Positions 1 through 64,000 of a stretch of DNA of 64,000 nucleotides are shown here, in pieces. A model generated the notes under the pieces. It was not told the origin of the DNA. It did not search any database and was given only the letters and a program-made list of their open reading frames with translations. The stretch lies in contig CACDKD010000002.1 of the NCBI GenBank assembly GCA_902553145.1, forward strand, positions 160,990 to 224,989, in the 5' to 3' direction. This stretch comes from an uncultured Gammaproteobacteria bacterium. Lineage in GTDB: Bacteria > Pseudomonadota > Gammaproteobacteria > Steroidobacterales > UBA11654. Positions within the stretch are counted from its first letter, which is position 1. Each line of letters starts with the position of its first letter. The position numbers were made by a program, and so were the translations under genes.

Positions 1-578
1 GCATCAATTAAGAATTTATCAAAAAAGGATTTGTAGTAAGTTCTTACCCTTCGGTAACCATCAATGAATACAGCAGTGTAATCATGAAGATGCACTTCAT
101 CTGCAAATGCTGCAAGATAATACTGTGCAGTTCCATACCCTTGAGTACTGTAAGCAATCACTTTCTTGCCAGAGGTTTTAAATTCAGTGATTTCATTTGC
201 AATCAATTCAAGCTTTGTGCTGCTTCCGCCAGAAAAGTCATCTGTGCTGATTAGCAGTGTTGAAATATCTTCATTGTCTTTTGCATGACTTATCACGCGG
301 ATTACGTCAGTAATGAGTGTTTCGGTTTGCGATTCGCCAGAAAACTGCGAGAATGCTCTCTCAAAATCTGACTGTGAGAGTTCCTCTACTAAAGCTCCTT
401 TTATATTCAGATTCAATATCGCGCCCTCTTCTATTGGGTCATCATCAGATGGAAATAGTCCTCCAATGATTGATAAAGATATGAATAGAAGCACTACAAA
501 TATTGCGGTTCTTTTTAAGAAGACTCCTGATGCATCTAAAAAACTTCCTAGTTTAGATATTTTCTCTTTCACGCTCAT
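1..578 (-). CDS. sppA: signal peptide peptidase SppA (protease IV), N-terminal part; the 3' end lies beyond the left window edge
   Basis: Missing from the ORF track because it runs off the edge. Reverse translation from ATG 578 gives MSVKEKISKLGSFLDASGVFLKRTAIFVVLLFISL...ISHAKDNEDISTLLISTDDFSGGSS..EFKTSGKKVIAYSTQGYGTAQYYLAAFADEVHLH. This is collinear with the E. coli SppA TM anchor and first domain (RQAKDDRNITGIVMDL..EFRDSGKPVYAVGENYSQGQYYLASFANKIWL). Confidence 0.8.
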   Translation of the reverse strand, partial: MSVKEKISKLGSFLDASGVFLKRTAIFVVLLFISLSIIGGLFPSDDDPIEEGAILNLNIKGALVEELSQSDFERAFSQFSGESQTETLITDVIRVISHAKDNEDISTLLISTDDFSGGSSTKLELIANEITEFKTSGKKVIAYSTQGYGTAQYYLAAFADEVHLHDYTAVFIDGYRRVRTYYKSFFDKFLID

Positions 579-690
579 TTATGATCCTTAAATATATTTA
601 CGTTTATATTGATGAACTATAACTCATACCCATCCAAAAATATTGAATTAAATATGGAGTGTAAATCAGTTTTAGGTTTGATTAGTTGGG

Positions 691-1032
691 TTAGACTTTT
701 TCTTTAATTCTGGCAGATTTACCGCTTCTCTCACGAAGATAGTAGAGTTTTGCTCGTCTGACATCGCCTTTACGCTTCACCTTAACCTCGGTGATGAGTT
801 TACTGTGGGTTTGAAAGACACGTTCAACGCCTTCGCCATTTGAAATTTTTCGAACAGTAAATGAGGAGTTAAGACCTCTATTTTTTTTGGCAATAACTAC
901 ACCCTCAAATATCTGAAGCCTCTCCCTTTCTCCTTCTCGAATCCTTACTTGAACAGCCACTGTATCTCCTGGCGAGAACTCAGGAATATCGTCTCTTAAC
1001 TGCTCTTTTTCAATTTGTTCAATAATGTTCAT
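691..1032 (-). CDS. rplS: 50S ribosomal protein L19
   Basis: 113 aa, full-length match to L19 ([57 protein letters not shown]). It is the last gene of the rpsP-rimM-trmD-rplS block. Confidence 0.97.
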
Positions 1033-1092
1033 TTCAATTTCCGTAGTCTGAAATTTTGAGCATTGTATATCAAGCCATGTATATGTTAAAGA

Positions 1093-1830
1093 TTATTCTG
1101 GATCATTTTTTATAGCATCAATAATCTCAATCTCATCTTCACTAAGATTGGATCTATCAATTAAGTCAGGCCTCTTTAGGTAGGTATTCCTCAAGGATTG
1201 CACTCTTCTCCACTGATTTATTTTTTGATGATCACCGCTTAGTAAAATTTCTGGTACTTTATCTCCATTAACCTCTGTAGGTCTCGTGTAGTGAGGATAT
1301 TCCAATAGGCCATCACTGAATGATTCCTCAAGAATAGACTCCCTGTCGCCTAGAACCCCTGGAATCAGTCTTGAGATGGAATCTATCACTACAGCACATG
1401 CTGTTTCTCCTCCTGAAAGGATGTATTCGCCAATTGAGAGTTCCTCATGGTTATCAGTTTGATCGATCGCTCTTTGATCAAGACCTTCATATCTTGATGA
1501 AACAATTATAATCTCATCAAGTTTAGAAAGCTCTTTTGCCTTATCTTGATTAAATGTTTTTCCTTGTGGGGATAAGAAAACTACCGGAATATTGATATCA
1601 CCATTTCTTGCTTGCTGAATTGACTTTAAAACCGGCTCAGCTTGCATAACCATACCAGGCCCTCCACCATATGGCTTATCATCAATGGAGTTATGCTTAT
1701 TATCAGCATGTATCCTTGGATCATGGCAATCAATTCTAATTTTATTATCATTTATTGCATTGCCAATAACTCCATAATTCAATGACCGCATGAGTTCATT
1801 GGGAAAAATAGTGATAATATTAAATTTCAT
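1093..1830 (-). CDS. trmD: tRNA (guanine37-N1)-methyltransferase
   Basis: 245 aa. Carries TrmD motifs: ITIFP, DDKPYGGGPGMVM, SPQG..F.Q, CGRYEG-like SSRYEGLDQR, EEISIGDY-like ELSIGEYILSGGE. Synteny supports the call. Confidence 0.95.
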   Translation of the reverse strand: MKFNIITIFPNELMRSLNYGVIGNAINDNKIRIDCHDPRIHADNKHNSIDDKPYGGGPGMVMQAEPVLKSIQQARNGDINIPVVFLSPQGKTFNQDKAKELSKLDEIIIVSSRYEGLDQRAIDQTDNHEELSIGEYILSGGETACAVVIDSISRLIPGVLGDRESILEESFSDGLLEYPHYTRPTEVNGDKVPEILLSGDHQKINQWRRVQSLRNTYLKRPDLIDRSNLSEDEIEIIDAIKNDPE

Positions 1831-1836
1831 CGGCTC

Positions 1837-2349
1837 TTATTCTCCATCATTCCAATCGACTGAAATTATCTTTTTCTTTAGATCTACTTTTTTTACCACT
1901 TCGACATTGATGAAAGGGATTAGCATCCTATTCTTATTACTACCTATTACAATCATTACATCATTAGAGCCGGTCTCAAAAAAAGAGTCTAAAATGCCTA
2001 AATTAAGATTATCTTCGTTATGTACTTCAAAGCCAATAAGATCTCTCCAGTAATATGAATTGGGCGATAGTTCTGGTAAATCTCTTCTATTAACAACAAT
2101 CAGACATTTAACTAATTCTTCTGATTGGTTTCTATCATCGATACCTGCAAGCTTTACTCTTATTATTTTTCCGCTAAATGAATAGTCTTGAATATCATAT
2201 GGTAAATACTCATCTTCCTTTTTAAGGAAAATAGATTTGTAAGAAAAGATATTATCAACCGGATCTGTGTAAGAAAGAATTTTCAACCATCCTTTTATAC
2301 CATGAGGCGAAGATACTTGCCCTATGACCACTTTTTCTTGGTCATTCAT
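1837..2349 (-). CDS. rimM: 16S rRNA processing protein RimM
   Basis: 170 aa. Has the G.V..PHGIKGW.K. N-terminal motif and a PRC-barrel C-terminus (LIPF....V..VDL..K.I). Sits between rpsP and trmD. Confidence 0.92.
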   Translation of the reverse strand: MNDQEKVVIGQVSSPHGIKGWLKILSYTDPVDNIFSYKSIFLKKEDEYLPYDIQDYSFSGKIIRVKLAGIDDRNQSEELVKCLIVVNRRDLPELSPNSYYWRDLIGFEVHNEDNLNLGILDSFFETGSNDVMIVIGSNKNRMLIPFINVEVVKKVDLKKKIISVDWNDGE

Positions 2350-2394
2350 AATTAGTTTAGAAATCCTGGAGGGTTAAAGAAGCAAGAAGATAAT

Positions 2395-2823
2395 CTAGCT
2401 CTCATCCTTTTTCTTATCATCTTCCTCTGCTGGAGCTTCCTCTTCAGCTGGAGCTTCCTCTTCAGCTGGAGCTTCTTCCTCTGCTGGAGCTTCAGCGGCT
2501 AATTTAGCAGCTTTCTCAGCTTCTCTTTTGGCTTGTTTCTTTTGGAGCTTATTTAATTTTTTTGAGTCTCTATCTTCTCTTGATAGTTCTTTAAGTTTAA
2601 TCAGATTAAGAACACGGTCACTGATTTGAGCGCCAACTGATTTCCAATAATCAAGTCTCTCTGAGTCGATAACAATATCTTCCTCGTTATCTCTTGCTCT
2701 TGGATTAAAGTAACCCAATCTCTCGATGTATTTACCATCTCGAGGATTTCTACTATCAGTAGCTACTATGTGATAAAAAGGACGCTTTTTAGAACCGCCT
2801 CTTGATAATCTAATTTTAACCAT
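2395..2823 (-). CDS. rpsP: 30S ribosomal protein S16 with a ~60-aa charged C-terminal extension
   Basis: N-terminus [41 protein letters not shown] is canonical S16. The protein is 142 aa versus 82 aa in E. coli. The tail holds a K-rich segment followed by (APAEEE)n. Confidence 0.95.
2421..2495 (-). repeat. 18-nt in-frame tandem repeat (about 4 copies) inside the rpsP 3' end, encoding APAEEE hexapeptides
   Basis: Plus-strand units are cttcctctgctggag (2421-2435), cttcctcttcagctggag (2436-2453), cttcctcttcagctggag (2454-2471) and cttcttcctctgctggag (2472-2489). Confidence 0.9.
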
Positions 2824-2963
2824 TCTTGTTACTCATCAAATATATTTAAGTTATGGCGCGGAATTGTACGGTAAATTGCATATGAGGTCTAGATAGTTTT
2901 CTTGACACAATCTCCATCAAGTATGAAAATAGCCGAATATTAATAATAAAGGAGTCGCTGTAA

Positions 2964-4250
2964 TTGAGCGATGACATTCCGCTGGAATACCTTTTTGTAA
3001 TTCTAGCCATACTAATCTTACTATCTGCATTCTTCTCTGGAACGGAAACTGCACTCATGAGAGTGAATAAATACCGTGTAAGACATCTTGCAAAGAAGGG
3101 GGACAAGAGTGCAAAACTAGCCGAAAAACTTCTAAAGAAGCCAGATAAGCTAATTGCTTTCATTCTTCTTGGAACAAACTTGGTTAACTTCATTGCCGCA
3201 TCTCTTGTGGGGGTCGTATCTATGGAAATAGGTGGGCCAACAGGAGTTGTTGTTGGAACAATCTTATTAACTGCAGTGGTATTACTCTTTTGTGAATCAA
3301 TACCTAAAACGGTCGCGGCAATCTTTCCTGAAAAAATAGCTCTTCCGGCGAGCAGGATTTATCACCCGCTAGTTAAATTTACAAAACCTTTTCTAGGGGT
3401 TATCAATTTTTTCACCAATATGGTTCTTAAACTCCTGGGGTCAGGCCCAAATGATCAGGAAGAAAAAATATCAGTTGATGAACTCAAAACAATCATTACA
3501 GACGGACTTACTAAAACTGCTTTTGATAGACAAAACATCATGATGGGTGTTTTGGATCTGGGTAGTATGACCGTTGAAGACATAATGCTTCCCCATAATG
3601 AAGTGGTAGGAATTGATTTGAGCAAATCAGATGAAACAAACATAAGGGTAATTCAAAAAAACTTCCACTCCTCTTTGCCAGTTTATGAAGATGTTCTTGA
3701 CAACCTAAAAGGGGTGCTTGATCTAAATGAATTCCTGATGAATGTTGATCTTGATTCTTTTAGTAATGATTCAGTGATGCAACATATGAAAAAGCCATAT
3801 TTCATTCCAGAAACAACCTCATTGAGTCAGCAACTCGTTGAGTTTAAATCTAAAAAACAAAAAACAGCTTTCGCGGTGGATGAATATGGGAATATCCAAG
3901 GGCTCATAACGATAGAAGATATTTTTGAAGAAATTGTAGGAGATTATCTTGAAGGAACCCAGAAATTAAACCAAGAAATGAAGCCTAAGAAAGTAAATGA
4001 TTCCTATATTGTCAATGCGTCTTCTAATATCCGGGTTCTAAATAAAATGATGAATTGGGATATACCTATTGATGAAGCTAAAACAATCAATGGTGCCGTT
4101 CTTGAAAATCTTGGATATATTCCTAAAGAAGGAGCCGATTTCAGACTCGGTAATTATGTCATTGGAATTGTTTCAACCAAAGAAAATGCAGTTGAAACAG
4201 TTACGATTAAAAACTTAGATGAAGATTATGAGCTAAAAGTTGTTTCTTAG
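2964..4250 (+). CDS. CNNM/HlyC-CorC family membrane protein (DUF21 + CBS pair + CorC_HlyC domain)
   Basis: 428 aa. TTG start sits 9 nt after AAGGAG. The N-terminus LLSAFFSGTETALM is the DUF21 signature. A CBS region (VEDIMLPHNEV) and a C-terminal transporter-associated domain follow. It lies divergent from the rpsP operon, as E. coli yfjD does. Confidence 0.85.
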   Translation: MSDDIPLEYLFVILAILILLSAFFSGTETALMRVNKYRVRHLAKKGDKSAKLAEKLLKKPDKLIAFILLGTNLVNFIAASLVGVVSMEIGGPTGVVVGTILLTAVVLLFCESIPKTVAAIFPEKIALPASRIYHPLVKFTKPFLGVINFFTNMVLKLLGSGPNDQEEKISVDELKTIITDGLTKTAFDRQNIMMGVLDLGSMTVEDIMLPHNEVVGIDLSKSDETNIRVIQKNFHSSLPVYEDVLDNLKGVLDLNEFLMNVDLDSFSNDSVMQHMKKPYFIPETTSLSQQLVEFKSKKQKTAFAVDEYGNIQGLITIEDIFEEIVGDYLEGTQKLNQEMKPKKVNDSYIVNASSNIRVLNKMMNWDIPIDEAKTINGAVLENLGYIPKEGADFRLGNYVIGIVSTKENAVETVTIKNLDEDYELKVVS

Positions 4251-5635
4251 AATTGCTCATATTCGGGACTCCAGTTCTCAAACTTCGTATAACGCCCTAC
4301 CCACGTTAGATTGAATTTACCGATTGCCCCATTCCTTTGCTTGGCAACATTAATCTGTGCTATTCCTTTTTTGTCTGTTTCAGGATCATAGACCTCTTCA
4401 CGATATATGAATGCAATAAGATCAGCATCTTGCTCAATTGCACCTGACTCTCTTAGATCAGACATTTGTGGAACCTTATCAGTACGCTGTTCAACACTTC
4501 GGTTCAATTGAGAAAGAGCAATAATCGGGACATTTAACTCCCTAGCTAAAGCTTTTAGATTTCTTGATATCTCTGATATTTCAGTAGCTCTATTTTCTTT
4601 ATTTCCATGAACCTGCATAAGCTGGAGATAATCAATCAAAATAAGAGACAATCCTTTTTCTCTCTGAATTCTTCTTGCCCTTGCTCTCAGCTCAATGGGC
4701 GTAAGGGACGGCGCATCGTCAATATAAATTGGTGCATCTTTGATTTGCTGAATTGCACCATCGATCCTGTTCCAGTCTCTTTCTTCAAGCTTACCCGTCC
4801 TCATGGAATGTGAATTGACTCTCCCTAAAGATGAGATCATCCGTTGAGCAAGTGAGCTGGCTGACATTTCCATACTAAATACAGCGACAGGTTCTTTATC
4901 AGCGAGTGCTGCATGTTCAGCAATATTGAGTGCAAAAGCAGTTTTACCCATTGAGGGTCTACCAGCAATGATAATGAGTTCGCCCTTCTGCAAACCTGCA
5001 GTCAAGTTATCGAGTTCTCTAAAGCCTGATGAAACACCAGTCAATCCGCCACCGCCCTGTGATCTTTTATCTAATTCATCATAAGTTTCCTTCACAAGGT
5101 CGCTCATGTGTGCAAAAGTGCCTTTCTTTGTGCCACGTTCAGCGATCTCAAATATATATGACTCTGCAATATCTACTAGCTCAGTAGGTGTTCGTCCTTC
5201 GGGTTTATAAGCATTTTGAGATATATCATTACTGATCTGAATAAGCTCTCTTAGAAGTGCTTTTTCTCTGATTATTTTTGCATACTCAGTAACATTAGAG
5301 CTTCCTGCTGTCGTTTCAATGATTTCAGACAAGTATTCAATTCCTGATTCAGGCATGTCAGCATCATTCGAGTCAAGATAATCAGAAACAGTCAAAACAT
5401 CAGTAACTTTTGAGTCTTCTCTTAACTCTTGTATTGCTATAAATACTGCTTTATTTTCTGGGTGATAAAAATCACGGTCCGAGACTAGGTCAGCAATCTT
5501 GTCGTATGCTTCCCCATTAGGATCCAAGATAAGCCCGCCAATAAGGGCTGCTTCCGCCTCTGTAGAATGAGGTGGTAATGATATTTGTCCTAATGATTTA
5601 TTTGATCTATCGGTCTCTGCTGCAGATTTTGCCAT
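4247..5635 (-). CDS. dnaB: replicative DNA helicase DnaB
   Basis: 462 aa. Motifs: PPHS.EAE.A..G, Walker A GRPSMGKTAFALN, IDYLQLM, and SQLNR..E.R.DK.P..SDLRESG.IEQDAD. Confidence 0.97.
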   Translation of the reverse strand: MAKSAAETDRSNKSLGQISLPPHSTEAEAALIGGLILDPNGEAYDKIADLVSDRDFYHPENKAVFIAIQELREDSKVTDVLTVSDYLDSNDADMPESGIEYLSEIIETTAGSSNVTEYAKIIREKALLRELIQISNDISQNAYKPEGRTPTELVDIAESYIFEIAERGTKKGTFAHMSDLVKETYDELDKRSQGGGGLTGVSSGFRELDNLTAGLQKGELIIIAGRPSMGKTAFALNIAEHAALADKEPVAVFSMEMSASSLAQRMISSLGRVNSHSMRTGKLEERDWNRIDGAIQQIKDAPIYIDDAPSLTPIELRARARRIQREKGLSLILIDYLQLMQVHGNKENRATEISEISRNLKALARELNVPIIALSQLNRSVEQRTDKVPQMSDLRESGAIEQDADLIAFIYREEVYDPETDKKGIAQINVAKQRNGAIGKFNLTWVGRYTKFENWSPEYEQF

Positions 5636-6175
5636 TTATTCGGATTCTTCGGTATTTTCAGTATCAATGTTTTCTTCATTGATATTATCTTCTTCCTCTT
5701 CAGAATCCAAAGTATTTTTAATGGCGACTTCACCACCGACAACTTCCACGTTAATGATGACCTGAATTTCTGGATGAAATAGTAACTCTACATCATGTGA
5801 CCCAATCGTTTTAATTGGTCCCTCAGGCATATTGATATAACTTCTTTCTAGCTCTATGCCTTTTTCATTTGCTGCATTTGCTATATCAATTGTTCCAATT
5901 GAACCATAAAGCGTGCCCTCTTCTGTCACATTCGCTTCAATGGTCAATTTTAATCCCTCAAATGTCTGAGCTTTTTCTCGAAGCAAGGAGAGTTCTCCTT
6001 CTTGTTTCTTTCTGAGTTCTTCTTTTTGCTGTTCAAGGTTCTTGAGATTATCAGCAGTTGCGAAAACTGCCTTGCCCTGTGGAACAAGAAAATTTCTTCC
6101 ATAACCTGGCTTAACAGAAACAACGTCTCCTATTTCACCCAGGTTCTTAATGTCTTCTTTGAGTATAACTTCCAT
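5636..6175 (-). CDS. rplI: 50S ribosomal protein L9 with an acidic C-terminal extension
   Basis: MEVILKEDIKNLGEIGDVVSVKPGYGRNFLVPQGKA is canonical L9. The protein is 179 aa versus 149 in E. coli and ends ...DSEEEEDNINEENIDTENTEESE. Its stop directly abuts the dnaB start. Confidence 0.95.
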   Translation of the reverse strand: MEVILKEDIKNLGEIGDVVSVKPGYGRNFLVPQGKAVFATADNLKNLEQQKEELRKKQEGELSLLREKAQTFEGLKLTIEANVTEEGTLYGSIGTIDIANAANEKGIELERSYINMPEGPIKTIGSHDVELLFHPEIQVIINVEVVGGEVAIKNTLDSEEEEDNINEENIDTENTEESE

Positions 6176-6185
6176 AACTATCTTC

Positions 6186-6449
6186 TTATCTATGTTGATC
6201 TGTAAATGGTAACAAAGCTAAAAATCTTGCTCTCTTAATAGCTACAGCAAGCTGTTTTTGATAATTAGCTTTTGTTCCTGTGATTCTGCTAGGTATTATT
6301 TTTCCAGTCTCAGTGATGTATTTCTTTAAAACATCGATGTCTTTATAATCGATTTGATCAACACCCTCAGCAGTGAATTTACAGAATTTATTTTTATTTC
6401 TGTTTACACCTTTCTTTCTTCTAAAGTCTTTACCCTTCTTTCTTTTCAT
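6186..6449 (-). CDS. rpsR: 30S ribosomal protein S18
   Basis: 87 aa. [64 protein letters not shown] aligns throughout with E. coli S18. An extra basic N-terminus is present. Confidence 0.95.
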
Positions 6450-6972
6450 CGGTCTCTTCCTCTACTTTATCTTCTTCAGTGGTTTCGGTTTGATTTTCTG
6501 TATCGACAGCCTCTTCTTGGGTTTCCTTTTTAATCTCCTCATCAACTTGCTCTTCTTCTTTAGCATCTGATACTGGGGTGTCTGATTCACTCTTAGTTTC
6601 TTTCTTTTCGACTGCAGGTCTATCTTTGGCTTTTTTTGAATCGTCTTTCTTATTGTTTAATTCAAAGAGTTTTGAGTCACCTGTTTCAGCTTTTTTCATT
6701 TTGACTATCAAATGTCTCATTATTGAATCATTAAACTTGAATAACGATTCCAGTTCGGCGATCACGCCTTCATTGGATTCAATGTTCATAAGGACATAAT
6801 GCGCTTTATGCATATCCTCGATGGTATACGCAAGAGGCATTCTGCCAATATCTTCAGTTCTATGGATCACTCCGTCAGATTTCTTGACGGTTTCCTGATA
6901 CCGGTTAATCATTTCCGGGACTTGCTCACTCTGGTCTGGATGGACCAGCAACACTAATTCATAATGTCTCAT
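6430..6972 (-). CDS. rpsF: 30S ribosomal protein S6 with a ~75-aa acidic C-terminal extension
   Basis: [25 protein letters not shown]...[11 protein letters not shown] is canonical S6. The protein is 180 aa. Its tail overlaps the rpsR start by 20 nt, and no priB lies between them. Confidence 0.93.
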
Positions 6973-7072
6973 GTTTTTCCTTTTGGTTTAAAGCTACCCA
7001 ACTTTAGTATTGGTGCAGCAAGGTTATTTATATTGTCAGCGGATCGTACAGAAATTATTCCGATAATTCAAA

Positions 7073-9114
<2,042 letters not shown>

Positions 9115-9303
9115 CTAGAAAAAAAAGTTCATTAAGATGACACCCATTATAATCAAGATAAGGCCTGTAATCCTTATTGAATTCTCATCCGTGTTGAGCA
9201 TTTGCATCAGCAGATATTTATAAAGCTTTGGTGAAATAAAGGGCAAGAGGCCTTCCAGTATTAAAAATACCGACAAAGCAAAGACTAACTCGCTGACCCC
9301 CAT
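9115..9303 (-). CDS. DUF2065 small membrane protein (YjeT-like)
   Basis: 62 aa with two TM segments and the LEGLLPFISPK motif, comparable to E. coli YjeT LEGLGPMLYPK. It occupies the syntenic slot between hflC and purA. Confidence 0.75.
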   Translation of the reverse strand: MGVSELVFALSVFLILEGLLPFISPKLYKYLLMQMLNTDENSIRITGLILIIMGVILMNFFF

Positions 9304-9318
9304 CGCTAAAAATATTGA

Positions 9319-10179
9319 TTATTCTGGGGATTGATTGTTTAAATACTTGAAGAAATCTCCTTCCGAATCAAGAACAAGTATGTCATTGGATGTCCCAATG
9401 GATGTCTTGTATGCCTCGATACTCCTGTAGAATGAGTAAAATTCACGATCTTTATTATATGCCGTTGCATAAACATTGGCAGCAGTTGCATCGCCTTCAC
9501 CTTTAATGATTTGTGAATCACGATTTGCGTTTGCAAGAATCTCTGTCCTTGCCCTGTCAGCTTCTGCTCTAATCACAGTGGCTTCTTCGCTTCCCTCTGC
9601 TCTTAGCTCTGAAGCGATTCTGGCTCTTTCCTGTCTCATTCTGTTGTAAACAGACTCACTGACGTCATCCGAGAGCTCGATTCTTTTTACTCTGACATCG
9701 ACTAATTCGATTCCTAAATTTCTCGCATTATTTGCCGCATCAGTCAACATTCCAGACATGAGCTCTCTTCTTTCCTTTGAGACAACCTCGACCACTGTTC
9801 TCTTTGCAAACTCAGAACGAAGTCCGTCTTTGACATTCTCTAGAAGTCGTTGTGCTGCTACAAGCTCATCGCCACCTGTTGATCTGTAGTAATCTGTTGA
9901 GTTAGCGATTCTCCATTTGATAAAAAAGTCCACAAATAGATTTTTCTTTTCAGCAGTCAAAAACAGTTCCTGAGGGTTATTAATCGTCAAAATCCTCTTG
10001 GGATACTTGTTTACATTATTCACAAACGGAAATTTAAAATGGATGCCTGGCTCATAATCAGATTGAATGATTTCACCGAATCTGAATTTAAGCGCCATCT
10101 CTCTCTCATCTACAGTAAATACACTGTTTGAAATGATTACAAATATAGCTACAAGTACGAATATAAATAAATTTTTCAT
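9319..10179 (-). CDS. hflC: protease modulator HflC (SPFH/band-7)
   Basis: 286 aa. N-terminal TM followed by an SPFH domain (F.V.E.E.A...RFGE). It immediately follows hflK. Confidence 0.92.
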   Translation of the reverse strand: MKNLFIFVLVAIFVIISNSVFTVDEREMALKFRFGEIIQSDYEPGIHFKFPFVNNVNKYPKRILTINNPQELFLTAEKKNLFVDFFIKWRIANSTDYYRSTGGDELVAAQRLLENVKDGLRSEFAKRTVVEVVSKERRELMSGMLTDAANNARNLGIELVDVRVKRIELSDDVSESVYNRMRQERARIASELRAEGSEEATVIRAEADRARTEILANANRDSQIIKGEGDATAANVYATAYNKDREFYSFYRSIEAYKTSIGTSNDILVLDSEGDFFKYLNNQSPE

Positions 10180-11273
10180 TATCTGACCCTCCTCATTCTA
10201 GGATCTTGAGAATTGGTAGTTGAATTCTGACGAGATGGTTGTGATGTTGCATTATTGCTTGTCTCGTTTTTCTGAGTGGAGTTTTGCTGAAGAAGCTTAT
10301 CTATTGGCAGGTACATCAAATTTCCACTGCCATCAGAGTCCATCAGGACCTTGTTTGAATTTCCATAAACATTTTCAATTGCTTCTATGTAGAGCCTCTC
10401 CCTGGTGACTTCTGGAGCCTTTTGATACTCTACCAATAACTTACTGAATCTTTCAGCCTCACCTTCTGAATCGGCAATTACTTTGGCTTTATATGCTTCA
10501 GCTTCCTGAATCATTTTAGCTGCATCACCTCTTGCTTTTGGGACGATATCATTCGCATACGCTTCAGCTTCGAAAGCATATCTCTCTTTATCCTCTCTCG
10601 CTTTGATTGCATCTTGTACAGCATTTTCTACTTGAACTGGAAAATTTGCATCTTGCAATGCAACCTGAGTTACAGTAATTCCTGTTCCGTATTCATCAAG
10701 TGTATTCTGAATAACTTCTTGTGTTTGAATGGCAATCGAAGAACGTCCTTCGGTCAATATAAAATCAAGATCCGTTTTCCCTGCAACCTCTCTGATTGCG
10801 CTTTCACTGACTTCGCTTAATGTCTCCTCTGGATCCCTAACATTAAAGAGATAGTCAACAGGATTTGTTTTTCGGTATTGGACGACAAGATCAACAACAA
10901 TGATGTTTTCATCTGAGGTAAGCATAGTGGTTTGTTGTTTAAATCGATTGACCACATTTACATTGACTATTTCAACTGACTCAATCGGCCATGGAACATG
11001 CCAACGAAGACCGGGTGTGGTTGTTTGACTGTATTCACCAAATCTCAATACAACTCCCCTTTCAGAGTCATCCACCTGATAGAGGCCAGTGAGAATCCAT
11101 AAAAATAAGCCGAGCACGATTAGTAGACTAGAAGGAGGCCCTTTCTTTTGTGAGCTTCCATTTGATGATCCACCAAAAAGTGTATTGAAACGTTTTTGCC
11201 ACTCATCAACTATCTGATCTAAATCAGGCGGTTGATCTTTTGAATCCCAAGGTGATTTACCGTTATTTGTCAT
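10179..11273 (-). CDS. hflK: protease modulator HflK (SPFH/band-7)
   Basis: 364 aa. N-terminus SPWD....PPDLDQI...QKRF, then a TM and an SPFH domain. Overlaps hflC by 1 nt. Confidence 0.92.
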   Translation of the reverse strand: MTNNGKSPWDSKDQPPDLDQIVDEWQKRFNTLFGGSSNGSSQKKGPPSSLLIVLGLFLWILTGLYQVDDSERGVVLRFGEYSQTTTPGLRWHVPWPIESVEIVNVNVVNRFKQQTTMLTSDENIIVVDLVVQYRKTNPVDYLFNVRDPEETLSEVSESAIREVAGKTDLDFILTEGRSSIAIQTQEVIQNTLDEYGTGITVTQVALQDANFPVQVENAVQDAIKAREDKERYAFEAEAYANDIVPKARGDAAKMIQEAEAYKAKVIADSEGEAERFSKLLVEYQKAPEVTRERLYIEAIENVYGNSNKVLMDSDGSGNLMYLPIDKLLQQNSTQKNETSNNATSQPSRQNSTTNSQDPRMRRVR

Positions 11274-11295
11274 TGTCTGTTTAACTCCAATTTAA

Positions 11296-12570
11296 TCAAT
11301 GATTCGCTATTTTACTCTGTATGGCTTCAATTTTTTCATTTTTTTTAAGTCTATCAAAACTGACATCATCCATTTCACACAAAATCTCAATTTGATTGTG
11401 ATCGTTTACGATTTCTTCAATCACATTTGATGACTCATAAATCTCAGAACGAATCCTTGATTGACCAAGCTCTAACTTGATTCTTCTAAGCGTCATCTCA
11501 GGCTCTAACATCGAGCTCACTTTATCAATCAATTCATCTAGGCCCGAACGGTTCTGTGCAGAAACTGCTGCAGCATTTTTAATTGAGAATACTTCTGATT
11601 TATTTTGAATGAGATCAATCTTATTACAGACATTGACTACAGGTATATTTTCGGCATTAATCTGCTTCAATACTTTTTCCACTGCATGTTTGTTCTCATA
11701 AAAATTACGATCACTCATATCCAATACATGAAGGATTAAATCTGCAGAACAAATCTCCTCCAAGGTTGATAAAAATGCTTGAACCAACGTCTCTGGTAAA
11801 TCCCTTATAAAGCCCACGGTGTCACTCATGATGATTTCTTGTTTATTCGATAATTTCAACGGTCTAAACAAAGGATCGAGTGTTGCGAACATTTGATCTG
11901 CAGTAAATGTATCTGCAGATGTCAGTGCATTGAATAATGTGGATTTTCCCGCATTTGTATATCCAACAAGTGCCACAGTTTTTGCTGATCTCATTCTTGA
12001 TTTTCTATTCACAGCTCTTTGCACTTCAATTTTTTTAAGCCTAGCTTTTATGGTTTTAATTCTTATTCCAAGCAATCGACGATCTGTTTCGAGCTGTTTC
12101 TCTCCCGGTCCCCTAAGTCCAATACCCCCTTTTTGTCTCTCCAAGTGGGTCCAACCTCTGACTAATCGTGTGGATAAATGATTAAGTTGAGCCAATTCAA
12201 CTTGCAATTTACCCGCCGAACTTTGTGCCCTCTTCGCAAAGATATCTAAAATTAAACGCGTTCTGTCAATAACAGGACATTTTAGGATTTTTTCAAGATT
12301 TCTTTCTTGTGAGGCAATTAAATCATGGCTGAATACCAATAAATCAAATTCTTCATCGGAAATTTTCTTTATCAGATCATCGATCTTTCCCTTTCCAATC
12401 AAAGTATTTCGATTGTAAGATCTCACATTGATGTAAGTAATTCCTGCAATGGAAGAACCCGTTGAAAGGACCAATGAAATGAATTCCTCATTATCATTAG
12501 CAACAGGGCTATCGGGTCCATTGACAATAACCAAATGGGTTCTGATCTCTGAGTGTTTGTGATTAATCAA
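11296..12570 (-). CDS. hflX: GTPase HflX
   Basis: 424 aa. HflX N-domain (RLILDIFA.RA.S..GKLQVELAQL) and G-domain (VALVGYTNAGKSTLFN, DTVGFI, NKIDL). Confidence 0.93.
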   Translation of the reverse strand: MINHKHSEIRTHLVIVNGPDSPVANDNEEFISLVLSTGSSIAGITYINVRSYNRNTLIGKGKIDDLIKKISDEEFDLLVFSHDLIASQERNLEKILKCPVIDRTRLILDIFAKRAQSSAGKLQVELAQLNHLSTRLVRGWTHLERQKGGIGLRGPGEKQLETDRRLLGIRIKTIKARLKKIEVQRAVNRKSRMRSAKTVALVGYTNAGKSTLFNALTSADTFTADQMFATLDPLFRPLKLSNKQEIIMSDTVGFIRDLPETLVQAFLSTLEEICSADLILHVLDMSDRNFYENKHAVEKVLKQINAENIPVVNVCNKIDLIQNKSEVFSIKNAAAVSAQNRSGLDELIDKVSSMLEPEMTLRRIKLELGQSRIRSEIYESSNVIEEIVNDHNQIEILCEMDDVSFDRLKKNEKIEAIQSKIANH

Positions 12571-13505
12571 TCTTTATCTTCAAAATGATTATATATGATG
12601 CCTTCTATAGTTTTGAATTTTTGCTTATCCAATGGATCAAGCTTATATTCATCGTCCAACGATCTCAACCATGTCAGTTGTCTTTTTGCGTATCTTCTGC
12701 TCGATACTTTTGCAGATTCTATTGCATCATCTAGAGTCATTTTGCCAAGGATATGATCAATCATTTCTCGGTAGCCTATCGACTGCATCGAATGGCTTTC
12801 ATAAGAAACAAGTTTTTTTTCGATTAATTTTGAAACTTCATCCAATAAACCCTCCTCAATCATGGAATCAAAACGTCTATTAATATTTCTATACAAAGCT
12901 TCCCTGTCATTTGGCATTAGACTGATATCGAGATATTCAAATTCATTATCAATTCTAGTTTTTCGTCTTAACTTTGACATGGGTATGCCTGAAATCATGA
13001 ATACTTCCATCGCACGTTGTATCCTTTGTTTATCATTCGGTTTTATTTTTTTTGCTGCATCGGGATCAATTTTCTCAAGCTCAATATGCATGTCTGGCCA
13101 GCCAATTTCTTTTGCCTTTATATCTATTTTTTTTCTGATCTTCTGATTGGCACTCGGTAACTCGCTTAAACCGTCTTGGAGCACTTTAAAATACATCATG
13201 GTTCCACCAGCCAATAAAGGAATTCGATCATTTGATTGAATCTCTTTTATTTTCTTATGAGCATCATCAATAAACCTACCGGCAGAATATTTATCGTTCG
13301 GCTCACATATATCTATCAAATGATGAGGATACTTTTTTAAAATGTCTTGAGATGGTTTTGCGGAACCAATATCAAGCCCTTTATAAACCATCACAGAATC
13401 AACACTAATGATATCAATGGGATATTTTTCAGCTAATTTTAAAGAGAGTTCCGTTTTTCCTGAAGCAGTCGGTCCTCTAATGATTATGGCATTCTTAGCT
13501 TTCAA
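12567..13505 (-). CDS. miaA: tRNA dimethylallyltransferase
   Basis: 312 aa. Motifs: I.GPTASGKT.LS..LA, IISVDS..VYKG.DIG.AKP, GGT.MYFK.L..GL. Confidence 0.93.
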   Translation of the reverse strand: MKAKNAIIIRGPTASGKTELSLKLAEKYPIDIISVDSVMVYKGLDIGSAKPSQDILKKYPHHLIDICEPNDKYSAGRFIDDAHKKIKEIQSNDRIPLLAGGTMMYFKVLQDGLSELPSANQKIRKKIDIKAKEIGWPDMHIELEKIDPDAAKKIKPNDKQRIQRAMEVFMISGIPMSKLRRKTRIDNEFEYLDISLMPNDREALYRNINRRFDSMIEEGLLDEVSKLIEKKLVSYESHSMQSIGYREMIDHILGKMTLDDAIESAKVSSRRYAKRQLTWLRSLDDEYKLDPLDKQKFKTIEGIIYNHFEDKD

Positions 13506-13512
13506 AACATTT

Positions 13513-14535
13513 TTACTTAAAGTGAGGCATCACTTCTTTGCCAATAATATCCAACGCATCCATTGGATTATCATGTAAGCGGAGTGATAAATGTGTTTGA
13601 CCCATTTTTTCAAATTGCTTAAATCTGTTTATTTCTGAATCAAGATCTGTCAGGTCGCCAGTCGAAGTAAAAACACTGCATAGCTTATTAGCAAGATCAA
13701 TATCTATGTCTTTTATGTCTCCTGAGCGATCAAAATATGCCTCAACAAATGATTCAAATTTATTTGTGATCTCCTCGCATTCTTCCTCTGGAAAATAATG
13801 TTCCAACAGAGATTTATCTAATTTCCTTGCTCTCCATGCGAGCTCCCTTCTTGATTCCTTGAATGCCTCCTCTCTATTACTCTTAATATGCCAAGCCCAA
13901 AAGGAATTGATCAAAACTTCGTCCTTTTTTCCTGATCTCTTATCTTTACCGATATAGATATTCTCCATGGCTTCTTTCAAAACTTCTGGCGGTGTTGCTC
14001 CAATGTAAACACCGTCGGCGACCCTGCCCTCCATTCTCATCATCATATGGCGATAAGCAGTACCATAAACGATAGGTTTACTTTCTTTTGCCCAACCATA
14101 ATCACAAGGCAGCGATACGTTAAATATTTCTCCATCATAGCCCTCTTTTAAATCATTTGAGCATGCCCGAATGATGATCTCCAATGACTCTCTGACTGCA
14201 AGTACAATTTTCTTTGGCGTATCCAAATTCATTGCCGTGAGATTTCCTTCTCCAGCGCCAACAGCAACCTGCGCCCTTCCATTGCTGATCTCATTCAGAG
14301 TCAAAACAGAGTTGGCTATTTTGAGAGGGTGCATTTCAAAAGGACTGACAGCCAAAATGCCTAGCTTTATTTGACTGGTCTTGTTTGCAAGTTGTGTCAA
14401 GCTGATAAAAGGATCCCAATGAGAGAAGTAATTTGACGTCCATACAGACTCAATCCCATAGTTTTCAGCAACCATTCCGAGCTCACAAATTTGCTCAGGC
14501 GTAAGATCGGGCTCTAAAATAATATCAATCTTCAT
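13513..14535 (-). CDS. luciferase-like (LLM class) flavin/F420-dependent oxidoreductase
   Basis: 340 aa. TIM-barrel LLM pattern: G..SVW.S......DPF..L..LA..T..I.LG.......HP...A....TL.E.S.GR....VGAGE. It sits in the slot that mutL occupies in E. coli. Confidence 0.65.
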   Translation of the reverse strand: MKIDIILEPDLTPEQICELGMVAENYGIESVWTSNYFSHWDPFISLTQLANKTSQIKLGILAVSPFEMHPLKIANSVLTLNEISNGRAQVAVGAGEGNLTAMNLDTPKKIVLAVRESLEIIIRACSNDLKEGYDGEIFNVSLPCDYGWAKESKPIVYGTAYRHMMMRMEGRVADGVYIGATPPEVLKEAMENIYIGKDKRSGKKDEVLINSFWAWHIKSNREEAFKESRRELAWRARKLDKSLLEHYFPEEECEEITNKFESFVEAYFDRSGDIKDIDIDLANKLCSVFTSTGDLTDLDSEINRFKQFEKMGQTHLSLRLHDNPMDALDIIGKEVMPHFK

Positions 14536-15722
14536 TTCTTTCCCAGGTCTTTTCTTGTAGTGGCACTGTAGCTCTTGAGTCCTCTAACAATTGCTTCAAC
14601 AATTTTGTCTTGGTTTCTTGGGTTGATTAAAAATTTTTCGTCATCCTTATTTGAAAGATAGCTTGTCTCAATCAAAACTGAGGCGACTGAAGTTGATTTC
14701 AAAACTGCAAACTCAGCTTCACGAGGTGTTTTCTTACGAATCCTTACATCCTTTTTCATCTCTTTGAGAATATGTTTTCCTATCTCAATGCTCTGATCTT
14801 GAGCATCGATATCATCACCTGTAACCCTACTTAAAGATTTCCTCGAAGAGGTAGATTTTAGTTTTACATTATTTTTTGTTTTTGGCCGATACATTACTTT
14901 ATAGTCACTGCCTCTCCTGATCTTCCTCGAATCAGATAGAGCATATAAAGTTGCTCCTCTGACAGATCTATCTGAGAAAGCATCCGCGTGAATAGAGATT
15001 AATAGATCCGCTTTACCCTCTTTTGCTCTCGTGATTCTTTCTGATAGTGACTCCTGTTGTCGGCAATTGCTTCTATTATCTGGACAAGGAAACGAATCAT
15101 TGTCTCTGATTAAGAATGCACTCATTGTTTTCTCCTGATCGATTAATTTCTTTAATTTCTTGGAAATCTTCAAAACTAATTCTTTTTCTATGACCTGACT
15201 GCCCTGAGCTCCTGGATCTTTGCCGCCATGGCCAGGGTCAATTGCAACAATAAACTTCTTCCTATTTACCGACGAAGCAGCAACCTTCTTGCTTCCTTCA
15301 AATGCTTTTTTTAGATCGATGACTAAACGATGATTTGGATTTGGGTTCTTTGGAATTGCGCTTAGCCGGTAAAAAAGAATTTCACTAGTCTCTATTACCA
15401 TCCTTATCCGTCTTGAATTATTCCTTGCAATCCTAATACCATTGATTAATCCAGCCTTATTGAAATTTGTCTTGAGGCCTTTACCCAAATCTGCCTGATA
15501 CAGATCAATGACTATGCGGTCCGGTCGATTGAGTGTAAAAAGCTTATATTTAACTTTTTCACTTAAATCTAAAACCAATCTGGTTTCATTCTCTGATTGA
15601 TTAATTCTGACGTCCTTTAGAATTGATTTGGATTCTGCCGTATTGGCAAAAAAAGAAAATATAACTGCAAATAAAATAAATGTAGTTTGTTTCTTCATAG
15701 ACAGTGCATTTAAATGAATCAA
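14532..15722 (-). CDS. amiB: N-acetylmuramoyl-L-alanine amidase (AMIN domain + Amidase_3)
   Basis: AMIN domain: VRINQSENETRLVLDL...PDRIVIDL. Amidase_3 domain: VAIDPGHGGKDPGA, LISIHADA, ASVLIETSYLSN. The real start is probably M9 at 15698 (MKKQTTFILFAVIFSFFANTAES signal). The symbol is assigned from synteny after tsaE. Confidence 0.85.
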   Translation of the reverse strand: MIHLNALSMKKQTTFILFAVIFSFFANTAESKSILKDVRINQSENETRLVLDLSEKVKYKLFTLNRPDRIVIDLYQADLGKGLKTNFNKAGLINGIRIARNNSRRIRMVIETSEILFYRLSAIPKNPNPNHRLVIDLKKAFEGSKKVAASSVNRKKFIVAIDPGHGGKDPGAQGSQVIEKELVLKISKKLKKLIDQEKTMSAFLIRDNDSFPCPDNRSNCRQQESLSERITRAKEGKADLLISIHADAFSDRSVRGATLYALSDSRKIRRGSDYKVMYRPKTKNNVKLKSTSSRKSLSRVTGDDIDAQDQSIEIGKHILKEMKKDVRIRKKTPREAEFAVLKSTSVASVLIETSYLSNKDDEKFLINPRNQDKIVEAIVRGLKSYSATTRKDLGKK

Positions 15723-15729
15723 AAGAATT

Positions 15730-16194
15730 TTATACAGAGGATAGATTATTTTTCAATTTATTGGAAAAATCTTCAAAAAAGATCTCTCTGTGGTTTGGGT
15801 TCTCCAGTGTTTTAAATTTAATTCTAAGATCTGGTGAGAGAATTATATCCTCTCCTTTTTGAGGCCATTCAATCAAGTGGATTGAGGGCTTATCCAAATA
15901 GGATTCTTCGTGCAGATCCAGTTCAAATATTTCTGACTTGTTATTAATCCGATACAGGTCAACATGAAAGATATAGTGTTTTTGAAGTTCTATCCTCTCA
16001 ATCAAACTGAAAGTTGGACTATTGACCACTTCTTCAAAATTCATTCCCTTCATGAAGCCTTTTACAAATGTTGTTTTACCTGCTCCCAGATCTCCTTCTA
16101 AAAAGATCACGTAATTTTCATCTACTTGATCAAGCATGACTTTGCCGAGATCTCCAGCAGTTGCCATCATTTCATTCTCTGATTGTATATTCAC
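15730..16194 (-). CDS. tsaE: tRNA t6A37 biosynthesis ATPase TsaE
   Basis: 154 aa. L.GDLGAGKTTFVKG and SPTFSL motifs. Sits between nnr and amiB. Confidence 0.9.
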   Translation of the reverse strand: MNIQSENEMMATAGDLGKVMLDQVDENYVIFLEGDLGAGKTTFVKGFMKGMNFEEVVNSPTFSLIERIELQKHYIFHVDLYRINNKSEIFELDLHEESYLDKPSIHLIEWPQKGEDIILSPDLRIKFKTLENPNHREIFFEDFSNKLKNNLSSV

Positions 16195-17675
16195 GAATTA
16201 ACCAATTGTCTTATATACGGAAGCAAATCAGAAGCAATTAAACCTCTTTCGCCATCAAGTGATGCTAAATCTCCAGATTTGGAATGGATATGAGCCCCGA
16301 TAGAGATAATTTTTCCTGAGTTTTCGGTCCCGTATTGACCTAACAATGAGCTTATCACACCGGTCAATAAATCACCCATTCCGGCTGTTGCCATGCCTGG
16401 ATTACCAGAAGTGATCATGCATGGAATATCATTAACAGAATCTTTGATCAGTGAGAACTTTCCTTTCAGCAAAACGTTGGCTGAATATTTTTTTGTCAAC
16501 TCAGCGATTGCGCTCAGCCTGTCTTCTTGAATCTCGCTGACTGATGAGCTCAATAATCTAGCTGCCTCCCCTGGATGCGGTGTCAGTGTCCAATTTCCTC
16601 TTTTGATGGGATCGGAGGAAAGTATGTTCAATGCGTCGGCATCCACTACCAAATGCTTCTCAGATTCCAATGCATGGTTGTATAGATTAACTGCCCAATC
16701 ATCTGTGCCTAAACCTGGGCCAATTCCTATAATGTCTGCTTTATCAATCAAAGAAGAAATTGATTCTTGCTTAGAGGCATCATGACACATCACTTCGGGT
16801 CTGAATTGGTTGATAATTTGACAACTATTTTTAGTGGAGAGAACGCTTACAAGTCCTGAACCAGATCTCAATGAAGCTTCAGAAGCTATCCTAATAGCAC
16901 CTTCCATACCCTTATTCCCGCCAATGAGTAAGACGTGGCCGTGATCGCCCTTGTGACTTGCTTGATTTCTTCGAGTCAAAACATCACTCTTATCTTTATC
17001 CGAAACAATCTGGATTTGAGGTTGAGCATCAGAATAAAAACATTCGTCAATATTTAAATCCGAAAAATGGATTGTCCCTGCATAATTTGGGCCAGAATCA
17101 AGATAGAGGCCTGATTTTTTGCCCACATAAGTTGTGGTTATATCTGCTGAGACTGCTTCCCCAAATATCTTGCCTGTATTTCCACATAAGCCCGATGGAA
17201 TATCAATGGATAGGACCTTTGACTTTGATTCATTGATTGATTGGATTGCTTTTTGATGAAGGTTATCAAGATCCCTATTTATACCAATTCCGAATATTGC
17301 ATCTACTATCCAATCGCAAGTCAATTCAAGCTCTGATGACCATGTTTCAGTCTTTCCACCAGCATTCAAAAAGCTTTCTTTAGCTCTTTTTGCATCGCCC
17401 TTAAGATTGTCATTTGGATCGATGATCATGACATTTGCTTTTAAGCCTGATTCAATGGCGAATGTCGCCAATAAATATCCATCGCCAGCATTATTTCCTG
17501 ATCCACAAAATACAATGATGGATGCTGGTTTTTTGTTTTTTAGAATTTCAAATGAGAATTTAGCAGCCTTACGCATTAATTCAAACCCATATTCAGGCCC
17601 ATTGTCTCTAATCGCATCACTATCAATTTTTGCAACGGTGCTTGAGCTAAATACATATTTCTCGGCAAGTCTCAT
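16191..17675 (-). CDS. nnr: bifunctional NAD(P)H-hydrate repair enzyme Nnr (epimerase + ADP-dependent dehydratase)
   Basis: YjeF_N motif (CGSGNNAGDGY) and carbohydrate-kinase C-domain (HKGDHG..L.IGG, TPHPGE, GNPGMATAGMGD.L.G). The track ORF extends to 17756. I prefer M28 at 17675 (MRLAEKY...), which removes the overlap with the divergent queG. Confidence 0.88.
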   Translation of the reverse strand: MRLAEKYVFSSSTVAKIDSDAIRDNGPEYGFELMRKAAKFSFEILKNKKPASIIVFCGSGNNAGDGYLLATFAIESGLKANVMIIDPNDNLKGDAKRAKESFLNAGGKTETWSSELELTCDWIVDAIFGIGINRDLDNLHQKAIQSINESKSKVLSIDIPSGLCGNTGKIFGEAVSADITTTYVGKKSGLYLDSGPNYAGTIHFSDLNIDECFYSDAQPQIQIVSDKDKSDVLTRRNQASHKGDHGHVLLIGGNKGMEGAIRIASEASLRSGSGLVSVLSTKNSCQIINQFRPEVMCHDASKQESISSLIDKADIIGIGPGLGTDDWAVNLYNHALESEKHLVVDADALNILSSDPIKRGNWTLTPHPGEAARLLSSSVSEIQEDRLSAIAELTKKYSANVLLKGKFSLIKDSVNDIPCMITSGNPGMATAGMGDLLTGVISSLLGQYGTENSGKIISIGAHIHSKSGDLASLDGERGLIASDLLPYIRQLVNS

Positions 17676-17721
17676 GCTTCTTATTATACTTGTCCTAAAT
17701 GAAAATAATCCTTCATAAAAA

Positions 17722-18774
17722 ATGACAGATCTTAAAAAACTAAAAAGCGATATCAAAAAATGGTCAGTAGAACTCGGTTTTGATCAGATGGGTGTGTCAG
17801 GCATTGAGGTTAAAAACGATGAGGAAAAACTGATTCAATGGCTCAAAAATAATCATCATGGATCAATGAAGTATATGGAAAAGCATGGTAAAAAAAGAGC
17901 TCGTCCACATGAGTTGATTCCAGGAGCATTGAGGGTAATTTCATTTAGGATGACTTATCACTTCTTTGATAAAGAGCTCAGTGAAAAACGGTTAAATGAC
18001 AGTAAAAAAGCCTACATTGCAAACTATGCTTTAGGGCGGGATTATCATAAGACAATCAGATCAAAGCTTAAGCAGATAATTGGCCGCATCAGTGATCACT
18101 CAAATATAAAAGAAAAAAATTACTTTGTGGATTCAGCGCCTGTATTAGAACGCGCCTTGGCAAGAAATGCTGGATTGGGTTGGATTGGAAAGAACACAAA
18201 CCTTATCAATAAAAATCATGGCTCGTGGTTTTTTATTGCAGAAATCATTACAGATATTGAACTTGAATTAGATCGACCCTCTACTGATCACTGTGGCAGT
18301 TGCAATGAGTGCATTGATGTTTGTCCGACATCAGCAATCATTGCTCCCTATGAACTTGATGCAAGAAAATGTATCTCCTACCTGACAATAGAAAATAAAG
18401 AATCGATTCCAACAGAAATGAGGGAACCGATTGGCAATAGAATTTTTGGTTGTGACGATTGTCAAATCTTTTGTCCGTGGAATAAATTTGCAAAAACACC
18501 CGTGATTGATGATTTTATGCCAAGAGATGTCTTTGAAGATGCATCTCTAAAATCACTGTTCAAATGGACAGAAGAAGAATGGGATGAGAAAACCAAAGGT
18601 TCAGCAATTCGAAGAAGTGGTTATCAAGGTTGGTTGAGAAATATAGCTGTTGCATTGGGAAATTCAGAAAAAGAAATGGACACGGTGAATCTTCTTAAAT
18701 CCAAAAAAGGGAAAGTCAGTTCAATGGTGGATGAGCACATTGACTGGGCAGTTGAGCAACAACTATCAGATTAA
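17722..18774 (+). CDS. queG: epoxyqueuosine reductase
   Basis: 350 aa. Ferredoxin-type Cys clusters CGSCNECIDVCPT and CDDCQIFCPWN, plus GLGWIGKNT.LI. It lies divergent from nnr, as E. coli yjeS/yjeF do. Confidence 0.9.
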   Translation: MTDLKKLKSDIKKWSVELGFDQMGVSGIEVKNDEEKLIQWLKNNHHGSMKYMEKHGKKRARPHELIPGALRVISFRMTYHFFDKELSEKRLNDSKKAYIANYALGRDYHKTIRSKLKQIIGRISDHSNIKEKNYFVDSAPVLERALARNAGLGWIGKNTNLINKNHGSWFFIAEIITDIELELDRPSTDHCGSCNECIDVCPTSAIIAPYELDARKCISYLTIENKESIPTEMREPIGNRIFGCDDCQIFCPWNKFAKTPVIDDFMPRDVFEDASLKSLFKWTEEEWDEKTKGSAIRRSGYQGWLRNIAVALGNSEKEMDTVNLLKSKKGKVSSMVDEHIDWAVEQQLSD

Positions 18775-19439
18775 GAAAATGCAGCGGCAGTATTATTGAA
18801 AAAATGTTTTCCGAACTTCACATTTTTGAGTTCAGAAAATAGCATTTCAAAATGGTCGTCATTGTGAATAGGGTCGATATTTTCGGCATTCACAACCAAA
18901 AGCGGGGACCCTTCGTAATAGTAAAAAAACTTTGCGTATGAATCAGCAATCTTCTCTAGGTAGGAAGAATCAATAAGAAGATCAACTGAAGGAGAGCGCA
19001 TTCTGATTCTAGATAAAAGAACTTCCACAGGTGCCTGGAGATAGACAACTAAATCTGGGGAAGGATGCGAGACTTTTAAGGAATCTTTTACTTTTTTGTA
19101 TAAATCTATTTCTTCGTGAGTGAGGTTTATTTCTGTAAATATATTGTCTTTATCGAAGATAAAATCTGTAATGCTTATATTAGAAAACAAATCTTCCTGA
19201 TTTATATCCTCAAGTAACTTTGATCTTTGAAATAAGAATGAAAGCTCGGTTGGCAATGCATTCGATCTTGGATCCTTATAGAAATTTTCAAGAAAAGGAT
19301 TGGTTTCTGGCTGTTCGAGAATCAATTTTCCCTCTAAATGGTCTGCCAACTTTTTTGCCAGACTTGTCTTGCCTGATCCGACTGGACCCTCAATTGCGAT
19401 ATATTTCGTATCCGAGCTGATTATGATTGGTTCTTCCAT
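18771..19439 (-). CDS. deoxynucleoside kinase family protein
   Basis: 222 aa. P-loop IAIEGPVGSGKTSLAKKLA, then E......NPFL..FY.D and a dNK-type ERS-like FQRS motif. A lid region lies near RIRMRS. Confidence 0.7.
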   Translation of the reverse strand: MEEPIIISSDTKYIAIEGPVGSGKTSLAKKLADHLEGKLILEQPETNPFLENFYKDPRSNALPTELSFLFQRSKLLEDINQEDLFSNISITDFIFDKDNIFTEINLTHEEIDLYKKVKDSLKVSHPSPDLVVYLQAPVEVLLSRIRMRSPSVDLLIDSSYLEKIADSYAKFFYYYEGSPLLVVNAENIDPIHNDDHFEMLFSELKNVKFGKHFFNNTAAAFS

Positions 19440-19476
19440 ATTAGATTTATATTAGCAAAAATAAGGGTCGATTTTC

Positions 19477-20508
19477 CTAGAGTAAATCTTCTTGCTGAAT
19501 GATTTCTTTTGGAGGCTTTATCCCAAAATGCTCGTATGTTTTTCCAGATGCCATTCTTCCTCTTGGTGTTCGAATTAAGAAGCCTCCTTGAATAAGAAAC
19601 GGCTCTATTAAATCCTCAACGGTGCCTCTCTCTTCTCCAATGGCAGAGGCTATGGCATCGATCCCAACTGGACCGCCATCAAATTTATCGATGATTGCTG
19701 TTAGAAATTTTCTGTCTAAGTAGTCGAATCCATTGATATCAACTTCCATTAGATTCATTGCATCATTCACTAAATCAGCATTTATTCGCCCATCGCCTTT
19801 CACCTCACAATAATCTCTTGCCCTTCTCAAGAGTCTATTCGCAATCCTTGGTGTGCCTCTCGATCTAGACGCAATCTGTTCTGAACCCAACTGGTCAATC
19901 TCAACGCCGAGTATTCCTGATGATCTATTAACAATCTTTGTGATTTCATCAACCTTATAAAAATCCAGTCTTTGAGAAATACCAAATCGATCTCTTAATG
20001 GCGATGTAAGCAAACCCGCTCTGGTCGTGGCTCCAATCATTGTGAATCTTGTTAAGTCTAGTTTTATTGACCTTGCGGATGGTCCTTCGCCAATAACAAG
20101 ATCAAGTTGATAATCCTCAAGTGCTGGGTATAAGATTTCTTCCACTACTGAACTCAAACGATGTATCTCATCCACAAATAAAACATCTCTCTCTTCAAGA
20201 TTGGTCAAGATTGCCGCTAAATCTCCTGGCTTCTCAATCGCAGGTCCCGATGTATGCTTTAAATTCACACCAAGCTCATTGGCGATGACATGAGCGAGTG
20301 TGGTTTTCCCAAGCCCCGGTGGTCCAAAGATCAGAACATGATCCATGGCTTCATTCCTTTTCTTGGCAGCCTCAATGAAAATATTCATTTGATCCTTGAC
20401 GGATTCTTGGCCTATGTATTCATCAAGCACTTGCGGTCTGAGAACTTGCTCTACAGACTCTTCACCGTCCTGAACTTCTGGGGCTATGATTTTTTCTTCG
20501 TCTGTCAT
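19477..20508 (-). CDS. ruvB: Holliday junction branch migration helicase RuvB
   Basis: 343 aa. Motifs: [42 protein letters not shown]. Confidence 0.97.
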
Positions 20509-20513
20509 GCAAA

Positions 20514-21101
20514 TTATTTATTTAGTGATTTTAATGCTTGTCGAATGAGATCCTCCACCGAGAGTTCCTCGCTGTCAATTTTATCAAGAATATTCTTTGC
20601 ATCTTTTGTTTTGTATCCCAAGTTTACGAGAGCATTTATTGCTTCTGCAACAGCACTGTTGACCCCAGAATCTTGCAGATTGTGCTGTTCATCTGAGATC
20701 TCAGAAATCTTATCCTTCATTTCCACAACAAGTCTCTCTGCTGTTTTTTTACCTATGCCTGGCAAGTGGACAAGGGCATCAATATCCTCATTCACAACAG
20801 ATTGGATGAATCCAGTCACATTTGTCCCGGAAAGAATTGTGATTGCCAATTTAGCTCCGACTCCGCTGATCTTTATAAGCGCTCTGAATAGTTTTCTCTC
20901 TTCCTCAGTGGCAAATCCATAAAGAGAATGTTGATCCTCCCTAACAACCAAGTGCGTTAATAGGAAGGCTGATTCGCCGACCTTGGGTAACTGAAAACTC
21001 GTTGATAAAGGAATAGAAATCTCGTAACCAATTCCGTTGACTTCTAGAAGAATTGCCGATGGCGTCTTTTCTTTAATCAGACCTATTAGAGATCCAATCA
21101 T
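20514..21101 (-). CDS. ruvA: Holliday junction DNA-binding protein RuvA
   Basis: 195 aa. MIGSL.G.....[11 protein letters not shown], HhH motifs ([21 protein letters not shown]) and a C-terminal domain III. Confidence 0.95.
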
Positions 21102-21595
21102 TTTGACGACGCTTCTATCTTGGCTTTAATGGATTGAGAGTGTGCATGGCAGATACCGACTGCAAGAGCATCTGATTCATCCAGATTCAGCTTTACTTGC
21201 TTTATCGACAGTATCAATTTAACCATTTCCATGACTTGTTCTTTTTCTGCCTTACCTGTACCTACTGTGGATAGTTTAACCTCTCTTGGTGAATACTCGA
21301 AGATATTAATGTTTGATTCAAAACTTGCACAAATTGCAGCAGCCCTTGCATGTCCTAGTTTCAATGCGCTGCTGGCATTCTTATGAACAAAAACAGTCTC
21401 AACAGCCATTTGATCTGGCTTATGTTCTCTGATTATTTCTGCAAGCGATTCAAAGATTATCTTGAGTCGATTATTAAAGGAATCTTTCTTTGCGTCTATA
21501 ACGCCAGATGTGACATAAGAGGTATTCGACCCATTAGAATCAATGACGCCATATCCCGTTTTAATTGAACCTGGGTCTATGCCTATTATTCTCAT
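21098..21595 (-). CDS. ruvC: crossover junction endodeoxyribonuclease RuvC
   Basis: 165 aa. MRIIGIDPGS..TGYGVI, VE.VF...N..SALKLG.ARG, D.ADALA...CH. Confidence 0.95.
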   Translation of the reverse strand: MRIIGIDPGSIKTGYGVIDSNGSNTSYVTSGVIDAKKDSFNNRLKIIFESLAEIIREHKPDQMAVETVFVHKNASSALKLGHARAAAICASFESNINIFEYSPREVKLSTVGTGKAEKEQVMEMVKLILSIKQVKLNLDESDALAVGICHAHSQSIKAKIEASSK

Positions 21596-21610
21596 ACAGA
21601 TAGTATTGAT

Positions 21611-22360
21611 CTAATCACTGATGGATGAAAGAATTTCATCGGAAAACTCTATGTTTGAATGAACCCTTTGAACATCATCAAGATCATCAAGGGTATCTAA
21701 TAATTTCATCATGCTTTCTGCATTTTTTCTCTCGACTGATACCTCGGTCGAGGCCTTCATCATGAGCTGATTAATATCTACATTTATTCCAGCGCCAACA
21801 ATTGATTCCTTTACATCAACTAGATTTTGAGGAGTCGTCTCTATCCCTATTGATCCATCGTCATTTATCTCAATATCCTCTGCTCCCGATTCTATGGCGA
21901 GCTCCATTAAGCCATCTGGATCATTTGAGTGATTGATTGAAATATAGCCTATCTGATCAAATAGATATGCAACCGAACCTTCAGTCCCTAAATTACCTCC
22001 GTGTTTGGTTAATGCATGCCTCACTTCTGCAACTGTTCTATTTTTGTTATCGGTCATGCACTCGATCAGTATGGCAACTCCTCCGGGTCCATAGCCCTCG
22101 TAAAGAACTTCCTCAAGTGCAGTACCCTCTTCTCCTCCGGCGCCTTTGGCGATCGCTCTATCGATATTGTCCTTTGGCATGCTTTGAGATTTTGCATTAT
22201 CCACTGCTGCCCTAAGTCTTGGGTTTGATCCAATATCGGAGCCTCCGATTCTTGCAGCAACTGTGATCTCCCTAATAAGCTTTGTAAAGAGTTTTCCTCT
22301 CTTCTTATCTTGTCTGCCTTTTCTATGCTGAATATTAGCCCACTTACTGTGACCTGCCAT
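21611..22360 (-). CDS. yebC: YebC/PmpR family transcriptional regulator
   Basis: 249 aa. MAGHSKWANIQHRKGRQDKKRGKLFTKL.REI..AAR.GG.D...NPRLR is canonical. It sits upstream of ruvC, as in E. coli. Confidence 0.93.
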   Translation of the reverse strand: MAGHSKWANIQHRKGRQDKKRGKLFTKLIREITVAARIGGSDIGSNPRLRAAVDNAKSQSMPKDNIDRAIAKGAGGEEGTALEEVLYEGYGPGGVAILIECMTDNKNRTVAEVRHALTKHGGNLGTEGSVAYLFDQIGYISINHSNDPDGLMELAIESGAEDIEINDDGSIGIETTPQNLVDVKESIVGAGINVDINQLMMKASTEVSVERKNAESMMKLLDTLDDLDDVQRVHSNIEFSDEILSSISD

Positions 22361-22418
22361 TTTTTACCTCGTGAAATGCATCTAATAAAAGTATATCAAC
22401 TCGAGTATCTTAACTAAA

Positions 22419-23360
22419 ATGTTAGAAGAAAACTTTGGTATTGTATTGATTATGATCAAAAAGAATCTTGCAAAAAAACCAGCATTAATAACTTTACTAA
22501 TCTTAAGCTTGCCAATATCTGCTGAAAGTTTTCAAGATGGCCTTATCGATAAGCTTAACAGCTCAATAACCGATATCGGATTCAAAAAAGATCATATTAT
22601 TAGTGATGATGGAGTGATGATTAATTACTACATCAAAGGTTCCAAGAAAAATGCCCTGGTGTTTGTGCATGGCTATAGTTGCAGCAGTGAATACTGGTGG
22701 CCACAATTGGAATATTTTTCAAAAAAATATACCACAATTGCTGTTGATCTTGCGGGTCATGGGAAGTCAGGATTAAATAGAAAAGAATACAGCATGGACG
22801 CTTTTGGAGATGATGTTAAATCTGTTATTGAACATCTCGATCTTGATCAAGTAGTCCTTATAGGGCACTCGATGGGAGGCCCTGTTATTGTTAAAGCTGC
22901 TGGAAGTTTAGGGGCAAAATCTCGCCTAATAATAGGCGTGGATACATTTCATGATTTAACAACAGAAGGTATAGGGAGATTCGCTAGAATAGCTGTAAAC
23001 TCGATGTTTCAGCTTTTCTATGATTCAATGACTAAAAACAGTATCGATGATTTTTTCATTGATAAAACAGACGAAGATCTTGAAGATTGGATCAGGAATG
23101 ATGCATTAAAAAGCCCAAAGAATATCTCTCAAGGCACCCTTGATGCTTTGCTTACGATGAATTATCCGGAAAGTTTAAGTGAGTTGTCTATTCCGATGAT
23201 TGCTTTGAACGCTAGAAGCTTCAGGGAAACAAAATTGGATTCAAATTTTGATACGTACAAAGATATTCAAATTGAGTTCATGGAAGACGTCGGTCACTTT
23301 ATCATGCTGGAAAGACCGGATGAGTTTAATAAATGGTTAGAAGCTAAAATCTCTGAGTGA
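22419..23360 (+). CDS. alpha/beta hydrolase, probably exported
   Basis: VFVHGYSCSS..W..Q, nucleophile elbow GHSMGG, and a C-terminal GHF..LE.P. The likely true start is M12 at 22452 (MIKKNLAKKPALITLLILSLPISAES signal). Confidence 0.75.
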   Translation: MLEENFGIVLIMIKKNLAKKPALITLLILSLPISAESFQDGLIDKLNSSITDIGFKKDHIISDDGVMINYYIKGSKKNALVFVHGYSCSSEYWWPQLEYFSKKYTTIAVDLAGHGKSGLNRKEYSMDAFGDDVKSVIEHLDLDQVVLIGHSMGGPVIVKAAGSLGAKSRLIIGVDTFHDLTTEGIGRFARIAVNSMFQLFYDSMTKNSIDDFFIDKTDEDLEDWIRNDALKSPKNISQGTLDALLTMNYPESLSELSIPMIALNARSFRETKLDSNFDTYKDIQIEFMEDVGHFIMLERPDEFNKWLEAKISE

Positions 23361-23361
23361 A

Positions 23362-23979
23362 TTACAGGCTATTTATGTAATCAATACAATCGTCAGCAGA
23401 TATGACTTCACCGTATCTTCTTGAAATGTCACGAAGATTATCGCTATGCGGCCTGTCCTCTACATCGCCAACGCAATCTTCTGGAACAAAAACCCTATAG
23501 CCATGAGAAAAAGCATCAATGACAGTGGCTCTGACACAACCACTGGTTACACAGCCAGTTATAATGACCGTGTCAACACCCTTTTTGTGAAGAAATGTAG
23601 TTAATGGCGTAAGAAAGAACATTGAAGGAGCATTCTTGCAAAAATTAAAATCGTAATCAGGGTTATGTACCCTAGGATCCATTTCTGTACATGGGTGCCC
23701 ATGATAAAACTCATCTCTTACTGCTTTCACTTTCCAGAGTGGCATATCTTCAAGGCTATCGTAAGCGGTATAACAGGAGGCAACGGGAATATTATTGTTT
23801 CTAGCGACATCAAGAAGCTCAGCCGTTCTATTAGTGGCTTTATCGACCATTGGCATATCCCCATTGGGAAAAGATGGATCGGTGAACGCTAATTGAAGGT
23901 CAACCACTAAAATGGCAGGGTTTTTACCAAATTCTATGGTTTCAGATGCATATCCTTTATTTTTGTACTCTTCAGACAT
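23362..23979 (-). CDS. isochorismatase-family cysteine hydrolase
   Basis: 205 aa. NPAILVVDLQ..F (Asp), a conserved Lys region, and ITGCVTSGCVRATVIDA (nucleophilic Cys). Confidence 0.75.
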   Translation of the reverse strand: MSEEYKNKGYASETIEFGKNPAILVVDLQLAFTDPSFPNGDMPMVDKATNRTAELLDVARNNNIPVASCYTAYDSLEDMPLWKVKAVRDEFYHGHPCTEMDPRVHNPDYDFNFCKNAPSMFFLTPLTTFLHKKGVDTVIITGCVTSGCVRATVIDAFSHGYRVFVPEDCVGDVEDRPHSDNLRDISRRYGEVISADDCIDYINSL

Positions 23980-24490
23980 AATTTTTTTAACCTTATTGAT
24001 CTATAAAAGTAATTTGAACAATAAATGAGTATAAATGCCATTAAATCGATCGAAACTGAAAAATAAAGCTTTTGTAAAAAAACGATTATTAAAATACTTA
24101 AATATTGCTTTTTAATTAATCCTTTTATTTATATTTTTGATATAAATACATGATTATTATTATATTTTTGTATATTACTATTAGTTATATAATGCTCATT
24201 TTTGAGGTATATTTTGTGGTTTTTTTTTACAAAGATGATTTTGGTCGGCGATTTTAGAAATTTAACTATGGGTACTAAAAAAGCGATAAAAAATGATCAA
24301 AAATATATCTACTTCTGAGTCCAATTCATTACAACTATCGATAAAATTGAAGATTTGAATGCATTTAATTTGGTGATTAAGAGTTATATCTCTTTAATAA
24401 TCAGTTATTTATAAAAAATAACGTTGATTCTTATGAACTGTTGACTACCCTACTCTATTTTTGGTGTTTTTCAATTATAAGTGATTGATA

Positions 24491-25927
24491 TTATTGAACA
24501 TATTTAATTATAGACTTTACAAATCGCTCCATCTTCATCGCTCTGGACCCTTTTATCAAGATAATACCCCCTTGCGACTTGAAATATCTATGCACGATAC
24601 CTTTGGATTTTACAGAACTCTCTCTGGTGAGCTCTAAATAAGGAAAATCGTCTACCCTGTTCTCAATTTGTATGACTTTTTCTCTTTCCTTATCATTAAG
24701 ATCTTTAATTTCATTTTTGAATTTATCACCAACCAATATCAGTTTTTTCAAATTATTCATCTCTAATGCGTATTTAATCACCTTCTTATGTTCTTCACTT
24801 GCATGATCTCCAAGATCATACATATCTCCGAGTATAAGCATCCTCCCTCTTTCATCTTCCCAATCATTTATTGTTTTCATTGCTGATTGCATGGATGTTG
24901 GATTTGCATTGTATGTGTCATCAATCACCAAGTAGTTACTTATTTCATGAATATGAAATCTATTCATTAATGGGTTTTTGAATCCAGATAAGACCTTCAT
25001 AGACTCATTAATATCATATCCAAATTGCTCTAAAGCCAATGACGCTAAAACTGCATTTAAACAGTTGTGCTCAATCGACGCTTCAAATTTAATTTGCCTA
25101 TCAGCATTCTCAGTGTTCAATGAGATCAGATATTTATCATTCTGTTCAGAATCTTTTTCACAACCGTAAAACCAAGCTGTATTAAGGTTTAAATCATTCG
25201 AATCATATAGTTTTATCTCACTTGATTCTTTCAACAGCTTATGATTCTTAGAAAGATCTTTAAATGCTGCTTCTATTACATTCCCTGATTTTTTAACGGC
25301 CTTGGTCAGCTCCAACTTTGTTCGAATAATATTTTGAATACTTCCAAATATTCCGACATGACTATTATTGATGTTAGTAATAACAAGTTGATCAAATGAA
25401 AAATGTTCAGCGATTTTCTGAAAGTCTCCATCATGTCTAGCGCCGCATTCTAGAACGAGATTTTCAGTAGACGATGTGCATCTGAGAATTGTATAAGGAA
25501 TTCCAAATTGATTATTTTCATTGCTTTTTGTAATGATTGTTTTACTGCTGTCTAAGACAGTTCCCATCATTTCTTTGACAGTTGTTTTCCCATTACTTCC
25601 GGTAATGGCAATTGTTCTTGGGTTAATTTCCTTGTGGTGATGGCCAGCAATTTTAAGAAGTGCGTCATATGTATCTTTCACTAAAATAAATCTACCAAGC
25701 GTCTCTGGATTATCTGTGATTACAGCAATTGACCCGTTTGCTATTGCATCCTGGCAAAAAGTATCGCCATCAAAACTCTCTCCTTTCAGAGCTAAGTAAA
25801 CTGTTCCATTCACCTCTTCTCTTGAATCAACAGTGATTCCTGTAAAGGGCTCATTATTAGAAAAGAGTTCCCCGCCGATGATATCGGAAAGTGTTTTTAA
25901 ATCATTTATGCCTTCAATTGTAAACAA
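24491..25927 (-). CDS. murF: UDP-N-acetylmuramoyl-tripeptide--D-alanyl-D-alanine ligase
   Basis: 478 aa. Mur ligase P-loop ITGSNGKTT, DDTYNANP, MurF-type GDM.ELG and a C-terminal IKGSR.MKME. It is not in a dcw cluster here. Confidence 0.8.
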   Translation of the reverse strand: MFTIEGINDLKTLSDIIGGELFSNNEPFTGITVDSREEVNGTVYLALKGESFDGDTFCQDAIANGSIAVITDNPETLGRFILVKDTYDALLKIAGHHHKEINPRTIAITGSNGKTTVKEMMGTVLDSSKTIITKSNENNQFGIPYTILRCTSSTENLVLECGARHDGDFQKIAEHFSFDQLVITNINNSHVGIFGSIQNIIRTKLELTKAVKKSGNVIEAAFKDLSKNHKLLKESSEIKLYDSNDLNLNTAWFYGCEKDSEQNDKYLISLNTENADRQIKFEASIEHNCLNAVLASLALEQFGYDINESMKVLSGFKNPLMNRFHIHEISNYLVIDDTYNANPTSMQSAMKTINDWEDERGRMLILGDMYDLGDHASEEHKKVIKYALEMNNLKKLILVGDKFKNEIKDLNDKEREKVIQIENRVDDFPYLELTRESSVKSKGIVHRYFKSQGGIILIKGSRAMKMERFVKSIIKYVQ

Positions 25928-25941
25928 GATAATACCTCTAA

Positions 25942-26018
25942 TGGTGCCCCGAAGAGGATTCGAACCTCTGACCTTCGGATTAGGAATCCGACGCTCTATC
26001 CTGCTGAGCTACCGGGGC
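25942..26018 (-). tRNA. tRNA-Arg (anticodon CCT)
   Basis: Reverse complement: GCCCCGGTAGCTCAGCAGGATAGAGCGTCGGATTCCTAATCCGAAGGTCAGAGGTTCGAATCCTCTTCGGGGCACCA. It folds as a cloverleaf with a 7-bp acceptor stem, anticodon stem TCGGA/TCCGA, loop TTCCTAA, T-loop TTCGAAT and an encoded CCA. Confidence 0.93.
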
Positions 26019-26027
26019 CTAAGATGA

Positions 26028-26036
26028 ATTATAACA
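26028..26036 (-). promoter_or_regulatory. extended -10 promoter element (TGTTATAAT) for tRNA-Arg, and probably murF
   Basis: The minus strand reads ...agaagTGtTATAATtcatcttag followed by tRNA position 1. The -10 ends 9 nt before the tRNA 5' end. No good -35 is present, which fits a TGn extended -10. Confidence 0.4.
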
Positions 26037-26071
26037 CTTCTAATTTTTGCGATTTTTGCTATTGTTCCCCC

Positions 26072-26674
26072 ATGAGTAAAAAGGCGCACAGTAAATTGAT
26101 AAAGATAGGGACTTTACATGCGCCAGAACTGAGCTCGATTGTCAGTCGTAATGGAATGATTTCTATTGATGTACCTAAAAATCTTGACGTTTTTGACTGT
26201 TTCGCACAAACGGTTGTGGAACAACAACTCTCCTACAAAGCGGCCAAGAGTATTTGGATCAAAGTTACTGACTCGGCTAAAAATATGAATCTAGAACTGA
26301 TTGATTACTTTGATATGAAGAATTTCAAATTAATCAGAGAAAATGGCCTCTCACAAAATAAAATTAAATCGATAATGGGTGCCAAAGAAGCCATTCAAAA
26401 TGGTGCTATATCAATGAAAATAATCCAAGAATTGCCTTATGAAGAATATAAAGATTTGGTTAAGAGCCTATGGGGTTTTGGAGATTGGTCAGCAGAGATG
26501 ATTGCCATTTTTTATCTTGGGCGAACCAATGTATGGTCTGATGGTGATCTAATGTTGAAAAAAGGAATTAATGAAATCTGTGAAAACTCAAATATCACTC
26601 CTCAAGAATTGATTGAGATGGTTGATCCTTTCCAGTCTTACTTGGCTCTTCATATCTGGCGACATAAAGATTAA
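26072..26674 (+). CDS. DNA-3-methyladenine glycosylase II-like HhH-GPD base excision repair protein
   Basis: HhH-GPD pattern: VVEQQLSYKAAKSIW, LWGFGDWSAEMIAIFYLGR...WSDGDLMLKKG with the catalytic Asp. The track start 26024 is 5 nt from the tRNA. M17 at 26072 (MSKKAHSKL) is more plausible. Confidence 0.7.
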   Translation: MSKKAHSKLIKIGTLHAPELSSIVSRNGMISIDVPKNLDVFDCFAQTVVEQQLSYKAAKSIWIKVTDSAKNMNLELIDYFDMKNFKLIRENGLSQNKIKSIMGAKEAIQNGAISMKIIQELPYEEYKDLVKSLWGFGDWSAEMIAIFYLGRTNVWSDGDLMLKKGINEICENSNITPQELIEMVDPFQSYLALHIWRHKD

Positions 26675-27874
26675 TTATTTTTTAAATACGAGAGAGGCAT
26701 TTGTGCCTCCAAAACCGAAGCTATTAGACATTACAATCTCAAGCCCTGCTCCCTCAATTAGATCCGTAACTATATTGAAACCTGCTGCATTCTCGTCAAG
26801 ATTCTCAATGTTAATCGATGGAGAAATAAAATCATTTTGAAGCATGAGTATCGTATAAATTGCTTCGTGGACTCCAGCAACACCAAGAGAATGCCCTGTC
26901 AACGATTTGGTTGAGGTAATCCTCGGAGTGTTGGCACCGAACACTTGTCTAACCGCTTCCAGCTCTCTCATATCACCAACGGGCGTGCTCGTTCCATGTG
27001 CATTCAGATAATCAATTTTGTCATTATTCTGCATTGCTTGTTGCATGCATCTCATCGCACCTTCTCCAGATGGTTGAACCATATCAAACCCATCTGATGT
27101 TGCACCATATCCAATAAGCTCTCCATAGATATTAGCTCCCCTTGCAATCGCGTGTTCATATTCTTCCAATACAACAACTCCACCACCGCCAGAGATAACA
27201 AAGCCATCTCTGTTGGAGTCAAATGGTCTTGAAGCAATCGTAGGGTTGTCATTATAAGATGCTGATAATGCTTTCATCCCATCAAAAAATGATGCAAGAA
27301 CCCAGTGAACTTCATCCCCCGCACCAGCAAAAACAACGTCTTGTTTATCAAACTGAATGAGTTCTGCTGCATTTCCAATACAATGTGCACTGGTTGCACA
27401 GGCAGAGCTGATTGAATAATTAATGCCTTTAATTTTAAATGCGGTACCTATAACACCAGAATTACCGCTGGCCATGGAACGTGTCACAAGAAAAGGACTT
27501 ACTTTTCCTTTCTCCCTTAAGGAGTCAGCGCCAGAGACAATGGTTTCAGGAGAGCCTCCGCCATTGCCCATAATCAATCCGGTTCTTATGTCGCTAACCT
27601 CATCTTCAGAAAGACGACTATCTTCTACTGCTTCTTTCATAGCAAGATAATTAAAACCAATTCCATCGCTCATAAAGCGTTTTAGTTTTCTATCAATATG
27701 CTCTGTTAGGTCAAGTTTGATTGATCCAGCAACTCGACTCTTTAATCCCATTTCCTCAAAATCTTCCCGATAATCAATTCCCGAAGCGCCTTTCTTTAGT
27801 GAGTCCAAAACTTCGTCTTTATTGTTGCCAATAGAACTTACAATTCCGATTCCGGTAATTACAACTCTTCTCAT
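26675..27874 (-). CDS. fabB: 3-oxoacyl-ACP synthase I
   Basis: 399 aa. MRRVVITG.G.VS..G, active-site SSACATS, and HGTSTP.GD...GHSLGA.G. It is paired with fabA. Confidence 0.92.
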   Translation of the reverse strand: MRRVVITGIGIVSSIGNNKDEVLDSLKKGASGIDYREDFEEMGLKSRVAGSIKLDLTEHIDRKLKRFMSDGIGFNYLAMKEAVEDSRLSEDEVSDIRTGLIMGNGGGSPETIVSGADSLREKGKVSPFLVTRSMASGNSGVIGTAFKIKGINYSISSACATSAHCIGNAAELIQFDKQDVVFAGAGDEVHWVLASFFDGMKALSASYNDNPTIASRPFDSNRDGFVISGGGGVVVLEEYEHAIARGANIYGELIGYGATSDGFDMVQPSGEGAMRCMQQAMQNNDKIDYLNAHGTSTPVGDMRELEAVRQVFGANTPRITSTKSLTGHSLGVAGVHEAIYTILMLQNDFISPSINIENLDENAAGFNIVTDLIEGAGLEIVMSNSFGFGGTNASLVFKK

Positions 27875-27876
27875 AA

Positions 27877-28410
27877 TTATATCTCTGATAAATCAGTGAA
27901 TAAGCCGACTCTAAGATCTTGCCCTGTATAGATTACTTTATCATCGGCTTTAAGCGTGGCATCTGCTATGCCCATCATCAGCTTAGACCGAATGACTCTC
28001 TTAATGTGAAGATGGTAGGTAATCAACTTTGTTTTTTGTGTCACTTGACCAGAAAATTTAATTTTTCCTCCACCCAAAGCCCTTCCTCTTCCTTGTCCGC
28101 CAGACCAACCAAGAAAAAATCCTATGAGTTGCCACATGGCATCAACACCAAGTGATCCAGGCATGACTGGGTCTTTAAAAAAATGGCAATCAAAAAACCA
28201 TGCATCCTTTTTTATGTCTAATTCTGCAATGATTTCTCCTTTGTCATATTCACCGCCTTTATCGCTAATGTGAGTGATTCGATCAATCATTAACATGGGT
28301 GGGAGAGGAAGCCTAGCATTGCCTGGGCCGAAAAGTTTTTCTTTGGCGCAGTCCATTAGGTCTTGCAAATTATATGAGTTCTTTCTTTCCATGGCGGTAA
28401 TTTTAATCAA
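27877..28410 (-). CDS. fabA: 3-hydroxydecanoyl-ACP dehydratase/isomerase
   Basis: 177 aa. G.G.ARLP.PPMLM.DRIT.IS..GG.Y.KG...AELDI..D.WFF.CHF..DPVMPG.LG.DA.WQL.GF. Confidence 0.95.
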
Positions 28411-28433
28411 ATATTGGAATCTTTAGTATATTT

Positions 28434-29021
28434 TTAAGCGCCATAAGTCAGTTGAAGAGTTTTGACTTTGCCGAACCAAGGTACGGTGACAATAAATAGC
28501 TGATCGTTATTATTTAGAGAGTCTAAATTAATATTTTTACTCCCTTGCAATTCAACAACAAGTCTAGATAGGTTTTCAGGGTGAGAAATAATGAGAACGA
28601 TTTGACCCGAATGATCGTCTTTGATCGATTCAATAAAATTCTCAACGATATCTTGATCAACAATATTTATGGGTAAATCTAAAAGACGCGATATTGGTTC
28701 AGCGGTTTCTTGTGTTGCTCTATAAGAGGTCGCATATATCGCATCTAAACCGGAGACTACGTCCACCGTCGACAAGGTTGATGCCAGAGAGTTTGCTCTT
28801 TCCATGCCTTGACTACTTAGGCCTGAATTTGAACTCAAATCGGTCTCAAGCTCTGCATGAGTGGCAATAATGACCGTTGTTGTTACCTGAGATTCAAAGA
28901 ACCAAGAGAGCAATACTGCGAAGCCTGTAAAGAACAGAGCAAATGCAATGCGTCTTAACTTTCGCTTTTTTCTTCTGGACTTGTATTCATCAATTCGATC
29001 AATCATCACGTTCTCTGTCAT
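28434..29021 (-). CDS. membrane-anchored histidine phosphatase family protein (variant RHG motif)
   Basis: N-terminal TM (IAFALFFTGFAVLLSWFF). Then VIIATHAE (THA in place of RHG), LSSQGMERANSLA, IYATSYRATQETAEPI, and IISHPEN. Confidence 0.55.
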   Translation of the reverse strand: MTENVMIDRIDEYKSRRKKRKLRRIAFALFFTGFAVLLSWFFESQVTTTVIIATHAELETDLSSNSGLSSQGMERANSLASTLSTVDVVSGLDAIYATSYRATQETAEPISRLLDLPINIVDQDIVENFIESIKDDHSGQIVLIISHPENLSRLVVELQGSKNINLDSLNNNDQLFIVTVPWFGKVKTLQLTYGA

Positions 29022-29238
29022 CTAGAACCGTATATTCTGCATCAATTATTGTCTCATCTGAATCCTTATTTTTCTCATTCTTCATAAAGAAACCTCGTAT
29101 GTAAAAACCAATGATCGCCAATATTAAAAATCCAATAATAGTCATCAACACCAAACCACCAAAAATGATCGAAAGAACGAATATGCCGAGTCCAAATAGG
29201 ATACCTAAAGCTCTGATGATTAAATCAATGGGTGACAT
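28999..29238 (-). CDS. small two-TM membrane protein, unknown function
   Basis: 79 aa. Two hydrophobic helices followed by an acidic tail. It overlaps the downstream gene by 23 nt. No recognisable family. Confidence 0.5.
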   Translation of the reverse strand: MSPIDLIIRALGILFGLGIFVLSIIFGGLVLMTIIGFLILAIIGFYIRGFFMKNEKNKDSDETIIDAEYTVLDDRERDD

Positions 29239-29359
29239 ATTTTATTGCGGAGTATATTTGATGTTGCATAAGAGGTTATTAAACTTTATATCATTTTGGT
29301 AGGCAACTACAGATAAAGAATGCCGTTTAAAAAACTTTCAAAAAATTAGTAATATTTTA

Positions 29360-29388
29360 TTGAATGTTCTCTTTTTGTTCTCTATTAT
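29360..29388 (+). promoter_or_regulatory. putative lexA promoter (-35 TTGAAT, 17-nt spacer, -10 TATTAT) with an embedded GTTC-N7-GTTC direct repeat (candidate LexA operator)
   Basis: TTGAAT 29360-29365 and TATTAT 29383-29388. TGTTCTCT occurs twice (29365-29372 and 29376-29383) with an 11-bp period, filling the spacer. The element lies 27 nt upstream of ATG 29416. Confidence 0.5.
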
Positions 29389-29415
29389 CTAATTAATAAA
29401 AAATTGAGAAAAAAA

Positions 29416-30024
29416 ATGTTAACTCCAAGCGAAACCAAAACCTTAAAATTCATTCAAAAGTACTGCATTGAGAAGGGCTGCTCGCCTACCCTTACAGAAA
29501 TTGCCGATGGAATTGGTATTAAATCCAGGGGCGTTGTGCATCGATATATCAAGTCTCTTGAGTCCAAAAAATTACTCAGCGTAGCATCCAATAGAAAAAG
29601 AGGTATATGCCTCAATCTGGAAGCCTATGAAAATCAGTCCATCGCTCCCATTATTCCGCTGTTGGGGCGTATAGCAGCCGGGCAACCAATCGAAGCAATT
29701 GAGGATAGACATGAAATCAACCTTGCGGACTTTATCATGGATCCCGATCGATTTGCCTTACAGGTAACTGGTGAGTCAATGATGGATGCTGGCATACTTG
29801 ATGGGGACACGGTCATCATTAAGCATCAAAACACCGCAAACAATGGCGATATTGTTGTTGCCCTTATCGATGGTCTTGAGGCAACGCTGAAGCGCTTTAA
29901 AAGACTTCCCAAAGGAATGATACTTTTAATTCCAGAAAATAAATCCATGGAAGCAATTGCATATGAGGCTGAGCGTATTCAGATACAAGGAGTAGTTGTT
30001 GGCCAACTTAGAAGCTACCAATAA
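29416..30024 (+). CDS. lexA: SOS repressor LexA
   Basis: wHTH N-domain (MLTPSETKTLKFIQKY...PTLTEIADGIGIKSRGVVHRYIKSLE), cleavage site GRIAAGQPI, Ser VTGESMMDAGI and Lys ATLKRF. The track start is TTG 29404. ATG 29416 aligns better with LexA N-termini. Confidence 0.93.
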   Translation: MLTPSETKTLKFIQKYCIEKGCSPTLTEIADGIGIKSRGVVHRYIKSLESKKLLSVASNRKRGICLNLEAYENQSIAPIIPLLGRIAAGQPIEAIEDRHEINLADFIMDPDRFALQVTGESMMDAGILDGDTVIIKHQNTANNGDIVVALIDGLEATLKRFKRLPKGMILLIPENKSMEAIAYEAERIQIQGVVVGQLRSYQ

Positions 30025-31246
30025 AGATTCTTGGCCAAGAATCATCGCTCTGGTTGATATGAACTCTTTTTTTGCATCCATCGAGCAAATGGATTATCCG
30101 GAGTTGTATGGAAGACCCGTTGGCGTTACAAATGGTCTACAAGGGACTTGCATCATCACCTGCTCTTATGAGGCTCGTTCTTGGGGCATCAAAACGGGCA
30201 TGCGGTTAAAAGAAGCTAGAAAATTATGTCCAGACATCATTCAAAGGCCCTCCAGACCCAAAAGATATGCGCAAATTTCCACTCGTATCATGTCTGCGCT
30301 CAAGGCCGTTACTCCCGATATTGAAGTCTTCTCTGTTGATGAGGCATTCTTAGACCTAACCCACTGCAAGAAGATTATTCATTCACCAGAGCAAATAGCA
30401 AAAAGAATTCAAGATCTTGTATGCAACGTATCAGGAATATCTTGTTCGGTTGGTATAAGCGGAGATAAAACGACTGCAAAATATGCTGCCAAACAAGACA
30501 AGCCTTATGGGATCACAATCATCCCTCCTCTTGATGCTGAGTCTAGATTGAAGAATGTTCCAGTAGATCAATTGTGCGGTATTGGAAAAGGCATAAAAAG
30601 ATTTCTCAATTCGCATGGAGTATATAAATGTGGCGATATGAAAAACATTCCAATCAGTGTTCTTGGTAAGCACTTTGGGCATCCAGGTCGAAGAATTTGG
30701 CTGATGGCTCAAGGCAAGGATCCTGAACAAATACAGACCACTGTCGCTCCGCCAAAATCAATAGGTCATGGAAAAGTTATGCCTCCAGATACTCGTGATA
30801 AAAGAGTCATCCTTACTTACTTACAGCACATGAGTGAAAAAGTGGGTGCACGACTTAGAAAACACGACTTTAAATCTTCGGCATTCTTCATTGGATTAAA
30901 ATCTAAAAACGGTTGGATAGGATCAAAACTAAAACTTGCCTACTCTATTGATGATGGCCTGAAGATCATGCAGCTCGGGGAAAATATGATTAGAAGCAGA
31001 TGGCATGGAGAAGGCATTCATCAGATACAAGTTACTGCTCTTAATCCACAACAATCAAACCAGCAAATTGATTTCCTGGAACAAGGCGAACATGCGAATA
31101 TTGCTGTTAAAAATAGAGTCATAGATTCAATCAATGAGAAATATGGCAACCTAACGATCGCACCCAGTAACTTAATGCATAGGTCAAGCATGCCTGATGT
31201 AATTGCACCGGCTTGGAAACCATCCGGCCATAGACAAACAATATAA
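29996..31246 (+). CDS. dinB: Y-family DNA polymerase (Pol IV / UmuC-like)
   Basis: 416 aa. IIALVDMNSFFASIE, TCSYEARSWGIKTGM, catalytic SVDEAFLDLT, and GISGDKTTAKYAAK. The only in-frame start upstream of the catalytic Asp is TTG 29996/29999, inside the lexA 3' end. Subfamily (DinB versus UmuC) is uncertain. Confidence 0.85.
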   Translation: MLANLEATNKDSWPRIIALVDMNSFFASIEQMDYPELYGRPVGVTNGLQGTCIITCSYEARSWGIKTGMRLKEARKLCPDIIQRPSRPKRYAQISTRIMSALKAVTPDIEVFSVDEAFLDLTHCKKIIHSPEQIAKRIQDLVCNVSGISCSVGISGDKTTAKYAAKQDKPYGITIIPPLDAESRLKNVPVDQLCGIGKGIKRFLNSHGVYKCGDMKNIPISVLGKHFGHPGRRIWLMAQGKDPEQIQTTVAPPKSIGHGKVMPPDTRDKRVILTYLQHMSEKVGARLRKHDFKSSAFFIGLKSKNGWIGSKLKLAYSIDDGLKIMQLGENMIRSRWHGEGIHQIQVTALNPQQSNQQIDFLEQGEHANIAVKNRVIDSINEKYGNLTIAPSNLMHRSSMPDVIAPAWKPSGHRQTI

Positions 31247-31250
31247 CGAC

Positions 31251-31661
31251 ATGTGTGGCGGAGCTTCATATACGCATAACGGTGATCACATGAGGGTATA
31301 TTTCCCAAATCCAAAAGCAAAACTCCCTGTCATCACGAAAGAAAGTGATACGAAATTAATACTCTGGGGAAGGCGTAAAGGACAATCGGGAAAACTTCCA
31401 TTAGGAGGATGGGCAAGATTAGATTCGATTCATGCTGGAATATGGGACAGATGGTTTCCAAAACCTGTAAAAATACCCGTATTGAGCTTTATGGAAAAAG
31501 ATCATGAGGGAAAAAGTCATTGGTTTGATTTAGTTAAAGGGCAGTGGATACAAGGTTTAATAGCAGTAGAAAAACAAGAACAGAGACTATACGTAGTAAC
31601 AATTGAACCGGAGCTTGAACACAGCATTCATGATCGATGGCCTAGGGTTATGAGTGGTTAG
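31251..31661 (+). CDS. short SRAP (SOS response-associated peptidase, YedK/DUF159)-like protein
   Basis: Starts MCGG (Cys2 nucleophile position). LILWG, GWARLDS (compare INARVET), FME (compare FEW) and IHDRWPRV (compare IHDRRPLV) are collinear with E. coli YedK. It is only 136 aa. The track ORF starts at 31203 inside the polymerase gene. Confidence 0.6.
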   Translation: MCGGASYTHNGDHMRVYFPNPKAKLPVITKESDTKLILWGRRKGQSGKLPLGGWARLDSIHAGIWDRWFPKPVKIPVLSFMEKDHEGKSHWFDLVKGQWIQGLIAVEKQEQRLYVVTIEPELEHSIHDRWPRVMSG

Positions 31662-31667
31662 AGCGAG

Positions 31668-32336
31668 TTAATCTCGCTTTCGGTTTTGCCTTCTCCAATC
31701 TTCAGGATCTAAAAAATCACCGCTCCAAATACCTGCTCTATTAACCATGGCTTCTATCATCTCTTCTTCGTATCGAGTCGAATAGCGAATATAAGCAACT
31801 GCCATTCCGGTTCTGACCATTTCAGATTGCAAGTCGACACCGTTTGCATAGCAGATACTCAGCGTTCTTCCATATTTATCCTCGCCTTCATCTGTGCATT
31901 CAACTTCATTTTTTCCAATGAGCTTCTTTAAAGCAGCGGTAGCCTTCTTTCCACAAGCCCAAATTTTTCCATTGGGTCTTTCGCAGTACTGAGTCAATCC
32001 ATAGTAATAGGATTCAGGAGCATCAATGCCACTGAATCTGATCTTAGTGTTGCCGATGGTAATGGTATCTCCATCAACAACGGTGGCTTTTCCTTTGATA
32101 TAGATCTTATCTTTTCTCTCTTTTTGATTCGCTCGTTCATCTCCCAGAGTATCTTCACGATAGTCCTCTACAAGATTCATAGGTATCTCGTCCGATTGAA
32201 TTGGTGAGTCAGTCATCGGGATATCAAATGGATCCGGCTCATCATCAATTTCCTGAGCGATGATGTTAAATGCAAAGAATGAGATAACGACTAGGAAATA
32301 CATTACTGGTTTGCTTATTTTCATAGATCTGGTCAA
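31668..32336 (-). CDS. secreted staphylococcal-nuclease-like (SNase/thermonuclease) protein
   Basis: Signal or TM segment at the N-terminus. Then VVDGDTI......IR..GIDAPE and D.YGR....C......L...MV..G.A. Confidence 0.8.
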   Translation of the reverse strand: MTRSMKISKPVMYFLVVISFFAFNIIAQEIDDEPDPFDIPMTDSPIQSDEIPMNLVEDYREDTLGDERANQKERKDKIYIKGKATVVDGDTITIGNTKIRFSGIDAPESYYYGLTQYCERPNGKIWACGKKATAALKKLIGKNEVECTDEGEDKYGRTLSICYANGVDLQSEMVRTGMAVAYIRYSTRYEEEMIEAMVNRAGIWSGDFLDPEDWRRQNRKRD

Positions 32337-33136
32337 TTGGGCATCCTTTTATTGGTTAAATACTTACCTACTGTTTTGGTTAATATCTTCGGAATAACCA
32401 TTGAGATTAAAGCAAAGAACTTATTTAACCAACCATTAATGATTAAATTTTTTCCGCTCATAACCGCTTTATATCCTTGCTCTGCTACCTTTTCTGAACT
32501 CATCCATAAAAAATCAGGTGTGTTTGCAACCTCAGGCATATTTGCGGCAATATGAAATTCACTTCTGGTGAGTCCTGGACACAATGCCGTACAAAAAATG
32601 TTTTGATCCATGTATTCATAATGGATCCCTTCTGAGAGTTTGATTTGATAAATCTTTACAGGGCTGTAAAGACCCCCTCTGTCTGCGGGAGGTATATAAG
32701 GAGCCAAAGATGCAACGTTGATAATTCTTCCATACCGTCTATCGATCATTCCAGGCAAAAAGATATGTATCAGTTCTGTCACGGAACCAATCATCACCTG
32801 AATAAAATCGGAATGCTCATCCCATCTTACTTTTTCAAATGATTGTGGATTACCATAACCTGCATTATTAACCAGCGCATCAATGTGGATATTTTGCTCT
32901 TTGCAAAAGTTAAATATTTCTCTTGGTGCAACTTCATTGCTCAAGTCAGCTGAAATAATATGAATCTCTTGATTCTTTGATGTTTGCAATAAATTGGCTT
33001 TGATTGCTTCCAATCTATCCGTTCTCCTTGCGGTCAATACAAGATTGAAACCATTCTTAAAAAATACCTCTGCAAATGATTTGCCAATCCCTGCTGAAGC
33101 GCCAGTGATTAGAACAGTCTTGTTTTGATCACTCAT
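32333..33136 (-). CDS. short-chain dehydrogenase/reductase (SDR)
   Basis: 267 aa. VLITGASAGIGKSFA, NNAGYG, and the S...Y..K pattern (YSPVK). Hydrophobic C-terminal helix. Confidence 0.85.
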   Translation of the reverse strand: MSDQNKTVLITGASAGIGKSFAEVFFKNGFNLVLTARRTDRLEAIKANLLQTSKNQEIHIISADLSNEVAPREIFNFCKEQNIHIDALVNNAGYGNPQSFEKVRWDEHSDFIQVMIGSVTELIHIFLPGMIDRRYGRIINVASLAPYIPPADRGGLYSPVKIYQIKLSEGIHYEYMDQNIFCTALCPGLTRSEFHIAANMPEVANTPDFLWMSSEKVAEQGYKAVMSGKNLIINGWLNKFFALISMVIPKILTKTVGKYLTNKRMPN

Positions 33137-33161
33137 TTCAATTCTTTATAAGATTGAAACC

Positions 33162-33299
33162 TCATGAATCTTCCTTTATCAGATCTTTGATTTCTTTCTT
33201 TTGATTTTTTCTTTTATATCTTTTTTTAGGCTCATGAATTTTCGAAATAGCATGAGCAGGTGATTTTTTTCTAGTTTTAATATTCTTCTTGTCTGTCAT
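33162..33299 (-). CDS. candidate 45-aa lysine-rich basic protein (below the ORF-track size cutoff)
   Basis: Hand translation: MTDKKNIKTRKKSPAHAISKIHEPKKRYKRKNQKKEIKDLIKEDS*. Its ATG overlaps the TGA of the upstream cytochrome gene as ATGA. It fills most of an otherwise empty 159-bp gap in a tight operon. The AT-rich background makes K-rich ORFs easy to get by chance. Confidence 0.35.
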   Translation of the reverse strand: MTDKKNIKTRKKSPAHAISKIHEPKKRYKRKNQKKEIKDLIKEDS

Positions 33300-34312
33300 T
33301 GCATCTCACTAATCCATTCTGTAATAAGATCAATGGCCTCAATATGCATCAGAGATCTTCCTGATTCAGGCATCATGATGTCTGGTTCATTGGAAAGCAT
33401 TCGAAATAAAAGGATCGATTCTTCAGGATGGCCCGGAACAATCGAGTAGCTCAGCCCCCCGCTTCCTCTTCCCGCAGCAACCGGTTTCTTGTATATGCCA
33501 AATTCTTCGTCATCAATTGATAAATACAAACCCGATGAACTTGCAGAACCTTCTGAAGAATGGCAATGGCCACAATTTATATCTAGATATGATCTTGCTC
33601 TATTGTCGATATCATAATTCTGATCAAATGCATCCACCATTAAATAATTTGAATACCTCTTTTCCTCTAGAAACCCCAAGGTTGTCCAATGACTAATTTG
33701 ATTGGTCATTTCTTGGTTCTGATAAGAAATCGCCTTATTGATGTTTCTTGGCTTGGGTCCTATAGGTTCTACAACATCATTCTTTAAATGGCATTCTTTG
33801 CATTGATTCTTGTTCGGTGCTCTATACCTTATGCTGGCTGCATTTGAAGGAGTGATGACATCAGTCACTTCAATGGTCTTGCCGCCCAATGCCAAGTAAG
33901 CGTCTCCTTTCTCAATATCCCAGACATACGTCAATGCATCCCATCCATTTTTTCTATTAAGCAATAAACGAGTTTCAAGCAGCAGTGTCCCGCCATCGAT
34001 GTTTTGATAAGAAAAAGTTTTAATTAGTGCTGCACCGATCGGAAAATTAAAAACTTCTTCGCCATTATATTTTGCAGTTGTGCCATCCGGTAGATAAACA
34101 AAACGGTGCTTATCCGTGTAGTCAGAGAAGAGTGATGTGATGAGCTCATAAGGGACCACATCATCGTTTGGGATTTGCCTTAATGGATCAGAAAAAAAAT
34201 TAAACTCAGACAATGTCTTTGGTGTTTGATCAGAAAGAATCGCATCGTCATTTACTGCAATAGCACTGCTTGAGAAGCATATCAAAATGAAACAAATCAG
34301 TAGGTTCTTCAT
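33296..34312 (-). CDS. periplasmic diheme c-type cytochrome (SO_2930/HNE_0200-like family)
   Basis: 338 aa. Signal peptide and two CXXCH motifs (NQCKECH and INCGHCH). It is paired with a parallel beta-helix protein, the known partner of this family (recalled TIGR03805/TIGR03806 pairing). Confidence 0.7.
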   Translation of the reverse strand: MKNLLICFILICFSSSAIAVNDDAILSDQTPKTLSEFNFFSDPLRQIPNDDVVPYELITSLFSDYTDKHRFVYLPDGTTAKYNGEEVFNFPIGAALIKTFSYQNIDGGTLLLETRLLLNRKNGWDALTYVWDIEKGDAYLALGGKTIEVTDVITPSNAASIRYRAPNKNQCKECHLKNDVVEPIGPKPRNINKAISYQNQEMTNQISHWTTLGFLEEKRYSNYLMVDAFDQNYDIDNRARSYLDINCGHCHSSEGSASSSGLYLSIDDEEFGIYKKPVAAGRGSGGLSYSIVPGHPEESILLFRMLSNEPDIMMPESGRSLMHIEAIDLITEWISEMQ

Positions 34313-34318
34313 GTTTTC

Positions 34319-35572
34319 TTAGTCAATTATGACTGGGGTTAGGGGTGTTATTGTTCCAGAATATGCAGACTGATCCCGACTAAGTTGATTTGGTAATGAA
34401 AGCATGTACCTTATCGGATTCATTACAGCAAAACCTATCTCCCCATTATCTTTTATAATCAATCTATCTTCTTCGGGCTGTCCTAAAATCATTTGTTTTA
34501 TGGGTAAAACGCCGTCCCAGAAAACATCCGGCATATCCCCTTTTGATATCTCAAATAGAATGGATGCAATGTCCTTATCTAAATCTGGGTTATTGCCTGA
34601 CCGACTGATTGCATTATTGTGTATTTGAACCGATTTAGGATGTGGATAATATCCAGAATCAGTAAAATCAACCGAGTCACCGTCATTGATGTAACTCACC
34701 ACAGCAATGCCAACGGTTTCATGATCCTCAATTTGATTATTAAAGATCTCGACATTTGAATTTGCCATGATAATTATTCCTGTTCCACGAGGGACTTCCC
34801 CAACAATGTTCCCTTCGGGAGCGAAATTATCTGTGTTGTTATCCGATATTGAGTTATCAAAAACCCTCACATCATGCCCGCCTTGCTGCGGTAAACCAGG
34901 CAAATCGAAGACTAGGATTCCTCCTGTATTATTGACAGCGGTATTGTTGTAAACATCGGCATAATAAGAATTTTCAATCTCAATTCCTGCGACATTAAAT
35001 TTTGCAATGGAGTTTCTAACAATAATATTCTCAGACTGGCCGACATAGATGCCTGCATCAGATGCTCCAATTGCAATGCAACCCTCTATAAGGACATTTT
35101 TTGACTCCACTGGGTATAAGCCATAAGCCCCATTCGTTGACAAAGGTCCACCCGACCATTCAGTTCTAATATTGATAAAAGATATTCCATCGCTGCCTTT
35201 AACTTTGATGGCATCTCCTTTTGTATCCAATACAGCAAAGTCTCTCAAAACGACATCATCCGAAGTAACCATAAGTCCTTGCGCACCTGATTTTTGCTCA
35301 GAAAAATCTAAGATCGTTTCTTCGTGACCATTCCCTTGAATCGTAACACTATCAATATCCAAAGAGAGACTGTCTTCAAGCTCATAAATGCCTGAAGTGA
35401 GCTGAACAATATCGCCAGGCTCTGCAAGAATTAGAGCCTCTTGTAGTCGCTCCTGAGAGTTTTCAGAAGGTGCAATGATGATCACTTCAGAATAAACATC
35501 AAATGACAATGCTAAAAAACATCCGATGATTAGAATCAAGAAATCCTTTCTCAAACGTTTTACCATCCGCAT
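34319..35572 (-). CDS. exported parallel beta-helix repeat protein (NosD-like)
   Basis: 417 aa. Signal peptide, then repeated beta-helix turns: VLIEGCIAIGASDAGIYVGQSENIIVRNSIAKFNVAGIEIENSYYADVYNNTAVNNTGGILVF. Confidence 0.75.
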   Translation of the reverse strand: MRMVKRLRKDFLILIIGCFLALSFDVYSEVIIIAPSENSQERLQEALILAEPGDIVQLTSGIYELEDSLSLDIDSVTIQGNGHEETILDFSEQKSGAQGLMVTSDDVVLRDFAVLDTKGDAIKVKGSDGISFINIRTEWSGGPLSTNGAYGLYPVESKNVLIEGCIAIGASDAGIYVGQSENIIVRNSIAKFNVAGIEIENSYYADVYNNTAVNNTGGILVFDLPGLPQQGGHDVRVFDNSISDNNTDNFAPEGNIVGEVPRGTGIIIMANSNVEIFNNQIEDHETVGIAVVSYINDGDSVDFTDSGYYPHPKSVQIHNNAISRSGNNPDLDKDIASILFEISKGDMPDVFWDGVLPIKQMILGQPEEDRLIIKDNGEIGFAVMNPIRYMLSLPNQLSRDQSAYSGTITPLTPVIID

Positions 35573-37368
35573 GCCCTTCCCTCATTTTGATCATCCAGCC
35601 ATTCTTTCAAAGGCTCATAATAATTTAACAATGATTTTCCACTGAGTGTCCGCTGACCAGTGATTTTCTCAAGAGCATCGGGCCAAGGCTCACTTTGACC
35701 AACAGCCAACATATTTCTCAAACGTAAACCCGCTTCCTTATTTCCATAAATAGAGCATTCATGTAAATCTCCATCAAACCCCATTGACTCACACAATGCT
35801 TCATGAAACTGGTACTGCAATACCCTTGCAAGATAATATCTTGTATAAGGTGTATTACCTGGAATATGGTATTTTGCTCCGGGATCAAAAGCATCTACTG
35901 GTCTCTCAATCGGAGATGCAACGCCTTGATATTTCTCCCTCAATTCCCACCAGTAGTCATTGAGTTGATCGTCACTCAGATTTCCATCAAAAACAGCCAT
36001 TCTCCATTTATCAAGCATCAAGGTCCATGGCACAGCAACAACTCCTTCTAATGCTTGTTTCATTAGCAAACCAATCGCATTTTCCTTGCTTCTCTCAGCC
36101 TCTTCCTCAGATATAAAATCAATGTCTTTCAAATAACTTGGCGTGATTGACAAGGACAATAAATCTCCCACAGCCTCATGAAATCCATCATTTGCCCCAC
36201 TCTGAAAGACCTCAGGAAGGTCGGCATATGCCTGATAGTAAAAGATATGTCCAAGCTCATGATGAATAGTAATAAAGTCTTCTTCATTCTTTTGTATACA
36301 CATTTTAATTCTAAGATCTTGTTTTTGACTGTCTATATCCCAAGCGCTCGCGTGACAAACAACATCTCTGTCTTTTGGTTTTACAAATAAAGATCGATCC
36401 CAGAAAGTATCCGTCAATGGATCAAAACCCAATGACAAAAAGAATGATTCAGCAATCTCGACCATTTCGACCTCTGATAGCTCTCTATCTAATATGATTT
36501 GAGTGAGATCTATTGAACTGGTGTCATCAAAATCATAGACAATATCTGAGATATTACTCCAAGATTGAGCCCACATATTGCCGAGCAAGTGAGCAGGTAT
36601 AGGCTTATCGATAGGAACAATTTCATCTCCATAATAATCATTCAGCTCAGCCCTGACATGGCATTGCAAACTTTCATAAAGTGGACGCATATCTTCATAG
36701 ACCTGATCAACAAGCAAAGAAAATTCCTCGTTGGACATGTCGTATTTACTGAACCAGAGATCCGATAAGCCACTAAATCCAAGATCACTTGATCCTTGGT
36801 TTCCAATTTCAACCATTCTTAAGTACTTGTCCTTCATGGGTGGGCTGATTTGCCTCCAACCGCTCCATGCTTTCAAAAGCTCATCGGGATCTCTTGAGTT
36901 ATCAATAATTGACTCAAATGCTTCCAAGTCATAGCAGTCGTCTTCCCTAAAACAATGTTTGCCCGTGCCATACATGGCTTCAAGTTCAGTCATAATCTGA
37001 GAGAGTTCACCGGCAAGATCTTCATCGAGTGGAGGTGGCATAACAAAACCATTCTTGATTAAATTAAGGGCTCTTCGATCCAAAGGATCAAGGTCTAAAC
37101 CGTCAAATGATGCAGCTGTTCTGGCAGACTCTAAAGCATCAAGGGTATATCTCTTTGAGTAATCTGCAGCGATCACTTGGGAATCATGGCTGATAAAGTT
37201 TGATGCTATCCAAAAAGCTGAAGATATCACAGGAGCATCTTGAGTGTATTTCTTCTCGTACTCAGAAAGGAATTCCTTAACGTCATCTTCTGAAAGGTTA
37301 CTTCCTTGATCATTGGAGCAACCAACAATGAGAGCAAGAATGCATATGCTTAAAAATATTTTTTTCAT
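35560..37368 (-). CDS. peptidyl-dipeptidase A / angiotensin-converting-enzyme-like M2 metallopeptidase, lipoprotein
   Basis: 602 aa. Lipobox LIVGC. Zinc motif HHELGHIFYYQAY plus downstream FHEAVGD, matching the ACE HHEMGH...HEAIGD arrangement. Confidence 0.8.
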   Translation of the reverse strand: MKKIFLSICILALIVGCSNDQGSNLSEDDVKEFLSEYEKKYTQDAPVISSAFWIASNFISHDSQVIAADYSKRYTLDALESARTAASFDGLDLDPLDRRALNLIKNGFVMPPPLDEDLAGELSQIMTELEAMYGTGKHCFREDDCYDLEAFESIIDNSRDPDELLKAWSGWRQISPPMKDKYLRMVEIGNQGSSDLGFSGLSDLWFSKYDMSNEEFSLLVDQVYEDMRPLYESLQCHVRAELNDYYGDEIVPIDKPIPAHLLGNMWAQSWSNISDIVYDFDDTSSIDLTQIILDRELSEVEMVEIAESFFLSLGFDPLTDTFWDRSLFVKPKDRDVVCHASAWDIDSQKQDLRIKMCIQKNEEDFITIHHELGHIFYYQAYADLPEVFQSGANDGFHEAVGDLLSLSITPSYLKDIDFISEEEAERSKENAIGLLMKQALEGVVAVPWTLMLDKWRMAVFDGNLSDDQLNDYWWELREKYQGVASPIERPVDAFDPGAKYHIPGNTPYTRYYLARVLQYQFHEALCESMGFDGDLHECSIYGNKEAGLRLRNMLAVGQSEPWPDALEKITGQRTLSGKSLLNYYEPLKEWLDDQNEGRACGW

Positions 37369-37408
37369 ACAAAGATTATAACTATTTTATGAAGATTTAG
37401 ATAAGTGA

Positions 37409-37603
37409 TCAGAATAGATCTGTTTCATTGGTGTAAGTAACCTTATCAAACTCATTTTCCTGATTAATGGTAATTATGATTGGTGAGCAGCAAACAAAAC
37501 AATCTTCAGTATATTTTTGTTCACTAATTGAGGCATCAATTACAATCGTAATTCGTTCACCACAGTTTGGGCAAACTATTTCATATTCATCAAGAAGTGA
37601 CAT
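37409..37603 (-). CDS. CPXCG-motif cysteine-rich small protein (zinc-ribbon-like)
   Basis: 64 aa. CPNCG ... CFVCC, i.e. four or five Cys arranged as two knuckles. Confidence 0.7.
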   Translation of the reverse strand: MSLLDEYEIVCPNCGERITIVIDASISEQKYTEDCFVCCSPIIITINQENEFDKVTYTNETDLF

Positions 37604-37658
37604 TGAAAACTGAGAGATTAAGAATCATATTACATAAAACAATATCAATGGCAGACTC

Positions 37659-37748
37659 TGGCGGAGAGGGAGGGATTCGAACCCCCGGACGGTTTAACCC
37701 GTCAACGGTTTTCAAGACCGCCGCATTCGACCGCTCTGCCACCTCTCC
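37659..37748 (-). tRNA. tRNA-Ser (anticodon TGA)
   Basis: Reverse complement: GGAGAGGTGGCAGAGCGGTCGAATGCGGCGGTCTTGAAAACCGTTGACGGGTTAAACCGTCCGGGGGTTCGAATCCCTCCCTCTCCGCCA. 90 nt with a long variable arm, anticodon loop CTTGAAA and an encoded CCA. Confidence 0.93.
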
Positions 37749-37900
37749 ATGAGATTCAGATAAGTATTCTATAGAGAATCATAAGGTTTTAAAACAATAA
37801 ATAGAAAGCCTGAGTGATGTTTATTCGCAACTTGATATAATAAAGTAATAAATACAACATAAAGCAATATGCTCAGTTCAAATCAAATTTCAATAAGCCC

Positions 37901-38317
37901 ATGGTTGTAGTTCAAAAAAGCGTTGCTCACCCTTGGATGTGTGATGTTTTAGGCCATATGACGACTCGTCATTACATAGCAATGTTTGATGACGCAGCTT
38001 ACCACATGCTTTATGAAGTCTTTGGATGGACGGGTTCTAGCGACGATGAAAATAAAATTGCATGGGCAGATGTGAATCACACGATTGATTATAAGTCTGA
38101 AGTCTCGGCGGGCGACATACTTGAAATTGAGGCTAAACTCACAAAAATAGGCAATAAATCGATCACCATATATTACGAAATGAAAAATCTTGGAAAAAAT
38201 GAAGTGGCTGCTTCACTACAAGTTATTTCTGTTCTTTTTGATCTAGAGTCAAGAGAGTCCGTTAAAATCTCAGAGGAATTAAAAGAACTCGCATCTAAAC
38301 ATTTAGATAACAACTAA
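37901..38317 (+). CDS. acyl-CoA thioesterase, 4HBT/hotdog fold
   Basis: 138 aa. The D..GHM....Y...FD.A pattern is typical of the YbgC/4HBT class. It is a paralogue of 44395..44874. Confidence 0.7.
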   Translation: MVVVQKSVAHPWMCDVLGHMTTRHYIAMFDDAAYHMLYEVFGWTGSSDDENKIAWADVNHTIDYKSEVSAGDILEIEAKLTKIGNKSITIYYEMKNLGKNEVAASLQVISVLFDLESRESVKISEELKELASKHLDNN

Positions 38318-38355
38318 AAGGACAACTTGAAGTCATTGACTTAGGCTTATCAGCT

Positions 38356-38889
38356 CTATGAATACCAAGAGTGTTTTCCAAATTGATTTGGTTTGACTTG
38401 TGTTTTGTGCTCATAAAAATACTCAAACCCTCTCATAACATTATCCAAGTATTTTTGAAGCTGCTTTCTGATAAAAAGGTTCCAAGCAAACCAACTTATG
38501 ACTGCATTCTTATATGGTAGTTTGGGGTTAACCTGAATGCTAAACACCGTTCTCTTATCAACCTCAAAAACTCTCCAATTCACGATGGTACCTCTTTTTC
38601 TTGCTCCAATCTTAAGATCATAGCCATCGTCGTTCCAGTTAAAGAATTCACGAGTATACTTAAGTCCATTTAGGTAAGTGATTTCATCTACGGACCCATC
38701 GCCTGGCCATTTTAAGGCAATATTGGAATGGCAATACGGATGAAACTGCTCAAGATTTCCCGGTCTTCTAATGATTTCCAATATCTCATCCTTAGAGCAT
38801 TCAAAGTTTGATTCTGCTTTTATGTATCGAATATCTAATCCTTGTCTGATAAATGATTGGGAGAAAGCAAATAGTGAGAGACAAACCAC
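38356..38889 (-). CDS. SRPBCC (START/polyketide-cyclase-like) superfamily protein
   Basis: 177 aa. The size and beta-rich pattern with a C-terminal helix resemble SRPBCC ligand-binding proteins. The start is uncertain: the track start overlaps the upstream gene by 55 nt. Confidence 0.4.
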   Translation of the reverse strand: MVCLSLFAFSQSFIRQGLDIRYIKAESNFECSKDEILEIIRRPGNLEQFHPYCHSNIALKWPGDGSVDEITYLNGLKYTREFFNWNDDGYDLKIGARKRGTIVNWRVFEVDKRTVFSIQVNPKLPYKNAVISWFAWNLFIRKQLQKYLDNVMRGFEYFYEHKTQVKPNQFGKHSWYS

Positions 38890-39860
38890 TCCTCTCCTCT
38901 ATTGATGCTAAAGAATTCTGAGCATGCAATATAAAATAATCTCCACCTGTAAAAATGGATGGATGGTTTTTGGTAATGTTGTTTAAAGATGCTGATGATC
39001 ATTTCCTTTTTTTGATCATGAATTTTAAGCCATTCATCAAGAGTTCTTGTGTATTGTGCACCATTGACTCTCCATATTTTCTTTACATCGAATGCATCGA
39101 AATAAGAAAAAATATCATTTGATGGCATTATTCCGCCTCTAAAAAAATTGCGTGTCATCCAATCTTTTTCACCGGATTCCTCATACAGGTATGCAGTTTC
39201 TTTGTGGCAGAAGATATGAATAAAAAGCAATCCATCTGGTTTTAGAAAATGTTTAACTTTTTCCAAAAGGTCTTTGTAGTTTCTCATGTGCTCAAACATC
39301 TCAATGGAGACAACGCGATCAAATTCTTTTTCTAAACTCAATGAATTTACATCTTGCACTTCAGGATGAATATTTTTGAGATTTTTTTCTTTTGCTATAT
39401 TTTCTATGTGTTCGATCTGATCCTTTGAGTTGCTCACAGAATAAACATTGCAATTGGGAAATCGCTCTGCGAGAAACAATGACAAACTTCCCCATCCGCA
39501 TCCTAGGTCAAGAATTGTTTGACCGTCTTCTATTTGTGCTCTTTCTAAATACAATTCCATCATCTCAATTTCTGCCTCTCCCAGTGTTGTGGTCTCTTCA
39601 TCAAACAAACAACATGAATACTTGAGTCTGGGTCCGAGCACTGCTTTGAAATAGTCTGCTGGGACCTCATAGTGTTGCTCATTGGCATCAATGGTATTTT
39701 CAGCAATTGGTCCTCTGTTTAAGCCATCGATGACCGATTTCTTCTTGTCTTCGCTCATTGCTTCAGTGAGTCGAGAGAGGCTGAATTGCTTGATAAAGAG
39801 CCTGAGCAATGAATCGGGAACCAATCCACGTTCTGCAAGATAAATTCCAAATGAAATCAT
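38835..39860 (-). CDS. cyclopropane-fatty-acyl-phospholipid synthase family SAM-dependent methyltransferase
   Basis: 341 aa. HYE.P..FF...LG..L.YSC.. (CMAS N-region), SAM motif I ILDLGCGWGSL, and FD.VVSIEMFEH. Confidence 0.8.
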   Translation of the reverse strand: MISFGIYLAERGLVPDSLLRLFIKQFSLSRLTEAMSEDKKKSVIDGLNRGPIAENTIDANEQHYEVPADYFKAVLGPRLKYSCCLFDEETTTLGEAEIEMMELYLERAQIEDGQTILDLGCGWGSLSLFLAERFPNCNVYSVSNSKDQIEHIENIAKEKNLKNIHPEVQDVNSLSLEKEFDRVVSIEMFEHMRNYKDLLEKVKHFLKPDGLLFIHIFCHKETAYLYEESGEKDWMTRNFFRGGIMPSNDIFSYFDAFDVKKIWRVNGAQYTRTLDEWLKIHDQKKEMIISIFKQHYQKPSIHFYRWRLFYIACSEFFSINRGEEWFVSHYLLSPNHLSDKD

Positions 39861-39862
39861 TT

Positions 39863-40483
39863 TTATTGTGCCGTTGTGGGATTAATGATTGGAATCCAAT
39901 CTATGACTTCTGCCACATTGCTTGTCTGGGTTTGTGCGCCCATTTCATTCTCAAATAAGAGGTTTCTATTGAGGTTGTATTTTCTCGCAATGACTGTATA
40001 AACAGTTGTCGAGGCAAAAAGAGCTTTGCCTTCGTAGGCACCCTCCTTGATGATATTGGTGCCAGGTTCTACCTCTAGGGGATCTTTGAGAAATGCCGAA
40101 GTTAAATCTCCAGTGGATTTGTATCTCATGCATTTTCTTTTATTGATTTTATTTTGAGTGTTCAAAGTACAAACCGAATCATCTCTGATGATCTCTCTGG
40201 TTTCTGAATCATTGGAAAGAATGACAAAAAATGGGAAATCATTTTCCAATGACAGTTCTGCAGATCTCAAGAGGGAATAATCGACCACCTTTTGTGCTTC
40301 AGCGTCGGACTTGTTGATCCACTGAGAACCTTCATAGACAACCCTGTAGTGATTTGCTCCTCCGTCAATAAGCTCTTCCTTGAAACCGTCGATGATGCTC
40401 TGGTTGAGATTGCCAGTGGAAGTACAAGCTAGAATCATTGAAGTTGATGCAATGCTTAGTATATTTCTTATGCGATATTTCAT
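39863..40483 (-). CDS. hypothetical lipoprotein
   Basis: 206 aa. The signal ends in the lipobox MILAC. No recognisable domain. Confidence 0.55.
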   Translation of the reverse strand: MKYRIRNILSIASTSMILACTSTGNLNQSIIDGFKEELIDGGANHYRVVYEGSQWINKSDAEAQKVVDYSLLRSAELSLENDFPFFVILSNDSETREIIRDDSVCTLNTQNKINKRKCMRYKSTGDLTSAFLKDPLEVEPGTNIIKEGAYEGKALFASTTVYTVIARKYNLNRNLLFENEMGAQTQTSNVAEVIDWIPIINPTTAQ

Positions 40484-40484
40484 T

Positions 40485-41291
40485 TTAGGTTTCTTTTTTC
40501 TCGTATCTTCCAGGCGCGAGTGTATTTTCCAATAAGCGAATAAACCAATATGGAGTCGCCTTCAACAGAAATACCAAAATTTTATAGGTTTTTGTTGGAA
40601 CGCATATAGATTTCCCCTTAAACATGGCATCCACTCCTTCTTTTGCGATTCTCTCCGCACTGAATTTCATAAATGAAGGGACATCATCCATCATCTTTTG
40701 AACATTGCTGGCTGTGTGAAAATTTGTCACAGTAAAGCCGGGGCAAACAGAGGTAGACGTGATCCCAATATGGTTGTAACTGGAGTTCATTGCATCACTG
40801 AATCTGTTCATGAAGCTTTTGATTGGACCATAAAGAACCTGAATCGCAGAAGGAGGTGCAAATGCTGCAACGGAAGAAACGATCATGATTTTACCGTTGC
40901 GCTTCTCGACCATGTCTCTGACAAATAGTTTAGTGAGACTGATCACAGACGTTGCTAAAACCCGTATGAATTTCTCTTCATCTTCCAAAGAGGTCACATG
41001 AAATGGCGTGGCTATACCATACCCCGCATTGTTTATAAGAATCTCAATGTTGTATCCCCTTTCTTTTGTGGTTTGGTAAATATGTCTTACAGACTCTTTA
41101 TTGGCCAAGTCACTGGAAATATAATCGGATGTAATTCCAAATTCTTCTGATAACCGCTTGCAGCAATCCTGAAGATTTTGTTCATTTCTAGAAACCAAAA
41201 CTATGTTATATCCTCTGTTCGCAAGATCTTTTGCAATTTCGAAACCGATGCCAGATGAACCGCCCGTGATTAGTGCAAATGAATTACTCAT
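40485..41291 (-). CDS. short-chain dehydrogenase/reductase (SDR)
   Basis: 268 aa. ALITGGSSGIGFEIA, NNAGYG, YGPIK. Hydrophobic C-terminal helix, like the SDR at 32333..33136. Confidence 0.85.
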   Translation of the reverse strand: MSNSFALITGGSSGIGFEIAKDLANRGYNIVLVSRNEQNLQDCCKRLSEEFGITSDYISSDLANKESVRHIYQTTKERGYNIEILINNAGYGIATPFHVTSLEDEEKFIRVLATSVISLTKLFVRDMVEKRNGKIMIVSSVAAFAPPSAIQVLYGPIKSFMNRFSDAMNSSYNHIGITSTSVCPGFTVTNFHTASNVQKMMDDVPSFMKFSAERIAKEGVDAMFKGKSICVPTKTYKILVFLLKATPYWFIRLLENTLAPGRYEKKET

Positions 41292-41330
41292 AATTTAACA
41301 ACCCTTTTTCTTTATTTTGCTCGTATTAAG

Positions 41331-41960
41331 TCATGGAATCAACCAGGATGCTTGATGCTCCCCGGTCGTCCAATTGTGAATGGCTCTTCGGTGACCGCTC
41401 TTTTTTAGGTACAAGAATTCCATCGATTCAAACTGGAATACGAGCACGCAAAAATTTTGAAATCCATCATTAGACTCAAGATCAAATGTAGAAGGGTCAT
41501 ATTCAGAGGGATCTTCAATTTTTGTGCCTGGAGGACCGCCGACAAAATAACACTCTTTTGACATTTCTTGAGATAATGCCCAGGAACCTTTTGTCACCTC
41601 GTCCTTATGATGAAGGTTTATCTTTCCATCAAACCTTATTTGGATCTTTAAACTTGGATCATAACCATGAACCGATGCATGAGAGTCTTTCCTAATTTGC
41701 TCTAGCTTTATTGACCTGAAATCAGTATGAAATCTGATCAACCTTTTTTCTGGATCAAATTCTCTTAAAACCATTGTACGAGTTGAAACCCTTTTGCCAT
41801 CGAAGGTTGATAACGTTGGAGTATGGAAAAGAGTGTGCCTATTTTTTGATGCAATCTCCAAAATATGAAATGCAGAGTCCAACGTTTGATCAAGCTCTAT
41901 ATATTCCTCGGGTAAGGATAAGAGCCCTGTGGATTTTTCATTCAGTTTCTTTTGGATCAT
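41331..41960 (-). CDS. pyridoxamine 5'-phosphate oxidase-like FMN-binding protein
   Basis: Split-barrel pattern: G.VSTRTMVLREFD...L.FHTD.RS.K..QI. The C-terminal LEF......HRR resembles the PdxH IEFWQG..RLHDR. Likely start is M8 at 41960 (the track gives 41981). Confidence 0.55.
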   Translation of the reverse strand: MIQKKLNEKSTGLLSLPEEYIELDQTLDSAFHILEIASKNRHTLFHTPTLSTFDGKRVSTRTMVLREFDPEKRLIRFHTDFRSIKLEQIRKDSHASVHGYDPSLKIQIRFDGKINLHHKDEVTKGSWALSQEMSKECYFVGGPPGTKIEDPSEYDPSTFDLESNDGFQNFCVLVFQFESMEFLYLKKSGHRRAIHNWTTGEHQASWLIP

Positions 41961-42010
41961 TATCAAAAATTTTAAGTACAATACTCTGATTATATTTGAT
42001 TTAAATTACT

Positions 42011-43585
42011 ATGAGTGAAAATGATTACCCAAAGGTCGGTGGAAGATCAGCAAAAATAGCGCTGGTTCTTCTTGTCATTGTTTACATATTTAATTTTGTA
42101 GACAGGCAAATACTTTCGGTCCTTGCAGAAGAAATTAAGGCTGATCTGAATATCACTGACAGTGATTTGGGTTTTCTTTTTGGCACCGCATTTGCAGTTT
42201 TTTATTCAATTTTTGGAATTCCGCTTGGAAAATTGGCGGACACTTGGTCTAGAAAAAATTTACTAAGCATCGGTCTGGCACTTTGGAGCTTAATGACTGC
42301 ATTATCAGGTACGGCAAAATCATTGACTGCATTATCCGTTTATCGAATTGGTGTGGGGATTGGTGAATCGACAGCCAGTCCTTCCTCCTATTCAATCCTT
42401 TCGGATTATTTTTCACCTAAAGTCCGATCAACCATTCTATCGATCTATTCGAGTGGCGTTTATCTTGGTGCAGGAATTGGTCTTTTTCTTGGTGGCTGGA
42501 TTGTTGAACTCTGGACAGAAGCATACCCAGATCCTAGTCTCGCTCCTCTGTCCCTCAAGGGATGGCAAGCTGCATTTGTACTGGTTGGATTACCAGGTGT
42601 TTTGCTTGCATTCTTTACATGGCAAATAAAAGAGCCCAAAAGAGGTGGAAGCGAAGGAATCGAATCAATCATAACCACTGATCCATTGACTGCATTAAAA
42701 GATGAATTCATTGGTATCTCACCTTTTGTTATCTTTTCAGCAGATAATCGACTCAGAGCCACCGTGATCAATTTACTCATGGCATCACTCATCAGCTCAT
42801 TGTGTTTCACACTCTATAAACTCACAGGGGATCTGATTCAATGGCTCGCATTCGGTTTGGGCGCATATATTTTGAGTTGCTGGATTCAGGGACTCAAATT
42901 CAGGGATCCAGTGACCTTTGCTCTATTATTTAAAACAAAATCACTCATTTTTACAGTCGTCGGATTTCCATTCATATCATTCGTAACCTATTCAATTGCA
43001 GCATTTGGGCCAGCTTTTTACATGCGGAATTTTGGAATTACCGAGGGTGAAGTTGCAACAATTCTCGGACTAATTACTGCTGTTTTCGGAACATTGGGCG
43101 TGGTTATTGGAGGATATATTGGGGATCGATTAAGAGAGAAGCATGTCAATGGAAGGCTTTATGTAGGTTTTGGGTTAATCGTACTTGCTGTGCCAATGGC
43201 AATGGGAATGTTATTCACAGAGAGTCTTTTAATGTCCTATGTTTACTACTCACTCTTCCAGATTGCCACACCGATGTGGGTTGGAATTGCGCCGACAACT
43301 GTTTCTGATTTAGTGCTTCCAAGAATGAGAGGAGTTGCAGGCGCCTACTACATTCTAATGGTCAGTATGCTGGGGCTTGCACTTGGTCCTTATACCATTG
43401 GATATATCAGTGACTACTTCTTTTCTCTTGGATATTCCGATGCCATTTCACTCAAGTATGCATTGGCTTGGGGTCAGTCTGCACTTTTGATAACTGTGAT
43501 TGCTCTTATAGGTGCTTGTTATTATCTGCCGAAAGAAGAGCCAACAAAATTGGACAGAGCAAGAAAGCTGGGTGAATCTGTCTAA
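42011..43585 (+). CDS. MFS transporter
   Basis: 524 aa with about 12 or more TM segments. MFS motif A-like GKLADTWSRKNLL, and FVDRQILSVLAEEIK typical of spinster-like MFS proteins. Confidence 0.8.
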   Translation: MSENDYPKVGGRSAKIALVLLVIVYIFNFVDRQILSVLAEEIKADLNITDSDLGFLFGTAFAVFYSIFGIPLGKLADTWSRKNLLSIGLALWSLMTALSGTAKSLTALSVYRIGVGIGESTASPSSYSILSDYFSPKVRSTILSIYSSGVYLGAGIGLFLGGWIVELWTEAYPDPSLAPLSLKGWQAAFVLVGLPGVLLAFFTWQIKEPKRGGSEGIESIITTDPLTALKDEFIGISPFVIFSADNRLRATVINLLMASLISSLCFTLYKLTGDLIQWLAFGLGAYILSCWIQGLKFRDPVTFALLFKTKSLIFTVVGFPFISFVTYSIAAFGPAFYMRNFGITEGEVATILGLITAVFGTLGVVIGGYIGDRLREKHVNGRLYVGFGLIVLAVPMAMGMLFTESLLMSYVYYSLFQIATPMWVGIAPTTVSDLVLPRMRGVAGAYYILMVSMLGLALGPYTIGYISDYFFSLGYSDAISLKYALAWGQSALLITVIALIGACYYLPKEEPTKLDRARKLGESV

Positions 43586-43588
43586 TAC

Positions 43589-44398
43589 CTAATTTGGGTC
43601 GTAAATGGCCCAAATCTTTACTACTCCCTGAGGCACTATGAAATCTCCTTTCCATCCTGTTGGAACTATGATGCCCTCTCCGGGATTGATTTCAGAAGAA
43701 TTGCCAGCTTCGTCAATCATCAGTATCTGGCCTGAAATCACATACATGAATTCATCATAGGTCCAATCCGATGGAATATTGGCTTTACTGGATTCCCAAA
43801 ATCCTAAAGAAAAAGATTCATCCGCATTATTGAATGTCTGCTCTTCTTTTGTTCTAAGACCATTTTTCCCTTCATCGAATTTTTTCATGGCCATAGAATT
43901 CATGATGAAATCGGAACGATAATTAAGTCTAGCATCACCGTAGATGTCTCTGTCTGGATCATTCATTGTTGCAACCAATCCATCATAAAAATAAATGGCT
44001 TCAAGATCTTTTGTGATTTCAAATGTTCCCATCCAACCTTTTGGAATCAATAGGCCCTCACCTGATACAAATTTATTGGATTCTCCTGAAGTTGTTTTTG
44101 TCACTATTTCACCGGACTTGAGTAAAAAGAAAACATTGTATGGATAAGGCGTATCAATCTCTTCTGAACCCGCTTTTGATTTCCAAAGACCAATGCTGAA
44201 GTTTTCGTCCTGACTCATAAAAAGCTCAATATCGGCAGAATCCCAAAGCCCATAACCTGAATCATATTCTGAAAATGGCATTGACTTAAGCCTTTCAATC
44301 GAAGAGTCATTTATCAGTTCTGCTCCATTAATATTGATGGATGCAAAAAAGGTTGATGCTATTAAATATTGAATTACTCTTTTCATTCTTTTTCTCAT
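43589..44398 (-). CDS. exported bicupin protein (two cupin_3/DUF861-like domains)
   Basis: Signal peptide followed by two homologous halves: GLWKSKAGSEEI...FFLLKSGEI...GEGLLIPKGWMGTFEI and GFWESSKANIPS...MYVISGQI...GEGIIVPTGWKGDFIV. Confidence 0.65.
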   Translation of the reverse strand: MRKRMKRVIQYLIASTFFASININGAELINDSSIERLKSMPFSEYDSGYGLWDSADIELFMSQDENFSIGLWKSKAGSEEIDTPYPYNVFFLLKSGEIVTKTTSGESNKFVSGEGLLIPKGWMGTFEITKDLEAIYFYDGLVATMNDPDRDIYGDARLNYRSDFIMNSMAMKKFDEGKNGLRTKEEQTFNNADESFSLGFWESSKANIPSDWTYDEFMYVISGQILMIDEAGNSSEINPGEGIIVPTGWKGDFIVPQGVVKIWAIYDPN

Positions 44399-44874
44399 TT
44401 ATTTATTTTTAATCTGATATCAAAGCCATCGATTGGATATCTAGTGTGCTGTTCATAAACCGATTTAACCCTATCCAGAAGTGTCTCAGGCATATTGGAT
44501 GCTTTTCTAGACTTCATATCGACATGGACAACGAGTGTCTCAGAAATGGCCGATAGTTTTCTATCTTTATTCATCAAGACACCAACTATGTGAATTAGCT
44601 TTTTATTAAAATCATGAATCCTAAACATTGATATTACATCTTCCCCTTCCAAGAATTCATACATGTATCTCAGACTGTCTTCAATTGCAAAGCAAGAATA
44701 TCCCATTTGCAAATAATCCTCATCGAACCCAATTTCTTCGAAAAGGTTTCTTGAGTTCTCATCAAAAGCTTGCAGGTAATAAGCCACATTCATATGACCG
44801 TTTTGATCACACATGTCATTCGAAACAGAAAATGTTGGGGCTACGTATGGAAGGATATTCTCAAAATCAGTCAT
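44395..44874 (-). CDS. acyl-CoA thioesterase, 4HBT/hotdog fold
   Basis: 159 aa. DMCDQNGHMNVAYYLQAFDE motif. Paralogue of 37901..38317. Confidence 0.7.
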   Translation of the reverse strand: MTDFENILPYVAPTFSVSNDMCDQNGHMNVAYYLQAFDENSRNLFEEIGFDEDYLQMGYSCFAIEDSLRYMYEFLEGEDVISMFRIHDFNKKLIHIVGVLMNKDRKLSAISETLVVHVDMKSRKASNMPETLLDRVKSVYEQHTRYPIDGFDIRLKINK

Positions 44875-44883
44875 TAAAAAATC

Positions 44884-45339
44884 CTAAGTTCTATTTTTTA
44901 CATACATGTTAATCTTTGCCCTAAAGACAATTTGATCATTGAGGTCTTTAATTTCTACTGGAACAACTATGGTGCCTTCCTGATTCCAATCAATTTCAGA
45001 TCCGTCTGAAACGGCAATTAAGTTTGTTTCTGCTTTTTTTAGATATTCCACAGTCATCCCTGATGGAATCCATTGTTTGTCTCTTGGCAATGATGCTTCT
45101 ATCATCAATCCTCCAGACAACTCTGCCATGTTGCACATGGCTATTGCATGAACGGTTTTAATGTGATTCGTAACAGACCTTCTCTTCTTGAGTCGGACCT
45201 CACATCTGTTTTTCTTTAATTCAGTAATTTGCGACCGAATGGAGAAAAAATATGGGGCATTCATGCAGACCATGAATGTAAATATTCTTTTGCCAAATGG
45301 AATTCCTTCTAACTTTTCGAATAAATCTAAAACTTTCAT
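44884..45339 (-). CDS. hotdog-fold protein (DUF4442/PaaI-like thioesterase)
   Basis: The pattern N....VHAIA..N.AEL..G, followed by GM.VEYLKKA, is typical of DUF4442. I prefer M17 at 45339 (MKVLDLFEKL). The track start 45387 would overlap the divergent gene. Confidence 0.55.
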   Translation of the reverse strand: MKVLDLFEKLEGIPFGKRIFTFMVCMNAPYFFSIRSQITELKKNRCEVRLKKRRSVTNHIKTVHAIAMCNMAELSGGLMIEASLPRDKQWIPSGMTVEYLKKAETNLIAVSDGSEIDWNQEGTIVVPVEIKDLNDQIVFRAKINMYVKNRT

Positions 45340-45375
45340 CTTGTCATTGCTCCTTAAGAACGTGATTATAGTGGG

Positions 45376-46221
45376 ATGAGTAATCAATCTAAGTTACTTC
45401 TTTTGGCATCTATTATAGGCACATTTCTAGCCATCTATTCAATCATGGAAACCAATAAAAATTTCTCCTCGCTTCCTGACAATATTATTGCAACTGTCAA
45501 TGACAAAATCATACCCAGTGATAAATATCAAACCATCATTAATTTGATTCAAAATGACAAACGTGATGAATTGACAAAAGCTGATCGGGAAATGGCATTA
45601 GATCGAATTATAGAAGAGGAGCTTTTGGTTCAATATGCCTACAAGAATGGGTTCCTGGAAGCAGATGATCTTTTGAGAAAAAGCATTGTCAGATCAGTGG
45701 TTGATTCAATAGTAGAGCAAGCATTATCGGTAGTACCAACAGAACAAGATCTGCTGAAATTCTATGAAGTCAATCGACAAACCTTTGCAATCGATGAAAA
45801 GTATCGAGTTGTGATACTCTCTTCCCAGAATCGATCAGATATCGATGAGGGCAAAGTAATTTGGCAAAGTAACTATGATTTAACGTTATTGAGGCAAACA
45901 TTTAAAAGCATTGACCGATTGGATATTCCTACTGGATTTATTTCAAAAATCAGATTAGGAACCTTGATTGGCCCTTTGCTCAGGGACAAAGTTTTGTCTC
46001 TGCAAGTGGGTGAGACAAGTCAAACATTAAAGACGATCTATGGATACTCAATCGTTACATTGGTTGACAAGAAGGATCGAGTTATCCCAGAGTTCAAAGA
46101 AATTAGCGAAATTGTATTGCAGGAATATAAAAGACAACAACGAGAGGAGATACTTGAAGAATTATTGAAAGATTTAAAAAGGCAATCTGACATTAAAATC
46201 AATGAGGGTTTCACAAATTAA
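45376..46221 (+). CDS. membrane-anchored SurA-N/parvulin-like peptidyl-prolyl isomerase family protein (degenerate)
   Basis: 281 aa. N-terminal TM, a helical chaperone-like region, and a C-terminal LQVGETSQTLKTIYGYSIVTLVD resembling the parvulin G..S.P..T..G.HII motif without the His. Confidence 0.45.
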   Translation: MSNQSKLLLLASIIGTFLAIYSIMETNKNFSSLPDNIIATVNDKIIPSDKYQTIINLIQNDKRDELTKADREMALDRIIEEELLVQYAYKNGFLEADDLLRKSIVRSVVDSIVEQALSVVPTEQDLLKFYEVNRQTFAIDEKYRVVILSSQNRSDIDEGKVIWQSNYDLTLLRQTFKSIDRLDIPTGFISKIRLGTLIGPLLRDKVLSLQVGETSQTLKTIYGYSIVTLVDKKDRVIPEFKEISEIVLQEYKRQQREEILEELLKDLKRQSDIKINEGFTN

Positions 46222-46227
46222 TCATCG

Positions 46228-47430
46228 ATGAGTATTTTTAGGGCAATATTCATAGCATCATTGATTTTCTTATCTTTTCAGGATCTTTCGTTCGCTCATA
46301 CAAAAAGTGTGTCTTACTCGACTTGGATAATCCAAGAAGATCAGGCGATTCTTGATTTCACAGTCTCATCTAGAGAAGTAACAAAATTGAAGGAATATCA
46401 ATTAAATTATCCAGATTTAGAGAAAAGCATAACGAATCATTTAGTCAAAAATATTACATCGGAGCAGATTCTTCCTAGTCCCTCTGTGAATATTCTCAAT
46501 ACAGAAATCGGCACAACAGGCATTTCTCTTAAATTTGATATCAACCAGGCCGATGATTTTACTATCGATATGAATGTATTTTTTGATCAAATTCCAGGTC
46601 ATATTCACTATGCAAAAATTAATCAAAAAGACTATAAAAAGACTATAGCACTCAATCAAAATAGTCATGAAATAGTTATCTTGAATAATGAGAGCGAAAC
46701 GATAAAACCAGTGCCTTTTGATTCATTCAAACAGCATGTTGGTCTTGGCTTTGCCCACATTCTTGAAGGGATTGATCATTTACTTTTTTTACTCGCTTTA
46801 CTTATTTTATGCAACTCGCTCAAAAGTCTTATTTTTGCTGCGACAGGCTTTACCATTGGCCACAGTTTAACCTTGGCACTTGCAGCCTCTAATGTAGTCA
46901 TTCCTCAAGTCAATATAATTGAATCCTTGATTGGATGGACAATTGTCCTGGCAAGCATTGAATCTTTAAATCTTCCAAACAATGAACTCAAAAAAATACA
47001 GTGGGTTATTTCAGCCATAGCAATCATGTCATTCATTTTCATTGTTTTTAATATGATTGATCTCAGTGGTGGTTTTATTTTTGGGCTTGGCCTTTTGTCA
47101 CTGGCAATACTGAAATTGAATGAAGACGTCGAGCAAGCTAATAAGTTGAGACCAATGCTGGCAATTATTTTTGGAACCATCCATGGATTTGGATTTGCAA
47201 ATATTCTCAATGAAATCAGTTTGGATAGAGCAAATTTTTTAGTTTCACTTGTGGGATTCAATATCGGTGTTGAAATCGGTCAGATACTCGTTCTTTTGAT
47301 CATGTGGTTCATTGTGTCCTTTCTCATGAGAAGAATACTGGCTGAACACATGCAAAAGATAACCGAGATAGTCTCTTCATTCTTATGTTCAATTGGTCTA
47401 TATTGGTTTCTGATGCGTTTATTTGGATAG
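46228..47430 (+). CDS. HupE/UreJ family metal (Ni/Co-type) transporter with an extra N-terminal periplasmic domain
   Basis: 400 aa. The signal ends LSFA|H, so the mature N-terminal residue is His. After about 170 aa comes GLGFAHILEGIDHLLFLLALL (HupE/UreJ signature) and about 6 TM segments. Confidence 0.7.
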   Translation: MSIFRAIFIASLIFLSFQDLSFAHTKSVSYSTWIIQEDQAILDFTVSSREVTKLKEYQLNYPDLEKSITNHLVKNITSEQILPSPSVNILNTEIGTTGISLKFDINQADDFTIDMNVFFDQIPGHIHYAKINQKDYKKTIALNQNSHEIVILNNESETIKPVPFDSFKQHVGLGFAHILEGIDHLLFLLALLILCNSLKSLIFAATGFTIGHSLTLALAASNVVIPQVNIIESLIGWTIVLASIESLNLPNNELKKIQWVISAIAIMSFIFIVFNMIDLSGGFIFGLGLLSLAILKLNEDVEQANKLRPMLAIIFGTIHGFGFANILNEISLDRANFLVSLVGFNIGVEIGQILVLLIMWFIVSFLMRRILAEHMQKITEIVSSFLCSIGLYWFLMRLFG

Positions 47431-47450
47431 AATACTTTAAAGGGGGAACA

Positions 47451-49754
47451 ATGACTAAAAGTGTAAAATATTTGCTTCTGATATTGGTTTTGGCTTTGAT
47501 TGGAATATCAGCTTTTATTCTCACGACGTCGCCTCATAGCTATAAAAAATTTACAACAGACTATTACGATACCAATCCACTAACCAATCAAGATCCAACA
47601 GACATCAAAAGACCGATTGATTTGATTGATGACGATTCAAAACAAATACTCTGGGGAGATACGCATGTTCACACGACTTATTCGATGGATGCGTTTTACA
47701 TCTCTTTACCTCTTATGCATGGATCAAGAGGTGCATTCCCGCCTGCGTTTGCTTGCGATTATGCCAGGTTTATTTCACAAATCGATTTTTACGTATTGAC
47801 GGATCATGCTGAATCGTACACGCCAAGAACATGGAATGATCAAGTCGAAAGCATCAGACAATGCAATGCAATTTCTGGCGAAGAAAATCCGGACTTGGTG
47901 GCATTCATAGGATGGGAATGGACACAAGCCGGAAATACACCCGATGATCATTATGGTCACCACAACGTATTCTTCAAAGATTACAAGGAAGGACAAATCC
48001 CTGACCGACCAATTGCTGCGGGCGGGGCTCTTGCATTGGTTCTCAGGCTTCAACTGGCCGATGTGAATCGTAACTTGTATCTCTTTGATCCTGTAAACAG
48101 TGATTATTATTTTTCATTTGCAGACTACCTCGACATGTTGCTTGAAACAGAATCGTGTCCAGAGGGATTGCCATCGAATTATTTGCCCAAAGATTGCTAT
48201 GAAACGGCTCAAACACCTGCGGATCTGTACAGCAAACTCGATGACTGGGGGTTTGAGACCGAGGTGATTCCTCATGGAACAACATGGGGTTTTTATACGC
48301 CACAAGCTGGGGATTGGAAAGAATACATGCGAGATGAGGACAACATTAGACCCGATTACAACAGTGTAATTGAAATCTACTCGGGTCATGGAAACTCAGA
48401 AGAATATTTTGATTTCAAAGTCGTCGATTTCGATGAAAACGGAGAGATGATTTGTCCAGAGCCTACAAAGGACTATCTGCCGACATGCTATCAAGCAGCG
48501 GTGATTAATAAGAACAGATGCTTAGAAGAAGGAAATTCTATAGAAGTTTGCGAGGAATTGGCCGAACAAACAAAAAAACAAGTGAATGACTTTCCAGGCG
48601 CTACAGGAGCGAGAGTCCTATTTGGTGTTGATGACAATGCATGGCTGGATGCTGGACAAGCCAGAGGAGCCTATCTTCCCGCATTTAATTACCGACCTAA
48701 GAAATCAGTTCAATACGGTCTAGCTTTAAGGAATGAAGAATTCGAAGACGGCAAAGAACGATTCAAATGGGGATTTATAGGATCCAGTGATACCCATACT
48801 TCAAGAGCAGGACATGGATTCAAACAATTGCTTCGAGTCGGTGGAACCGAAGCAAGAGGTGCTGTCAGCGAGAGATGGAGACACTTGCTCAATGACGTGA
48901 CAACTGAAAAAACAAAATCCGGGCTGAGAACAATAGAAGAACTGAATGAATTGACCGGTGCCTCTCCCATTGATGTGGAAAGAGCTGCAAGCTTCTGGTC
49001 GCTTGGTGGTCTCATGGCTGTGCATTCCTCTGGAAGAGATCGTGATTCAATCTGGCAAGCGATGAAACGAAAAGAAGTATATGCAACAACCGGGCATCGA
49101 ATCTTACTGCATTTTGATTTAGTGGATGAAGACTCAATCAAACCCATGGGAAGCATCATTGAAACTTCTTCAAATCCAATATTTCGTGTGAAAGCAATGG
49201 GCTCATTCATACAACTCCCTGGATGTCCAGACTATGTTCATGAGGCGCTTTCAGAAAAGAGGCTTCAAAAAATTGCCAATGGTGAGTGCTATCATCCTTC
49301 GGATGAGCGACATCGATTAGAGCGAATAGAGGTCATAAAAATCACACCGCAAAACAGCAAAGATGAAGACCCATCAACATTAATTTTTGATGCATGGAAA
49401 TCATTTGACTGTGGCCCGGAACAAATACAGTGCGAGGTTGAATTCACTGATGAAGATTTTTCAGCCAGCCAAAGAGACGTTGTTTATTATGTAAGGGTCA
49501 TTGAAGAGGACACGCTGCTGGTCAATGGAGGCAATATGAGAACTCAGTTTGATGCCGATGGTCATCCAATCTCTATTAACCCATGCAATGCCGATTATAG
49601 GGAAGATTATGAAGAAGAATGTTTAGGGCCCGGTGGTCATCGAGCTTGGTCTTCTCCAATATTTGTCGATTACAAAGAGCAAGTTATTAATGCTAACATT
49701 GAGAGTGATATTCAGGCCACAATAGAAATAAATGAGCAATCTGCAATTAACTAA
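47451..49754 (+). CDS. DUF3604 domain protein (PHP-like metal-dependent hydrolase fold), exported or membrane-anchored
   Basis: The ATG at 47451 is preceded by AAGGGGG. N-terminal anchor MTKSVKYLLLILVLALIGISAF. ILWGDTHVHTTYSMDAF is the DUF3604/PHP His motif. Many Cys residues are present. The track ORF start 47385 overlaps hupE. Confidence 0.7.
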   Translation: MTKSVKYLLLILVLALIGISAFILTTSPHSYKKFTTDYYDTNPLTNQDPTDIKRPIDLIDDDSKQILWGDTHVHTTYSMDAFYISLPLMHGSRGAFPPAFACDYARFISQIDFYVLTDHAESYTPRTWNDQVESIRQCNAISGEENPDLVAFIGWEWTQAGNTPDDHYGHHNVFFKDYKEGQIPDRPIAAGGALALVLRLQLADVNRNLYLFDPVNSDYYFSFADYLDMLLETESCPEGLPSNYLPKDCYETAQTPADLYSKLDDWGFETEVIPHGTTWGFYTPQAGDWKEYMRDEDNIRPDYNSVIEIYSGHGNSEEYFDFKVVDFDENGEMICPEPTKDYLPTCYQAAVINKNRCLEEGNSIEVCEELAEQTKKQVNDFPGATGARVLFGVDDNAWLDAGQARGAYLPAFNYRPKKSVQYGLALRNEEFEDGKERFKWGFIGSSDTHTSRAGHGFKQLLRVGGTEARGAVSERWRHLLNDVTTEKTKSGLRTIEELNELTGASPIDVERAASFWSLGGLMAVHSSGRDRDSIWQAMKRKEVYATTGHRILLHFDLVDEDSIKPMGSIIETSSNPIFRVKAMGSFIQLPGCPDYVHEALSEKRLQKIANGECYHPSDERHRLERIEVIKITPQNSKDEDPSTLIFDAWKSFDCGPEQIQCEVEFTDEDFSASQRDVVYYVRVIEEDTLLVNGGNMRTQFDADGHPISINPCNADYREDYEEECLGPGGHRAWSSPIFVDYKEQVINANIESDIQATIEINEQSAIN

Positions 49755-51255
49755 ACGTGATTTTTTAAAGTATGGCACCAGCTTAATAACCGCTGCTGCC
49801 CTCCCTTATACTTATCAAGTGGCTCTTGCAAAAGAGCAATGGGACACAATCATCATCGGAGCTGGAACCGCTGGAATACCGGCAGCGATATTTGCTGCAG
49901 AAAGAGGTCTGAAGGTGCTGGTGATTGAGAAGGCATCTGTGATTGGAGGTACGCTTTTTGTCTCAACCGGTCAAATAAGCGGGGCCGGCACAGTCTTTCA
50001 AGAAAGAAAGGGCATAAAAGATTCTCCCGATCAACATTTCGATGACATCATGAGAATTAACAACAATACTTCTGATCCAACACTCACAAGAATACTGACC
50101 GATCATGCCGGTCCGACAATTAATTGGCTGGCAGCCAATGGCTACACAATTTTTGATAATCATCCAGTTAAAAAGATGGCTCACGATGCATTCTCAGTGG
50201 CCAGATATCAACAAGGGCCAAAAGGGGCGACATCACCTTGGGGTGGCGGCCTCGCAATTCTCAATGCAATGAAACCTTTGTTTGATAAAGAAGTCAGTAA
50301 AGGTTCAATTACCATTCTCCTAGAAACGAGTGCGGTTGATCTAATCCAAGAAAGAAATGGCGAGATCAATGGAGTTATTGCACAAAATAAGGAAGGTAAA
50401 AGCATTGAGTATAAAGGTCGCAGTGTCATTCTTGCATCGGGTGGATGTGCGTCAAACCCAAGAATGTATGAAGAGCTTCATGGAATTCCGCTTTATTGTC
50501 AAATGGCCTATCCTCAAAGCCAGGGTGCTGGCCTGATTCTTGGGCAAGCCGTTGGTGGATATTTGAGAGGCGGAGAAAAATACTCACCCCTCTACGGCAT
50601 GATCTTGTCAGATGATAAAGTGCCATCGACTCCTTACGGTGTTGCCATCAATGCGATGGAGCGACAACCTTGGGAAATTGTGGTCAATTCAGATGGCAAA
50701 AGATTTGTTCAAGAAGATCATGAAAGTGTCGATCATATTGAACACCAAATTGGGAAGCAGTCCGCTCATCGCCATTGGACAATAATGGACCAAAGGATGC
50801 TGAATGAAATGCCGCCCATGATCTACGATTGGTCCAATGAGAGAATTGCAAAAGAAGCCGACAATCATGTCATGTTTAAAAGTGGATCTAGTATTAGAGA
50901 ATTGGCCATCAAAACAGGACTTCATCCGGTGAATCTTGAAAACACAGTAAATGACTTTAATAACAACATCAAAAACAATCAATCAGATTCATTTGGGAGA
51001 TTGCATCGACCATTGGCCATTGAGCAAGGACCGTACTATTCCGTTCGAATGAGTGGCTGGTCCCTGTGTTCATTTGCAGGTTTAGGTGTCAACGAAAATT
51101 TTGAAGTTATCAGACCCTCTGGCGAACCCATTAAAAACCTTTATGCCATAGGCGAAGTCATTGGATTTGGAGCGACCTCAGGAAATGCTTATGTCAATGG
51201 AATGGGCGTCACGCCGGCACTCACATATGGAAGGCTTCTCGGTCAGAGAATCTAA
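49732..51255 (+). CDS. FAD-dependent oxidoreductase (FAD_binding_2, fumarate reductase/KstD-like) with a Tat-like signal peptide
   Basis: 507 aa. N-terminus MSNLQLTKRDFLKYGTSLITAAALPYTYQVALA. Dinucleotide fold IIIGAGTAGIPAAIFAAERGLKVLVIEK. C-terminal NLYAIGEV motif. Confidence 0.8.
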   Translation: MSNLQLTKRDFLKYGTSLITAAALPYTYQVALAKEQWDTIIIGAGTAGIPAAIFAAERGLKVLVIEKASVIGGTLFVSTGQISGAGTVFQERKGIKDSPDQHFDDIMRINNNTSDPTLTRILTDHAGPTINWLAANGYTIFDNHPVKKMAHDAFSVARYQQGPKGATSPWGGGLAILNAMKPLFDKEVSKGSITILLETSAVDLIQERNGEINGVIAQNKEGKSIEYKGRSVILASGGCASNPRMYEELHGIPLYCQMAYPQSQGAGLILGQAVGGYLRGGEKYSPLYGMILSDDKVPSTPYGVAINAMERQPWEIVVNSDGKRFVQEDHESVDHIEHQIGKQSAHRHWTIMDQRMLNEMPPMIYDWSNERIAKEADNHVMFKSGSSIRELAIKTGLHPVNLENTVNDFNNNIKNNQSDSFGRLHRPLAIEQGPYYSVRMSGWSLCSFAGLGVNENFEVIRPSGEPIKNLYAIGEVIGFGATSGNAYVNGMGVTPALTYGRLLGQRI

Positions 51256-51752
51256 GCTTTTTCAGCCGAACTGATAAAATATTCTTTCGTAGCCCAAGCA
51301 CTATAGAATAGAAGTGAAAAGAACACGGTGCTCATCATAAGCCGTAAATCAAAAGGAATGGCTAAAAGATAGGTTTGCGCAAGGGAGCTTCCATCATGTC
51401 CATTTAGATATACACCAAAATTAACCACAATGTGCCAAATCAAAACACTGCCGACAGAGTACTTCATTAAAGACAGCAGTGACCCCGTTGACTGATATCT
51501 GGAAATCAAAGCGATGAATATCAAAGTGGCGTATACAAAAAACATTGTTTGACCATAGAACCCTAAGAAAATATCAGTGATTAAAAGAACGCTTACGGGC
51601 ATTAAAATCTGAATTGATTTATTTCTAGTCACATATGGCATAAAGAGCGCCAAAGCCAAAACAGGAGTCCAATTGGCCGGTAATAAAAATCTTGCGGCAA
51701 TAACACATGCCAAAACAAATATAAGAGGTTTAAGTACCTGATAATTTTTCAT
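51252..51752 (-). CDS. polytopic membrane protein, unknown function (possibly DUF6580-like)
   Basis: 166 aa with about 5 TM segments. The N-terminus NWTPVLALALF resembles the NFSP.GA.ALF motif of DUF6580. This is a weak call. Confidence 0.45.
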   Translation of the reverse strand: MKNYQVLKPLIFVLACVIAARFLLPANWTPVLALALFMPYVTRNKSIQILMPVSVLLITDIFLGFYGQTMFFVYATLIFIALISRYQSTGSLLSLMKYSVGSVLIWHIVVNFGVYLNGHDGSSLAQTYLLAIPFDLRLMMSTVFFSLLFYSAWATKEYFISSAEKA

Positions 51753-51813
51753 AAATATGTTCCTGTCTAGGTAGATGAAATTATAACAAAGCCTTTAAAA
51801 AATGGTTCATATT

Positions 51814-52317
51814 TTATTCCGAATAGACCAATTTAAAATGCTCAACAATGATGGGCATGTCATCAGTGCATGCACGACCATATGGTTCTAGAACATTGTT
51901 CCAATAGTCTCTATGAAGAGGGATCCATATTTCAGGGTCTCTGACTGGCGGTCCATCGATTTTTGTAACTTCATAATCTACTTCACCAAACGTTGTCTTC
52001 TCAATTTTTGTAATTTGAACCACAATCTCGGGCTTTCCGTCGTATGAGAGAAGTATTATGGGTTGTCCGGTTTGGCTATCAGGTATATTTTCACTCTCCA
52101 TTAACCATGGCAATGAGAAGGTACCTACCTTTTCTCCCTCTTTGATGAAATCAATGATTAGGCCAGTTGTTTCTTCATCGATACCAATGGAACGCATCTG
52201 GTGATCAACTGCGAGCTCAGGTTTTGATTCGATAACTCGATTCCAATAATCATCAATTGGTTTTGTATCAGGATTCTTTAGTGCTCCTCCTCCGAGGATG
52301 GCATTGATTCTTTTCAT
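51814..52317 (-). CDS. ASCH domain protein
   Basis: 167 aa. The pattern GIDEETTGLIIDFIKEGEKVGTFSL ... VQITKIEKTTFGEVDYE ... YW resembles ASCH/YqfB-like proteins. Confidence 0.55.
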   Translation of the reverse strand: MKRINAILGGGALKNPDTKPIDDYWNRVIESKPELAVDHQMRSIGIDEETTGLIIDFIKEGEKVGTFSLPWLMESENIPDSQTGQPIILLSYDGKPEIVVQITKIEKTTFGEVDYEVTKIDGPPVRDPEIWIPLHRDYWNNVLEPYGRACTDDMPIIVEHFKLVYSE

Positions 52318-52400
52318 AATTTTTAAAATGAATTTCTATTGCATGTTAGAATTTTTACATATTGAGAGAAACCAATTCAACGATAATTTACCTTTAACGT

Positions 52401-54695
52401 ATGAAATTTAGATTAGCAATTGGAAGTTTATTGATACTGATGACGATGTCATCAAATATCAATGCACAAATTGATGCCAATCAGGCCATATCCGAATTGT
52501 CAATTCTGCAAGAGTCTCTGAATCAATCCGAGATCAATGAGCGAACAATAAAGGATACCAGAGAGAAAGCAGTTGAAATCAGAACAGATGCACTGATTTG
52601 CGTTGATCAAATTGAACCGCAAGTGGAAACTCTCAAACTTGAAGTTGAAGCACTTGAACAAATCAGTCCAGATGTCGATATACAGATTTATGAAAGGCTA
52701 TCAGAAGCAAGAAGTCGACTGACAGCTGAAGATGCCAAATTAAAAAACTGCTCTTTAACGGTTGTTCGCTCAACAAGAATCATTGATCTATCAAATAGAT
52801 TGCTCAATGAGATAACGACTGAGCTTCTCAGCGAGAAAAATGAGGATATTTTTGATGCCATCGCTACTTTGCCTGCTCAGCTGAAACAACTTCCAGATCT
52901 AATCTTTAATGACAAAGCCATTCAGAGAATCACAAATGAAACCCTTTTTCTCCTTATTTTGTTTTTAATTCTTGGTTTTAGTTTTGGTTATTTCTTTGGG
53001 GATCAAATCAAAAAAATTCAGTACTCAGATCCATTCAAATCAATCGATCGTTCAATCATCTTAAAGTTAAGAGCTTTATTTAAACCGTTTGGAAGAGTGC
53101 AATCCCCTATCCTCTTTGGTTCGCTTGGAATATCAGGAGCCATTGCTCTATCATTATCGATATCGCCCTCTGATTCATGGATCATTCGCTTGGGGCTAAG
53201 TCCCTTTTTAGCTGCAGTCCTCTACCTTCTAATCAATTGGATTACAGGACCCTTCTCACCAGCAAACATAGATGAGAACTCCATTTCAGATGCGGCTAGG
53301 AATTTAAAACAGAAACTCAACTTTTTTACACTCATTGTGGTTATTACTTATATTATTTTTGGCCCCGATTGGCTCTCAAGTGAGCTGGCAAATGACCAGT
53401 CGCTTATTCGAATCGCGCTCGTCTCATTAATGATCTTTGCTTTGATACCTGTGATGAATAGTTCAACAAGCTTGTTTATGGAAGAAGGTCAGTATGGAGT
53501 CATTAGGTTTATAGGATATTCTGCTTTAGCACTTAGTTTCATTTCTGAGTTGTCTGGTTTTCACAATCTTTCTAGTTTTATATTAAATGGTTTCATTTTG
53601 ACCCTTTTCTCAACATACCTGCTCTGGTCCCTTTTGGCGATGACAGAAAATTCTGTTGCCTGGATCAATGAGTCAACAAATCTTATAGGAATCAGAATCA
53701 GATCTGCATTGGATCTAACGAGAGATTCGGGTAAATCTAAATTGGCAATCTATCAACTCTTTTTTGATGCTTCCTTCTGGATAATATATCTGTCTGTCTT
53801 GATAAGGGTTTGGGACCCAACAGGGACTCTTGTGGAAACACTCTCATCGTACGCAACTGATGGCATTCCAATGGGTGATATCCGAGTTATTCCGACAAAT
53901 ATACTAGCTGGAATTATTGCATTTGCAGTGCTCACCGGCATTACGGGTTGGGTGAAAAGATGGATTGATAAAAGATGGTTGAGACAAATCACACCTGATA
54001 GAGGCGCGAGGGATGCACTTGTGACTGTGGTTGGCTATACCGGATTTACGATCTCGTTGTTGGTTGGCCTATCCATCAGTGGCGTAAACATCACAGGCAT
54101 CGCAGTTGTTGCCGGTGCCTTGTCAGTTGGTATTGGTTTTGGCTTGCAAGCAATTGCCAATAATTTTGTTTCTGGAATTATTCTTCTTTTTGAAAGGCCA
54201 ATTAAATCAGGTGACTTTGTAACCGTTGGCGATGTTGAAGGCTTTGTTAGAAAAATAAGCATCAGAGCTACAGAAATCGAAACTCTTGATAATCAGGATA
54301 TGCTTATCCCTAACTCTGAACTTGTTTCAGGAAGAGTCACAAATTGGGTACTTCATAACCCATATGGAAGACTGATCGTAAAAATTGGTGTGGCTTATGG
54401 GAGTGAAATTGAAAAAGTATCAAAAATTTTAGAAGAAACAGCAAATGAACACGATCAGGTTATCAGCGATGGAAGGGCATCGCCTCCAAAAGCCTTATTT
54501 ATGGGTTTTGGCGACAGTTCGCTTGATTTCGAATTAAGAGTAAGAATAGTAGATATCAAGAAACGATATGACGTATTAAGTGACCTTAATTTTGCCATTA
54601 ATCAGAAATTTGCTTCAGAAGGTATTGTCATTCCATTTCCTCAAAGAGATCTTCATATTAAAGATTGGTCAGAGGACAGTAAGAAGAAGAAATAA
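52401..54695 (+). CDS. mechanosensitive ion channel, MscK/MscM-like (MscS family)
   Basis: 764 aa. Signal peptide, periplasmic coiled-coil, multiple TM segments, then the MscS core GALSVGIGFGLQAIANNFVSGIILLFERPIKSGDFV.VGD.EG.V..I.IRAT. Confidence 0.88.
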   Translation: MKFRLAIGSLLILMTMSSNINAQIDANQAISELSILQESLNQSEINERTIKDTREKAVEIRTDALICVDQIEPQVETLKLEVEALEQISPDVDIQIYERLSEARSRLTAEDAKLKNCSLTVVRSTRIIDLSNRLLNEITTELLSEKNEDIFDAIATLPAQLKQLPDLIFNDKAIQRITNETLFLLILFLILGFSFGYFFGDQIKKIQYSDPFKSIDRSIILKLRALFKPFGRVQSPILFGSLGISGAIALSLSISPSDSWIIRLGLSPFLAAVLYLLINWITGPFSPANIDENSISDAARNLKQKLNFFTLIVVITYIIFGPDWLSSELANDQSLIRIALVSLMIFALIPVMNSSTSLFMEEGQYGVIRFIGYSALALSFISELSGFHNLSSFILNGFILTLFSTYLLWSLLAMTENSVAWINESTNLIGIRIRSALDLTRDSGKSKLAIYQLFFDASFWIIYLSVLIRVWDPTGTLVETLSSYATDGIPMGDIRVIPTNILAGIIAFAVLTGITGWVKRWIDKRWLRQITPDRGARDALVTVVGYTGFTISLLVGLSISGVNITGIAVVAGALSVGIGFGLQAIANNFVSGIILLFERPIKSGDFVTVGDVEGFVRKISIRATEIETLDNQDMLIPNSELVSGRVTNWVLHNPYGRLIVKIGVAYGSEIEKVSKILEETANEHDQVISDGRASPPKALFMGFGDSSLDFELRVRIVDIKKRYDVLSDLNFAINQKFASEGIVIPFPQRDLHIKDWSEDSKKKK

Positions 54696-54717
54696 AACGC
54701 TTTTATAAGACATAAAT

Positions 54718-55767
54718 ATGAGTATTCGAGACACATACTTGTCTAATGAAGATATTGAGCCTGATCAAAATCAAACCAATATCGTTAATCGCTTTGAAGA
54801 ATTGCAAAAAGAGATTATTGGTGAAAAAAAAATCTCAGGAATGATTCTCTCTTTATTTCAAAATGACCAACACAGGTCAAATGGCATCTATTTATGGGGC
54901 GATGTTGGCAGAGGAAAAACATTTTTGATGGATCTTTTCTTTGAAAGTCTGTCCATCAAAGAAAAGGATAGAAAACATTTTCATCGATTAATGGAAGAAA
55001 TACACAATGGAATCGATGAATTCAAAGATCATCCTGACCCAATTAATGAAGTAGCAAACTCAATCGCCAGTAAAAAAGAAGTGCTATGCATTGATGAATT
55101 TTACGTAGAGGATATTGCCGATGCGACAATTATGGCAAGACTGATCAAATCACTCTTAAATCAAAGAATAAGGCTGATAATTACTTCCAATTGCAAGCCA
55201 GACGATTTATACAAAAACGGTCTACAAAGAGATCTTTTCATTCCAGCCATAAAACAAATCAAGCAAAGCCTTGAGATTACACATATTGGTGATGGTAGGG
55301 ACTATAGACACTTTATTAAAGGGAAAGGCATTGATCGTATCTCAATACACAGTGAAAATAGCATGGTGAGTCTTGCAAGACACCTCGGATGTGACATCGA
55401 TGATATTAAAAATAAGAAATCCATCTTAGTTGTGAGGGGCAGAGAGATCGAATGCATTGCAAAAAACGATCGATTGGCTTGGTTTGATTTTGATGCAATA
55501 TGTGGGCATAAGAGAAGCGTGAAAGACTACATTGATATTGCCGATGAATTTAAGACTGTCGTGATAACAAATGTGCCCTTATTCAATGAGGAATGCGAGA
55601 ACGAAGCAAGAAGATTCATTGCCCTGATTGATGAATTATACGATCAAAATATTGATCTTTATATGACGGCATCAAGACAGTGTGAAGATCTTTATCATGG
55701 AAAAAAACTGAAAGATGAATTTAGAAGAACGACGAGTCGCTTGGTGAAAATGAGCAGAAACGATTAG
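54718..55767 (+). CDS. zapE: cell division protein ZapE (AFG1-like ATPase)
   Basis: 349 aa. YLWGDVGRGKTFLMDLFF (Walker A), VLCIDEF.V.DI.DA (Walker B), and TSN..PD.LY. Confidence 0.88.
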   Translation: MSIRDTYLSNEDIEPDQNQTNIVNRFEELQKEIIGEKKISGMILSLFQNDQHRSNGIYLWGDVGRGKTFLMDLFFESLSIKEKDRKHFHRLMEEIHNGIDEFKDHPDPINEVANSIASKKEVLCIDEFYVEDIADATIMARLIKSLLNQRIRLIITSNCKPDDLYKNGLQRDLFIPAIKQIKQSLEITHIGDGRDYRHFIKGKGIDRISIHSENSMVSLARHLGCDIDDIKNKKSILVVRGREIECIAKNDRLAWFDFDAICGHKRSVKDYIDIADEFKTVVITNVPLFNEECENEARRFIALIDELYDQNIDLYMTASRQCEDLYHGKKLKDEFRRTTSRLVKMSRND

Positions 55768-57035
55768 ATTCTTTCTCTATTTTGCATATACGGTCTTAGA
55801 ACATCAGGAATGGTGACGGAGCCATCCTCATTTTGATAATTCTCTAGAACAGCAATAAGGGTTCTTCCAATAGCCAACCCTGAACCATTGAGGGTATGAG
55901 GGTAATCGGTTTGCTTGGATTTAGAATTTTTATACCTAGCTTTCATTCGCCTTGATTGAAACGACTCGCAATTGCTACAAGATGATATCTCTCTATAAGT
56001 CTCCTGTGAGGGGAGCCATACTTCTAGATCATAAGTTTTTGCGGCTGAGAAGCCTGTATCTCCGGAGCAGAGAAGCATCAATCTATATGGCAGTTTAAGT
56101 TTCTGCAGAATGGATTCTGCATTTTTTGTAAGTTCCTCAAGAGCTTCGTAAGATTCATCCGGCTTGACGATATGAACAAGCTCTACTTTTTCAAATTGAT
56201 GTTGCCTAATCATTCCCTTGGTATCTTTTCCATAAGAACCGGCTTCTTGCCTGAAACATGGTGTATGTGCGGTCATCTTGATTGGCAATTCATTCTCTTC
56301 AAGAATGCTTTCTCTGATTAAATTTGTAAGAGGAACTTCAGCTGTTGGAATTAGATACAAACCCTCCTCATTTTCAATCTTATATTGATCCTCTGCAAAC
56401 TTTGGTAACTGGCCAGTGCCCTCCAAGCAATCTGATCTGACGATATTTGGGACATACATTTCAGTATAGCCGTTCTCTTCAGTTTGAACATCGAGCATAA
56501 ATTGCTTCAAAGCCCTATGAAGTCTTGCATACCCATCCTTCATAACAACGAATCTTGAACCCGATAATTTCGCGGCAGATTCAAAATCAATACCGCCGTT
56601 ACTTTCACCCAGTTCGGAATGATCTTTTGGCTCAAAATCAAATTTTGGTAATTTACCCCATGACCTTACTTCGATATTCTCTTCTTCACTGGAACCTTCA
56701 GGCACAGATTCATCAAGAATATTAGGAATCTCTAAGCCCATCTTTTTGGTTTGCTCGGAGAGTTCGTTGAGTGATTGCTCTGATTCTTTTAGTTTTTTAT
56801 TGATAGTTCCAACCTCAGAAATTAGGTCAGACTTGTCATTTTCTGAAATTTCAGGACTGGCAATACTTTTATTGATGTTATTTTTTGACGACCTAAGCTC
56901 CTCAACCATTGAGATTAGATCTCTCATTTTCTGATCCATTTTTAAATAAGAATCAAGATCAAAATCAGAACCTCTTTTTTTCAGTGAGAGACTAACTTTT
57001 TTGGTTTCCTTTCTAAGTGTTTTTGAATCTAACAT
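55764..57035 (-). CDS. serS: seryl-tRNA synthetase
   Basis: 423 aa. N-terminal coiled-coil arm and class II motifs (FRQEAGS.G.DT.G.IR.HQF.KVE, GSGLA.GRT..A.LEN.Q). Confidence 0.97.
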   Translation of the reverse strand: MLDSKTLRKETKKVSLSLKKRGSDFDLDSYLKMDQKMRDLISMVEELRSSKNNINKSIASPEISENDKSDLISEVGTINKKLKESEQSLNELSEQTKKMGLEIPNILDESVPEGSSEEENIEVRSWGKLPKFDFEPKDHSELGESNGGIDFESAAKLSGSRFVVMKDGYARLHRALKQFMLDVQTEENGYTEMYVPNIVRSDCLEGTGQLPKFAEDQYKIENEEGLYLIPTAEVPLTNLIRESILEENELPIKMTAHTPCFRQEAGSYGKDTKGMIRQHQFEKVELVHIVKPDESYEALEELTKNAESILQKLKLPYRLMLLCSGDTGFSAAKTYDLEVWLPSQETYREISSCSNCESFQSRRMKARYKNSKSKQTDYPHTLNGSGLAIGRTLIAVLENYQNEDGSVTIPDVLRPYMQNRERI

Positions 57036-57442
57036 GCTTTGGTACTTTTTATCTTGTTAAGTATATCTTTTTTAAATACATGAATAAAACTTAAGAAAAT
57101 ACCAACTACGTCTGCAAACAAATCCAGCCATTCGAACGTCCGATAGGCAACGGTCATTTGCAATAACTCTAAACTAAACGCATATACAGTCATAAAAATA
57201 ATAATCACTAATGCTTGATCAGGCCTCACTATCAAGAAGAACCATAGCGATGACAGGTAGAAGAATGCGATATGGGCCAATTTATCAATGGAAAATGATG
57301 TATCTATATCAACATCAGGAACTTGCATTAAATGCAAATATAGACCCATTGTGACAATGAAGAATGAAACAACTATCTTGAAAACAATTCCAAATCTAGA
57401 TATCCCTGGCATGGAAAAATCTAATTTACTTTTTGGACTCAC
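57029..57442 (-). CDS. VanZ-like membrane protein
   Basis: 137 aa with 4 TM segments. DKLAHI..F and E.LQ......R.F...D..AD..G are VanZ hallmarks. It occupies the slot where rarA lies in E. coli. Confidence 0.6.
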   Translation of the reverse strand: MSPKSKLDFSMPGISRFGIVFKIVVSFFIVTMGLYLHLMQVPDVDIDTSFSIDKLAHIAFFYLSSLWFFLIVRPDQALVIIIFMTVYAFSLELLQMTVAYRTFEWLDLFADVVGIFLSFIHVFKKDILNKIKSTKAC

Positions 57443-57972
57443 TGAACAATCACTTCTGCGTCAGCAGGGATTGAGGAATAGAAAAAATCGTCACTAATAT
57501 TTGAGTCTAACTCAACTTGTTCCATGGTAATTTCAAATTCATCCTTTCCGGAAAGATAGATTGCAATGGATCTTATCTTGTCGCCCTCTTTATCTATGAC
57601 AAATTCTCTTAACTGAGAATCCATAAGTAGTGACTTATAAATAATTCTAGTAGAGAAATCACTTCTTTCTGTGATGCTATCCAAGTAACTTCTGGCATCT
57701 CTATCAGTAAACACCCTTATCCATTTAGCCTCCTCAAATATGTCTATATCTGATTTCAATACTTGATTAAGATCGGGATCATAGATTGAGATACTATTAT
57801 TTACGATCAGGACGATTCTCTCTGTTGGTAATTTCACATGCCACAATATTGAATTTGGCTTGCTGATGAATAATTCACCGGTTGTTTTTGATGCTGAATC
57901 ATCATTCTCTGAAACTATAGTTTGAGTGAAAGAAGCAGTGAATGTTTCAAAATCAAAAAATTCATCCTCCAA
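57439..57972 (-). CDS. lolA: outer-membrane lipoprotein carrier LolA (mature part; the true start probably lies upstream at a non-canonical codon)
   Basis: FTASFTQ (E. coli FHASFTQ), G.L.I.KPN...W, and I.V.....S.YDPDLNQV. The track TTG start leaves no signal peptide. The in-frame upstream 57973..58032 encodes TIIFQRLIIISIIFSQPSFA. Confidence 0.8.
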   Translation of the reverse strand: MEDEFFDFETFTASFTQTIVSENDDSASKTTGELFISKPNSILWHVKLPTERIVLIVNNSISIYDPDLNQVLKSDIDIFEEAKWIRVFTDRDARSYLDSITERSDFSTRIIYKSLLMDSQLREFVIDKEGDKIRSIAIYLSGKDEFEITMEQVELDSNISDDFFYSSIPADAEVIVQ

Positions 57973-58044
57973 TGCAAAGGAAGGTTGAGAGAAAATGATT
58001 GAGATAATTATGAGTCTTTGAAAAATGATTGTTTACTCGATTAT

Positions 58045-60366
58045 TTAATCTTCGGGCGGTGGAGGAGCAAGGACTTCCCTCTTCCCGTTTGACTCCAATT
58101 CTCCAACAATCCCAATTTCTTCCATTTTTTCAACAATTCTAGCCGCTCTGTTATAACCAATCCTAAGTTTTCTTTGTACAGAAGAAATGGATGCATTCCT
58201 TGACTCCGTAACCAATGCAACTGCTTCATCAAATAATGGGTCCTTCTCTGAGTCGCCTTCACTGTCTGATGCTGAGGCATCTCCGGGAATTGGGGTTTCC
58301 ATTTGGCCTGATGTAACTTCGTCGATGAATACGGGTTGAGATTTGGATTGAAGATCGGTTGATACTGCATTGACCTCTTCGTCCGATACGAATGCGCCAT
58401 GAACTCTTCCAGGCGTTGACGAGCCAGGAGGTATGTAAAGCATATCGCCATTGCCCAATAAATTCTCTGCGCCCATTTGATCAAGAATTGTTCTGGAATC
58501 GACTTTGGCAGACACTTGAAATGCAATTCTTGAAGGTATGTTTGCTTTAATCAAACCGGTGATCACATCTACGGATGGTCGTTGAGTGGCAATGATCATA
58601 TGAATCCCAGATGCTCTGGCTTTTGCGGCTAATCGAGAAATCAATTGCTCTACCTTTTTTCCAACAGTGATCATCATGTCAGCGAGCTCATCAACCACAA
58701 CCACTATATTTGGGAGCGGTTCTAAATCAGGCGCCTCTATGTTCTCCGTGGTTTGAACTTCTTTTTTTGGATCAAACAAAGGATCTTTAATGGGTTGGCC
58801 GGATGCAATAGCGTCTTCAATTTTTTGATTCAAGCCCTTTAAATTTCTCACTTTGAGCTTTGACATTAACTTATACCGCCTCTCCATTTCGACAACACAC
58901 CATCTCAAAGCATTGGCGGCCTCTTTCATGTCAGTCACGACTGGGCATAGAAGGTGCGGTATGCCTCCATATACTGACAATTCAAGCATCTTTGGATCGA
59001 TTAGAATCATTCGTACATCTCTTGGAGTGGACTTGTATAGCAGACTGACGATCATTGCATTGATGCCGACTGATTTTCCAGAACCTGTGGTTCCGGCTAT
59101 CAGTAAATGAGGCATTTTTTGCAAATCAGCAACTATTGGGTTTCCAGCAATGTCTTTTCCAAGGGCAATCGTTAGTGGGGATGAAAATTCTTCAAAGGTT
59201 TTTGATCTTAGAATTTCACCCAAAGTCACCAAATCTCTTTTCTCATTTGGGATCTCAATGCCAACGAATGATTTGCCTTCAATGACTTCAACAACTCTTA
59301 CGCTCGAGACCGATAATGATCTAGCCAAATCCTTTGAGAGATTACTGATTTGACTGACCTTTACGCCTGGGGCTGGGTTGATTTCAAATCTCGTCACAAT
59401 GGGTCCTGGTAGAACCTCTTCAACCGTTGCAGTGATCCCAAAGTCCTTAAGCTTAAGTTCAAGCAGGCTTGAGAGCGCCTCTAGAGATTCTTTTGATGCA
59501 CCTTGCTGTTGAGATGGCGCTTTATCTAAAAGGTTGAGATCTGGAATAATGGATTCGGATGAAGAGTCAAACATTTTAACCTGTCTCTGTTCAGTCACCT
59601 TTTTGCTTTCCTCGATCGGTGGTGCAGATTTCTCAATCTTTATCTTTGATTCTTTCTTTTTCGTGCTTTTCTTTAGCTTTTCAACCACCTGCTCTTTGAG
59701 TGGCTTTTTCAACGGTTCTTCTGCTTCTGACTTGGGCGCAGACGGTTTCTTTATTGAAGGCTCATTTTGTTTTTCTTGAATCTTAGAAAGCAACCCAGAG
59801 AAGAGATCGAGCGTCTTATTGATCAATAAAAGTAAGTGCACTCCAATGAAATCAGCAACCTTCAGCCATGAAAATCCAATCATCAGTGGCAAAAATGAAA
59901 GAATCATTGCCATTAAGATTACGGTGCTTCCGGTCAAACCCAGATTTTCAATAAACCATGCAGACAAGAGCAAGCCTGTGATTCCACCAGAGCCCTCAGG
60001 GAAAGCATCGAGTCCAATATGAATGGAAAAAAGCGTTGATGATGAGAGAAGGAGAACCAAAAAAGATACGACTCTAATCGCGATTATGGTCCTATCAATC
60101 TTACTCACTGCATCTTTGATCAAGGTAATCCCAGCTGACAGGAAAAGTAGGGGTAGAAAATAACTCGCTAAACCAAAAAATGAAAAAAGAAAACTGGAAA
60201 AATAGGCTCCAAAAACGCCAATGTAGTTATTGACTCCATCATTGGTGCCTGTCGTATTAAATCCAGGATCACTTAGGTCATGACTCAAAAAAGAGATAAA
60301 ACTGATGGAGGCTAATCCGAGCAGAACAATAAAAATGGATTCCCTTAGAATAGAGAATGATGTCAT
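58045..60366 (-). CDS. ftsK: DNA translocase FtsK
   Basis: 773 aa. 4-5 N-terminal TM segments, a charged linker, a motor domain ([47 protein letters not shown]) and a gamma wHTH domain ([21 protein letters not shown]). Confidence 0.96.
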
Positions 60367-60502
60367 GAAAGATTTAAGATCTTTTTTCTTGATGACTTTC
60401 CTCTCTTTATTTAATTGCTTAATGAGTAATTATTTCAGAATAAATTATTCGTGATTGCATTATTATGATTCTTTATAGAAAATCTAACAACAGACTTTTG
60501 AA

Positions 60503-61462
60503 ATGACCGAATCAATACATCATAAATTAATCATCCTTGGATCTGGCCCCGCAGGCTATTCTGCGGCTGTTTATGCCGCTCGTGCCAATCTTAAGCCTGT
60601 CATAATCACTGGATCTGAACCGGGTGGACAACTCATGACCACAACAGATGTTGAGAATTGGCCAGGCGATCCTGAGGGCTTATTAGGCCCCGCTCTTATG
60701 GATCGGATGCTGGAACATGCAAAAAGATTTGATACAGAAGTCATTTACGATCACATTGAGAGTGCGGAACTTGGCTCAAGGCCTTTCACTTTAAATGGGG
60801 GCAATGCTAAATACACTGCTGATGCATTGATTATTGCAACAGGATCAACTGCTAGATATCTGGGCTTGGAATCAGAAGAGAAATACAAGGGCAAGGGTGT
60901 TTCTGCTTGTGCGACTTGCGATGGTTTTTTCTACAAGGATCAAGATGTAATCGTAGTTGGCGGCGGAAATGTTGCCGTTGAAGAGGCAATTTACTTATCG
61001 AATATTGCAAAAAACGTGACTCTAATTCATCGAAGAGATGAACTGAGAGCGGAAAAAATGCTTCAAGAAAAACTCTTTGAAAAAACAGGGGATAACGGAA
61101 ACATTAATATCCTTTGGGATCACGTTTTGGATGAAGTGCTTGGAGACGAATCCGGCGTTAATGGCATTGTGTGCTCCAATGTCAATGAACCATCAGATCA
61201 AACTCAGCTTGATGTTCAAGGCGTATTTATTGCCATTGGTCACGATCCAAACACATCGTTCTTTGGCGATGGTTTAACACTGGATGATTCCAATTACATC
61301 ATTCTCGATGAGTCCAATCCTCGATTTTCCACTCAAACAAGCATAGAAGGCGTATTTGCAGCTGGAGATGTCGCTGATCCAGTATACAGACAAGCTGTGA
61401 CCTCTGCAGGAAGCGGCTGCATGGCTGCGCTGGATGCAGAGAAATTCTTGGAACAAAGCTAG
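60503..61462 (+). CDS. trxB: thioredoxin reductase
   Basis: 319 aa. [17 protein letters not shown], redox CATCDG, GGGN.A.EEA.YL, and [23 protein letters not shown]. Confidence 0.96.
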
Positions 61463-61484
61463 TCATATCGAGTAAAATAGATTT

Positions 61485-61703
61485 ATGGCAAAAGAAGAAG
61501 CAATACAAATGAATGGGGTGGTCAAGGAAACACTACCCAATACTGTCTTTCGAGTCGAATTGGAAAATGGGCACATGATCACCGCTCACATCTCTGGAAA
61601 AATGAGAAAAAACTACATCAGGATACTCACTGGAGACAAAGTCCTTGTAGAAATCAGTCCATATGACTTATCCAAAGGAAGAATAGTCTTTAGAGAGACA
61701 TAA
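61485..61703 (+). CDS. infA: translation initiation factor IF-1
   Basis: 72 aa. Near-identical to E. coli IF1 ([58 protein letters not shown]). Confidence 0.97.
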
Positions 61704-61710
61704 TTTACTG

Positions 61711-61727
61711 TCAGATCATGGATCTGA
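61711..61727 (+). terminator. perfect 7-bp stem / 3-nt loop hairpin 8 nt after the infA stop (weak terminator candidate)
   Basis: TCAGATC-ATG-GATCTGA. The downstream sequence (tatcaaataaatc) is A/T-rich but not a clean U-tract, so function is uncertain. Confidence 0.25.
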
Positions 61728-61759
61728 TATCAAATAAATCAATAAATAGAGGGCAATAG

Positions 61760-61945
61760 ATGTTAAATATTTTCAAAATCTTTTCCTTATCTTTCCTTGC
61801 AATAATCCTCGTTGGTTGCAACTCCAATCTGCTTAATCAGGTCGACGATCAAGAGCAAGAATTGGCAGTCGAAGCTGAGACAGAGGATGAAAAGACTCCA
61901 GAAGAAGTATGGGAAGATCTCGCAGAAGAAAAAACTAAGAAGTAA
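61760..61945 (+). CDS. small acidic lipoprotein, unknown function
   Basis: 61 aa. Signal with lipobox ILVGC, then an E/D-rich mature peptide. The alternative-frame ORF 61812..62003 is rejected. Confidence 0.5.
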   Translation: MLNIFKIFSLSFLAIILVGCNSNLLNQVDDQEQELAVEAETEDEKTPEEVWEDLAEEKTKK

Positions 61946-61951
61946 TATCGC

Positions 61952-63958
61952 CTATAACTTTCTGTCGTATTTTGATCTCTCATTGGGATCGCTTAAGGTT
62001 TGAAATGCTTTTTGTATCTCTTTGAATTTTTCTGACGCATTTTTTGCTTTATTTCGATCAGGATGATACTTCATTGCTAGCCTTTGATATGCCTTCTTAA
62101 TGTCAGCCTGCGAAGCATTTGTGCTAATTCCAAGAATTTCATAGTAACTTTTTTTTGCTTTATTTGACTTCGTGCGCTTTGACGACCTCTTTTTTTTCTG
62201 TCTCTTTGATTGTTTTTTATCATCATAATTAGTTTGACTGCGCTGTGCTTTTTCTGAGTTCACTTCTTCTTTATCGCTTTCATCTGATGGATAGATCCAA
62301 TAATAAAGCTTCATAAATAGTGCACGAATCTTTGCTTTAATATTTCTTAGTAGGTTTGATACTTTATTTATTAAGCCTATTCTTACTCGCTTTAAATTCT
62401 CACCTATTCTTTGTTTTGTTAAATTCTCTTTGAGTCCTTTTATGATTCCCTTCATTCCAATTTCGGATACTGCTGCACTGAAAATAACAAAAACCATGAA
62501 AAGGATATCCAAAGCTAGGGATATCCTATTCTTTCTTGTATCACTCTCTCTTTTCAATTTTGCTTCAAGTTCTCTTTGTTCTTTTAGCCTAGCTAATCTC
62601 TCTTTCTCTGCTAACTCTGCTTCAAGCCTTCTCTTTTCTATAGCAATACTCTCTTTCCTTTGTCTCTCAAATTCTTCATTTTGGGCAATTCTGTCTTTTA
62701 TTTTTCTTTGAGTTAAAGAAATTTCCCCTTCTAATTCGTCTTTTTTCCGGTTGAAACGGTATTCGTTGATGTAATCAGCCTCTCTAAATGATTGAGGATT
62801 TACTATTCCCATAAGATTATTCGGATTTGGAAGCGAAGCATACTCGAGATGTATTGAATTCACTTCTTCTATCAAATCTTCTAACTGTTTTTTCCATTTG
62901 AGGGAATCTTTCTCTTTTTGAATCAAATTTCTATACTTAATAATCTCTCGTTTCAAGCTGTCTCTTTTACGAGGAAAACCTCTTTCTTCATCAAGATAGT
63001 CGTTATCATTAATCTTTAAGAGATATTCGGATGTGCTAATGTTGCTTCGACTTTTTGAATTTAAAACTAATTCATAACTCATCACTTGTTTTAATTCCTC
63101 TACTAAATCTTCTAACTCATTCTTTCGTTCAAAAGCATTGATCTCTTCAGCAATCTTAAAGCTCTGATTATTAAGTGAATTATCTTTTCGATCTTTTTCA
63201 TCCCTAATTTTCAATTCTATTGCTTTATTTAGAAGTTCTTCACGTAGGAGATTATTAGCTGCAAGCAGCGAGTCAAATTTCTTATTCAGATCATCATGAA
63301 ACTCTCTAATAAAGAAAATACACAATAAGCAGGGATTATTGGGCTCTACACGACTGTCAAATTGGTGACCATAAGACTTATATTTTTTGGTATCTGACCA
63401 CCATTCTATTGCGTCGGTATGCCCGCTTGTGCTGCCATTCATGCTGATATTGATTAATACAGGCAAACAACCATCCGAATCTAGTTGTCGATCACTGTGG
63501 ACTGCCCCAACTGGTGTATATGAGTAAAATGTCTGTTTCAAATAATACATAAATTCAGCATGGTCTTGATAAGACCTTCCTATTAAAAATTCACTATTGC
63601 TTTTTTCGTCAAATGGAATTTTTGAAATAAATTCATCAATTATTGAGTCTATTGGAACTTCGAGGAACTTCTGATTAAACATAAACTGATTGTATTCATC
63701 AGGAAACATCTCTTCCTTGCTTGGCAAATCTACAGAGTTAAAAATGGGATGATTCAGAAGATCACATACCTCATCAATAGTTGCCATTTTTCCAAATGAA
63801 ACATACTTCTGCTTTGTTTTTGCACTAGTAAGTATAAAATCTTTATCATTCTCAGCTCCATCTTGAAAAGACGAAGCATCTTGAGGAGCAAAAATCAGTG
63901 AGAAGGAAAGTGGTATAAAAATGAATAGCTTTTTTAAGCTGTTTTTGCTCTTAATCAT
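61952..63958 (-). CDS. membrane-spanning J-domain protein (signal peptide + large N-terminal domain + repeated coiled-coil + TM + basic linker + C-terminal DnaJ domain)
   Basis: 668 aa. N-terminal signal [26 protein letters not shown] at about aa 479-501 ([23 protein letters not shown]). K/R-rich linker. C-terminal J-domain [32 protein letters not shown]...[20 protein letters not shown] with HPD. Confidence 0.75.
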
Positions 63959-64000
63959 TGATTAAATATCAAAGAGGGATGATATGTATTCACTCTTCTG

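Follow-up and report, generated by a model that had tools for sequence, protein, structure and literature searches.

The lexA gene in a 64-kb stretch of DNA from an uncultured gammaproteobacterium (hereafter the window, meaning the whole stretch that was analysed; ~38% GC) is transcribed from a promoter whose spacer is filled by a direct repeat, which raises the question of whether a LexA of this class could read something other than the palindrome CTGT-N8-ACAG. A first-pass annotation of the sequence had proposed that the repeat is a non-canonical LexA operator of alphaproteobacterial likeness in a gamma lineage, placed so as to occlude RNA polymerase, and the comparisons described below support this proposal as a prediction from sequence. 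The TTGAAT and TATTAT hexamers, the pair of octamers and the distance to the lexA ATG on which it was built were each confirmed by reading the sequence (Table 1). The octamer TGTTCTCT occurs twice at an offset of 11 nt (29365-29372 and 29376-29383), and the ATG at 29416, whose frame was checked, lies 27 nt past the -10 hexamer. In an independent consensus scan, TTGAAT-17-TATTAT was the sole sigma70-like site in 29200-29450. The GTTC-N7-GTTC motif at 29366-29380 is contained in a fuller unit, GTTCTC-N5-GTTCTC, which is the better description of the repeat and takes up the whole 17-nt gap between the two hexamers. The palindrome CTGT-N8-ACAG is absent upstream of lexA, as the annotation had also stated; its sole match in the 64-kb window, at 18556, is unrelated to lexA.

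Table 1. Features of the lexA promoter and operon, in window coordinates
Feature	Position	Strand	Basis and remarks
-35 hexamer TTGAAT	29360..29365	+	Sequence reading; promoter scan; same in 10 orthologous promoters
Putative LexA operator GTTCTC-TTTTT-GTTCTC	29366..29382	+	Half-sites at 29366-29371 and 29377-29382; 11-bp period
-10 hexamer TATTAT	29383..29388	+	Abuts second half-site; footprint and promoter scan
Purine-rich ribosome-binding region GAGAAA	29405..29410	+	5 nt 5' of the lexA ATG; sequence reading
lexA, 202 aa, wHTH and S24 self-cleaving domain	29416..30024	+	Pfam, TIGR00498, PDB comparison
polY, Y-family (Pol IV-like) translesion polymerase	29996..31246	+	IMS, IMS_C and IMS_HHH domains
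orf136, 136 aa, third operon gene	31251..31661	+	Begins MCGG; HDRWPR near C-terminus

By itself, the repeat is not significant within the window. GTTC-N7-GTTC was observed twice against an expectation of 1.25, GTTCTC-N5-GTTCTC with up to two mismatches five times against 5.6, and exact 8-mers repeated at offset 11 three times against 1.3 (p ~0.16). The only ground on which the repeat can be said to exceed chance is its conservation in orthologous promoters. The lexA site is the only perfect match in the 64-kb window, which holds no further strong box, and its two-mismatch matches are at chance level. No convincing box lies upstream of yebC-ruvCAB or ftsK, both of them SOS loci in E. coli. A one-mismatch box, GTTCTTCTATTGTTCTC, lies on the - strand at 48926-48942, where the window reaches its highest GC content (42%), within a 789-aa open reading frame (47385-49754) with only a weak metallohydrolase match; this box is probably due to chance. 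A trial scan of viral contigs with the plain motif returned at least 120 matches of chance-like appearance. An apparent double box on one of these contigs (L021) was rejected, being in fact an 11-bp tandem repeat within phage coding sequence: TTTGTTCTCCR is present there in 4-5 copies (7925-7980) inside a phage replication-protein gene and mimics tandem LexA boxes, and is thus a caution for LexA motif scans.

Footprinting of orthologous lexA promoters, which the first-pass annotation had named as a check on its claim, came out in favour of that claim. Within the window's own clade, the block ATATTTnATTGAATGTTCTCnnTTTGTTCTCTATTAT is invariant in 10 promoters while the 5'UTR and the upstream flank drift. 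The wider family of related LexA proteins was then sampled through every member with an obtainable promoter, a set of 21 with LexA identities of 44-99% and GC contents of 32-65% that takes in a sister subfamily whose lexA lies in other genomic surroundings, copies carried on islands (from Ca. Thiodiazotropha and a 3.49-Mb genome) and a lineage of 65% GC. All 21 have a GTTCTC-N5-GTTCTC box that agrees at 10 or more of the 12 positions, mostly at 12/12 (in the window, L001-L011, L261, L274 and L282, among others), and further family promoters beyond these are likewise boxed. The member of 65% GC carries TTGAAA-GTTCTCAAAAAGTTCTC-TAATAT, which is exactly the architecture seen in the window. Across the family the box takes one of two stereotyped positions. 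Where it is on the + strand it falls within the promoter spacer, at -50 to -60; where it is on the - strand, as in the distant members L014, L016, L262, L264, L266 and L270, it covers the ribosome-binding site and lies at about -21. Some lexA promoters have both. Read against these reverse-oriented boxes, the ribosome-binding region of the window may keep a weak remnant of one (about 8/12 by eye). CTGT-N8-ACAG was found in 0/21 of the family lexA promoters and in 0/112 of the recA promoters described below.

By its sequence, the window protein is a true LexA whose cleavage site is intact. Its winged helix-turn-helix matches PF01726 (E=2.2e-7; 31 bits vs a cutoff of 23.7) and aligns over the full length with solved LexA structures, its S24 domain matches PF00717 (E=1.3e-30), and the protein as a whole reaches 160.6 bits against the TIGR00498 equivalog model of NCBIfam (cutoff 110.95). 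The A88-G89 cleavage site, S121 and K159 are all present and are invariant, or nearly so, in 38 family members. The nearest solved structures are the T. maritima and E. coli LexA proteins, at ~30% identity. In helix 3, the RSPNAAEEHLKALA of E. coli LexA corresponds to KSRGVVHRYIKSLE in the window protein. The E. coli-type recognition helix SPNAAEEHLKAL differs from that of the window, and none was present among the 150 nearest representatives, a set ranked by similarity and not a measure of genome content. On comparison, the window helix instead resembles the alpha-type KSGIHRLITALE, and a core of KS-x-x-[VI]-HR-x-I-x-x-LE is common to the window family and verified alphaproteobacterial LexA.

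A search of 1.8 billion representatives defined the family by a helix-3 signature, KS[KR]G[TV][VI]HRY[IV], and a length of 196-212 aa. LexAs of the alpha type, a group verified through P0380 from a named member of the Rhizobiaceae, appeared only at ranks 104-144; these are proteins of 225-299 aa with a long linker and the helix SKSGIHRLITALEERGF. In a neighbour-joining tree computed without support values, the alpha group forms a separate, neighbouring branch. The N-terminal domain of the window LexA is 31% identical to the alpha type and 29% to the E. coli type, and the C-terminal domain ~50% and 37%, respectively. These data indicate a separate short-linker family outside the alphaproteobacterial LexA clade, and an origin by simple transfer from that clade was discarded, since the protein does not fall within it on the same neighbour-joining tree, which carries no support values. 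The likeness to alphaproteobacterial LexA holds for the recognition helix, which differs from that of E. coli and has its core in common with alpha LexA, and does not extend to the protein as a whole, which is not of the alpha clade. Named members of the family come from Ca. Thiodiazotropha, Coxiellaceae, a Lamellibrachia endosymbiont and Chromatiales, and by this sampling the short-linker LexA appears widespread in non-enteric Gammaproteobacteria.

The first-pass annotation had also pointed to other SOS promoters as places where the motif should recur, and at recA this was found to be so. Metagenomes were scanned with a composite pattern, a perfect box followed after 75-135 nt by codons for the RecA peptide FGKGxxM, which was chosen since a plain motif scan would be swamped. 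The scan returned 112 metagenomic contigs, all of which encode a genuine RecA of ~350 aa; these RecAs are at least 68% identical to one another and come from genomes of 41-65% GC. The 5-nt spacer of the box, which the pattern left free, is TTTAT in 107 contigs and TTTGT in the other 5, and an extended -10 element, TGTGATAAT, follows exactly 12 nt past the box in 106/112. In 71 non-redundant recA promoters, the information content is 1.94-2.0 bits per position over box and spacer (1.94 for the free spacer) and 0.36 in the flanks. The recA box overlaps the -35 region at a fixed position, which would be the position of a repressor. As a guard against the selection bias of the pattern, three independent RecA relatives were taken from homologs found only in NCBI MAGs, and 3/3 are boxed with the same spacing in genes with GC3 values of 0.31, 0.62 and ~0.84-0.85. 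The recA loci have the gamma-type order mutS | cinA-recA-recX-alaS-lysC-csrA, and the named RecAs among them are all labelled 'Gammaproteobacteria bacterium'. One recA contig (L243) carries an extra perfect box, GTTCTCACTATGTTCTC, on the - strand at 559-575 in an AT-rich stretch downstream of csrA; there is no obvious gene after it, and the match may be accidental or may mark an additional LexA target (a small gene or an RNA).

A boxed lexA and a boxed recA were never found together on one contig or in one MAG by tblastn of lexA on the recA contigs, by orthologs common to the window and the recA contigs, by closeness of GenBank accession numbers, or by 12 look-ups of MAG accessions. The closest link is assembly ERZ23495177, which holds the exact sequences of both a boxed LexA from a lexA-polY operon (P0506) and a boxed RecA (P0157), with matching composition (GC of 0.62-0.65 and GC3 of 0.83-0.85); this co-occurrence is suggestive of a link between the two genes, not proof. 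The box lies at lexA in the genome under study and at recA in 112 + 3 gamma-type loci of other sources, and we infer that the recA of the window's own organism is boxed as well.

The gamma lineage that the first-pass annotation had assumed is borne out by the closest MAGs, which are labelled Gammaproteobacteria or Woeseia (Gammaproteobacteria, order Woeseiales). When species-representative genomes were scanned with the LexA protein, 16 loci were obtained; every one comes from a gammaproteobacterial MAG of marine or aquatic origin, and several carry the label Woeseia. The synteny of the window and its lexA-polY-orf136 operon are kept in 11 of the 16 (LexA 79-99% identical) and likewise in one ENA contig. 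Throughout this clade the locus has a constant chromosomal place, flanked by fabA/fabB on one side and an SNase gene on the other, and no integrase accompanies it. The genes on the opposite strand upstream of lexA are a small membrane ORF, one for a histidine phosphatase, fabA and fabB; yebC-ruvCAB and ftsK are farther off. The intergenic region 5' of lexA contains a second invariant block, TATTAAACTnTATATCAnnTnnGTAGGCAAC (29277-29314), which may serve the divergent membrane-ORF/hisPhos/fabA genes as a promoter, with TTGCCT-17-TTTAAT on the - strand.

Within the operon, polY starts at a TTG at 29996 or 29999 and overlaps the 3' end of lexA by ~26-29 nt, which implies that the two genes are co-transcribed and that polY is probably translationally coupled to lexA. 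In NCBIfam, PolY matches DNA polymerase IV best, with scores that stay under every curated cutoff. Adjacency of lexA and polY is kept in L002-L012, L016, L266, L270 and L291, and the three-gene unit lexA-polY-orf136/137 recurs in the sister subfamily in its different genomic context, with lexA-polY in the high-GC member. The orf136 product is 83-97% identical across L002-L011 and 60% identical to its counterpart in the sister subfamily (L266), which exceeds the conservation of LexA and PolY, and 74 residues are invariant in seven sequences. It has no sequence match in Pfam, NCBIfam or PDB. Its MCGG and HDRWP motifs suggested by eye an SRAP/YedK-like peptidase, a candidate that the searches of these same databases did not support, and a single-sequence structure model (pLDDT 34) was too low in confidence for use. 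We regard orf136 as encoding an uncharacterised protein that is probably related to DNA damage.

Taken together, these data make it quite probable that GTTCTCTTTTTGTTCTC (29366-29382) is the operator of the LexA encoded 34 nt downstream, and that this LexA autoregulates a lexA-polY-orf136 damage operon. In the proposed mechanism, a LexA dimer would bind the two tandem GTTCTC half-sites one helical turn apart, and RNA polymerase would be kept off the promoter because the site fills the spacer between TTGAAT and TATTAT. On DNA damage, RecA-stimulated self-cleavage at A88-G89 would remove the repressor and induce lexA, the Y-family polymerase gene and orf136, after which newly made LexA would shut the operon again by negative autoregulation. 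Binding, repression and damage induction are all predicted here from the arrangement of the site and the protein. That the box is an operator and not a promoter feature or the site of another factor is argued by three observations: its position varies among genes, it persists in GC-rich genomes, and it occurs at recA.

The same observations bear on two readings in which LexA would have no part. A chance repeat of an AT-rich promoter, conserved through selection on a strong promoter and not as an operator, would agree with the unremarkable statistics of the window and with the overlap of the repeat with both promoter hexamers, for which some conservation is expected anyway. We give this reading hardly any credence, since the box occupies different positions (the spacer at lexA, the -35 region at recA, and the opposite strand over the ribosome-binding site in other lexA genes), is unchanged in genomes with a GC3 of 0.84, and is invariant at spacer positions without a role for sigma70. 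It is also very improbable that the tandem hexamers are bound by another regulator, such as a winged-helix response regulator of the OmpR/PhoB type, and that LexA autoregulation does not occur. Direct repeats of 11-bp period are typical sites of such regulators, so that two 6-bp direct repeats spaced 11 bp centre to centre are a classical arrangement for them, and one locus (L290) does have an OmpR-family regulator and kinase two genes 5' of lexA. However, no response regulator is conserved nearby, and none lies near lexA in the window; the box accompanies lexA in every genomic context, mobile islands included, and the only other place where it was found is recA, a canonical LexA target. Its sequence moreover equals the experimentally established alphaproteobacterial LexA box.

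The main alternative accepts the box as a LexA operator but takes this LexA for a cassette-specific second paralog that would control no more than its own translesion-polymerase operon, with another LexA running the main SOS regulon. In its favour, lexA does head an operon that includes a polymerase of error-prone type, and a portable cassette would be expected to recur as lexA-polY-orf136/137 does elsewhere and lexA-polY does in the high-GC member. Other members of the family are plainly accessory copies on islands, and the 64-kb window contains no second boxed gene. Family membership alone is no proof of a master-regulator role because some members are island-borne paralogs beside integrases. 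We nevertheless consider the paralog reading unlikely. The box, not the palindrome, is present at recA promoters across a broad gamma RecA clade, and because it holds the recA promoter there, a LexA of direct-repeat specificity would govern a core SOS gene in that clade. The locus of the window clade is chromosomally fixed with no integrase, the protein scores as a LexA equivalog, and the 150 nearest representatives include no E. coli-type LexA, although this is not a genome-wide count. The autoregulatory operator remains the preferred reading, and the placement of the box over the recA -35 region makes a LexA of this direct-repeat type the most likely master SOS repressor in the relatives with a boxed recA.

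In reviews, GTTC-N7-GTTC is assigned to the Alphaproteobacteria (PMC8565304; PMC9578287), and the candidate operator is near-identical to that of the alphaproteobacterial LexA system (Caulobacter, Rhodobacter, Rhizobium), with tandem GTTC cores 11 bp apart and a T-rich spacer. Caulobacter LexA boxes such as GTTCttgttatGTTC (PMC12700426) and the GTTCtctttatGTTC found at recA of the gamma-type loci are nearly alike. Alphaproteobacterial boxes occur at lexA and recA, and here the box lies at lexA in the window's own genome and at recA in relatives. The helix-3 core KS..[VI]HR.I..LE is common to both systems, and the C-terminal domains are ~50% identical. Unlike the alphaproteobacterial system, the host here is gammaproteobacterial, the half-site extends to GTTCTC, and the LexA is of 196-212 aa as against 225-299 aa with a long linker; its N-terminal domain (31% identical) is no closer to that of the alpha type than to that of E. 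coli (29%). With the canonical LexA of gamma- and betaproteobacteria (E. coli, Pseudomonas), the window protein has in common its architecture, its length of 202 aa, the cleavage residues and the class of host, and the logic of autoregulation through an operator overlapping the promoter would be the same. It differs from these in the absence of CTGT-N8-ACAG at lexA and recA, in a repeat that is direct and not inverted, in an overall identity of ~30%, and in helix 3 (KSRGVVHRYIKSLE vs RSPNAAEEHLKALA).

There is a precedent for an alpha-type direct-repeat box outside the Alphaproteobacteria. In 2006, Mazon et al. reportedly described GTTC-N7-GTTC for the LexA of Acidobacterium capsulatum and read it as lateral acquisition of an alphaproteobacterial lexA. 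Unlike that case, the LexA of the window is not inside the alpha clade, and its family is broad within the Gammaproteobacteria. Second LexAs linked to cassettes offer another comparison. In P. putida, LexA2 heads a lexA2-imuA-imuB-dnaE2 cassette, and Sanchez-Alberola et al. are said to have reported a non-canonical betaproteobacterial LexA in 2015. Such LexAs likewise stand first in an operon with an error-prone polymerase, have a motif that is non-canonical for their class, and are portable. The partner here, unlike in the P. putida LexA2 cassette, is a single Y-family polymerase with orf136 and not imuA-imuB-dnaE2, and the motif is also found at the recA promoters of relatives, which would be unexpected for a purely cassette-specific regulator. 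Duplications of lexA have been noted to accompany divergence of the motif (PMC8565304). A full-text search that covered subscription journals in part returned no report of the motif in a gammaproteobacterial lineage or of LexA operators in Woeseia. What would be new is a direct-repeat LexA operator in a new class of host, together with a distinct LexA family; the regulatory logic is known and conventional.

Since the lexA-type box fronts recA in many relatives, a large environmental group of Gammaproteobacteria probably runs its SOS response through a DNA code that is not the textbook one. SOS regulons, mutagenesis potential and the induction of prophages and integrons are predicted from LexA boxes, for which the default in Gammaproteobacteria is the E. 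coli palindrome, and a search for this palindrome would find nothing in the short-linker LexA family. The bacteria concerned include sulfur-oxidising symbionts and some of the most abundant inhabitants of marine sediment and of deep water, and the motif GTTCTC-TTTWT-GTTCTC should make their regulons predictable. The family also adds a data point to the evolution of LexA motifs from the Gram-positive GAAC-N4-GTTC to the alphaproteobacterial direct repeat and the beta/gamma palindrome, and its short-linker LexA could give a handle on how a symmetric dimer binds a direct repeat. A wider reading, which we offer tentatively and regard as possible though doubtful, is that much of the class Gammaproteobacteria, beyond the enteric and pseudomonad groups (Woeseiales, Chromatiales-like sulfur symbionts and others), uses tandem GTTC as its operating SOS code, through a compact LexA without the long linker. 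If this were true, the CTGT-N8-ACAG palindrome would be a later innovation within the class or the mark of an old lexA replacement, a LexA dimer of E. coli size could read head-to-tail half-sites, and the recognition of tandem GTTC would be no alphaproteobacterial speciality.

A three-gene unit of lexA, a gene for a GMT-wHTH protein (385 aa) and a gene for a DUF5131 protein was found in Ca. Thiodiazotropha and in genome OY726078.1 (L262 10001-12563 and L264 10001-12548; also L263 and L265). Its LexA, of 212 aa, belongs to the same family, a perfect reverse-oriented box abuts the lexA ATG, and the unit adjoins a phage-type integrase and type I restriction/defence genes, so that it looks like a mobile or defence island that would be under LexA control. 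In the population with LexA P0036, the polymerase is called only as a 203-aa C-terminal fragment (L276 1848-2459), which points to a natural variant of polY that is truncated or frameshifted. The P0506 LexA (L290-L292) was deposited as a protein of 224 aa with the box and the -10 element inside its annotated N-terminal extension; the conserved start MLSPRERD lies 27 codons downstream of the annotated one, and the deposited start codon is probably wrong.

Follow-up and report, generated by a model that had tools for sequence, protein, structure and literature searches.

A widely conserved gammaproteobacterial cassette of lexA, a Y-family polymerase gene and a gene for a miniature SRAP-fold protein as a putative DNA-damage operon

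The 64,000-nucleotide stretch analysed here (hereafter the window) carries on its plus strand a unit of three genes that is bounded on its flanks by opposite-strand housekeeping genes. The first, lexA (29416–30024; ATG at 29416, TAA at 30022–30024), encodes a 202-aa protein with a LexA winged-HTH and an S24 autopeptidase domain; the second (TTG at 29996 or 29999, TAA at 31244–31246) encodes a Y-family DNA polymerase of 416 or 415 aa, depending on the TTG used; and the third (31251–31661) encodes a 136-aa protein that begins MCGG and is called mini-SRAP below. An earlier, sequence-only reading of this DNA had described the same arrangement, and its coordinates all proved correct. The polymerase frame opens directly after an in-frame TAG (29993–29995), with TTG 29996 and TTG 29999 following. 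Because Trp12 (30032–30034) is invariant across 27 homologues and no ATG, GTG or TTG occurs in 30002–30031, these two codons are the sole usable starts, and the lexA 3′ end overlaps the polymerase gene by 29 or 26 nt, the larger figure being the one noted earlier. A putative ribosome-binding site read from the sequence, a strong AAGGAG (29987–29992) that the earlier reading does not mention, lies inside the lexA 3′ coding sequence 6 nt upstream of TTG 29999. Of the 13 closest genomes, 11 have it exactly and two have AGGGAG, and the second TTG is present in all 13, conservation that is confounded because the same stretch also codes for the LexA C-terminus. The mini-SRAP ATG (31251) follows 4 nt past the polymerase stop with no Shine–Dalgarno-like sequence before it, again as first described, and is preferred to an upstream TTG (31203) because the family keeps M1-C2. 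With the polymerase TTG placed behind AAGGAG in the lexA 3′ end and the mini-SRAP ATG devoid of a ribosome-binding site, the polymerase and mini-SRAP are therefore probably translationally coupled and made in a roughly fixed ratio. A frameshift fusion of LexA to the polymerase was considered and rejected, given the in-frame TAG before the TTG codons and the separation of the two genes in other clades.

A promoter scan placed a sigma-70-like promoter at 29360–29388 (plus strand), with −35 TTGAAT (29360–29365) and −10 TATTAT (29383–29388) separated by a 17-nt spacer. This spacer is filled by a putative LexA operator, GTTCTCTTTTTGTTCTC (29366–29382, plus strand), a direct repeat of the form GTWCTC-N5-GTWCTC that reads GTTCTC-N5-GTTCTC here. 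The same layout (TTGA.. / box / TA...T) also lies upstream of lexA in loci L001, L005 and L006, and the GTWCTC-N5-GTWCTC motif, which precedes lexA in most lexA-first loci, was confined to cassette promoters in the 806 kb of sequence scanned. Polymerase-first loci mostly carry CTGTATATAATTACAG, the canonical CTGT-N8-ACAG box. Within the window, a second GTTC-N7-GTTC (48928; no further copies) and the sole CTGT-N8-ACAG (18556) were rejected as operator and LexA box respectively, each being a chance match inside an ORF. At the other end of the unit, a weak terminator-like hairpin (31660–31687, plus strand; 8-bp stem, UUAAU loop, then CGGUUUUG) is tentative: its fold energy of −12.3 kcal/mol is not significant (z = −1.6), and it overlaps the 3′ end of a convergent SNase gene (31668–32336, minus strand).

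The lexA product scores above the equivalog threshold for LexA (160.6 bits on TIGR00498; cut-off 110.95), matches PF01726 (LexA_DNA_bind, 31 bits) and PF00717 (Peptidase_S24, 105.9 bits), and is 33% identical to E. coli LexA over its full length. Its Ala-Gly cleavage site (GRIAAGQP) and the catalytic Ser (GESM) and Lys (LKRF) align with E. coli LexA A84-G85, S119 and K156. The sequence-only reading had suggested that the S24 domain, once cleaved, might double as a UmuD′-like accessory of a UmuC-like polymerase, which would account for the umuDC-like overlap. The S24 gene does overlap the polymerase start as in umuDC, its S24 domain shares 36% identity with UmuD across 89 residues and reaches 63 bits with the UmuD model (cut-off 110), and our search of the 64-kb window agreed with the remark that umuD is missing here, neither it nor recA, a second lexA or a canonical SRAP gene being found. 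Against this stand the completeness of the LexA, which has a DNA-binding domain and a putative cognate operator, the position of the polymerase outside the UmuC clade (see below), and the more than half of polymerase–mini-SRAP cassettes, among loci whose contig reaches far enough upstream, that have no adjacent lexA and use a host LexA box. Moreover, a plasmid LexA of the same lineage has the same operator, lying between its lexA and an adjoining umuDC that keeps its own umuD. A part for LexA as UmuD surrogate is thus not supported, and we consider it very improbable; mini-SRAP, not LexA, is more plausibly the small partner of the polymerase.

The polymerase contains the IMS (PF00817, 1.1e-44), IMS_HHH_1 (PF21999) and IMS_C (PF11799) domains, and its structure model has a canonical core. 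The motifs VDMNSFFASIE and SVDEAF, to which attention had been drawn earlier, are both found, the catalytic D20 and D114-E115 are intact and invariant in the family alignment (A4), and the steric-gate position is FF. The accompanying view that the protein is closer to UmuC than to DinB did not hold. Pol IV models score it at 190–245 bits, none at its cut-off (best, 244.7 bits against 381; PRK02406, 227 against 256), whereas the UmuC model PRK03609 gives 113 bits over the N-terminal half only (cut-off 431), and in BLAST the match to DinB (131 bits) outscores that to UmuC (114 bits). Neighbour-joining placed the family in neither the DinB nor the UmuC clade but in one of its own (bootstrap 86), outside the clade of UmuC and UmuC-like proteins (bootstrap 89). 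Assignment to UmuC/Pol V was rejected on the sub-cut-off model score, this position in the tree and the absence of umuD from the window, and assignment to E. coli-type DinB/Pol IV on the sub-cut-off scores with curated models, the separate clade and a 55-residue extension past a clamp-like motif, E. coli-type DinB (~350 aa) ending at its clamp motif. ImuB was likewise set aside, the catalytic residues being intact, the score to M. tuberculosis ImuB2 only 59 bits, and imuA and dnaE2 neighbours not found at the cassette. E. coli DinB and UmuC are at least as close to the polymerase as is Planctomycete QDU57893, with which it shares 25% identity (123 bits). Judged from these scores and the tree, it is a distinct clade, neither UmuC nor E. 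coli-type DinB, for which the portion of the NAR 2026 supplement examined gives no published group name.

A likeness to UmuC does persist in the C-terminal extension, which is built in UmuC style from a clamp-like motif, then a helix resembling RecA-NT, then a conserved tail. The putative beta-clamp-binding motif QIDFL (31064–31078, plus strand; residues 356–360; QLELF in homologues), of a type taken from PMC6511836 and PMC12926913, has an invariant Q356 and a nearly invariant position 360 in the family alignment. The RecA-NT-like segment (31094–31174, plus strand; residues ~366–392) comprises a predicted helix (residues 364–382) and then GNLTIAPSNL; it matches DUF4113 below threshold (profile positions 5–23, E 0.058), and the same N-terminal segment of DUF4113 is matched by 19 of 27 polymerase homologues at E ≤1 (best E 0.0069). 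Residues 395–415, RSSMPDVIAPAWKPSGHRQTI (31181–31243, plus strand), form the longest stretch of invariant or near-invariant columns in the alignment and lie in a region (residues 381–415) with pLDDT <50 that is predicted to be disordered. This tail is a candidate partner-binding peptide; the conserved C-tails of UmuC and YqjW are docking sites for small subunits, and RecA-NT motifs occur widely (PMC6511836).

The SRAP label given earlier to the third protein stands by fold and not by database sequence matches, of which there were none in Pfam (even at E = 10), NCBIfam or PHROGs, nor any to SRAP among PDB sequences (phmmer and profile hmmsearch). Its AlphaFold (AF2) model (pLDDT 90) gave five top PDB matches in Foldseek that are all SRAP (YedK 2icu, 6kbu, 6nuh and 6kcq, and YedK-like BB2244 2bdv), with probability 1.00, query TM 0.59–0.67 and E 1e-3 to 1e-2, the next match having E 0.7. 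The fold is truncated (136 aa versus ~220) and, judged by fold only, the protein is probably a truncated SRAP relative, or mini-SRAP. In hhalign, comparison with YedK or a YedK alignment gave a probability of 1.5–4.6% and aligned the VVT..IHDRxP segment only, the SRAP profile being shallow because the YedK homologue search gave only sequences at least 77% identical. The mini-SRAP profile (A1) aligned with Planctomycete SRAP-like QDU13703 at a probability of 95.7% (E 8.6e-9, 90 columns) and, by this profile comparison, mini-SRAP is homologous to the Planctomycete SRAP-like subunits.

More than 650 homologues of mini-SRAP were found, all unnamed. M1-C2 is invariant in the 41 close ones, as are Glu82 (FMEKD), His127 (IHDRWP), Arg129, Trp130 and Pro131. 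The IHDRWP segment aligns with YedK DIHDRRP, and E82 was matched to GWFEW (YedK E105), and W54 to N75, by motif inspection, not superposition; the roles of Cys2, Glu105 and His160 in YedK are established (PMC9436759). Among 66 representatives of the wider family, Cys2 is kept in 59, Glu82 in 42 and His127 in 27; the latter two are variable, and catalysis may not be the conserved function of mini-SRAP. This variability would suit a non-catalytic, UmuD′-like 'manager' that gates or inhibits the polymerase, with the SRAP fold as a scaffold for binding protein or single-stranded DNA, as would the fusion proteins that hold the domain internally without an N-terminal Cys and the treatment of SRAP-like proteins as putative regulatory subunits in PMC12926913. 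Yet we regard such a role as improbable, given the six residues invariant in all close homologues and the Cys2 of distant ones, a pattern of retention that is difficult to account for without N-terminal chemistry. The long domain-bearing proteins were also considered as polymerase fusions and rejected, being instead membrane or coiled-coil proteins with no Pfam match.

We then surveyed 80 species-level gammaproteobacterial loci or genomes, judging adjacency where the flank sufficed. The polymerase gene lies directly upstream of mini-SRAP in nearly all of them, and, of 75 loci, 57 have a gap of ≤10 nt between polymerase stop and mini-SRAP ATG, among them 16 with a 1-nt overlap. The pairing holds, in reversed order, even for a mini-SRAP that is 39% identical (L091). 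About 40% of the surveyed genomes also have lexA in the cassette, whose flanks vary between lineages and which is present on a megaplasmid as well; a cultured example is the Methylophaga thalassica plasmid NZ_CP143310.1, with lexA, polymerase and a hypothetical gene, and with the 26-nt overlap too. The recurrence of the arrangement in many species-level genomes with differing flanks answers the question of whether the gene order is conserved, and is more than chance. Likewise, the idea of a compact three-gene unit with coupling-type junctions is borne out by junctions conserved across lineages, opposite-strand flanks and a promoter with a LexA-type operator. On this comparative evidence the cassette is a real, widely conserved DNA-damage operon of three presumably co-transcribed genes, and it is modular, ~40% having their own LexA lineage and most others being rewired to the host CTGT-N8-ACAG box.

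Some mini-SRAP genes stand alone, on plasmids and in one genome or more (L092 being an instance), and the protein can therefore act without this polymerase. Such genes would fit a reading in which the two proteins are co-regulated but independent, mini-SRAP being a short YedK-like shield for abasic sites in single-stranded DNA that is induced along with a Pol IV-like polymerase but forms no complex, and the tight junctions being operon economy; the retention of Cys2, Glu and His in an SRAP fold, and the known presence of canonical SRAP genes in operons with DinB and LexA, where no complex is in evidence (PMC3765255), point the same way. We find this reading doubtful: the near-obligate adjacency outlasts both gene-order inversion and divergence to 39% identity, the polymerase C-tail, invariant yet disordered, calls for a ligand, and for the homologous SRAP-like proteins binding to the cognate polymerase is a high-confidence prediction.

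We infer that the cassette is probably a self-contained SOS-type damage-tolerance operon in which LexA, polymerase and mini-SRAP act as follows. One promoter would serve lexA, the catalytically intact Y-family polymerase gene and the gene for the miniature SRAP-fold protein, and LexA, sitting on the direct-repeat operator, would repress its own operon until RecA on single-stranded DNA prompts its self-cleavage at Ala-Gly and the three genes are induced. The polymerase would be recruited through the beta clamp (QIDFL) and RecA (the RecA-NT-like helix), its disordered invariant C-tail serving as a dock for mini-SRAP. After removal of Met1, Cys2 of the latter, together with E82 and H127, would, in the manner of YedK, engage abasic sites or further aldehydic lesions of single-stranded DNA, and the pair could thus join lesion capture to translesion synthesis, much as in Pol V-type mutasomes, where a small subunit modulates the polymerase. 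A bolder form of this proposal, which we advance only tentatively as a possibility, is that the polymerase, mini-SRAP, RecA and the beta clamp make up an unrecognised gammaproteobacterial translesion complex, in which the C-tail tethers an obligate Cys2 abasic cross-linker so that capture and bypass are coupled, and which spreads as a plug-in cassette with its own LexA and operator or rewired to those of the host.

SRAP proteins such as YedK and HMCES protect single-stranded DNA at its abasic sites and are believed to hold mutagenic translesion synthesis in check, and whether lesions are handed over from HMCES or YedK to polymerases is debated. Here, a minimal SRAP-fold protein is tied genetically, in hundreds of species, to a single clade of polymerases, and the polymerase has an invariant, predicted-disordered tail of the type that usually binds a partner. 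The pair thus offers a compact two-protein setting for testing SRAP–polymerase coupling, with the Methylophaga plasmid copy providing a tractable cultured host; were the tethered complex real, lesion capture and bypass would be physically coupled. More than 650 database clusters now labelled 'hypothetical protein' could also get names, and the use of an own LexA and direct repeat in some cassettes versus the host CTGT-N8-ACAG box in others provides a clean case of SOS rewiring in nature.

Mutagenesis or translesion cassettes with a lexA copy of their own have precedents. The operator described here is unlike the P. putida LexA2 motif. It resembles the alphaproteobacterial LexA motif GTTC-N7-GTTC (PMC8565304). 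Both lexA2-imuA-imuB-dnaE2 and the Geobacter lexA-imuB-C-polY operon (PMC6511836) share with our cassette the dedicated lexA, an operator that differs from the host CTGT-N8-ACAG, a patchy distribution and a presence on mobile DNA, but have ImuA/ImuB/DnaE2 or ImuB-C where it has an active PolY and mini-SRAP. As in E. coli umuDC (Pol V), a small gene and a Y-family polymerase gene overlap at their ends under LexA control, which is putative here, and the polymerase is extended at its C-terminus by a conserved tail and a motif of RecA-binding type (PMC6511836), the latter a candidate here. In contrast to umuDC, a complete LexA repressor takes the place of UmuD as the S24 protein encoded upstream, the polymerase falls outside the UmuC clade, and the candidate small subunit is encoded downstream and has an SRAP instead of an S24 fold. 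Operons of SRAP (DUF159/PF02586) and DinB, in some cases with LexA, are already on record (Aravind et al. 2013, PMC3765255), as the sequence-only reading had stated in linking SRAP genes to SOS/TLS operons, and they resemble the cassette in SOS context and in placing an SRAP-fold protein beside LexA and a polymerase like Pol IV. Canonical SRAP domains, at 220–260 aa, are detectable with PF02586, whereas the 136-aa mini-SRAP is unseen by Pfam and NCBIfam; it matches YedK in fold and shares with YedK and HMCES the N-terminal Cys2 and the HDRxP histidine motif, but lacks YedK residues ~6–34 and the C-terminal helical third, and has Trp for Asn75. In the Planctomycete UmuC–SRAP-like(–RecA) system, for which a UmuC–SRAP-like–RecA complex is predicted with an ipTM of ~0.85 and whose five published SRAP-like mutasome examples are all from Planctomycetes (PMC12926913, NAR 2026), a Y-family polymerase is likewise accompanied by a small SRAP-related protein (137–156 aa) that begins MC; it too has a C-terminal tail and a clamp motif, as well as a motif of RecA-NT type for which the cassette polymerase has a candidate. 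The cassette differs in that its polymerase is not in the UmuC-like group (25% identity to QDU57893), its mini-SRAP is shorter and without the N-terminal helical insert, its hosts are Gammaproteobacteria, and its own lexA is often included. The cassette is a variant of known operon types and does not merely imitate UmuDC.

The cassette comprises three plus-strand ORFs in DNA of 38% G+C, flanked by housekeeping genes on the minus strand at both sides: FabB, FabA, a histidine-phosphatase-like gene and a small membrane ORF upstream, and a convergent SNase homologue followed by an SDR downstream. The first ORF, lexA (202 aa), runs from ATG 29416 to TAA 30024. The polymerase frame, which ends at 31246, opens right behind an in-frame TAG (29993–29995) and, because Trp12 is invariant among homologues and no further start codon lies ahead of it, is forced to use TTG 29996 or TTG 29999, so that it overlaps lexA by 26–29 nt. 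The sequence-only reading had likewise seen these two TTGs as the sole starts; its 29-nt overlap holds for TTG 29996 and shrinks to 26 nt for TTG 29999. Absent from that reading was an AAGGAG ribosome-binding site on the plus strand (29987–29992), 6 nt ahead of TTG 29999: the second TTG is retained in 13 of the 13 closest genomes and the exact AAGGAG in 11, the same bases also encoding the LexA C-terminus. The third ORF (31251–31661, plus strand), whose 136-aa product we call mini-SRAP, starts 4 nt past the polymerase stop with no Shine–Dalgarno sequence ahead of its ATG, as had been noticed earlier, and ATG 31251 was taken as its start because M1-C2 is conserved family-wide. Neither a second Y-family polymerase nor another S24 protein, recA or a canonical SRAP gene was found within the 64-kb window. 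Downstream, only 6 nt (31662–31667) separate the mini-SRAP stop from that of the convergent gene, a secreted-type staphylococcal-nuclease homologue (31668–32336, minus strand), and a weak hairpin across this junction (z = −1.6) may be a shared terminator.

Searches with the mini-SRAP sequence and with its profile returned no match in Pfam (even at E = 10), NCBIfam, PHROGs or PDB sequences. At 90% identity, its homologues nevertheless fall into more than 650 clusters, typically 65–70% identical to it and every one named 'hypothetical protein', and the profile matches 557 clusters at 50% identity. Among the residues invariant across the close family are M1, C2, G4, W39-G40-R41-R42, G52-G53-W54-A55-R56, F80-M81, D84, H127, R129, W130 and P131, with E82 kept in at least 90% of sequences; across the wider family, Cys2 is present in 59, Glu82 in 42 and His127 in 27 of 66 representatives. 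A confident AlphaFold2 model (pLDDT 90.4, pTM 0.84) is mainly beta, and its best five PDB structure matches are all SRAP proteins (YedK 2icu, 6kbu, 6nuh and 6kcq, and the YedK-like BB2244, 2bdv), with probability 1.00, TM 0.59–0.67 and E from 1e-3 to 1e-2, the sixth match having E 0.7. From this model, mini-SRAP is predicted to be a miniature SRAP-fold protein. In profile–profile comparison with YedK, only 'VVT...IHDRWPR' aligned, at low probability, with YedK 143–173, which holds the catalytic His160. By motif inspection, the order MCG, WG, PL..AR, F.E, IHDRxP is the same in both proteins, mini-SRAP lacking YedK residues ~6–34 and the C-terminal third, and its C2, E82 and H127 would correspond to YedK C2, E105 and H160, with W54 in place of N75. 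The YedK N75A mutant is only mildly defective (PMC9436759).

The polymerase had been read as closer to UmuC than to DinB, a view that our comparisons did not support. On NCBIfam it scored 190–245 bits with Pol IV models and 113 bits with the UmuC model, all below cut-off, and in BLAST it gave 131 bits to Escherichia coli DinB, 114 bits to UmuC and 104–147 bits to UvrX, YqjH-group, Bacteroidetes PolY2, acPolY2-like and Planctomycete UmuC-like references, with 24–33% identity throughout; the closest solved relative is 7yll, a 'DNA polymerase IV' (180 bits). In a neighbour-joining tree the polymerase family formed a separate clade (bootstrap 86), beside one of UmuC with the Planctomycete UmuC-like sequences (89) and one of DinB with Bacteroidetes PolY2 (71), deeper nodes being unresolved. 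The C-terminus is Pol V-style: past the little finger lie a clamp-like motif (Q356-IDF-L360) and a RecA-NT-like part, consisting of helix 364–382 and 'GNLTIAPSNL', which matches the N-terminal segment of DUF4113 below threshold (E 0.058 for the window polymerase; 19 of 27 homologues match, best E 0.0069), a segment corresponding to the RecA-NT-like motif of PMC6511836. No invariant stretch of the polymerase is longer than its C-terminal tail, RSxMPxVIAPAWKPxGHRQTI. Residues 381–415 have pLDDT <50 and are predicted to be disordered, and a tail that is invariant yet predicted to be disordered typically marks a peptide folding upon a partner.

Scanning one genome per species, we found mini-SRAP relatives in 259 genomes and surveyed the best 80, nearly all of them MAGs of Gammaproteobacteria (Woeseiaceae-like, Arenicellales, Ectothiorhodospiraceae, Thioalkalispiraceae, Chromatiales and others); the window itself shows ~98% identity with two marine MAGs, UBA11654 and MED641, and 96% with SP335. 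This survey of gene order, proposed in the sequence-only reading, showed that the pairing recurs across related genomes: the polymerase gene lies directly upstream of mini-SRAP in essentially every surveyed locus with enough flank, except L079, without polymerase, and L057, ordered lexA, mini-SRAP, polymerase. The gap from polymerase stop to mini-SRAP ATG is at most 10 nt in 57 of 75 loci, 16 of them with a TAATG or TGATG overlap, wider gaps containing repeats or an inserted ORF. The genes flanking the cassette vary by lineage, and lexA adjoins the pair in ~40% of loci, the TTG start within lexA being conserved in the Woeseiaceae-like clade and replaced in Arenicellales by an ATG sharing 1 nt with the lexA stop. 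In a further locus, L091, a 39% identical mini-SRAP precedes and overlaps, by 7 nt, a polymerase of the same clade (55% identical to the window's), without lexA and with a direct-repeat operator 46 nt upstream.

Several loci depart from the compact form. An extra small ORF has been inserted between polymerase stop and mini-SRAP start, which lie 755–952 nt apart, in L042, L045 and L064, with motifs such as 'RFWNNEV' typical of DUF559/very-short-patch-endonuclease-like proteins and with flanking G+C-rich palindromic repeats; shorter insertions with similar repeats occur in L047 and L078. Five Arenicellales-like loci (L027, L033, L049, L075, L076) have a 73–121-nt spacer of short inverted or tandem repeats, with units such as GGAACTTGGAAC and AAACGTAAAACG, which could form a long hairpin and perhaps act as a regulatory or REP-like element uncoupling the two genes. 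In the Solemya pervernicosa gill symbiont (L005, 2399–3725), lexA and mini-SRAP are intact and the polymerase, called as two separate genes (328 and 129 aa), seems to carry a frameshift, due either to pseudogenization or to an assembly error. Short contigs in MAGs labelled Acidimicrobiia, Anaerolineae and Geoglobus (L037, L069, L080; one an archaeon bin) carry a gammaproteobacterial-type cassette (~66–68% identity), most likely through binning contamination rather than transfer.

The window LexA scored 160.6 bits on the LexA equivalog model (cut-off 110.95) and combines a LexA DNA-binding domain with an S24 domain. Its Ala-Gly site and its Ser/Lys dyad align with those of E. coli LexA despite only 33% identity. 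A putative operator, GTTCTCTTTTTGTTCTC (29366–29382), exactly fills the promoter spacer from TTGAAT to TATTAT. LexA-first loci share this direct repeat, generalised as GTWCTC-N5-GTWCTC, often with a second, inverted copy closer to the start codon, whereas most polymerase-first loci have a canonical CTGTATATAATTACAG box and a minority the direct repeat despite no adjacent lexA. The direct repeat was restricted to cassette promoters in the 806 kb of sequence searched. It resembles the alphaproteobacterial GTTC-N7-GTTC, and LexA motifs are known to diverge once lexA has been duplicated (PMC8565304). Two examples come from cultured bacteria. On the Methylophaga thalassica IOM01 plasmid NZ_CP143310.1, lexA, a 'DNA polymerase IV' gene and a hypothetical gene occur with the same 26-nt overlap and the operator ATTCTC-N5-ATTCTC. 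On the Methylobacter sp. YRD-M1 plasmid NZ_CP091426.1 (L099, 3436–4627), a classical umuD–umuC pair points away from a lexA whose product shares 41% identity with the window LexA, and GTTCTCTTTTTGTTCTA lies between them; this LexA/operator lineage thus appears to control a different translesion-synthesis cassette. Together, the two plasmids point to this lineage being a repressor of mobile translesion-synthesis cassettes that would not take the place of UmuD alongside a UmuC-type polymerase; the earlier proposal that LexA doubles as UmuD is not supported, an umuC beside a related LexA retaining its own umuD.

Mini-SRAP genes are also found alone, lacking a polymerase, on conjugative plasmids and megaplasmids: Pseudomonas sp. 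XWY-1 pXWY (L096, 5019–5429), P. putida NZ_CP047312.1, a Nitrosomonas plasmid (L097, 4977–5381) and a Methylophaga pinxianii plasmid (L098, 3998–4411). Their neighbours are Xre, antitoxin or toxin–antitoxin genes, or a hypothetical–ssb block downstream, which hints that solo mini-SRAP protects incoming single-stranded plasmid DNA. Seven profile-matched proteins of 500–610 aa (P0274, P0294, P0306, P0370, P0374, P0383, P0249), none with a Pfam match, end in a mini-SRAP-like domain, which follows a winged-helix-like segment and an N-terminal half of multi-pass membrane and coiled-coil character. The 'Cys2' position is internal in most of them, and it is often not Cys; they may represent non-catalytic reuse of the fold, perhaps in a mobile-element system.

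The best-supported reading of these sequence comparisons is an autoregulated, damage-inducible operon whose polymerase and mini-SRAP would be translationally coupled and act together. LexA would repress its own cassette promoter, DNA damage would induce lexA, polymerase and mini-SRAP, and the latter two, made by translational coupling, would then work jointly. Of the UmuDC-like geometry proposed earlier, the idea of a small partner survives in changed form, the partner probably being the downstream mini-SRAP and not LexA. SRAP/DinB operons, possibly including LexA, have been described (PMC3765255), and a 'UmuC–SRAP-like–RecA' mutasome (AlphaFold ipTM ~0.85) has been predicted in Planctomycetes since February 2026 (PMC12926913). 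The window mini-SRAP is homologous to the Planctomycete SRAP-like subunits (hhalign probability 95.7%), but its polymerase belongs to another clade, the host range differs and the cassette often includes its own LexA; it is thus a variant of the described SRAP/polymerase systems.

Follow-up and report, generated by a model that had tools for sequence, protein, structure and literature searches.

Gene Content and Organization of the Locus

The window, a stretch of 64,000 nucleotides from the genome of an uncultured marine gammaproteobacterium, carries a string of six tightly packed minus-strand genes that encode an ACE-like M2 peptidase, a beta-helix protein, a diheme c-type cytochrome, a basic protein of 45 amino acids (the mini protein), an SDR and an SNase-fold nuclease (Table 1). 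The ORF list and the profile searches confirm this gene content as described in the first-pass annotation, and most of the junctions that it reported can likewise be read from the sequence. The M2 gene overlaps the beta-helix gene by 13 nt (7 nt with the second ATG as start), a gap of 6 nt separates the latter from the cytochrome gene, and an ATGA overlap joins the cytochrome gene to the 45-aa ORF, which is followed by the SDR gene after 25 nt. The reported 4-nt overlap between the SDR and SNase genes holds only if the SNase gene starts at a TTG; with the more likely ATG start (MKISKPV..., 218 aa as called in relatives), a gap of 8 nt lies between them.

Table 1. Features of the minus-strand string in the window, from the upstream neighbor to the last gene.
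Feature	Position	Strand	Family match or remark
CPXCG zinc-ribbon protein, 64 aa	37409..37603	-	PF14255, E 2e-16; neighbor upstream of M2
M2 (ACE-like) zinc metallopeptidase, predicted lipoprotein	35560..37368	-	PF01401 (Peptidase_M2), E 9e-199
Exported parallel beta-helix protein, pair gene 1	34319..35572	-	TIGR03805, 429.1 bits (cut-off 141.5)
Exported SO2930-family diheme c-type cytochrome, pair gene 2	33296..34312	-	TIGR03806, 345.8 bits (cut-off 313.3)
45-aa basic ORF	33162..33299	-	no family
Spacer with scar of 367-bp crcB deletion	33137..33161	n/a	junction at about 33156-33161
SDR	32333..33136	-	PF00106 (adh_short), E 4e-36
SNase-fold nuclease, secreted	31668..32336	-	PF00565, E 2e-16; probable true start ATG 32324

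No terminator-like sites were found on the minus strand inside 31668-37368, and the six genes are, judging from the sequence, very probably co-transcribed. As the M2 and beta-helix genes overlap by 13 nt, any promoter of the latter alone would have to lie within the M2 coding sequence, and the two would be co-expressed in this organism. L101 and L102, which were assembled independently and are about 98% identical, have the same gene order, so the string is not a misassembly. Close packing is common in the window, which has a coding density of 94.5%: for the 43 pairs of same-strand neighbors, the median gap is 6 nt, with 16 overlapping and 31 at 25 nt or less. Such spacing is the norm in this genome and does not set the string apart.

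Domain Assignment of the Encoded Proteins

The M2 peptidase covers its Pfam profile at full length (positions 3-581 of 581) and matches ACE chains in the PDB, human and insect structures among them, with E-values of 1e-134 to 8e-258 (1e-134 for the ACE C-domain). Its zinc ligands are found in the motif HHELGH at residues 369-374 (H370-E371-x-x-H374) and at E398, the third Glu 24 residues downstream. These three ligands, as well as Cys17 of an IVGC lipobox, do not vary among 13 homologues. By its domain and zinc ligands, the protein is assigned to peptidase family M2. As a single-domain protein of about 600 aa with HEXXH...E ligands, it is similar to bacterial ACE homologues such as XcACE, the enzymology of which was reportedly described by Riviere et al. 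in 2007. Unlike these homologues, it is a predicted lipoprotein, and the 3' end of its gene overlaps a beta-helix gene, a trait of M2 genes of this type in one marine clade. XcACE of Xanthomonas has been named as a bacterial ACE homologue of peptidase family M2 (PMC3235092). Based on family membership, the M2 protein may be an ACE-like dipeptidyl carboxypeptidase, anchored in the outer membrane, that shortens oligopeptides at the cell surface or in the periplasm.

The next two proteins both score above the curated cut-offs of TIGR03805 and TIGR03806 (the latter the SO2930/HNE_0200 family of diheme cytochromes), the pair known as SO_2930/SO_2931 in Shewanella oneidensis, and share with it the order (beta-helix, then cytochrome), the tight coupling and the export of both products. 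In the cytochrome, the two CXXCH motifs noted earlier are present as CKECH (residues 171-175) and CGHCH (247-251); C171-x-x-C174-H175 and C247-x-x-C250-H251 are invariant across 38 cytochrome sequences, and an MMPE motif near the C-terminus is conserved. The family score, the two heme motifs and the signal peptide identify the protein as an SO2930-family cytochrome with predicted heme attachment. PDB relatives were found neither by sequence nor by fold.

The beta-helix protein matches TIGR03805 over model positions 1-314 of 314. Its AF2 model (pLDDT 77) has as top Foldseek matches RbmB lyase (9ozd), AlgE4 epimerase (2pyg), PL6 alginate lyases and GH28 polygalacturonases (E 1e-6 to 1e-3), and invariant acidic residues (D172, E198/E200, D223, D248) stand in a row on successive beta-helix turns. 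The predicted fold resembles that of these carbohydrate-active enzymes, but at only 12-18% identity and TM 0.3-0.5, and none of them is obligately paired with a cytochrome. A match to a CAZy-type family was not obtained. Alternatively, the protein could be a NosD-like maturation factor that does not act on carbohydrates but supplies a periplasmic metalloprotein with a metal or sulfur species, the diheme cytochrome being its client or electron donor. It matches the Pfam NosD domain (E 3e-11), is periplasmic like the NosD of the NosDFY nitrous-oxide-reductase maturation system, and is obligately paired with a redox protein. This reading is nonetheless rather unlikely, as the NosD equivalog TIGR04247, with a cut-off of 300 bits, reaches only 32.5, partners of the nosZ/F/Y/L type do not recur across 80 neighborhoods, and the best structural matches are lyases, epimerases and hydrolases, with no NosD structure in the top 50. 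On the preferred, carbohydrate-oriented reading, the beta-helix protein might bind or cleave a periplasmic anionic glycan or a comparable polymer, and the cytochrome might connect this reaction with the respiratory chain by relaying electrons; both roles are put forward tentatively. The proposed chemistry of the pair draws on generic fold resemblance and on a cytochrome model of medium quality (pLDDT 65).

The 45-aa protein consists of Lys and Arg for about 38% and carries no signal. It has no match in Pfam or NCBIfam and only three representatives among 1.84 billion proteins. Its ORF follows the cytochrome gene in every locus of the clade, and its substitutions are biased to third codon positions. 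It is a real, clade-restricted small-protein gene, translationally coupled to the cytochrome gene via the ATGA overlap. The alternative ribosome rescue factor ArfA was considered as a relative and rejected (hhalign probability 0.6%, E 0.1 over 15 columns, using an approximate ArfA query sequence; no Pfam match).

The SDR lacks a signal peptide and would be cytoplasmic or membrane-associated, and the nuclease covers positions 1-106 of the 107 of its Pfam profile. All NCBIfam equivalogs for the SDR, and all nuclease equivalogs for the SNase, remain below their cut-offs. The N-terminal signals or lipobox that the first-pass annotation had ascribed to four products were verified by inspection: the lipobox of M2, a hydrophobic N-terminus in the beta-helix protein, ...SSAIA/VND in the cytochrome and ...NIIA/QE in the SNase. 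The peptidase, the putative glycan-active protein and the nuclease are three exported hydrolase-type products, which is loosely consistent with a shared scavenging role.

Conservation of the Pair and Its Association with M2

The beta-helix and SO2930-type cytochrome genes form a conserved two-gene module, as had been stated at first pass: the former lies directly upstream of the latter in 79 of 80 GTDB species loci, and in 62 of 69 loci the two overlap or are at most 10 nt apart. The two genes are co-inherited throughout, mostly with coupled translation. A protein search yields more than 6,500 homologues, and at least 574 matches occur among species genomes. A literature search on the pair turned up only a list in which SO_2930/SO_2931 figure among outer-membrane or extracellular c-type cytochromes, and no published function. 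Compared with the pair elsewhere, the window's clade adds the coupled 45-aa protein after it and, in part of the clade, an overlapping M2 gene before it.

The association with M2 is less broadly conserved. An adjacency confined to this genome, which the first-pass annotation had named as speaking against its reading, was not observed: more than 20 loci, all from one clade, share the junction with its 13-nt overlap, with ATG, GTG or TTG as start variants. Beyond that clade the adjacency does not extend, as neither M2 nor SDR nor SNase genes occur within 8 kb of the pair in any of the 77 loci outside it. In an M2-centered scan with loci binned by M2 identity, the beta-helix gene lies directly downstream of M2 in 11/11 loci at ≥80%, 6/25 at 70-80% and 0/42 at 60-70%; the contexts of M2 elsewhere are unrelated. 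The conservation of the 13-nt overlap indicates that the junction arose once, in one marine gammaproteobacteria clade. Within that clade, M2 is present in L013, L014-16, L094 and L101-119 and absent from L009-12 (81% cytochrome identity), L001-3 (75%) and L004-8 (54-55%), all of which keep the beta-helix, cytochrome, 45-aa, SDR and SNase genes. L101 and L103 have the order CPXCG-M2-beta-helix, and L009-12, without M2, have CPXCG-beta-helix. In a neighbor-joining tree of the cytochromes, M2-bearing and M2-lacking lineages are interleaved, and M2 was lost at least three times independently while the pair stayed.

It is conceivable, though unlikely, that M2 genuinely serves the beta-helix/cytochrome(/mini) module in this clade without being essential to it. 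On a substrate such as a glycopeptide or a marine polymer resembling a proteoglycan, the lipoprotein would then shorten the peptide portion and the beta-helix protein would handle the glycan portion, and co-translation via the overlap would keep both proteins at matching levels. The junction does persist at cytochrome identities of 52-98%, the closest M2 homologues are all followed by the beta-helix gene, and M2, the beta-helix protein and the cytochrome are all exported. Against this stand the repeated losses of M2 with the pair retained, its absence beside the pair outside the clade and at 60-70% M2 identity, and one lineage in which four genes, including an opposite-strand MTHFR gene, separate M2 from the beta-helix gene. 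Moreover, the clearly unrelated crcB gene is kept in the string about as often as M2. A fuller version, which adds the diheme cytochrome and the 45-aa protein to the ACE-like lipoprotein and the beta-helix protein as one co-translated system, with a redox step and a substrate of mixed peptide-glycan nature, is quite improbable; to our knowledge, no glycan- or peptide-degrading system uses such a step. The M2/beta-helix overlap is kept across lineages with cytochromes only 52-58% identical (L014-16, L118-119), which is more persistence than a purely accidental adjacency needs; this, the expected co-expression of M2 and the beta-helix gene and the export of three hydrolase-type products speak against a string of independent units.

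Genome Compaction as the Probable Origin of the String

In relatives, a fluoride channel gene (crcB) and a metallo-beta-lactamase-fold (MBL) gene occur inside the string in every combination. Positions 10161-10527 of L101, which hold crcB, are missing from the window as a clean deletion (blastn, 98.4-98.7% identity on both flanks). The ancestral block was likely CPXCG-M2-beta-helix-cytochrome-mini-MBL-crcB-SDR-SNase, as still seen in L103; since then, M2, MBL and crcB have disappeared from it in separate lineages, each independently. In the window, both MBL and crcB are gone and, as a consequence, its string looks like a compact six-gene operon.

The first-pass annotation had interpreted these six genes as a single system, located in the periplasm or at the outer surface, for the processing of large substrates (peptides and nucleic acids) in connection with a redox step. 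Export signals on four of the six products, the lack of internal terminator-like sites and the SDR-SNase pairing downstream of the pair throughout the clade would suit such a system. The comparison with relatives nevertheless makes it very improbable: M2, MBL and crcB vary independently, the SDR and SNase genes never lie near the pair outside the clade, and within it they can be separated from the pair by crcB and/or MBL. The SDR and the mini protein also lack signals, and the spacing is the genome norm. Block-wide synteny further takes in LexA-DinB and FabA-FabB, which are plainly unrelated, so conserved order carries little functional weight here. Co-inheritance of M2, beta-helix, cytochrome, mini, SDR and SNase genes as a single operon beyond this background synteny was not found.

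The region is probably better described as a co-oriented string of functionally independent units, pushed together by reductive evolution in a streamlined, SAR86-like marine gammaproteobacterial genome. These units would be the M2 peptidase, the widespread module that pairs a beta-helix protein with a diheme cytochrome c, both exported (in this clade followed by the coupled 45-aa basic, cytoplasmic protein), and the SDR with the secreted nuclease as a clade-specific pairing. The unusual gene combination would then mostly be an effect of compaction and not a new pathway. For streamlined marine genomes, neither the overlap of co-oriented genes nor a gene order conserved in a clade indicates a shared pathway on its own, as is illustrated by the crcB gene inside the same string in a 98%-identical strain. 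Should a co-translated peptide-glycan system exist after all, the repeated losses of M2 would mark lineages that gave up its substrate. New here is the 45-aa basic protein as a small-protein family, coupled to the cytochrome and limited to the window's clade. The pair itself, abundant and without a solved structure, is a clean target for expression and assay owing to its strict two-gene autonomy.

Composition of the Gene String

The six minus-strand genes, encoding an M2 (ACE-like) peptidase lipoprotein, a beta-helix protein, a diheme cytochrome, a 45-aa basic protein, an SDR and an SNase, are best explained as independent units that gene loss has brought close together in a streamlined genome. 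The first-pass annotation had interpreted them as one periplasmic or outer-surface module acting on large substrates with a redox step. The adjacent beta-helix and cytochrome genes (the pair) indeed form a module and the adjacency of M2 recurs, but a functional system of six genes is not supported. ORF calls in the window reproduce the earlier placement of the six ORFs exactly, and family scans upheld every family assignment (see the table). The M2 protein has a zinc site (HHELGH...E398) and an invariant lipobox Cys17, with matches to solved ACE structures at E ≤ 1e-134. Both CXXCH motifs of the cytochrome are invariant. No export signal is found in the SDR or in the 45-aa protein. A CPXCG zinc-ribbon gene and a tRNA-Ser lie upstream of the string, and the gene order is the same in L101 and L102, two independent assemblies of ~98% identity.

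As read from the window sequence, the M2 and beta-helix genes overlap by 13 nt, with an SD-like GAGGGAAGGG within the 3' end of the M2 gene at this junction. A 6-nt gap separates the beta-helix and cytochrome genes, an ATGA overlap joins the latter to the 45-aa ORF, and a 25-nt gap precedes the SDR. The 4-nt SDR/SNase overlap proposed earlier exists only with the mechanically called TTG start of SNase at 32336, which is probably wrong. An 8-nt gap is more likely, because ATG 32324 yields the 218-aa product called in relatives, opening with a clean, typical signal peptide. A promoter/terminator scan was uninformative, as shuffled sequence gave more promoter-like sites than the real one.

Features of the gene string, its surroundings and compared loci, with family matches
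Feature	Sequence	Position	Strand	Family match	Score
LexA, DinB and ~136-aa ORF	window	29404-31661	+		
~136-aa ORF (as listed)	window	31203-31661	+		
Nuclease (TTG start)	window	31668-32336	-	SNase	E 2e-16
SDR	window		-	adh_short	E 4e-36
Scar of crcB deletion	window	33137-33161			
Junction of crcB deletion	window	~33156-33161			
45-aa ORF	window	33162-33299	-		
Cytochrome	window		-	TIGR03806 'SO2930 family diheme c-type cytochrome'	345.8 bits (cut-off 313.3)
Beta-helix protein	window		-	TIGR03805	429 bits (cut-off 141.5)
M2 peptidase	window		-	Pfam Peptidase_M2	E 9e-199, full length
CPXCG zinc-ribbon gene	window	37409-37603	-		
crcB piece missing from window	L101	10161-10527			
CPXCG gene, second M2 lineage	L097/L098	5699-5890			
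Truncated M2 and beta-helix matches	L016	5178-7559			

The Beta-Helix/Cytochrome Pair Is an Autonomous Module

Cytochrome homologues are plentiful in marine metagenomes (6,562 at E ≤ 1e-5). Cytochrome-centred sampling comprised contigs at graded identity and one genome per GTDB species, the latter scan giving 574 confirmed matches, of which the best 80 were retained; all sampled loci were searched with the window's proteins. In 79/80 species loci (best 80 of 574), the gene immediately upstream of the cytochrome gene encodes the beta-helix protein, in agreement with the conserved two-gene module recognized in the first-pass annotation. Where both ORFs were called, the two genes overlap or are at most 10 nt apart in 62/69 loci. 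These species loci carry labels such as SAR86, SAR92, Kordiimonas, Parvibaculum, Sphingomonadales, Rhizobiaceae and Phenylobacterium. M2, SDR and SNase are absent within 8 kb in all 77 loci outside the window's clade. When the neighbouring ORFs of the 80 loci were clustered and representatives annotated with Pfam, only lineage-specific neighbours emerged and a universal third partner was rejected. The two genes thus constitute a module that stands on its own.

Of the neighbours shared across lineages, a TonB-dependent receptor is the most frequent (21 loci). Its gene directly follows the cytochrome gene in Kordiimonas-type alphaproteobacterial loci (L063, L070, L072, L084), which read divergent TetR gene, beta-helix, cytochrome, receptor; in part of the window's clade it precedes the beta-helix gene (L009-12; also L095/96). 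Eight alphaproteobacterial loci have a divergent TetR regulator upstream. The receptor neighbourhood may point to an imported substrate for the pair. A DUF2147 protein adjoins the cytochrome gene in 18 loci, from SAR86 to Sphingomonadales, on the same strand in loci L020-L049 and on the opposite strand in L073, L082, L083, L086 and L093. Further neighbours in SAR86 families are DUF4399, a fatty-acid hydroxylase, an AurF-like protein and CobS/CobT.

The predicted beta-helix model (pLDDT 77) matches the RbmB polysaccharide lyase, the AlgE4 mannuronan epimerase, PL6 alginate lyases and GH28 enzymes (E 1e-6 to 1e-3; identity 12-18%), and invariant acidic residues occur on successive turns. An identity as NosD, the beta-helix maturation factor of nitrous-oxide reductase, was rejected, as the protein failed the NosD equivalog model by a wide margin. 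For the cytochrome (medium-quality model, pLDDT 65), no solved relative was found by sequence or by fold (Foldseek against PDB, best E 0.037); its second heme region has a weak, below-threshold similarity to the Planctomycete PSCyt1 domain. As a working mechanism of low confidence, the putative periplasmic beta-helix protein would bind or cleave a glycan, and the dedicated diheme cytochrome might wire it to the respiratory chain. A literature search found no functional study of TIGR03805, TIGR03806 or SO_2930, but only a localisation table.

Adjacency of M2 Is Inherited but Dispensable

The first-pass annotation had raised whether M2 adjoins the pair beyond this genome, and the adjacency does recur across one clade. 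M2 immediately precedes the beta-helix gene in the window and in loci L101/102, L013, L094, L014-16 and L103-119, everywhere with the same 13-nt overlap, while the beta-helix start is ATG, GTG or TTG. M2 is absent in L009-12 (cytochrome 81% identical), in which the beta-helix gene directly adjoins CPXCG instead, in L001-3 (75%) and in L004-8 (54-55%). In a neighbour-joining tree of the cytochromes, M2-bearing and M2-lacking lineages are interleaved in all three subclades. Most simply, the junction arose once and M2 was lost at least three times thereafter. In one lineage, 6.4 kb and four genes, one of them on the opposite strand, separate M2 from the beta-helix gene. An M2-centred scan binned loci by M2 identity to the window. 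The beta-helix gene is directly downstream in 11 of 11 evaluable loci at ≥80% identity, in 6 of 25 at 70-80% and in none of 42 at 60-70%. Remoter M2 genes adjoin EF-P/ExbBD-TonB or other unrelated genes. On this evidence, the adjacency is real and inherited, but confined to one clade and dispensable.

Two side observations concern these loci. A CPXCG gene also occurs near M2 in a second M2 lineage of 71-72% identity (L097/L098; L127/L128), with no beta-helix/cytochrome pair nearby. In L016, a GTDB representative, both the M2 and beta-helix matches are truncated and the SDR is missing, which may reflect pseudogenisation or MAG assembly errors.

Reduction of a Syntenic Block in a Streamlined Genome

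The string belongs to a long syntenic block common to one clade of uncultured marine gammaproteobacteria, whose GTDB representatives include some with the label Woeseia sp. or 'uncultured gamma proteobacterium'. The gene order of the block is CPXCG, M2, beta-helix, cytochrome, mini ORF (the 45-aa ORF), MBL (metallo-beta-lactamase-fold gene), crcB, SDR and SNase, in which CPXCG, M2, MBL and crcB are variable. All of these variable genes are present in L103 (M2 95% identical), L101 (98% identical to the window) retains crcB and lacks MBL, and the window has neither of these two. Alignment with L101, a 98.4-98.7%-identical metagenomic strain, reveals a clean 367-bp crcB deletion in the window, with the alignments overlapping by 6 nt at the junction; crcB was not found elsewhere in the 64-kb window. 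The block normally has a fluoride channel gene, and often MBL as well, in mid-string, so the compact six-gene 'operon' represents its most reduced state. Across 10 cytochrome-sampled lineages, M2 is retained in 6 and crcB in 7: crcB is clearly unrelated, yet is kept about as often as M2.

Beyond the block, the opposite strand carries the 136-aa ORF, DinB and LexA, then FabA-FabB. The first three form a conserved co-oriented trio, convergent with the SNase gene in all loci of the clade. The ~136-aa ORF has no Pfam match and may be an uncharacterised SOS-regulon member.

The tight spacing of the string carries no meaning in this streamlined genome (~38% GC), in which nearly everything is operon-like. 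Of the whole 64-kb window, 94.5% is covered by ORFs of at least 100 aa. Its 43 same-strand neighbour pairs are separated by a median of 6 nt, with overlaps in 16 and spacing within 25 nt in 31. Plainly unrelated housekeeping genes are among the closely spaced pairs.

A Small Protein Coupled to the Pair

The 45-aa ORF directly follows the cytochrome gene in every clade locus, usually with the same 4-nt overlap and otherwise after a gap of 5-10 nt, and is absent from this position in other clades. Ten residues are invariant among 10 sequences (M1, K5, R10, K11, P14, K20, H22, Y28, R30, K35), and substitutions are concentrated at third codon positions (4, 4 and 20 at the three positions for the window against L013, another clade locus). 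Both patterns mark the ORF as a translated gene subject to purifying selection. In a full HMMER search, just three relatives were returned among 1.84 billion representative proteins, and no Pfam or NCBIfam family matched. An ArfA-like identity, prompted by the KxxYxRK motif, was rejected since the similarity is not significant. As the protein is very basic (Lys/Arg-rich) and carries no signal, it is probably cytoplasmic and would bind nucleic acid or the ribosome. Two items of lasting interest come from the string: the pair of beta-helix and cytochrome genes, very widespread and still uncharacterised, and a new small protein, restricted to the clade, that is coupled to the pair.

Follow-up and report, generated by a model that had tools for sequence, protein, structure and literature searches.

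Several described systems share components with the locus analysed here. In copper uptake by CopC-CopD and YcnJ, an inner-membrane permease is coupled with, or joined in one protein to, a periplasmic domain with a metal-binding N-terminal His. The classical HupE/UreJ permeases (PF04955; Brito et al. 2010; PMC2667541) are secondary-transporter-like helical bundles in which a signal peptide is followed by His, and their genes adjoin that of a metal-dependent enzyme, in their case a cytoplasmic Ni enzyme. The HupE proteins that have been characterised import metal into the cytoplasm (PMC2667541). The Ang-1/Ang-2-HupE/UreJ-2 proteins, or anglerases (Franco Cairo et al., Nat Commun 2025, PMC12537917; 9GCE), consist of a signal peptide, an invariant His1, a beta-sandwich, a flexible linker and a PF13795 channel. 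One N-terminal domain of this architecture has been characterised and binds Cu and Ni: the values for RbAng-1a are 74 nM (Cu) and 220 nM (Ni), binding is via His1, and this residue coordinates Cu in the crystal structure (PMC12537917). ZrgA of V. cholerae and PA4063 of P. aeruginosa are free-standing, soluble periplasmic metal-binding accessories of an uptake system, working with ABC transporters under Zur control (PMC9820375, PMC8561739).

Two further groups bear on the other products of the locus. The carbamate (carbaryl/carbofuran) hydrolases CehA and McbA are exported enzymes with xenobiotic substrates, encoded on mobile elements. McbA has been shown to be periplasmic and has an N-terminal membrane segment and signal peptide, CehA has an N-terminal signal peptide, and the catalytic His lie in a predicted PHP-like domain, a precedent for a periplasmic PHP-like enzyme (PMC8292978). 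The Shewanella fumarate reductase flavocytochrome c3 (Fcc3) and the urocanate reductase UrdA are periplasmic flavoenzymes.

The locus lies in a 64,000-nucleotide stretch of DNA from an uncultured Gammaproteobacteria bacterium; this whole stretch is called the window below. Four co-directional genes occupy 45376-51255. Gaps of 6 nt and 20 nt separate the first three, and the third and fourth overlap by 23 nt. This arrangement, reported in a preliminary description of the DNA, matches the list of open reading frames, and the domains named in that description are present. The features are:

45376-46221, + strand: parvulin/SurA-like open reading frame (PPI), 281 aa
46228-47430, + strand: HupE_UreJ_2 permease open reading frame (HupE2), 400 aa
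46297-46299, + strand: codon of permease His24, the predicted mature N-terminus and a candidate mono-histidine-brace metal ligand
47441-47447, + strand: Shine-Dalgarno-like AGGGGGA, 5' of the DUF3604 start codon, read from the sequence
47451-49754, + strand: DUF3604 open reading frame, 767 aa; the frame is open from 47385 and the start is the second ATG
49732-51255, + strand: FAD_binding_2 flavoprotein open reading frame, 507 aa

The DUF3604 start was placed at 47451 because of the Shine-Dalgarno-like run and the N-termini of orthologues. As first proposed, all four products are exported or membrane-anchored by prediction, to judge from the N-terminal signals of family members. A terminator scan found no terminator between the four genes, and promoter-like counts in a promoter scan were not above the shuffled expectation. 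An Rfam scan of the window returned two tRNAs only and no riboswitch, the B12 and NiCo types included. At its 3' end, the flavoprotein gene overlaps a convergent DUF6580 gene by 4 nt.

We read the region as a conserved three-gene envelope module (chaperone, permease and DUF3604) with one local addition, the flavoprotein, and we infer for it a metal and hydrolase mechanism; the probability of this reading is about 0.5.

The permease and its chaperone

The transporter was initially called HupE/UreJ-type. The assignment to PF13795 (HupE_UreJ_2) stands, at 132.7 bits against a cut-off of 24.5, but the classical HupE_UreJ family (PF04955) scores 19.8 bits, under its cut-off of 23, and the open reading frame list and Pfam matches contain no hydrogenase, urease or B12/cobalt-context gene within 40000-57000. 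For these two reasons a classical Ni/Co HupE/UreJ identity is ruled out. The permease has the anglerase architecture, and the Ni/Co supply role of the hydrogenase and urease HupE proteins therefore cannot simply be carried over to it. It differs from the classical proteins by some 140 additional residues that form a periplasmic domain, and in its partner, which is a periplasmic, predicted metalloenzyme and not a cytoplasmic Ni enzyme.

The protein consists of a signal peptide (residues 1-23, ending SFA/HTKS, with the slash at the cleavage site), a beta-sandwich (about 24-160) and a channel of 7-8 helices (about 163-400). The cleavage site was placed by the AxA rule; an AxA-type signal peptidase site precedes His24 in every orthologue, and His24 itself is invariant among 46 sequences and in all locus orthologues. 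The other residues invariant in the alignment are S27, H125, H177-x5-D183-H184, H212, H319 and E349. The H-x5-D-H of the first channel helix is common to the classical proteins, and the channel His spacing is identical to that of the predicted MmAng-2a site.

An AF2 model of the permease has a pLDDT of 84, and Foldseek matches its N-domain to ZrgA (8f1b, E 5.5e-6), PA4063 (7bgo, E 1e-4) and Ang-1 (9gce, E 3e-3), all with probability 1.0. ZrgA and PA4063, the best structural matches, bind Zn and score above 9gce, with a sequence identity of only 9-16%. A profile of the domain built from 46 sequences matched no PDB chain at E up to 10, 9gce included, and hence detected no sequence-level similarity to Ang-1, ZrgA or PA4063; the domain may represent a separate Ang subtype. 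Whereas Asn41 is the second ligand in the crystallised RbAng-1a domain, the window domain has a second invariant His (H125). Unlike ZrgA and PA4063, it forms one polypeptide with a HupE/UreJ-2 channel, and no Zur box accompanies it: when the DNA 5' of the leading gene of the cluster was scanned for Zur, Fur and NikR boxes in the window and roughly 40 loci, the best matches did not exceed background. The logic of CopC-CopD and YcnJ is the same, but the folds and families are unrelated, and the window permease has no copper-specific signature.

The product of 45376-46221 is classed from its sequence as a membrane-anchored periplasmic SurA-N/parvulin-like (PpiD/PrsA-like) chaperone. In Pfam, SurA_N_3 scores 29.1 bits, over its cut-off of 27.2, and Rotamase_2 scores 23.8 bits, under its cut-off of 27. 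Among PDB sequences, PrsA (6vj6, E 2e-5) matches best, and a hydrophobic N-terminal anchor spans residues 7-24 or so. Counterparts at other loci have Rotamase_2 matches, there unmarked. Many PpiD-type domains are inactive.

Gene linkage and the flavoprotein

The PPI, HupE2 and DUF3604 genes are adjacent in at least 30 of 52 genome loci, in several gene orders, and their linkage is more than chance. PPI and HupE2 form the tightest, near-invariant pair: PPI lies directly 5' of HupE2 in all 13 of the close metagenomic relatives with readable upstream DNA, and also in loci L053-L058. This differs from the described anglerase neighbourhoods, since here a parvulin-like gene is almost always found 5' of the permease gene, and often DUF3604 is present too. 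In the neighbour tables of the anglerase paper, as far as these were available, Rotamase_2 appears only 3 times and DUF3604 is absent (PMC12537917). DUF3604 is the commonest third partner of the pair, in at least four gene orders (Porticoccaceae, Halieaceae, SAR11 and others):

PPI-HupE2-DUF3604: window lineage, Porticoccaceae
PPI-DUF3604-PPI'-HupE2-DUF3604: Halieaceae, Pseudomaricurvus
DUF3604-PPI-HupE2: L053, L058, L070, L074, L075
HupE2-PPI divergent from DUF3604: Pelagibacteraceae

The linked gene order recurs in distant HupE2 subfamilies (L115, L120, L139), where profile scores are weak. In some lineages a dihaem cytochrome c replaces DUF3604 beside PPI-HupE2, and in L065, L073 and L100 the pair has no recurring third partner. 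Loci of SAR86, Myxococcota, Binatia and Thermodesulfobacteriota have DUF3604 without the pair. In Halieaceae, one permease goes with two to three DUF3604 paralogues, and every paralogue has a chaperone gene of its own. Since PPI-HupE2 is also found beside a dihaem cytochrome c, or by itself, the earlier suggestion that the permease imports metal for DUF3604 is one possible reading only.

The 507-aa flavoprotein matches PF00890 (FAD_binding_2) at 174.3 bits and TIGR01813 at 197.9 bits, the latter under the cut-off of 285.45. In the PDB it matches Shewanella flavocytochrome c3 (E 1e-39) and urocanate reductase (E 4e-33) best, and Fcc3 and UrdA are its best solved relatives. Unlike these, it has no tetrahaem or FMN-binding domain and is a stand-alone protein with predicted Tat export. 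In the alignment, H365, R402, H504 and R544/545 of Fcc3 are replaced by Y, V, L and Y, so that fumarate is not the substrate; a fumarate or urocanate reductase reading is ruled out by the catalytic residues.

The N-terminus of the flavoprotein reads MSNLQLTKRDFLKYGTSLITAAALPYTYQVALA/KE. The signal covers approximately residues 1-33 (nt 49732-49830), with TKRDFLK followed by GTSLITAAALP, the moderately hydrophobic h-region, and then ALA/K. The pattern [ST]-K-R-[DE]-F-x-[KR] is kept in 10 of 10 orthologues, and distant homologues have RR (e.g. P0242, P0253, P0334, P0390) or KR (P0244-P0251) at the same position. Because of these equivalents the KR Tat signal, pointed out at the start, is credible, and the flavoprotein is predicted to be Tat-exported via a natural KR signal. 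KR variants of the Tat signal are known, as in TtrB.

Does the flavoprotein belong with the other three products? The preliminary description treated the four genes as a self-contained module, and they could constitute a single catabolic operon in which the product of DUF3604 is oxidised or reduced in the periplasm by the Tat-exported flavoprotein. The 23-nt overlap of the DUF3604 and FAD genes, the finding of no terminator-like site between the genes and the predicted export of both proteins are consistent with such an operon, as are the position of the FAD gene directly 3' of DUF3604 in 10 of 10 loci of the window lineage (DUF3604 identity 68% to 95%) and the other oxidoreductases that adjoin DUF3604 elsewhere (SDR in Porticoccaceae, GMC in Halieaceae). 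However, these 10 loci are syntenic across the whole 16 kb, and their shared adjacency therefore carries no independent weight; the SDR and GMC neighbours have no signal peptide and are therefore cytoplasmic; and overlaps between unrelated genes are usual in streamlined genomes, the one with DUF6580 being an example. Moreover, flavoprotein relatives at 54% and 49% identity are found in unrelated contexts away from DUF3604, which rules out a four-gene operon conserved across taxa. A single catabolic operon of all four genes is accordingly unlikely. Co-occurrence among neighbours thus holds for PPI, HupE2 and DUF3604, which are linked in distant lineages, but it extends to the FAD gene only where the whole neighbourhood is syntenic. 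The coupling of the flavoprotein to the module is lineage-specific and unproven, despite the overlap.

The exported DUF3604 protein

PF12228 (DUF3604) scores 88.5 bits against a cut-off of 20.4, and the partial coverage of the model points to a divergent, longer DUF3604 subfamily. The protein has a signal anchor or signal peptide at residues 7-26 or thereabouts, and some homologues have lipoprotein-type N-termini. Signals occur in all family members, in line with the N-terminal anchor first described, and by these N-termini DUF3604 is classed as exported.

The PHP-like motif WGDTHVHTTYSMDAF is present as reported, and its HxH falls at residues 72-74 (nt 47664-47672). In an alignment of 32 sequences, H72, H74, D80, D118-H119, E156, H170, H275, H313 and H525 are invariant, and D447 and H449 are kept at 90% or more. 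The PHP ligands, reportedly set out by Aravind and Koonin in 1998, follow the order HxH, D-H, E, H, H and D-x-H at strand ends; the ordered motifs of DUF3604 are H72/H74, D118-H119, E156, H170, H275 and D447/H449. The "many Cys" of the preliminary description include 14 that are invariant in the same alignment, and the disulfide signature includes a twin Cx9-10C hairpin. Weak CHCH-like PDB matches cover that hairpin only.

The AF2 model (pLDDT 69, pTM 0.73) has the candidate ligands at predicted strand ends, but the fold match is weak: Foldseek pairs the model, with its pLDDT of just 69, with the PHP-like phosphoesterase 3e38 at E 0.04 and probability 0.91. None of the 32 members matched a PHP model in Pfam at E up to 1, and PDB sequence searches with the single sequence and with a profile gave no meaningful match. 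Drawn from motifs and weak scores, the PHP assignment of DUF3604 is only weakly indicated.

The sole characterised family matched by DUF3604 members is that of the CehA/McbA metallohydrolases (NF038032). The window protein scores 20.3 bits, far under the cut-off of 80, and weak matches were obtained for 11 of the 32 members (best E 2.7e-5), covering residues 69-175 only, that is, the first PHP motifs. These hydrolases, exported as DUF3604 is predicted to be, appear from this weak sequence similarity to be its nearest characterised relatives. In contrast to their genes on mobile elements, that of DUF3604 lies on the chromosome here and is found widely in marine plankton. A protein search found thousands of homologues, and a single cluster at 90% identity can contain hundreds of marine sequences. 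The literature on DUF3604 (PF12228, IPR022028) and PF13795 contained nothing functional, and DUF3604 appears there as a mere name.

Proposed mechanism and alternatives

How might the components act together? By sequence, models and comparison, the first is a PpiD/PrsA-type periplasmic chaperone with a predicted anchor in the inner membrane. In the second, a metal permease of two parts, predicted cleavage of the signal peptide exposes the invariant N-terminal His on a ZrgA/Ang-1-like beta-sandwich, tethered above a HupE/UreJ-2 channel with a conserved His/Asp/Glu ladder. The third is an exported, disulfide-rich DUF3604 protein whose invariant His, Asp and Glu are arranged in the pattern of trinuclear PHP-fold hydrolases. 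In the periplasm, the beta-sandwich may trap a transition metal in short supply, whether Cu, Ni, Zn or another; permease and chaperone, at the membrane surface, would fold DUF3604 and metallate it, or at least manage the same metal pool; and DUF3604 would hydrolyse an ester-type bond (phosphoester, carbamate or carboxyl ester) of a periplasmic substrate. The flavoprotein would gain its FAD in the cytoplasm and then undergo Tat export.

Several of the findings above count against this module reading: the pair without DUF3604 and DUF3604 without the pair, the weak PHP scores, the N-domain's lack of sequence similarity to Ang-1, ZrgA or PA4063, and the scans that found no enriched metal-regulator box and no riboswitch. 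The cytochrome c that replaces DUF3604 in places needs no free-metal loading, and characterised HupE import is cytoplasmic and does not directly serve a periplasmic enzyme. Indeed, cytoplasmic metal import is of no obvious help to the folding of an enzyme in the periplasm. In a bolder form of the module reading, which is possible and decidedly tentative, the chaperone, the His1 permease and DUF3604 would constitute a widespread, hitherto unrecognised system by which dominant marine bacterioplankton (SAR11, SAR92, OM60/Halieaceae and the window lineage) mature or metallate a new class of PHP-fold hydrolases in the periplasm. On the periplasmic side, the enzyme would receive the scarce metal straight from the permease domain, and its substrate would be an abundant dissolved organic ester such as an organophosphate.

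Perhaps the genes serve metal acquisition instead. DUF3604 would then hydrolyse an organic metal ligand or a metal-bearing ester, or in other lineages the dihaem cytochrome c would reduce the metal; the freed ion would pass to the His1 domain and be imported via HupE/UreJ-2, with the chaperone as an adaptor. That two chemically distinct partners, a hydrolase and a cytochrome c, alternate beside the same PPI-HupE2 pair fits interchangeable release steps better than the metallation of a client, and the direction of import agrees with that of characterised HupE (PMC2667541). TonB-dependent receptors lie directly up- or downstream of the Porticoccaceae loci and of L056, but none adjoins the SAR11 triad loci. 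In addition, metallophore degradation is known for no PHP-family enzyme, the Halieaceae paralogues with their own chaperones look more like several clients of one permease, and no metal-regulator box (Zur, Fur or NikR) turned up in the scan of the window and some 40 loci. Considering these points together, metal acquisition is quite unlikely.

Alternatively, metal may not be the main concern of the chaperone and HupE/UreJ-2, which would instead be a membrane platform where DUF3604 or the dihaem cytochrome c, both periplasmic with an N-terminal anchor, is held or built into a complex, perhaps a catabolic or redox one. This would suit the 1-4-nt overlaps of the PPI gene with both HupE2 and individual DUF3604 paralogues, the N-terminal membrane anchors on both partner types, and the lipid or alcohol oxidoreductase neighbours of several lineages (SDR, GMC, acyl-CoA dehydrogenase and AMP-ligase, not metal genes), but it is improbable given that the invariant His1 and the His/Asp/Glu ladder of the channel are hallmarks of metal handling, that zinc-trafficking proteins are the best fold matches to the N-domain, and that the homologous architecture binds Cu and Ni in vitro (PMC12537917).

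On the module reading, the conserved association with a dedicated chaperone and with a permease that captures metal provides the first testable context for the abundant, unstudied DUF3604 family, and it yields the first concrete hypotheses for DUF3604, namely that it may be periplasmic, metal-dependent and a hydrolase. The module reading would also extend the 2025 anglerase concept by a subfamily whose chaperone partner is fixed and whose periplasmic clients recur, which raises the question of whether HupE/UreJ-2 proteins serve periplasmic enzymes instead of, or besides, cytoplasmic ones. SAR92 strain H921 and Pseudomaricurvus alkylphenolicus, both in culture, bear the module, and the hypotheses are therefore testable in cultured carriers.

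Gene structure and conserved linkage

The cluster comprises four genes read in the same direction, and a scan of the window sequence found no terminator-like sites between them:

45376-46221, + strand, PPI, gene for an anchored parvulin/SurA-like (PpiD/PrsA-like) chaperone, 281 aa
46228-47430, + strand, HupE2, gene for a HupE_UreJ_2 (PF13795) permease, 400 aa
47451-49754, + strand, DUF3604 gene, 767 aa, frame open from 47385, start at the second ATG
49732-51255, + strand, FAD gene, for a FAD_binding_2 flavoprotein, 507 aa

The spacings of these ORFs (+6, +20 and -23 nt) agree exactly with the gaps and overlap claimed in the preliminary description. That observation stands, while its interpretation of the four genes as a self-contained metal-dependent module holds only in part. 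The DUF3604 start was placed at the second ATG because AGGGGGA lies just before it and because it agrees with the N-termini of orthologues. In Pfam, the PPI product scores 29.1 bits for SurA_N_3 and a sub-threshold 23.8 bits for Rotamase_2. The permease reaches 132.7 bits for HupE_UreJ_2 and 19.8 bits, under the cut-off, for the classical HupE_UreJ model; the remaining two products score 88.5 bits (DUF3604) and 174 bits (FAD_binding_2).

Linkage was followed in 52 genome loci encoding DUF3604 relatives, which were fetched, with the window proteins mapped on and all ORFs clustered. In at least 30 of the 52, DUF3604 has a HupE_UreJ_2 gene next to it, together with one or two genes of the parvulin/SurA-like type. 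Conserved linkage is thus borne out for PPI, HupE2 and DUF3604, though for the FAD gene it is confined to the window's lineage. The order PPI-HupE2-DUF3604 occurs in that lineage and in Porticoccaceae/SAR92, where the Porticoccaceae loci have an additional short SurA-N-only gene. Halieaceae and Pseudomaricurvus carry PPI-DUF3604-PPI'-HupE2-DUF3604, with three DUF3604 paralogues in one MAG, and two Pelagibacteraceae genomes have HupE2-PPI divergent from DUF3604. Since adjacency survives these changes in gene order, the comparison favours functional coupling over synteny by descent. Two carriers of the module, SAR92 H921 (L052) and Pseudomaricurvus alkylphenolicus KCTC 32386 (L030), are in culture.

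Near distant HupE2 homologues (about 30% identity), the order DUF3604-PPI-HupE2 recurs (L053, L058), and a second arrangement has a dihaem CcoP-like cytochrome c in DUF3604's place (L054-L057). Metagenomes were also scanned with the HupE2 alignment as seed, and analysis of the resulting loci with custom HMMs placed a PPI gene directly upstream of same-subfamily HupE2 in 13 of 13 evaluable loci. Where enough upstream DNA was present, the third partner of same-subfamily HupE2 was DUF3604 in two loci, cytochrome c in three and neither in three; shorter contigs add more loci of each kind. PPI is mostly absent from more distant HupE2 subfamilies, among which DUF3604-PPI-HupE2 appears again with weak profile scores (L115, L120, L139). 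DUF3604 also occurs without the pair, in SAR86, Myxococcota, Binatia and Thermodesulfobacteriota loci. Judged from these gene neighbourhoods, the pairing counts and the solitary DUF3604 genes mark PPI and HupE2 as the tightest unit, with DUF3604 as its most frequent recurring partner.

Cytochrome c genes precede the PPI-HupE2 pair at L054:5305-6126, L055:5452-6096 and L056:5394-6149, and further at L064, L066, L067, L069, L071 and L080. The protein is dihaem (two CxxCH motifs) and CcoP-like, at least that of L054 has an N-terminal membrane anchor, and some of the lineages with this arrangement look GC-rich.

The permease and its third partner

In HupE2 alignments, His24 is invariant and lies directly behind an AxA-type cleavage site, which makes it the predicted first mature residue (His1). 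H125 in the periplasmic domain is likewise invariant, and a ladder of helix motifs is conserved (H177-x5-D183-H184, GFTxGH212S, FGxxH319GFGFA and GFNxGVE349xGQ). In the AF2 model (pLDDT 84), a beta-sandwich at the N-terminus (residues about 24-160) is followed by 7-8 helices. Searched against the PDB with Foldseek, this N-domain matches ZrgA of V. cholerae (E 5.5e-6), PA4063 of P. aeruginosa (E 1e-4) and 9GCE (E 3e-3). The last, the domain of the 'anglerase' Ang-1, was reported by Franco Cairo et al. 2025 (PMC12537917), who describe exactly the architecture of the window permease, which was thus already published in 2025. On its own, the Ang-1 domain binds Cu at 74 nM and Ni at 220 nM via His1, and it was proposed to 'fish' metal ions and pass them to the permease (PMC12537917). 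The channel site predicted for the anglerase MmAng-2a in that paper, His194/His201/His229, has the 7- and 28-residue spacing of H177/H184/H212, whereas the window N-domain has no sequence-level similarity to that of RbAng-1a. The available part of the paper's neighbourhood tables does not list DUF3604 and gives Rotamase_2 just three times. No riboswitch was found in the window, and Zur, Fur and NikR boxes are not enriched upstream of the first cluster gene in the window and about 40 loci scanned.

A hydrophobic segment stands at the N-terminus of every DUF3604 family member, in some with a lipobox, and the mature window protein would span residues of about 27-767. In the alignment, 14 Cys are invariant. 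Four of these (C335, C346, C357 and C367) form a twin Cx10C/Cx9C pattern at window 48453-48551 (residues 335-367), a region with weak matches to mitochondrial CHCH-domain proteins that probably forms a helical hairpin, stapled by disulfides, within the enzyme as an insertion. Together, the invariant Cys and the hairpin point to an oxidising compartment. Other residues that are invariant, or at 90% or more for D447 and H449, are H72/H74, D80, D118-H119, E156, H170, H275, H313, D447/H449 and H525; the conserved His, Asp and Glu are ordered as in the ligand motifs of the PHP superfamily, and the candidate metal ligands sit at predicted strand ends in the AF2 model. Statistical support for a PHP assignment is weak: Foldseek returns the PHP-like phosphoesterase 3e38 (E 0.04, prob 0.91), no Pfam PHP model matches any of 32 members, and PDB sequence searches gave no meaningful match. 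The single NCBIfam match of the window protein is a weak one to the CehA/McbA metallohydrolase domain, and weak CehA/McbA matches occur in 11 of 32 members. These hydrolases, the nearest characterised relatives although very distant, have catalytic His residues in a predicted PHP-like domain, and McbA has been demonstrated to be periplasmic (PMC8292978). A literature search returned nothing on DUF3604 function.

With the components, export signals, conserved ligands and conserved linkage of the cluster in hand, a mechanism can be proposed. On the periplasmic side of the membrane, a transition metal would be handled by the His1 domain and channel. The PpiD/PrsA-like protein, itself anchored, would chaperone its neighbours, and DUF3604 would be a multinuclear metallohydrolase dependent on both permease and chaperone. 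Alternatively, the third partner could free metal for uptake, by hydrolysis or reduction; this explanation is kept alive by the alternation of cytochrome c with DUF3604 at the pair and by the import direction in which characterised HupE proteins work. Less likely, given the conserved ligands, is that PPI and HupE2 form a non-metal 'assembly platform'. The parts of the cluster are all from known families; what appears not to have been described before is that chaperone and permease form a fixed pair, and that this pair is repeatedly coupled to DUF3604 in abundant marine bacteria.

The flavoprotein

The FAD gene lies behind DUF3604 only in 10 loci, all of the window's own lineage and syntenic across the entire 16 kb, and flavoprotein homologues at 54% and 49% identity have unrelated gene contexts. 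The proposal of a self-contained four-gene module is therefore not sustained, and a functional tie between flavoprotein and triad is unproven. The suggested KR-type Tat signal is supported: [ST]-K-R-[DE]-F-x-[KR] is kept in 10/10 orthologues, and the wider family has either RR (SRRGF, KRRF, SRRDF, TRRGFLK, SRREFLK) or KR (NKRE, SKRTF, TKRSF) in the same position. Some homologues lack the N-terminal extension wholly. The nearest NCBIfam model is flavocytochrome c, with a score under cut-off, and among solved structures its best relatives are flavocytochrome c3 (Fcc3) of Shewanella and urocanate reductase. Unlike these, the flavoprotein has neither haem nor FMN module, and Fcc3 H365, R402, H504 and R544/545 align with Y, V, L and Y. 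For these reasons it is best read as a flavoenzyme with predicted Tat export.

Neighbouring genes

Several further features flank the cluster or its relatives:

43589-45387, - strand, run of three genes: double Cupin_3 protein, 4HBT_2 thioesterase and DUF4442
44884-45387, - strand, DUF4442 (hotdog-fold) ORF, opening with TTG and overlapping the divergent PPI ORF (45376, +) by 12 nt
51252-51752, - strand, DUF6580 membrane protein, converging on the FAD gene
25942-26018, - strand, tRNA-Arg(CCT)
37659-37748, - strand, tRNA-Ser(TGA)
L035:2642-4882, - strand, much more divergent DUF3604-like protein, third in its genome (FGDLHVHTSYSHDS...)

The two tRNAs are the only Rfam/ARAGORN matches in the 64-kb window. 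If DUF4442 began at its internal ATG (45339) instead, the divergent intergenic region before PPI would be 36 nt long. The sole pair of promoter-like hexamers upstream of PPI (45341-45369) falls inside that region. The double Cupin_3 protein has a signal-like N-terminus, and the three-gene run keeps its synteny with the cluster in every close relative, as well as in the loci labelled 'Woeseia'. The 3' ends of the DUF6580 and FAD genes overlap by 4 nt, which indicates that unrelated genes are tightly packed in this ~38% GC genome.

In Halieaceae/Pseudomaricurvus loci L011, L013, L024, L026 and L030-L032, two or three DUF3604 paralogues accompany a single HupE2, most of them preceded by a parvulin/SurA-like gene of their own with 1-4-nt overlaps; Halieaceae loci also have a cytoplasmic GMC oxidoreductase upstream. 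Several further genes adjoin DUF3604 on the downstream side in Cellvibrionales (L014, L017, L021, L022, L024, L028, L048, L052). The neighbours there are a cytoplasmic SDR, NAD epimerase, divergent AraC regulator, FAD-linked oxidase, GlpD-like dehydrogenase and FGGY kinase, with TonB-dependent receptors upstream. The L035 gene adjoins an arylsulfatase-like gene; its source, a Pseudomonadales MAG, encodes two closer paralogues as well. Ammonium transporter (Amt) genes adjoin the cluster in Pelagibacteraceae (SAR11) L044/L045, with two copies downstream of DUF3604, and also lie three genes upstream of the cluster in the gammaproteobacterial lineage of L006/L008. TauD-like and alkyl-sulfatase-like genes are found nearby in the SAR11 loci.
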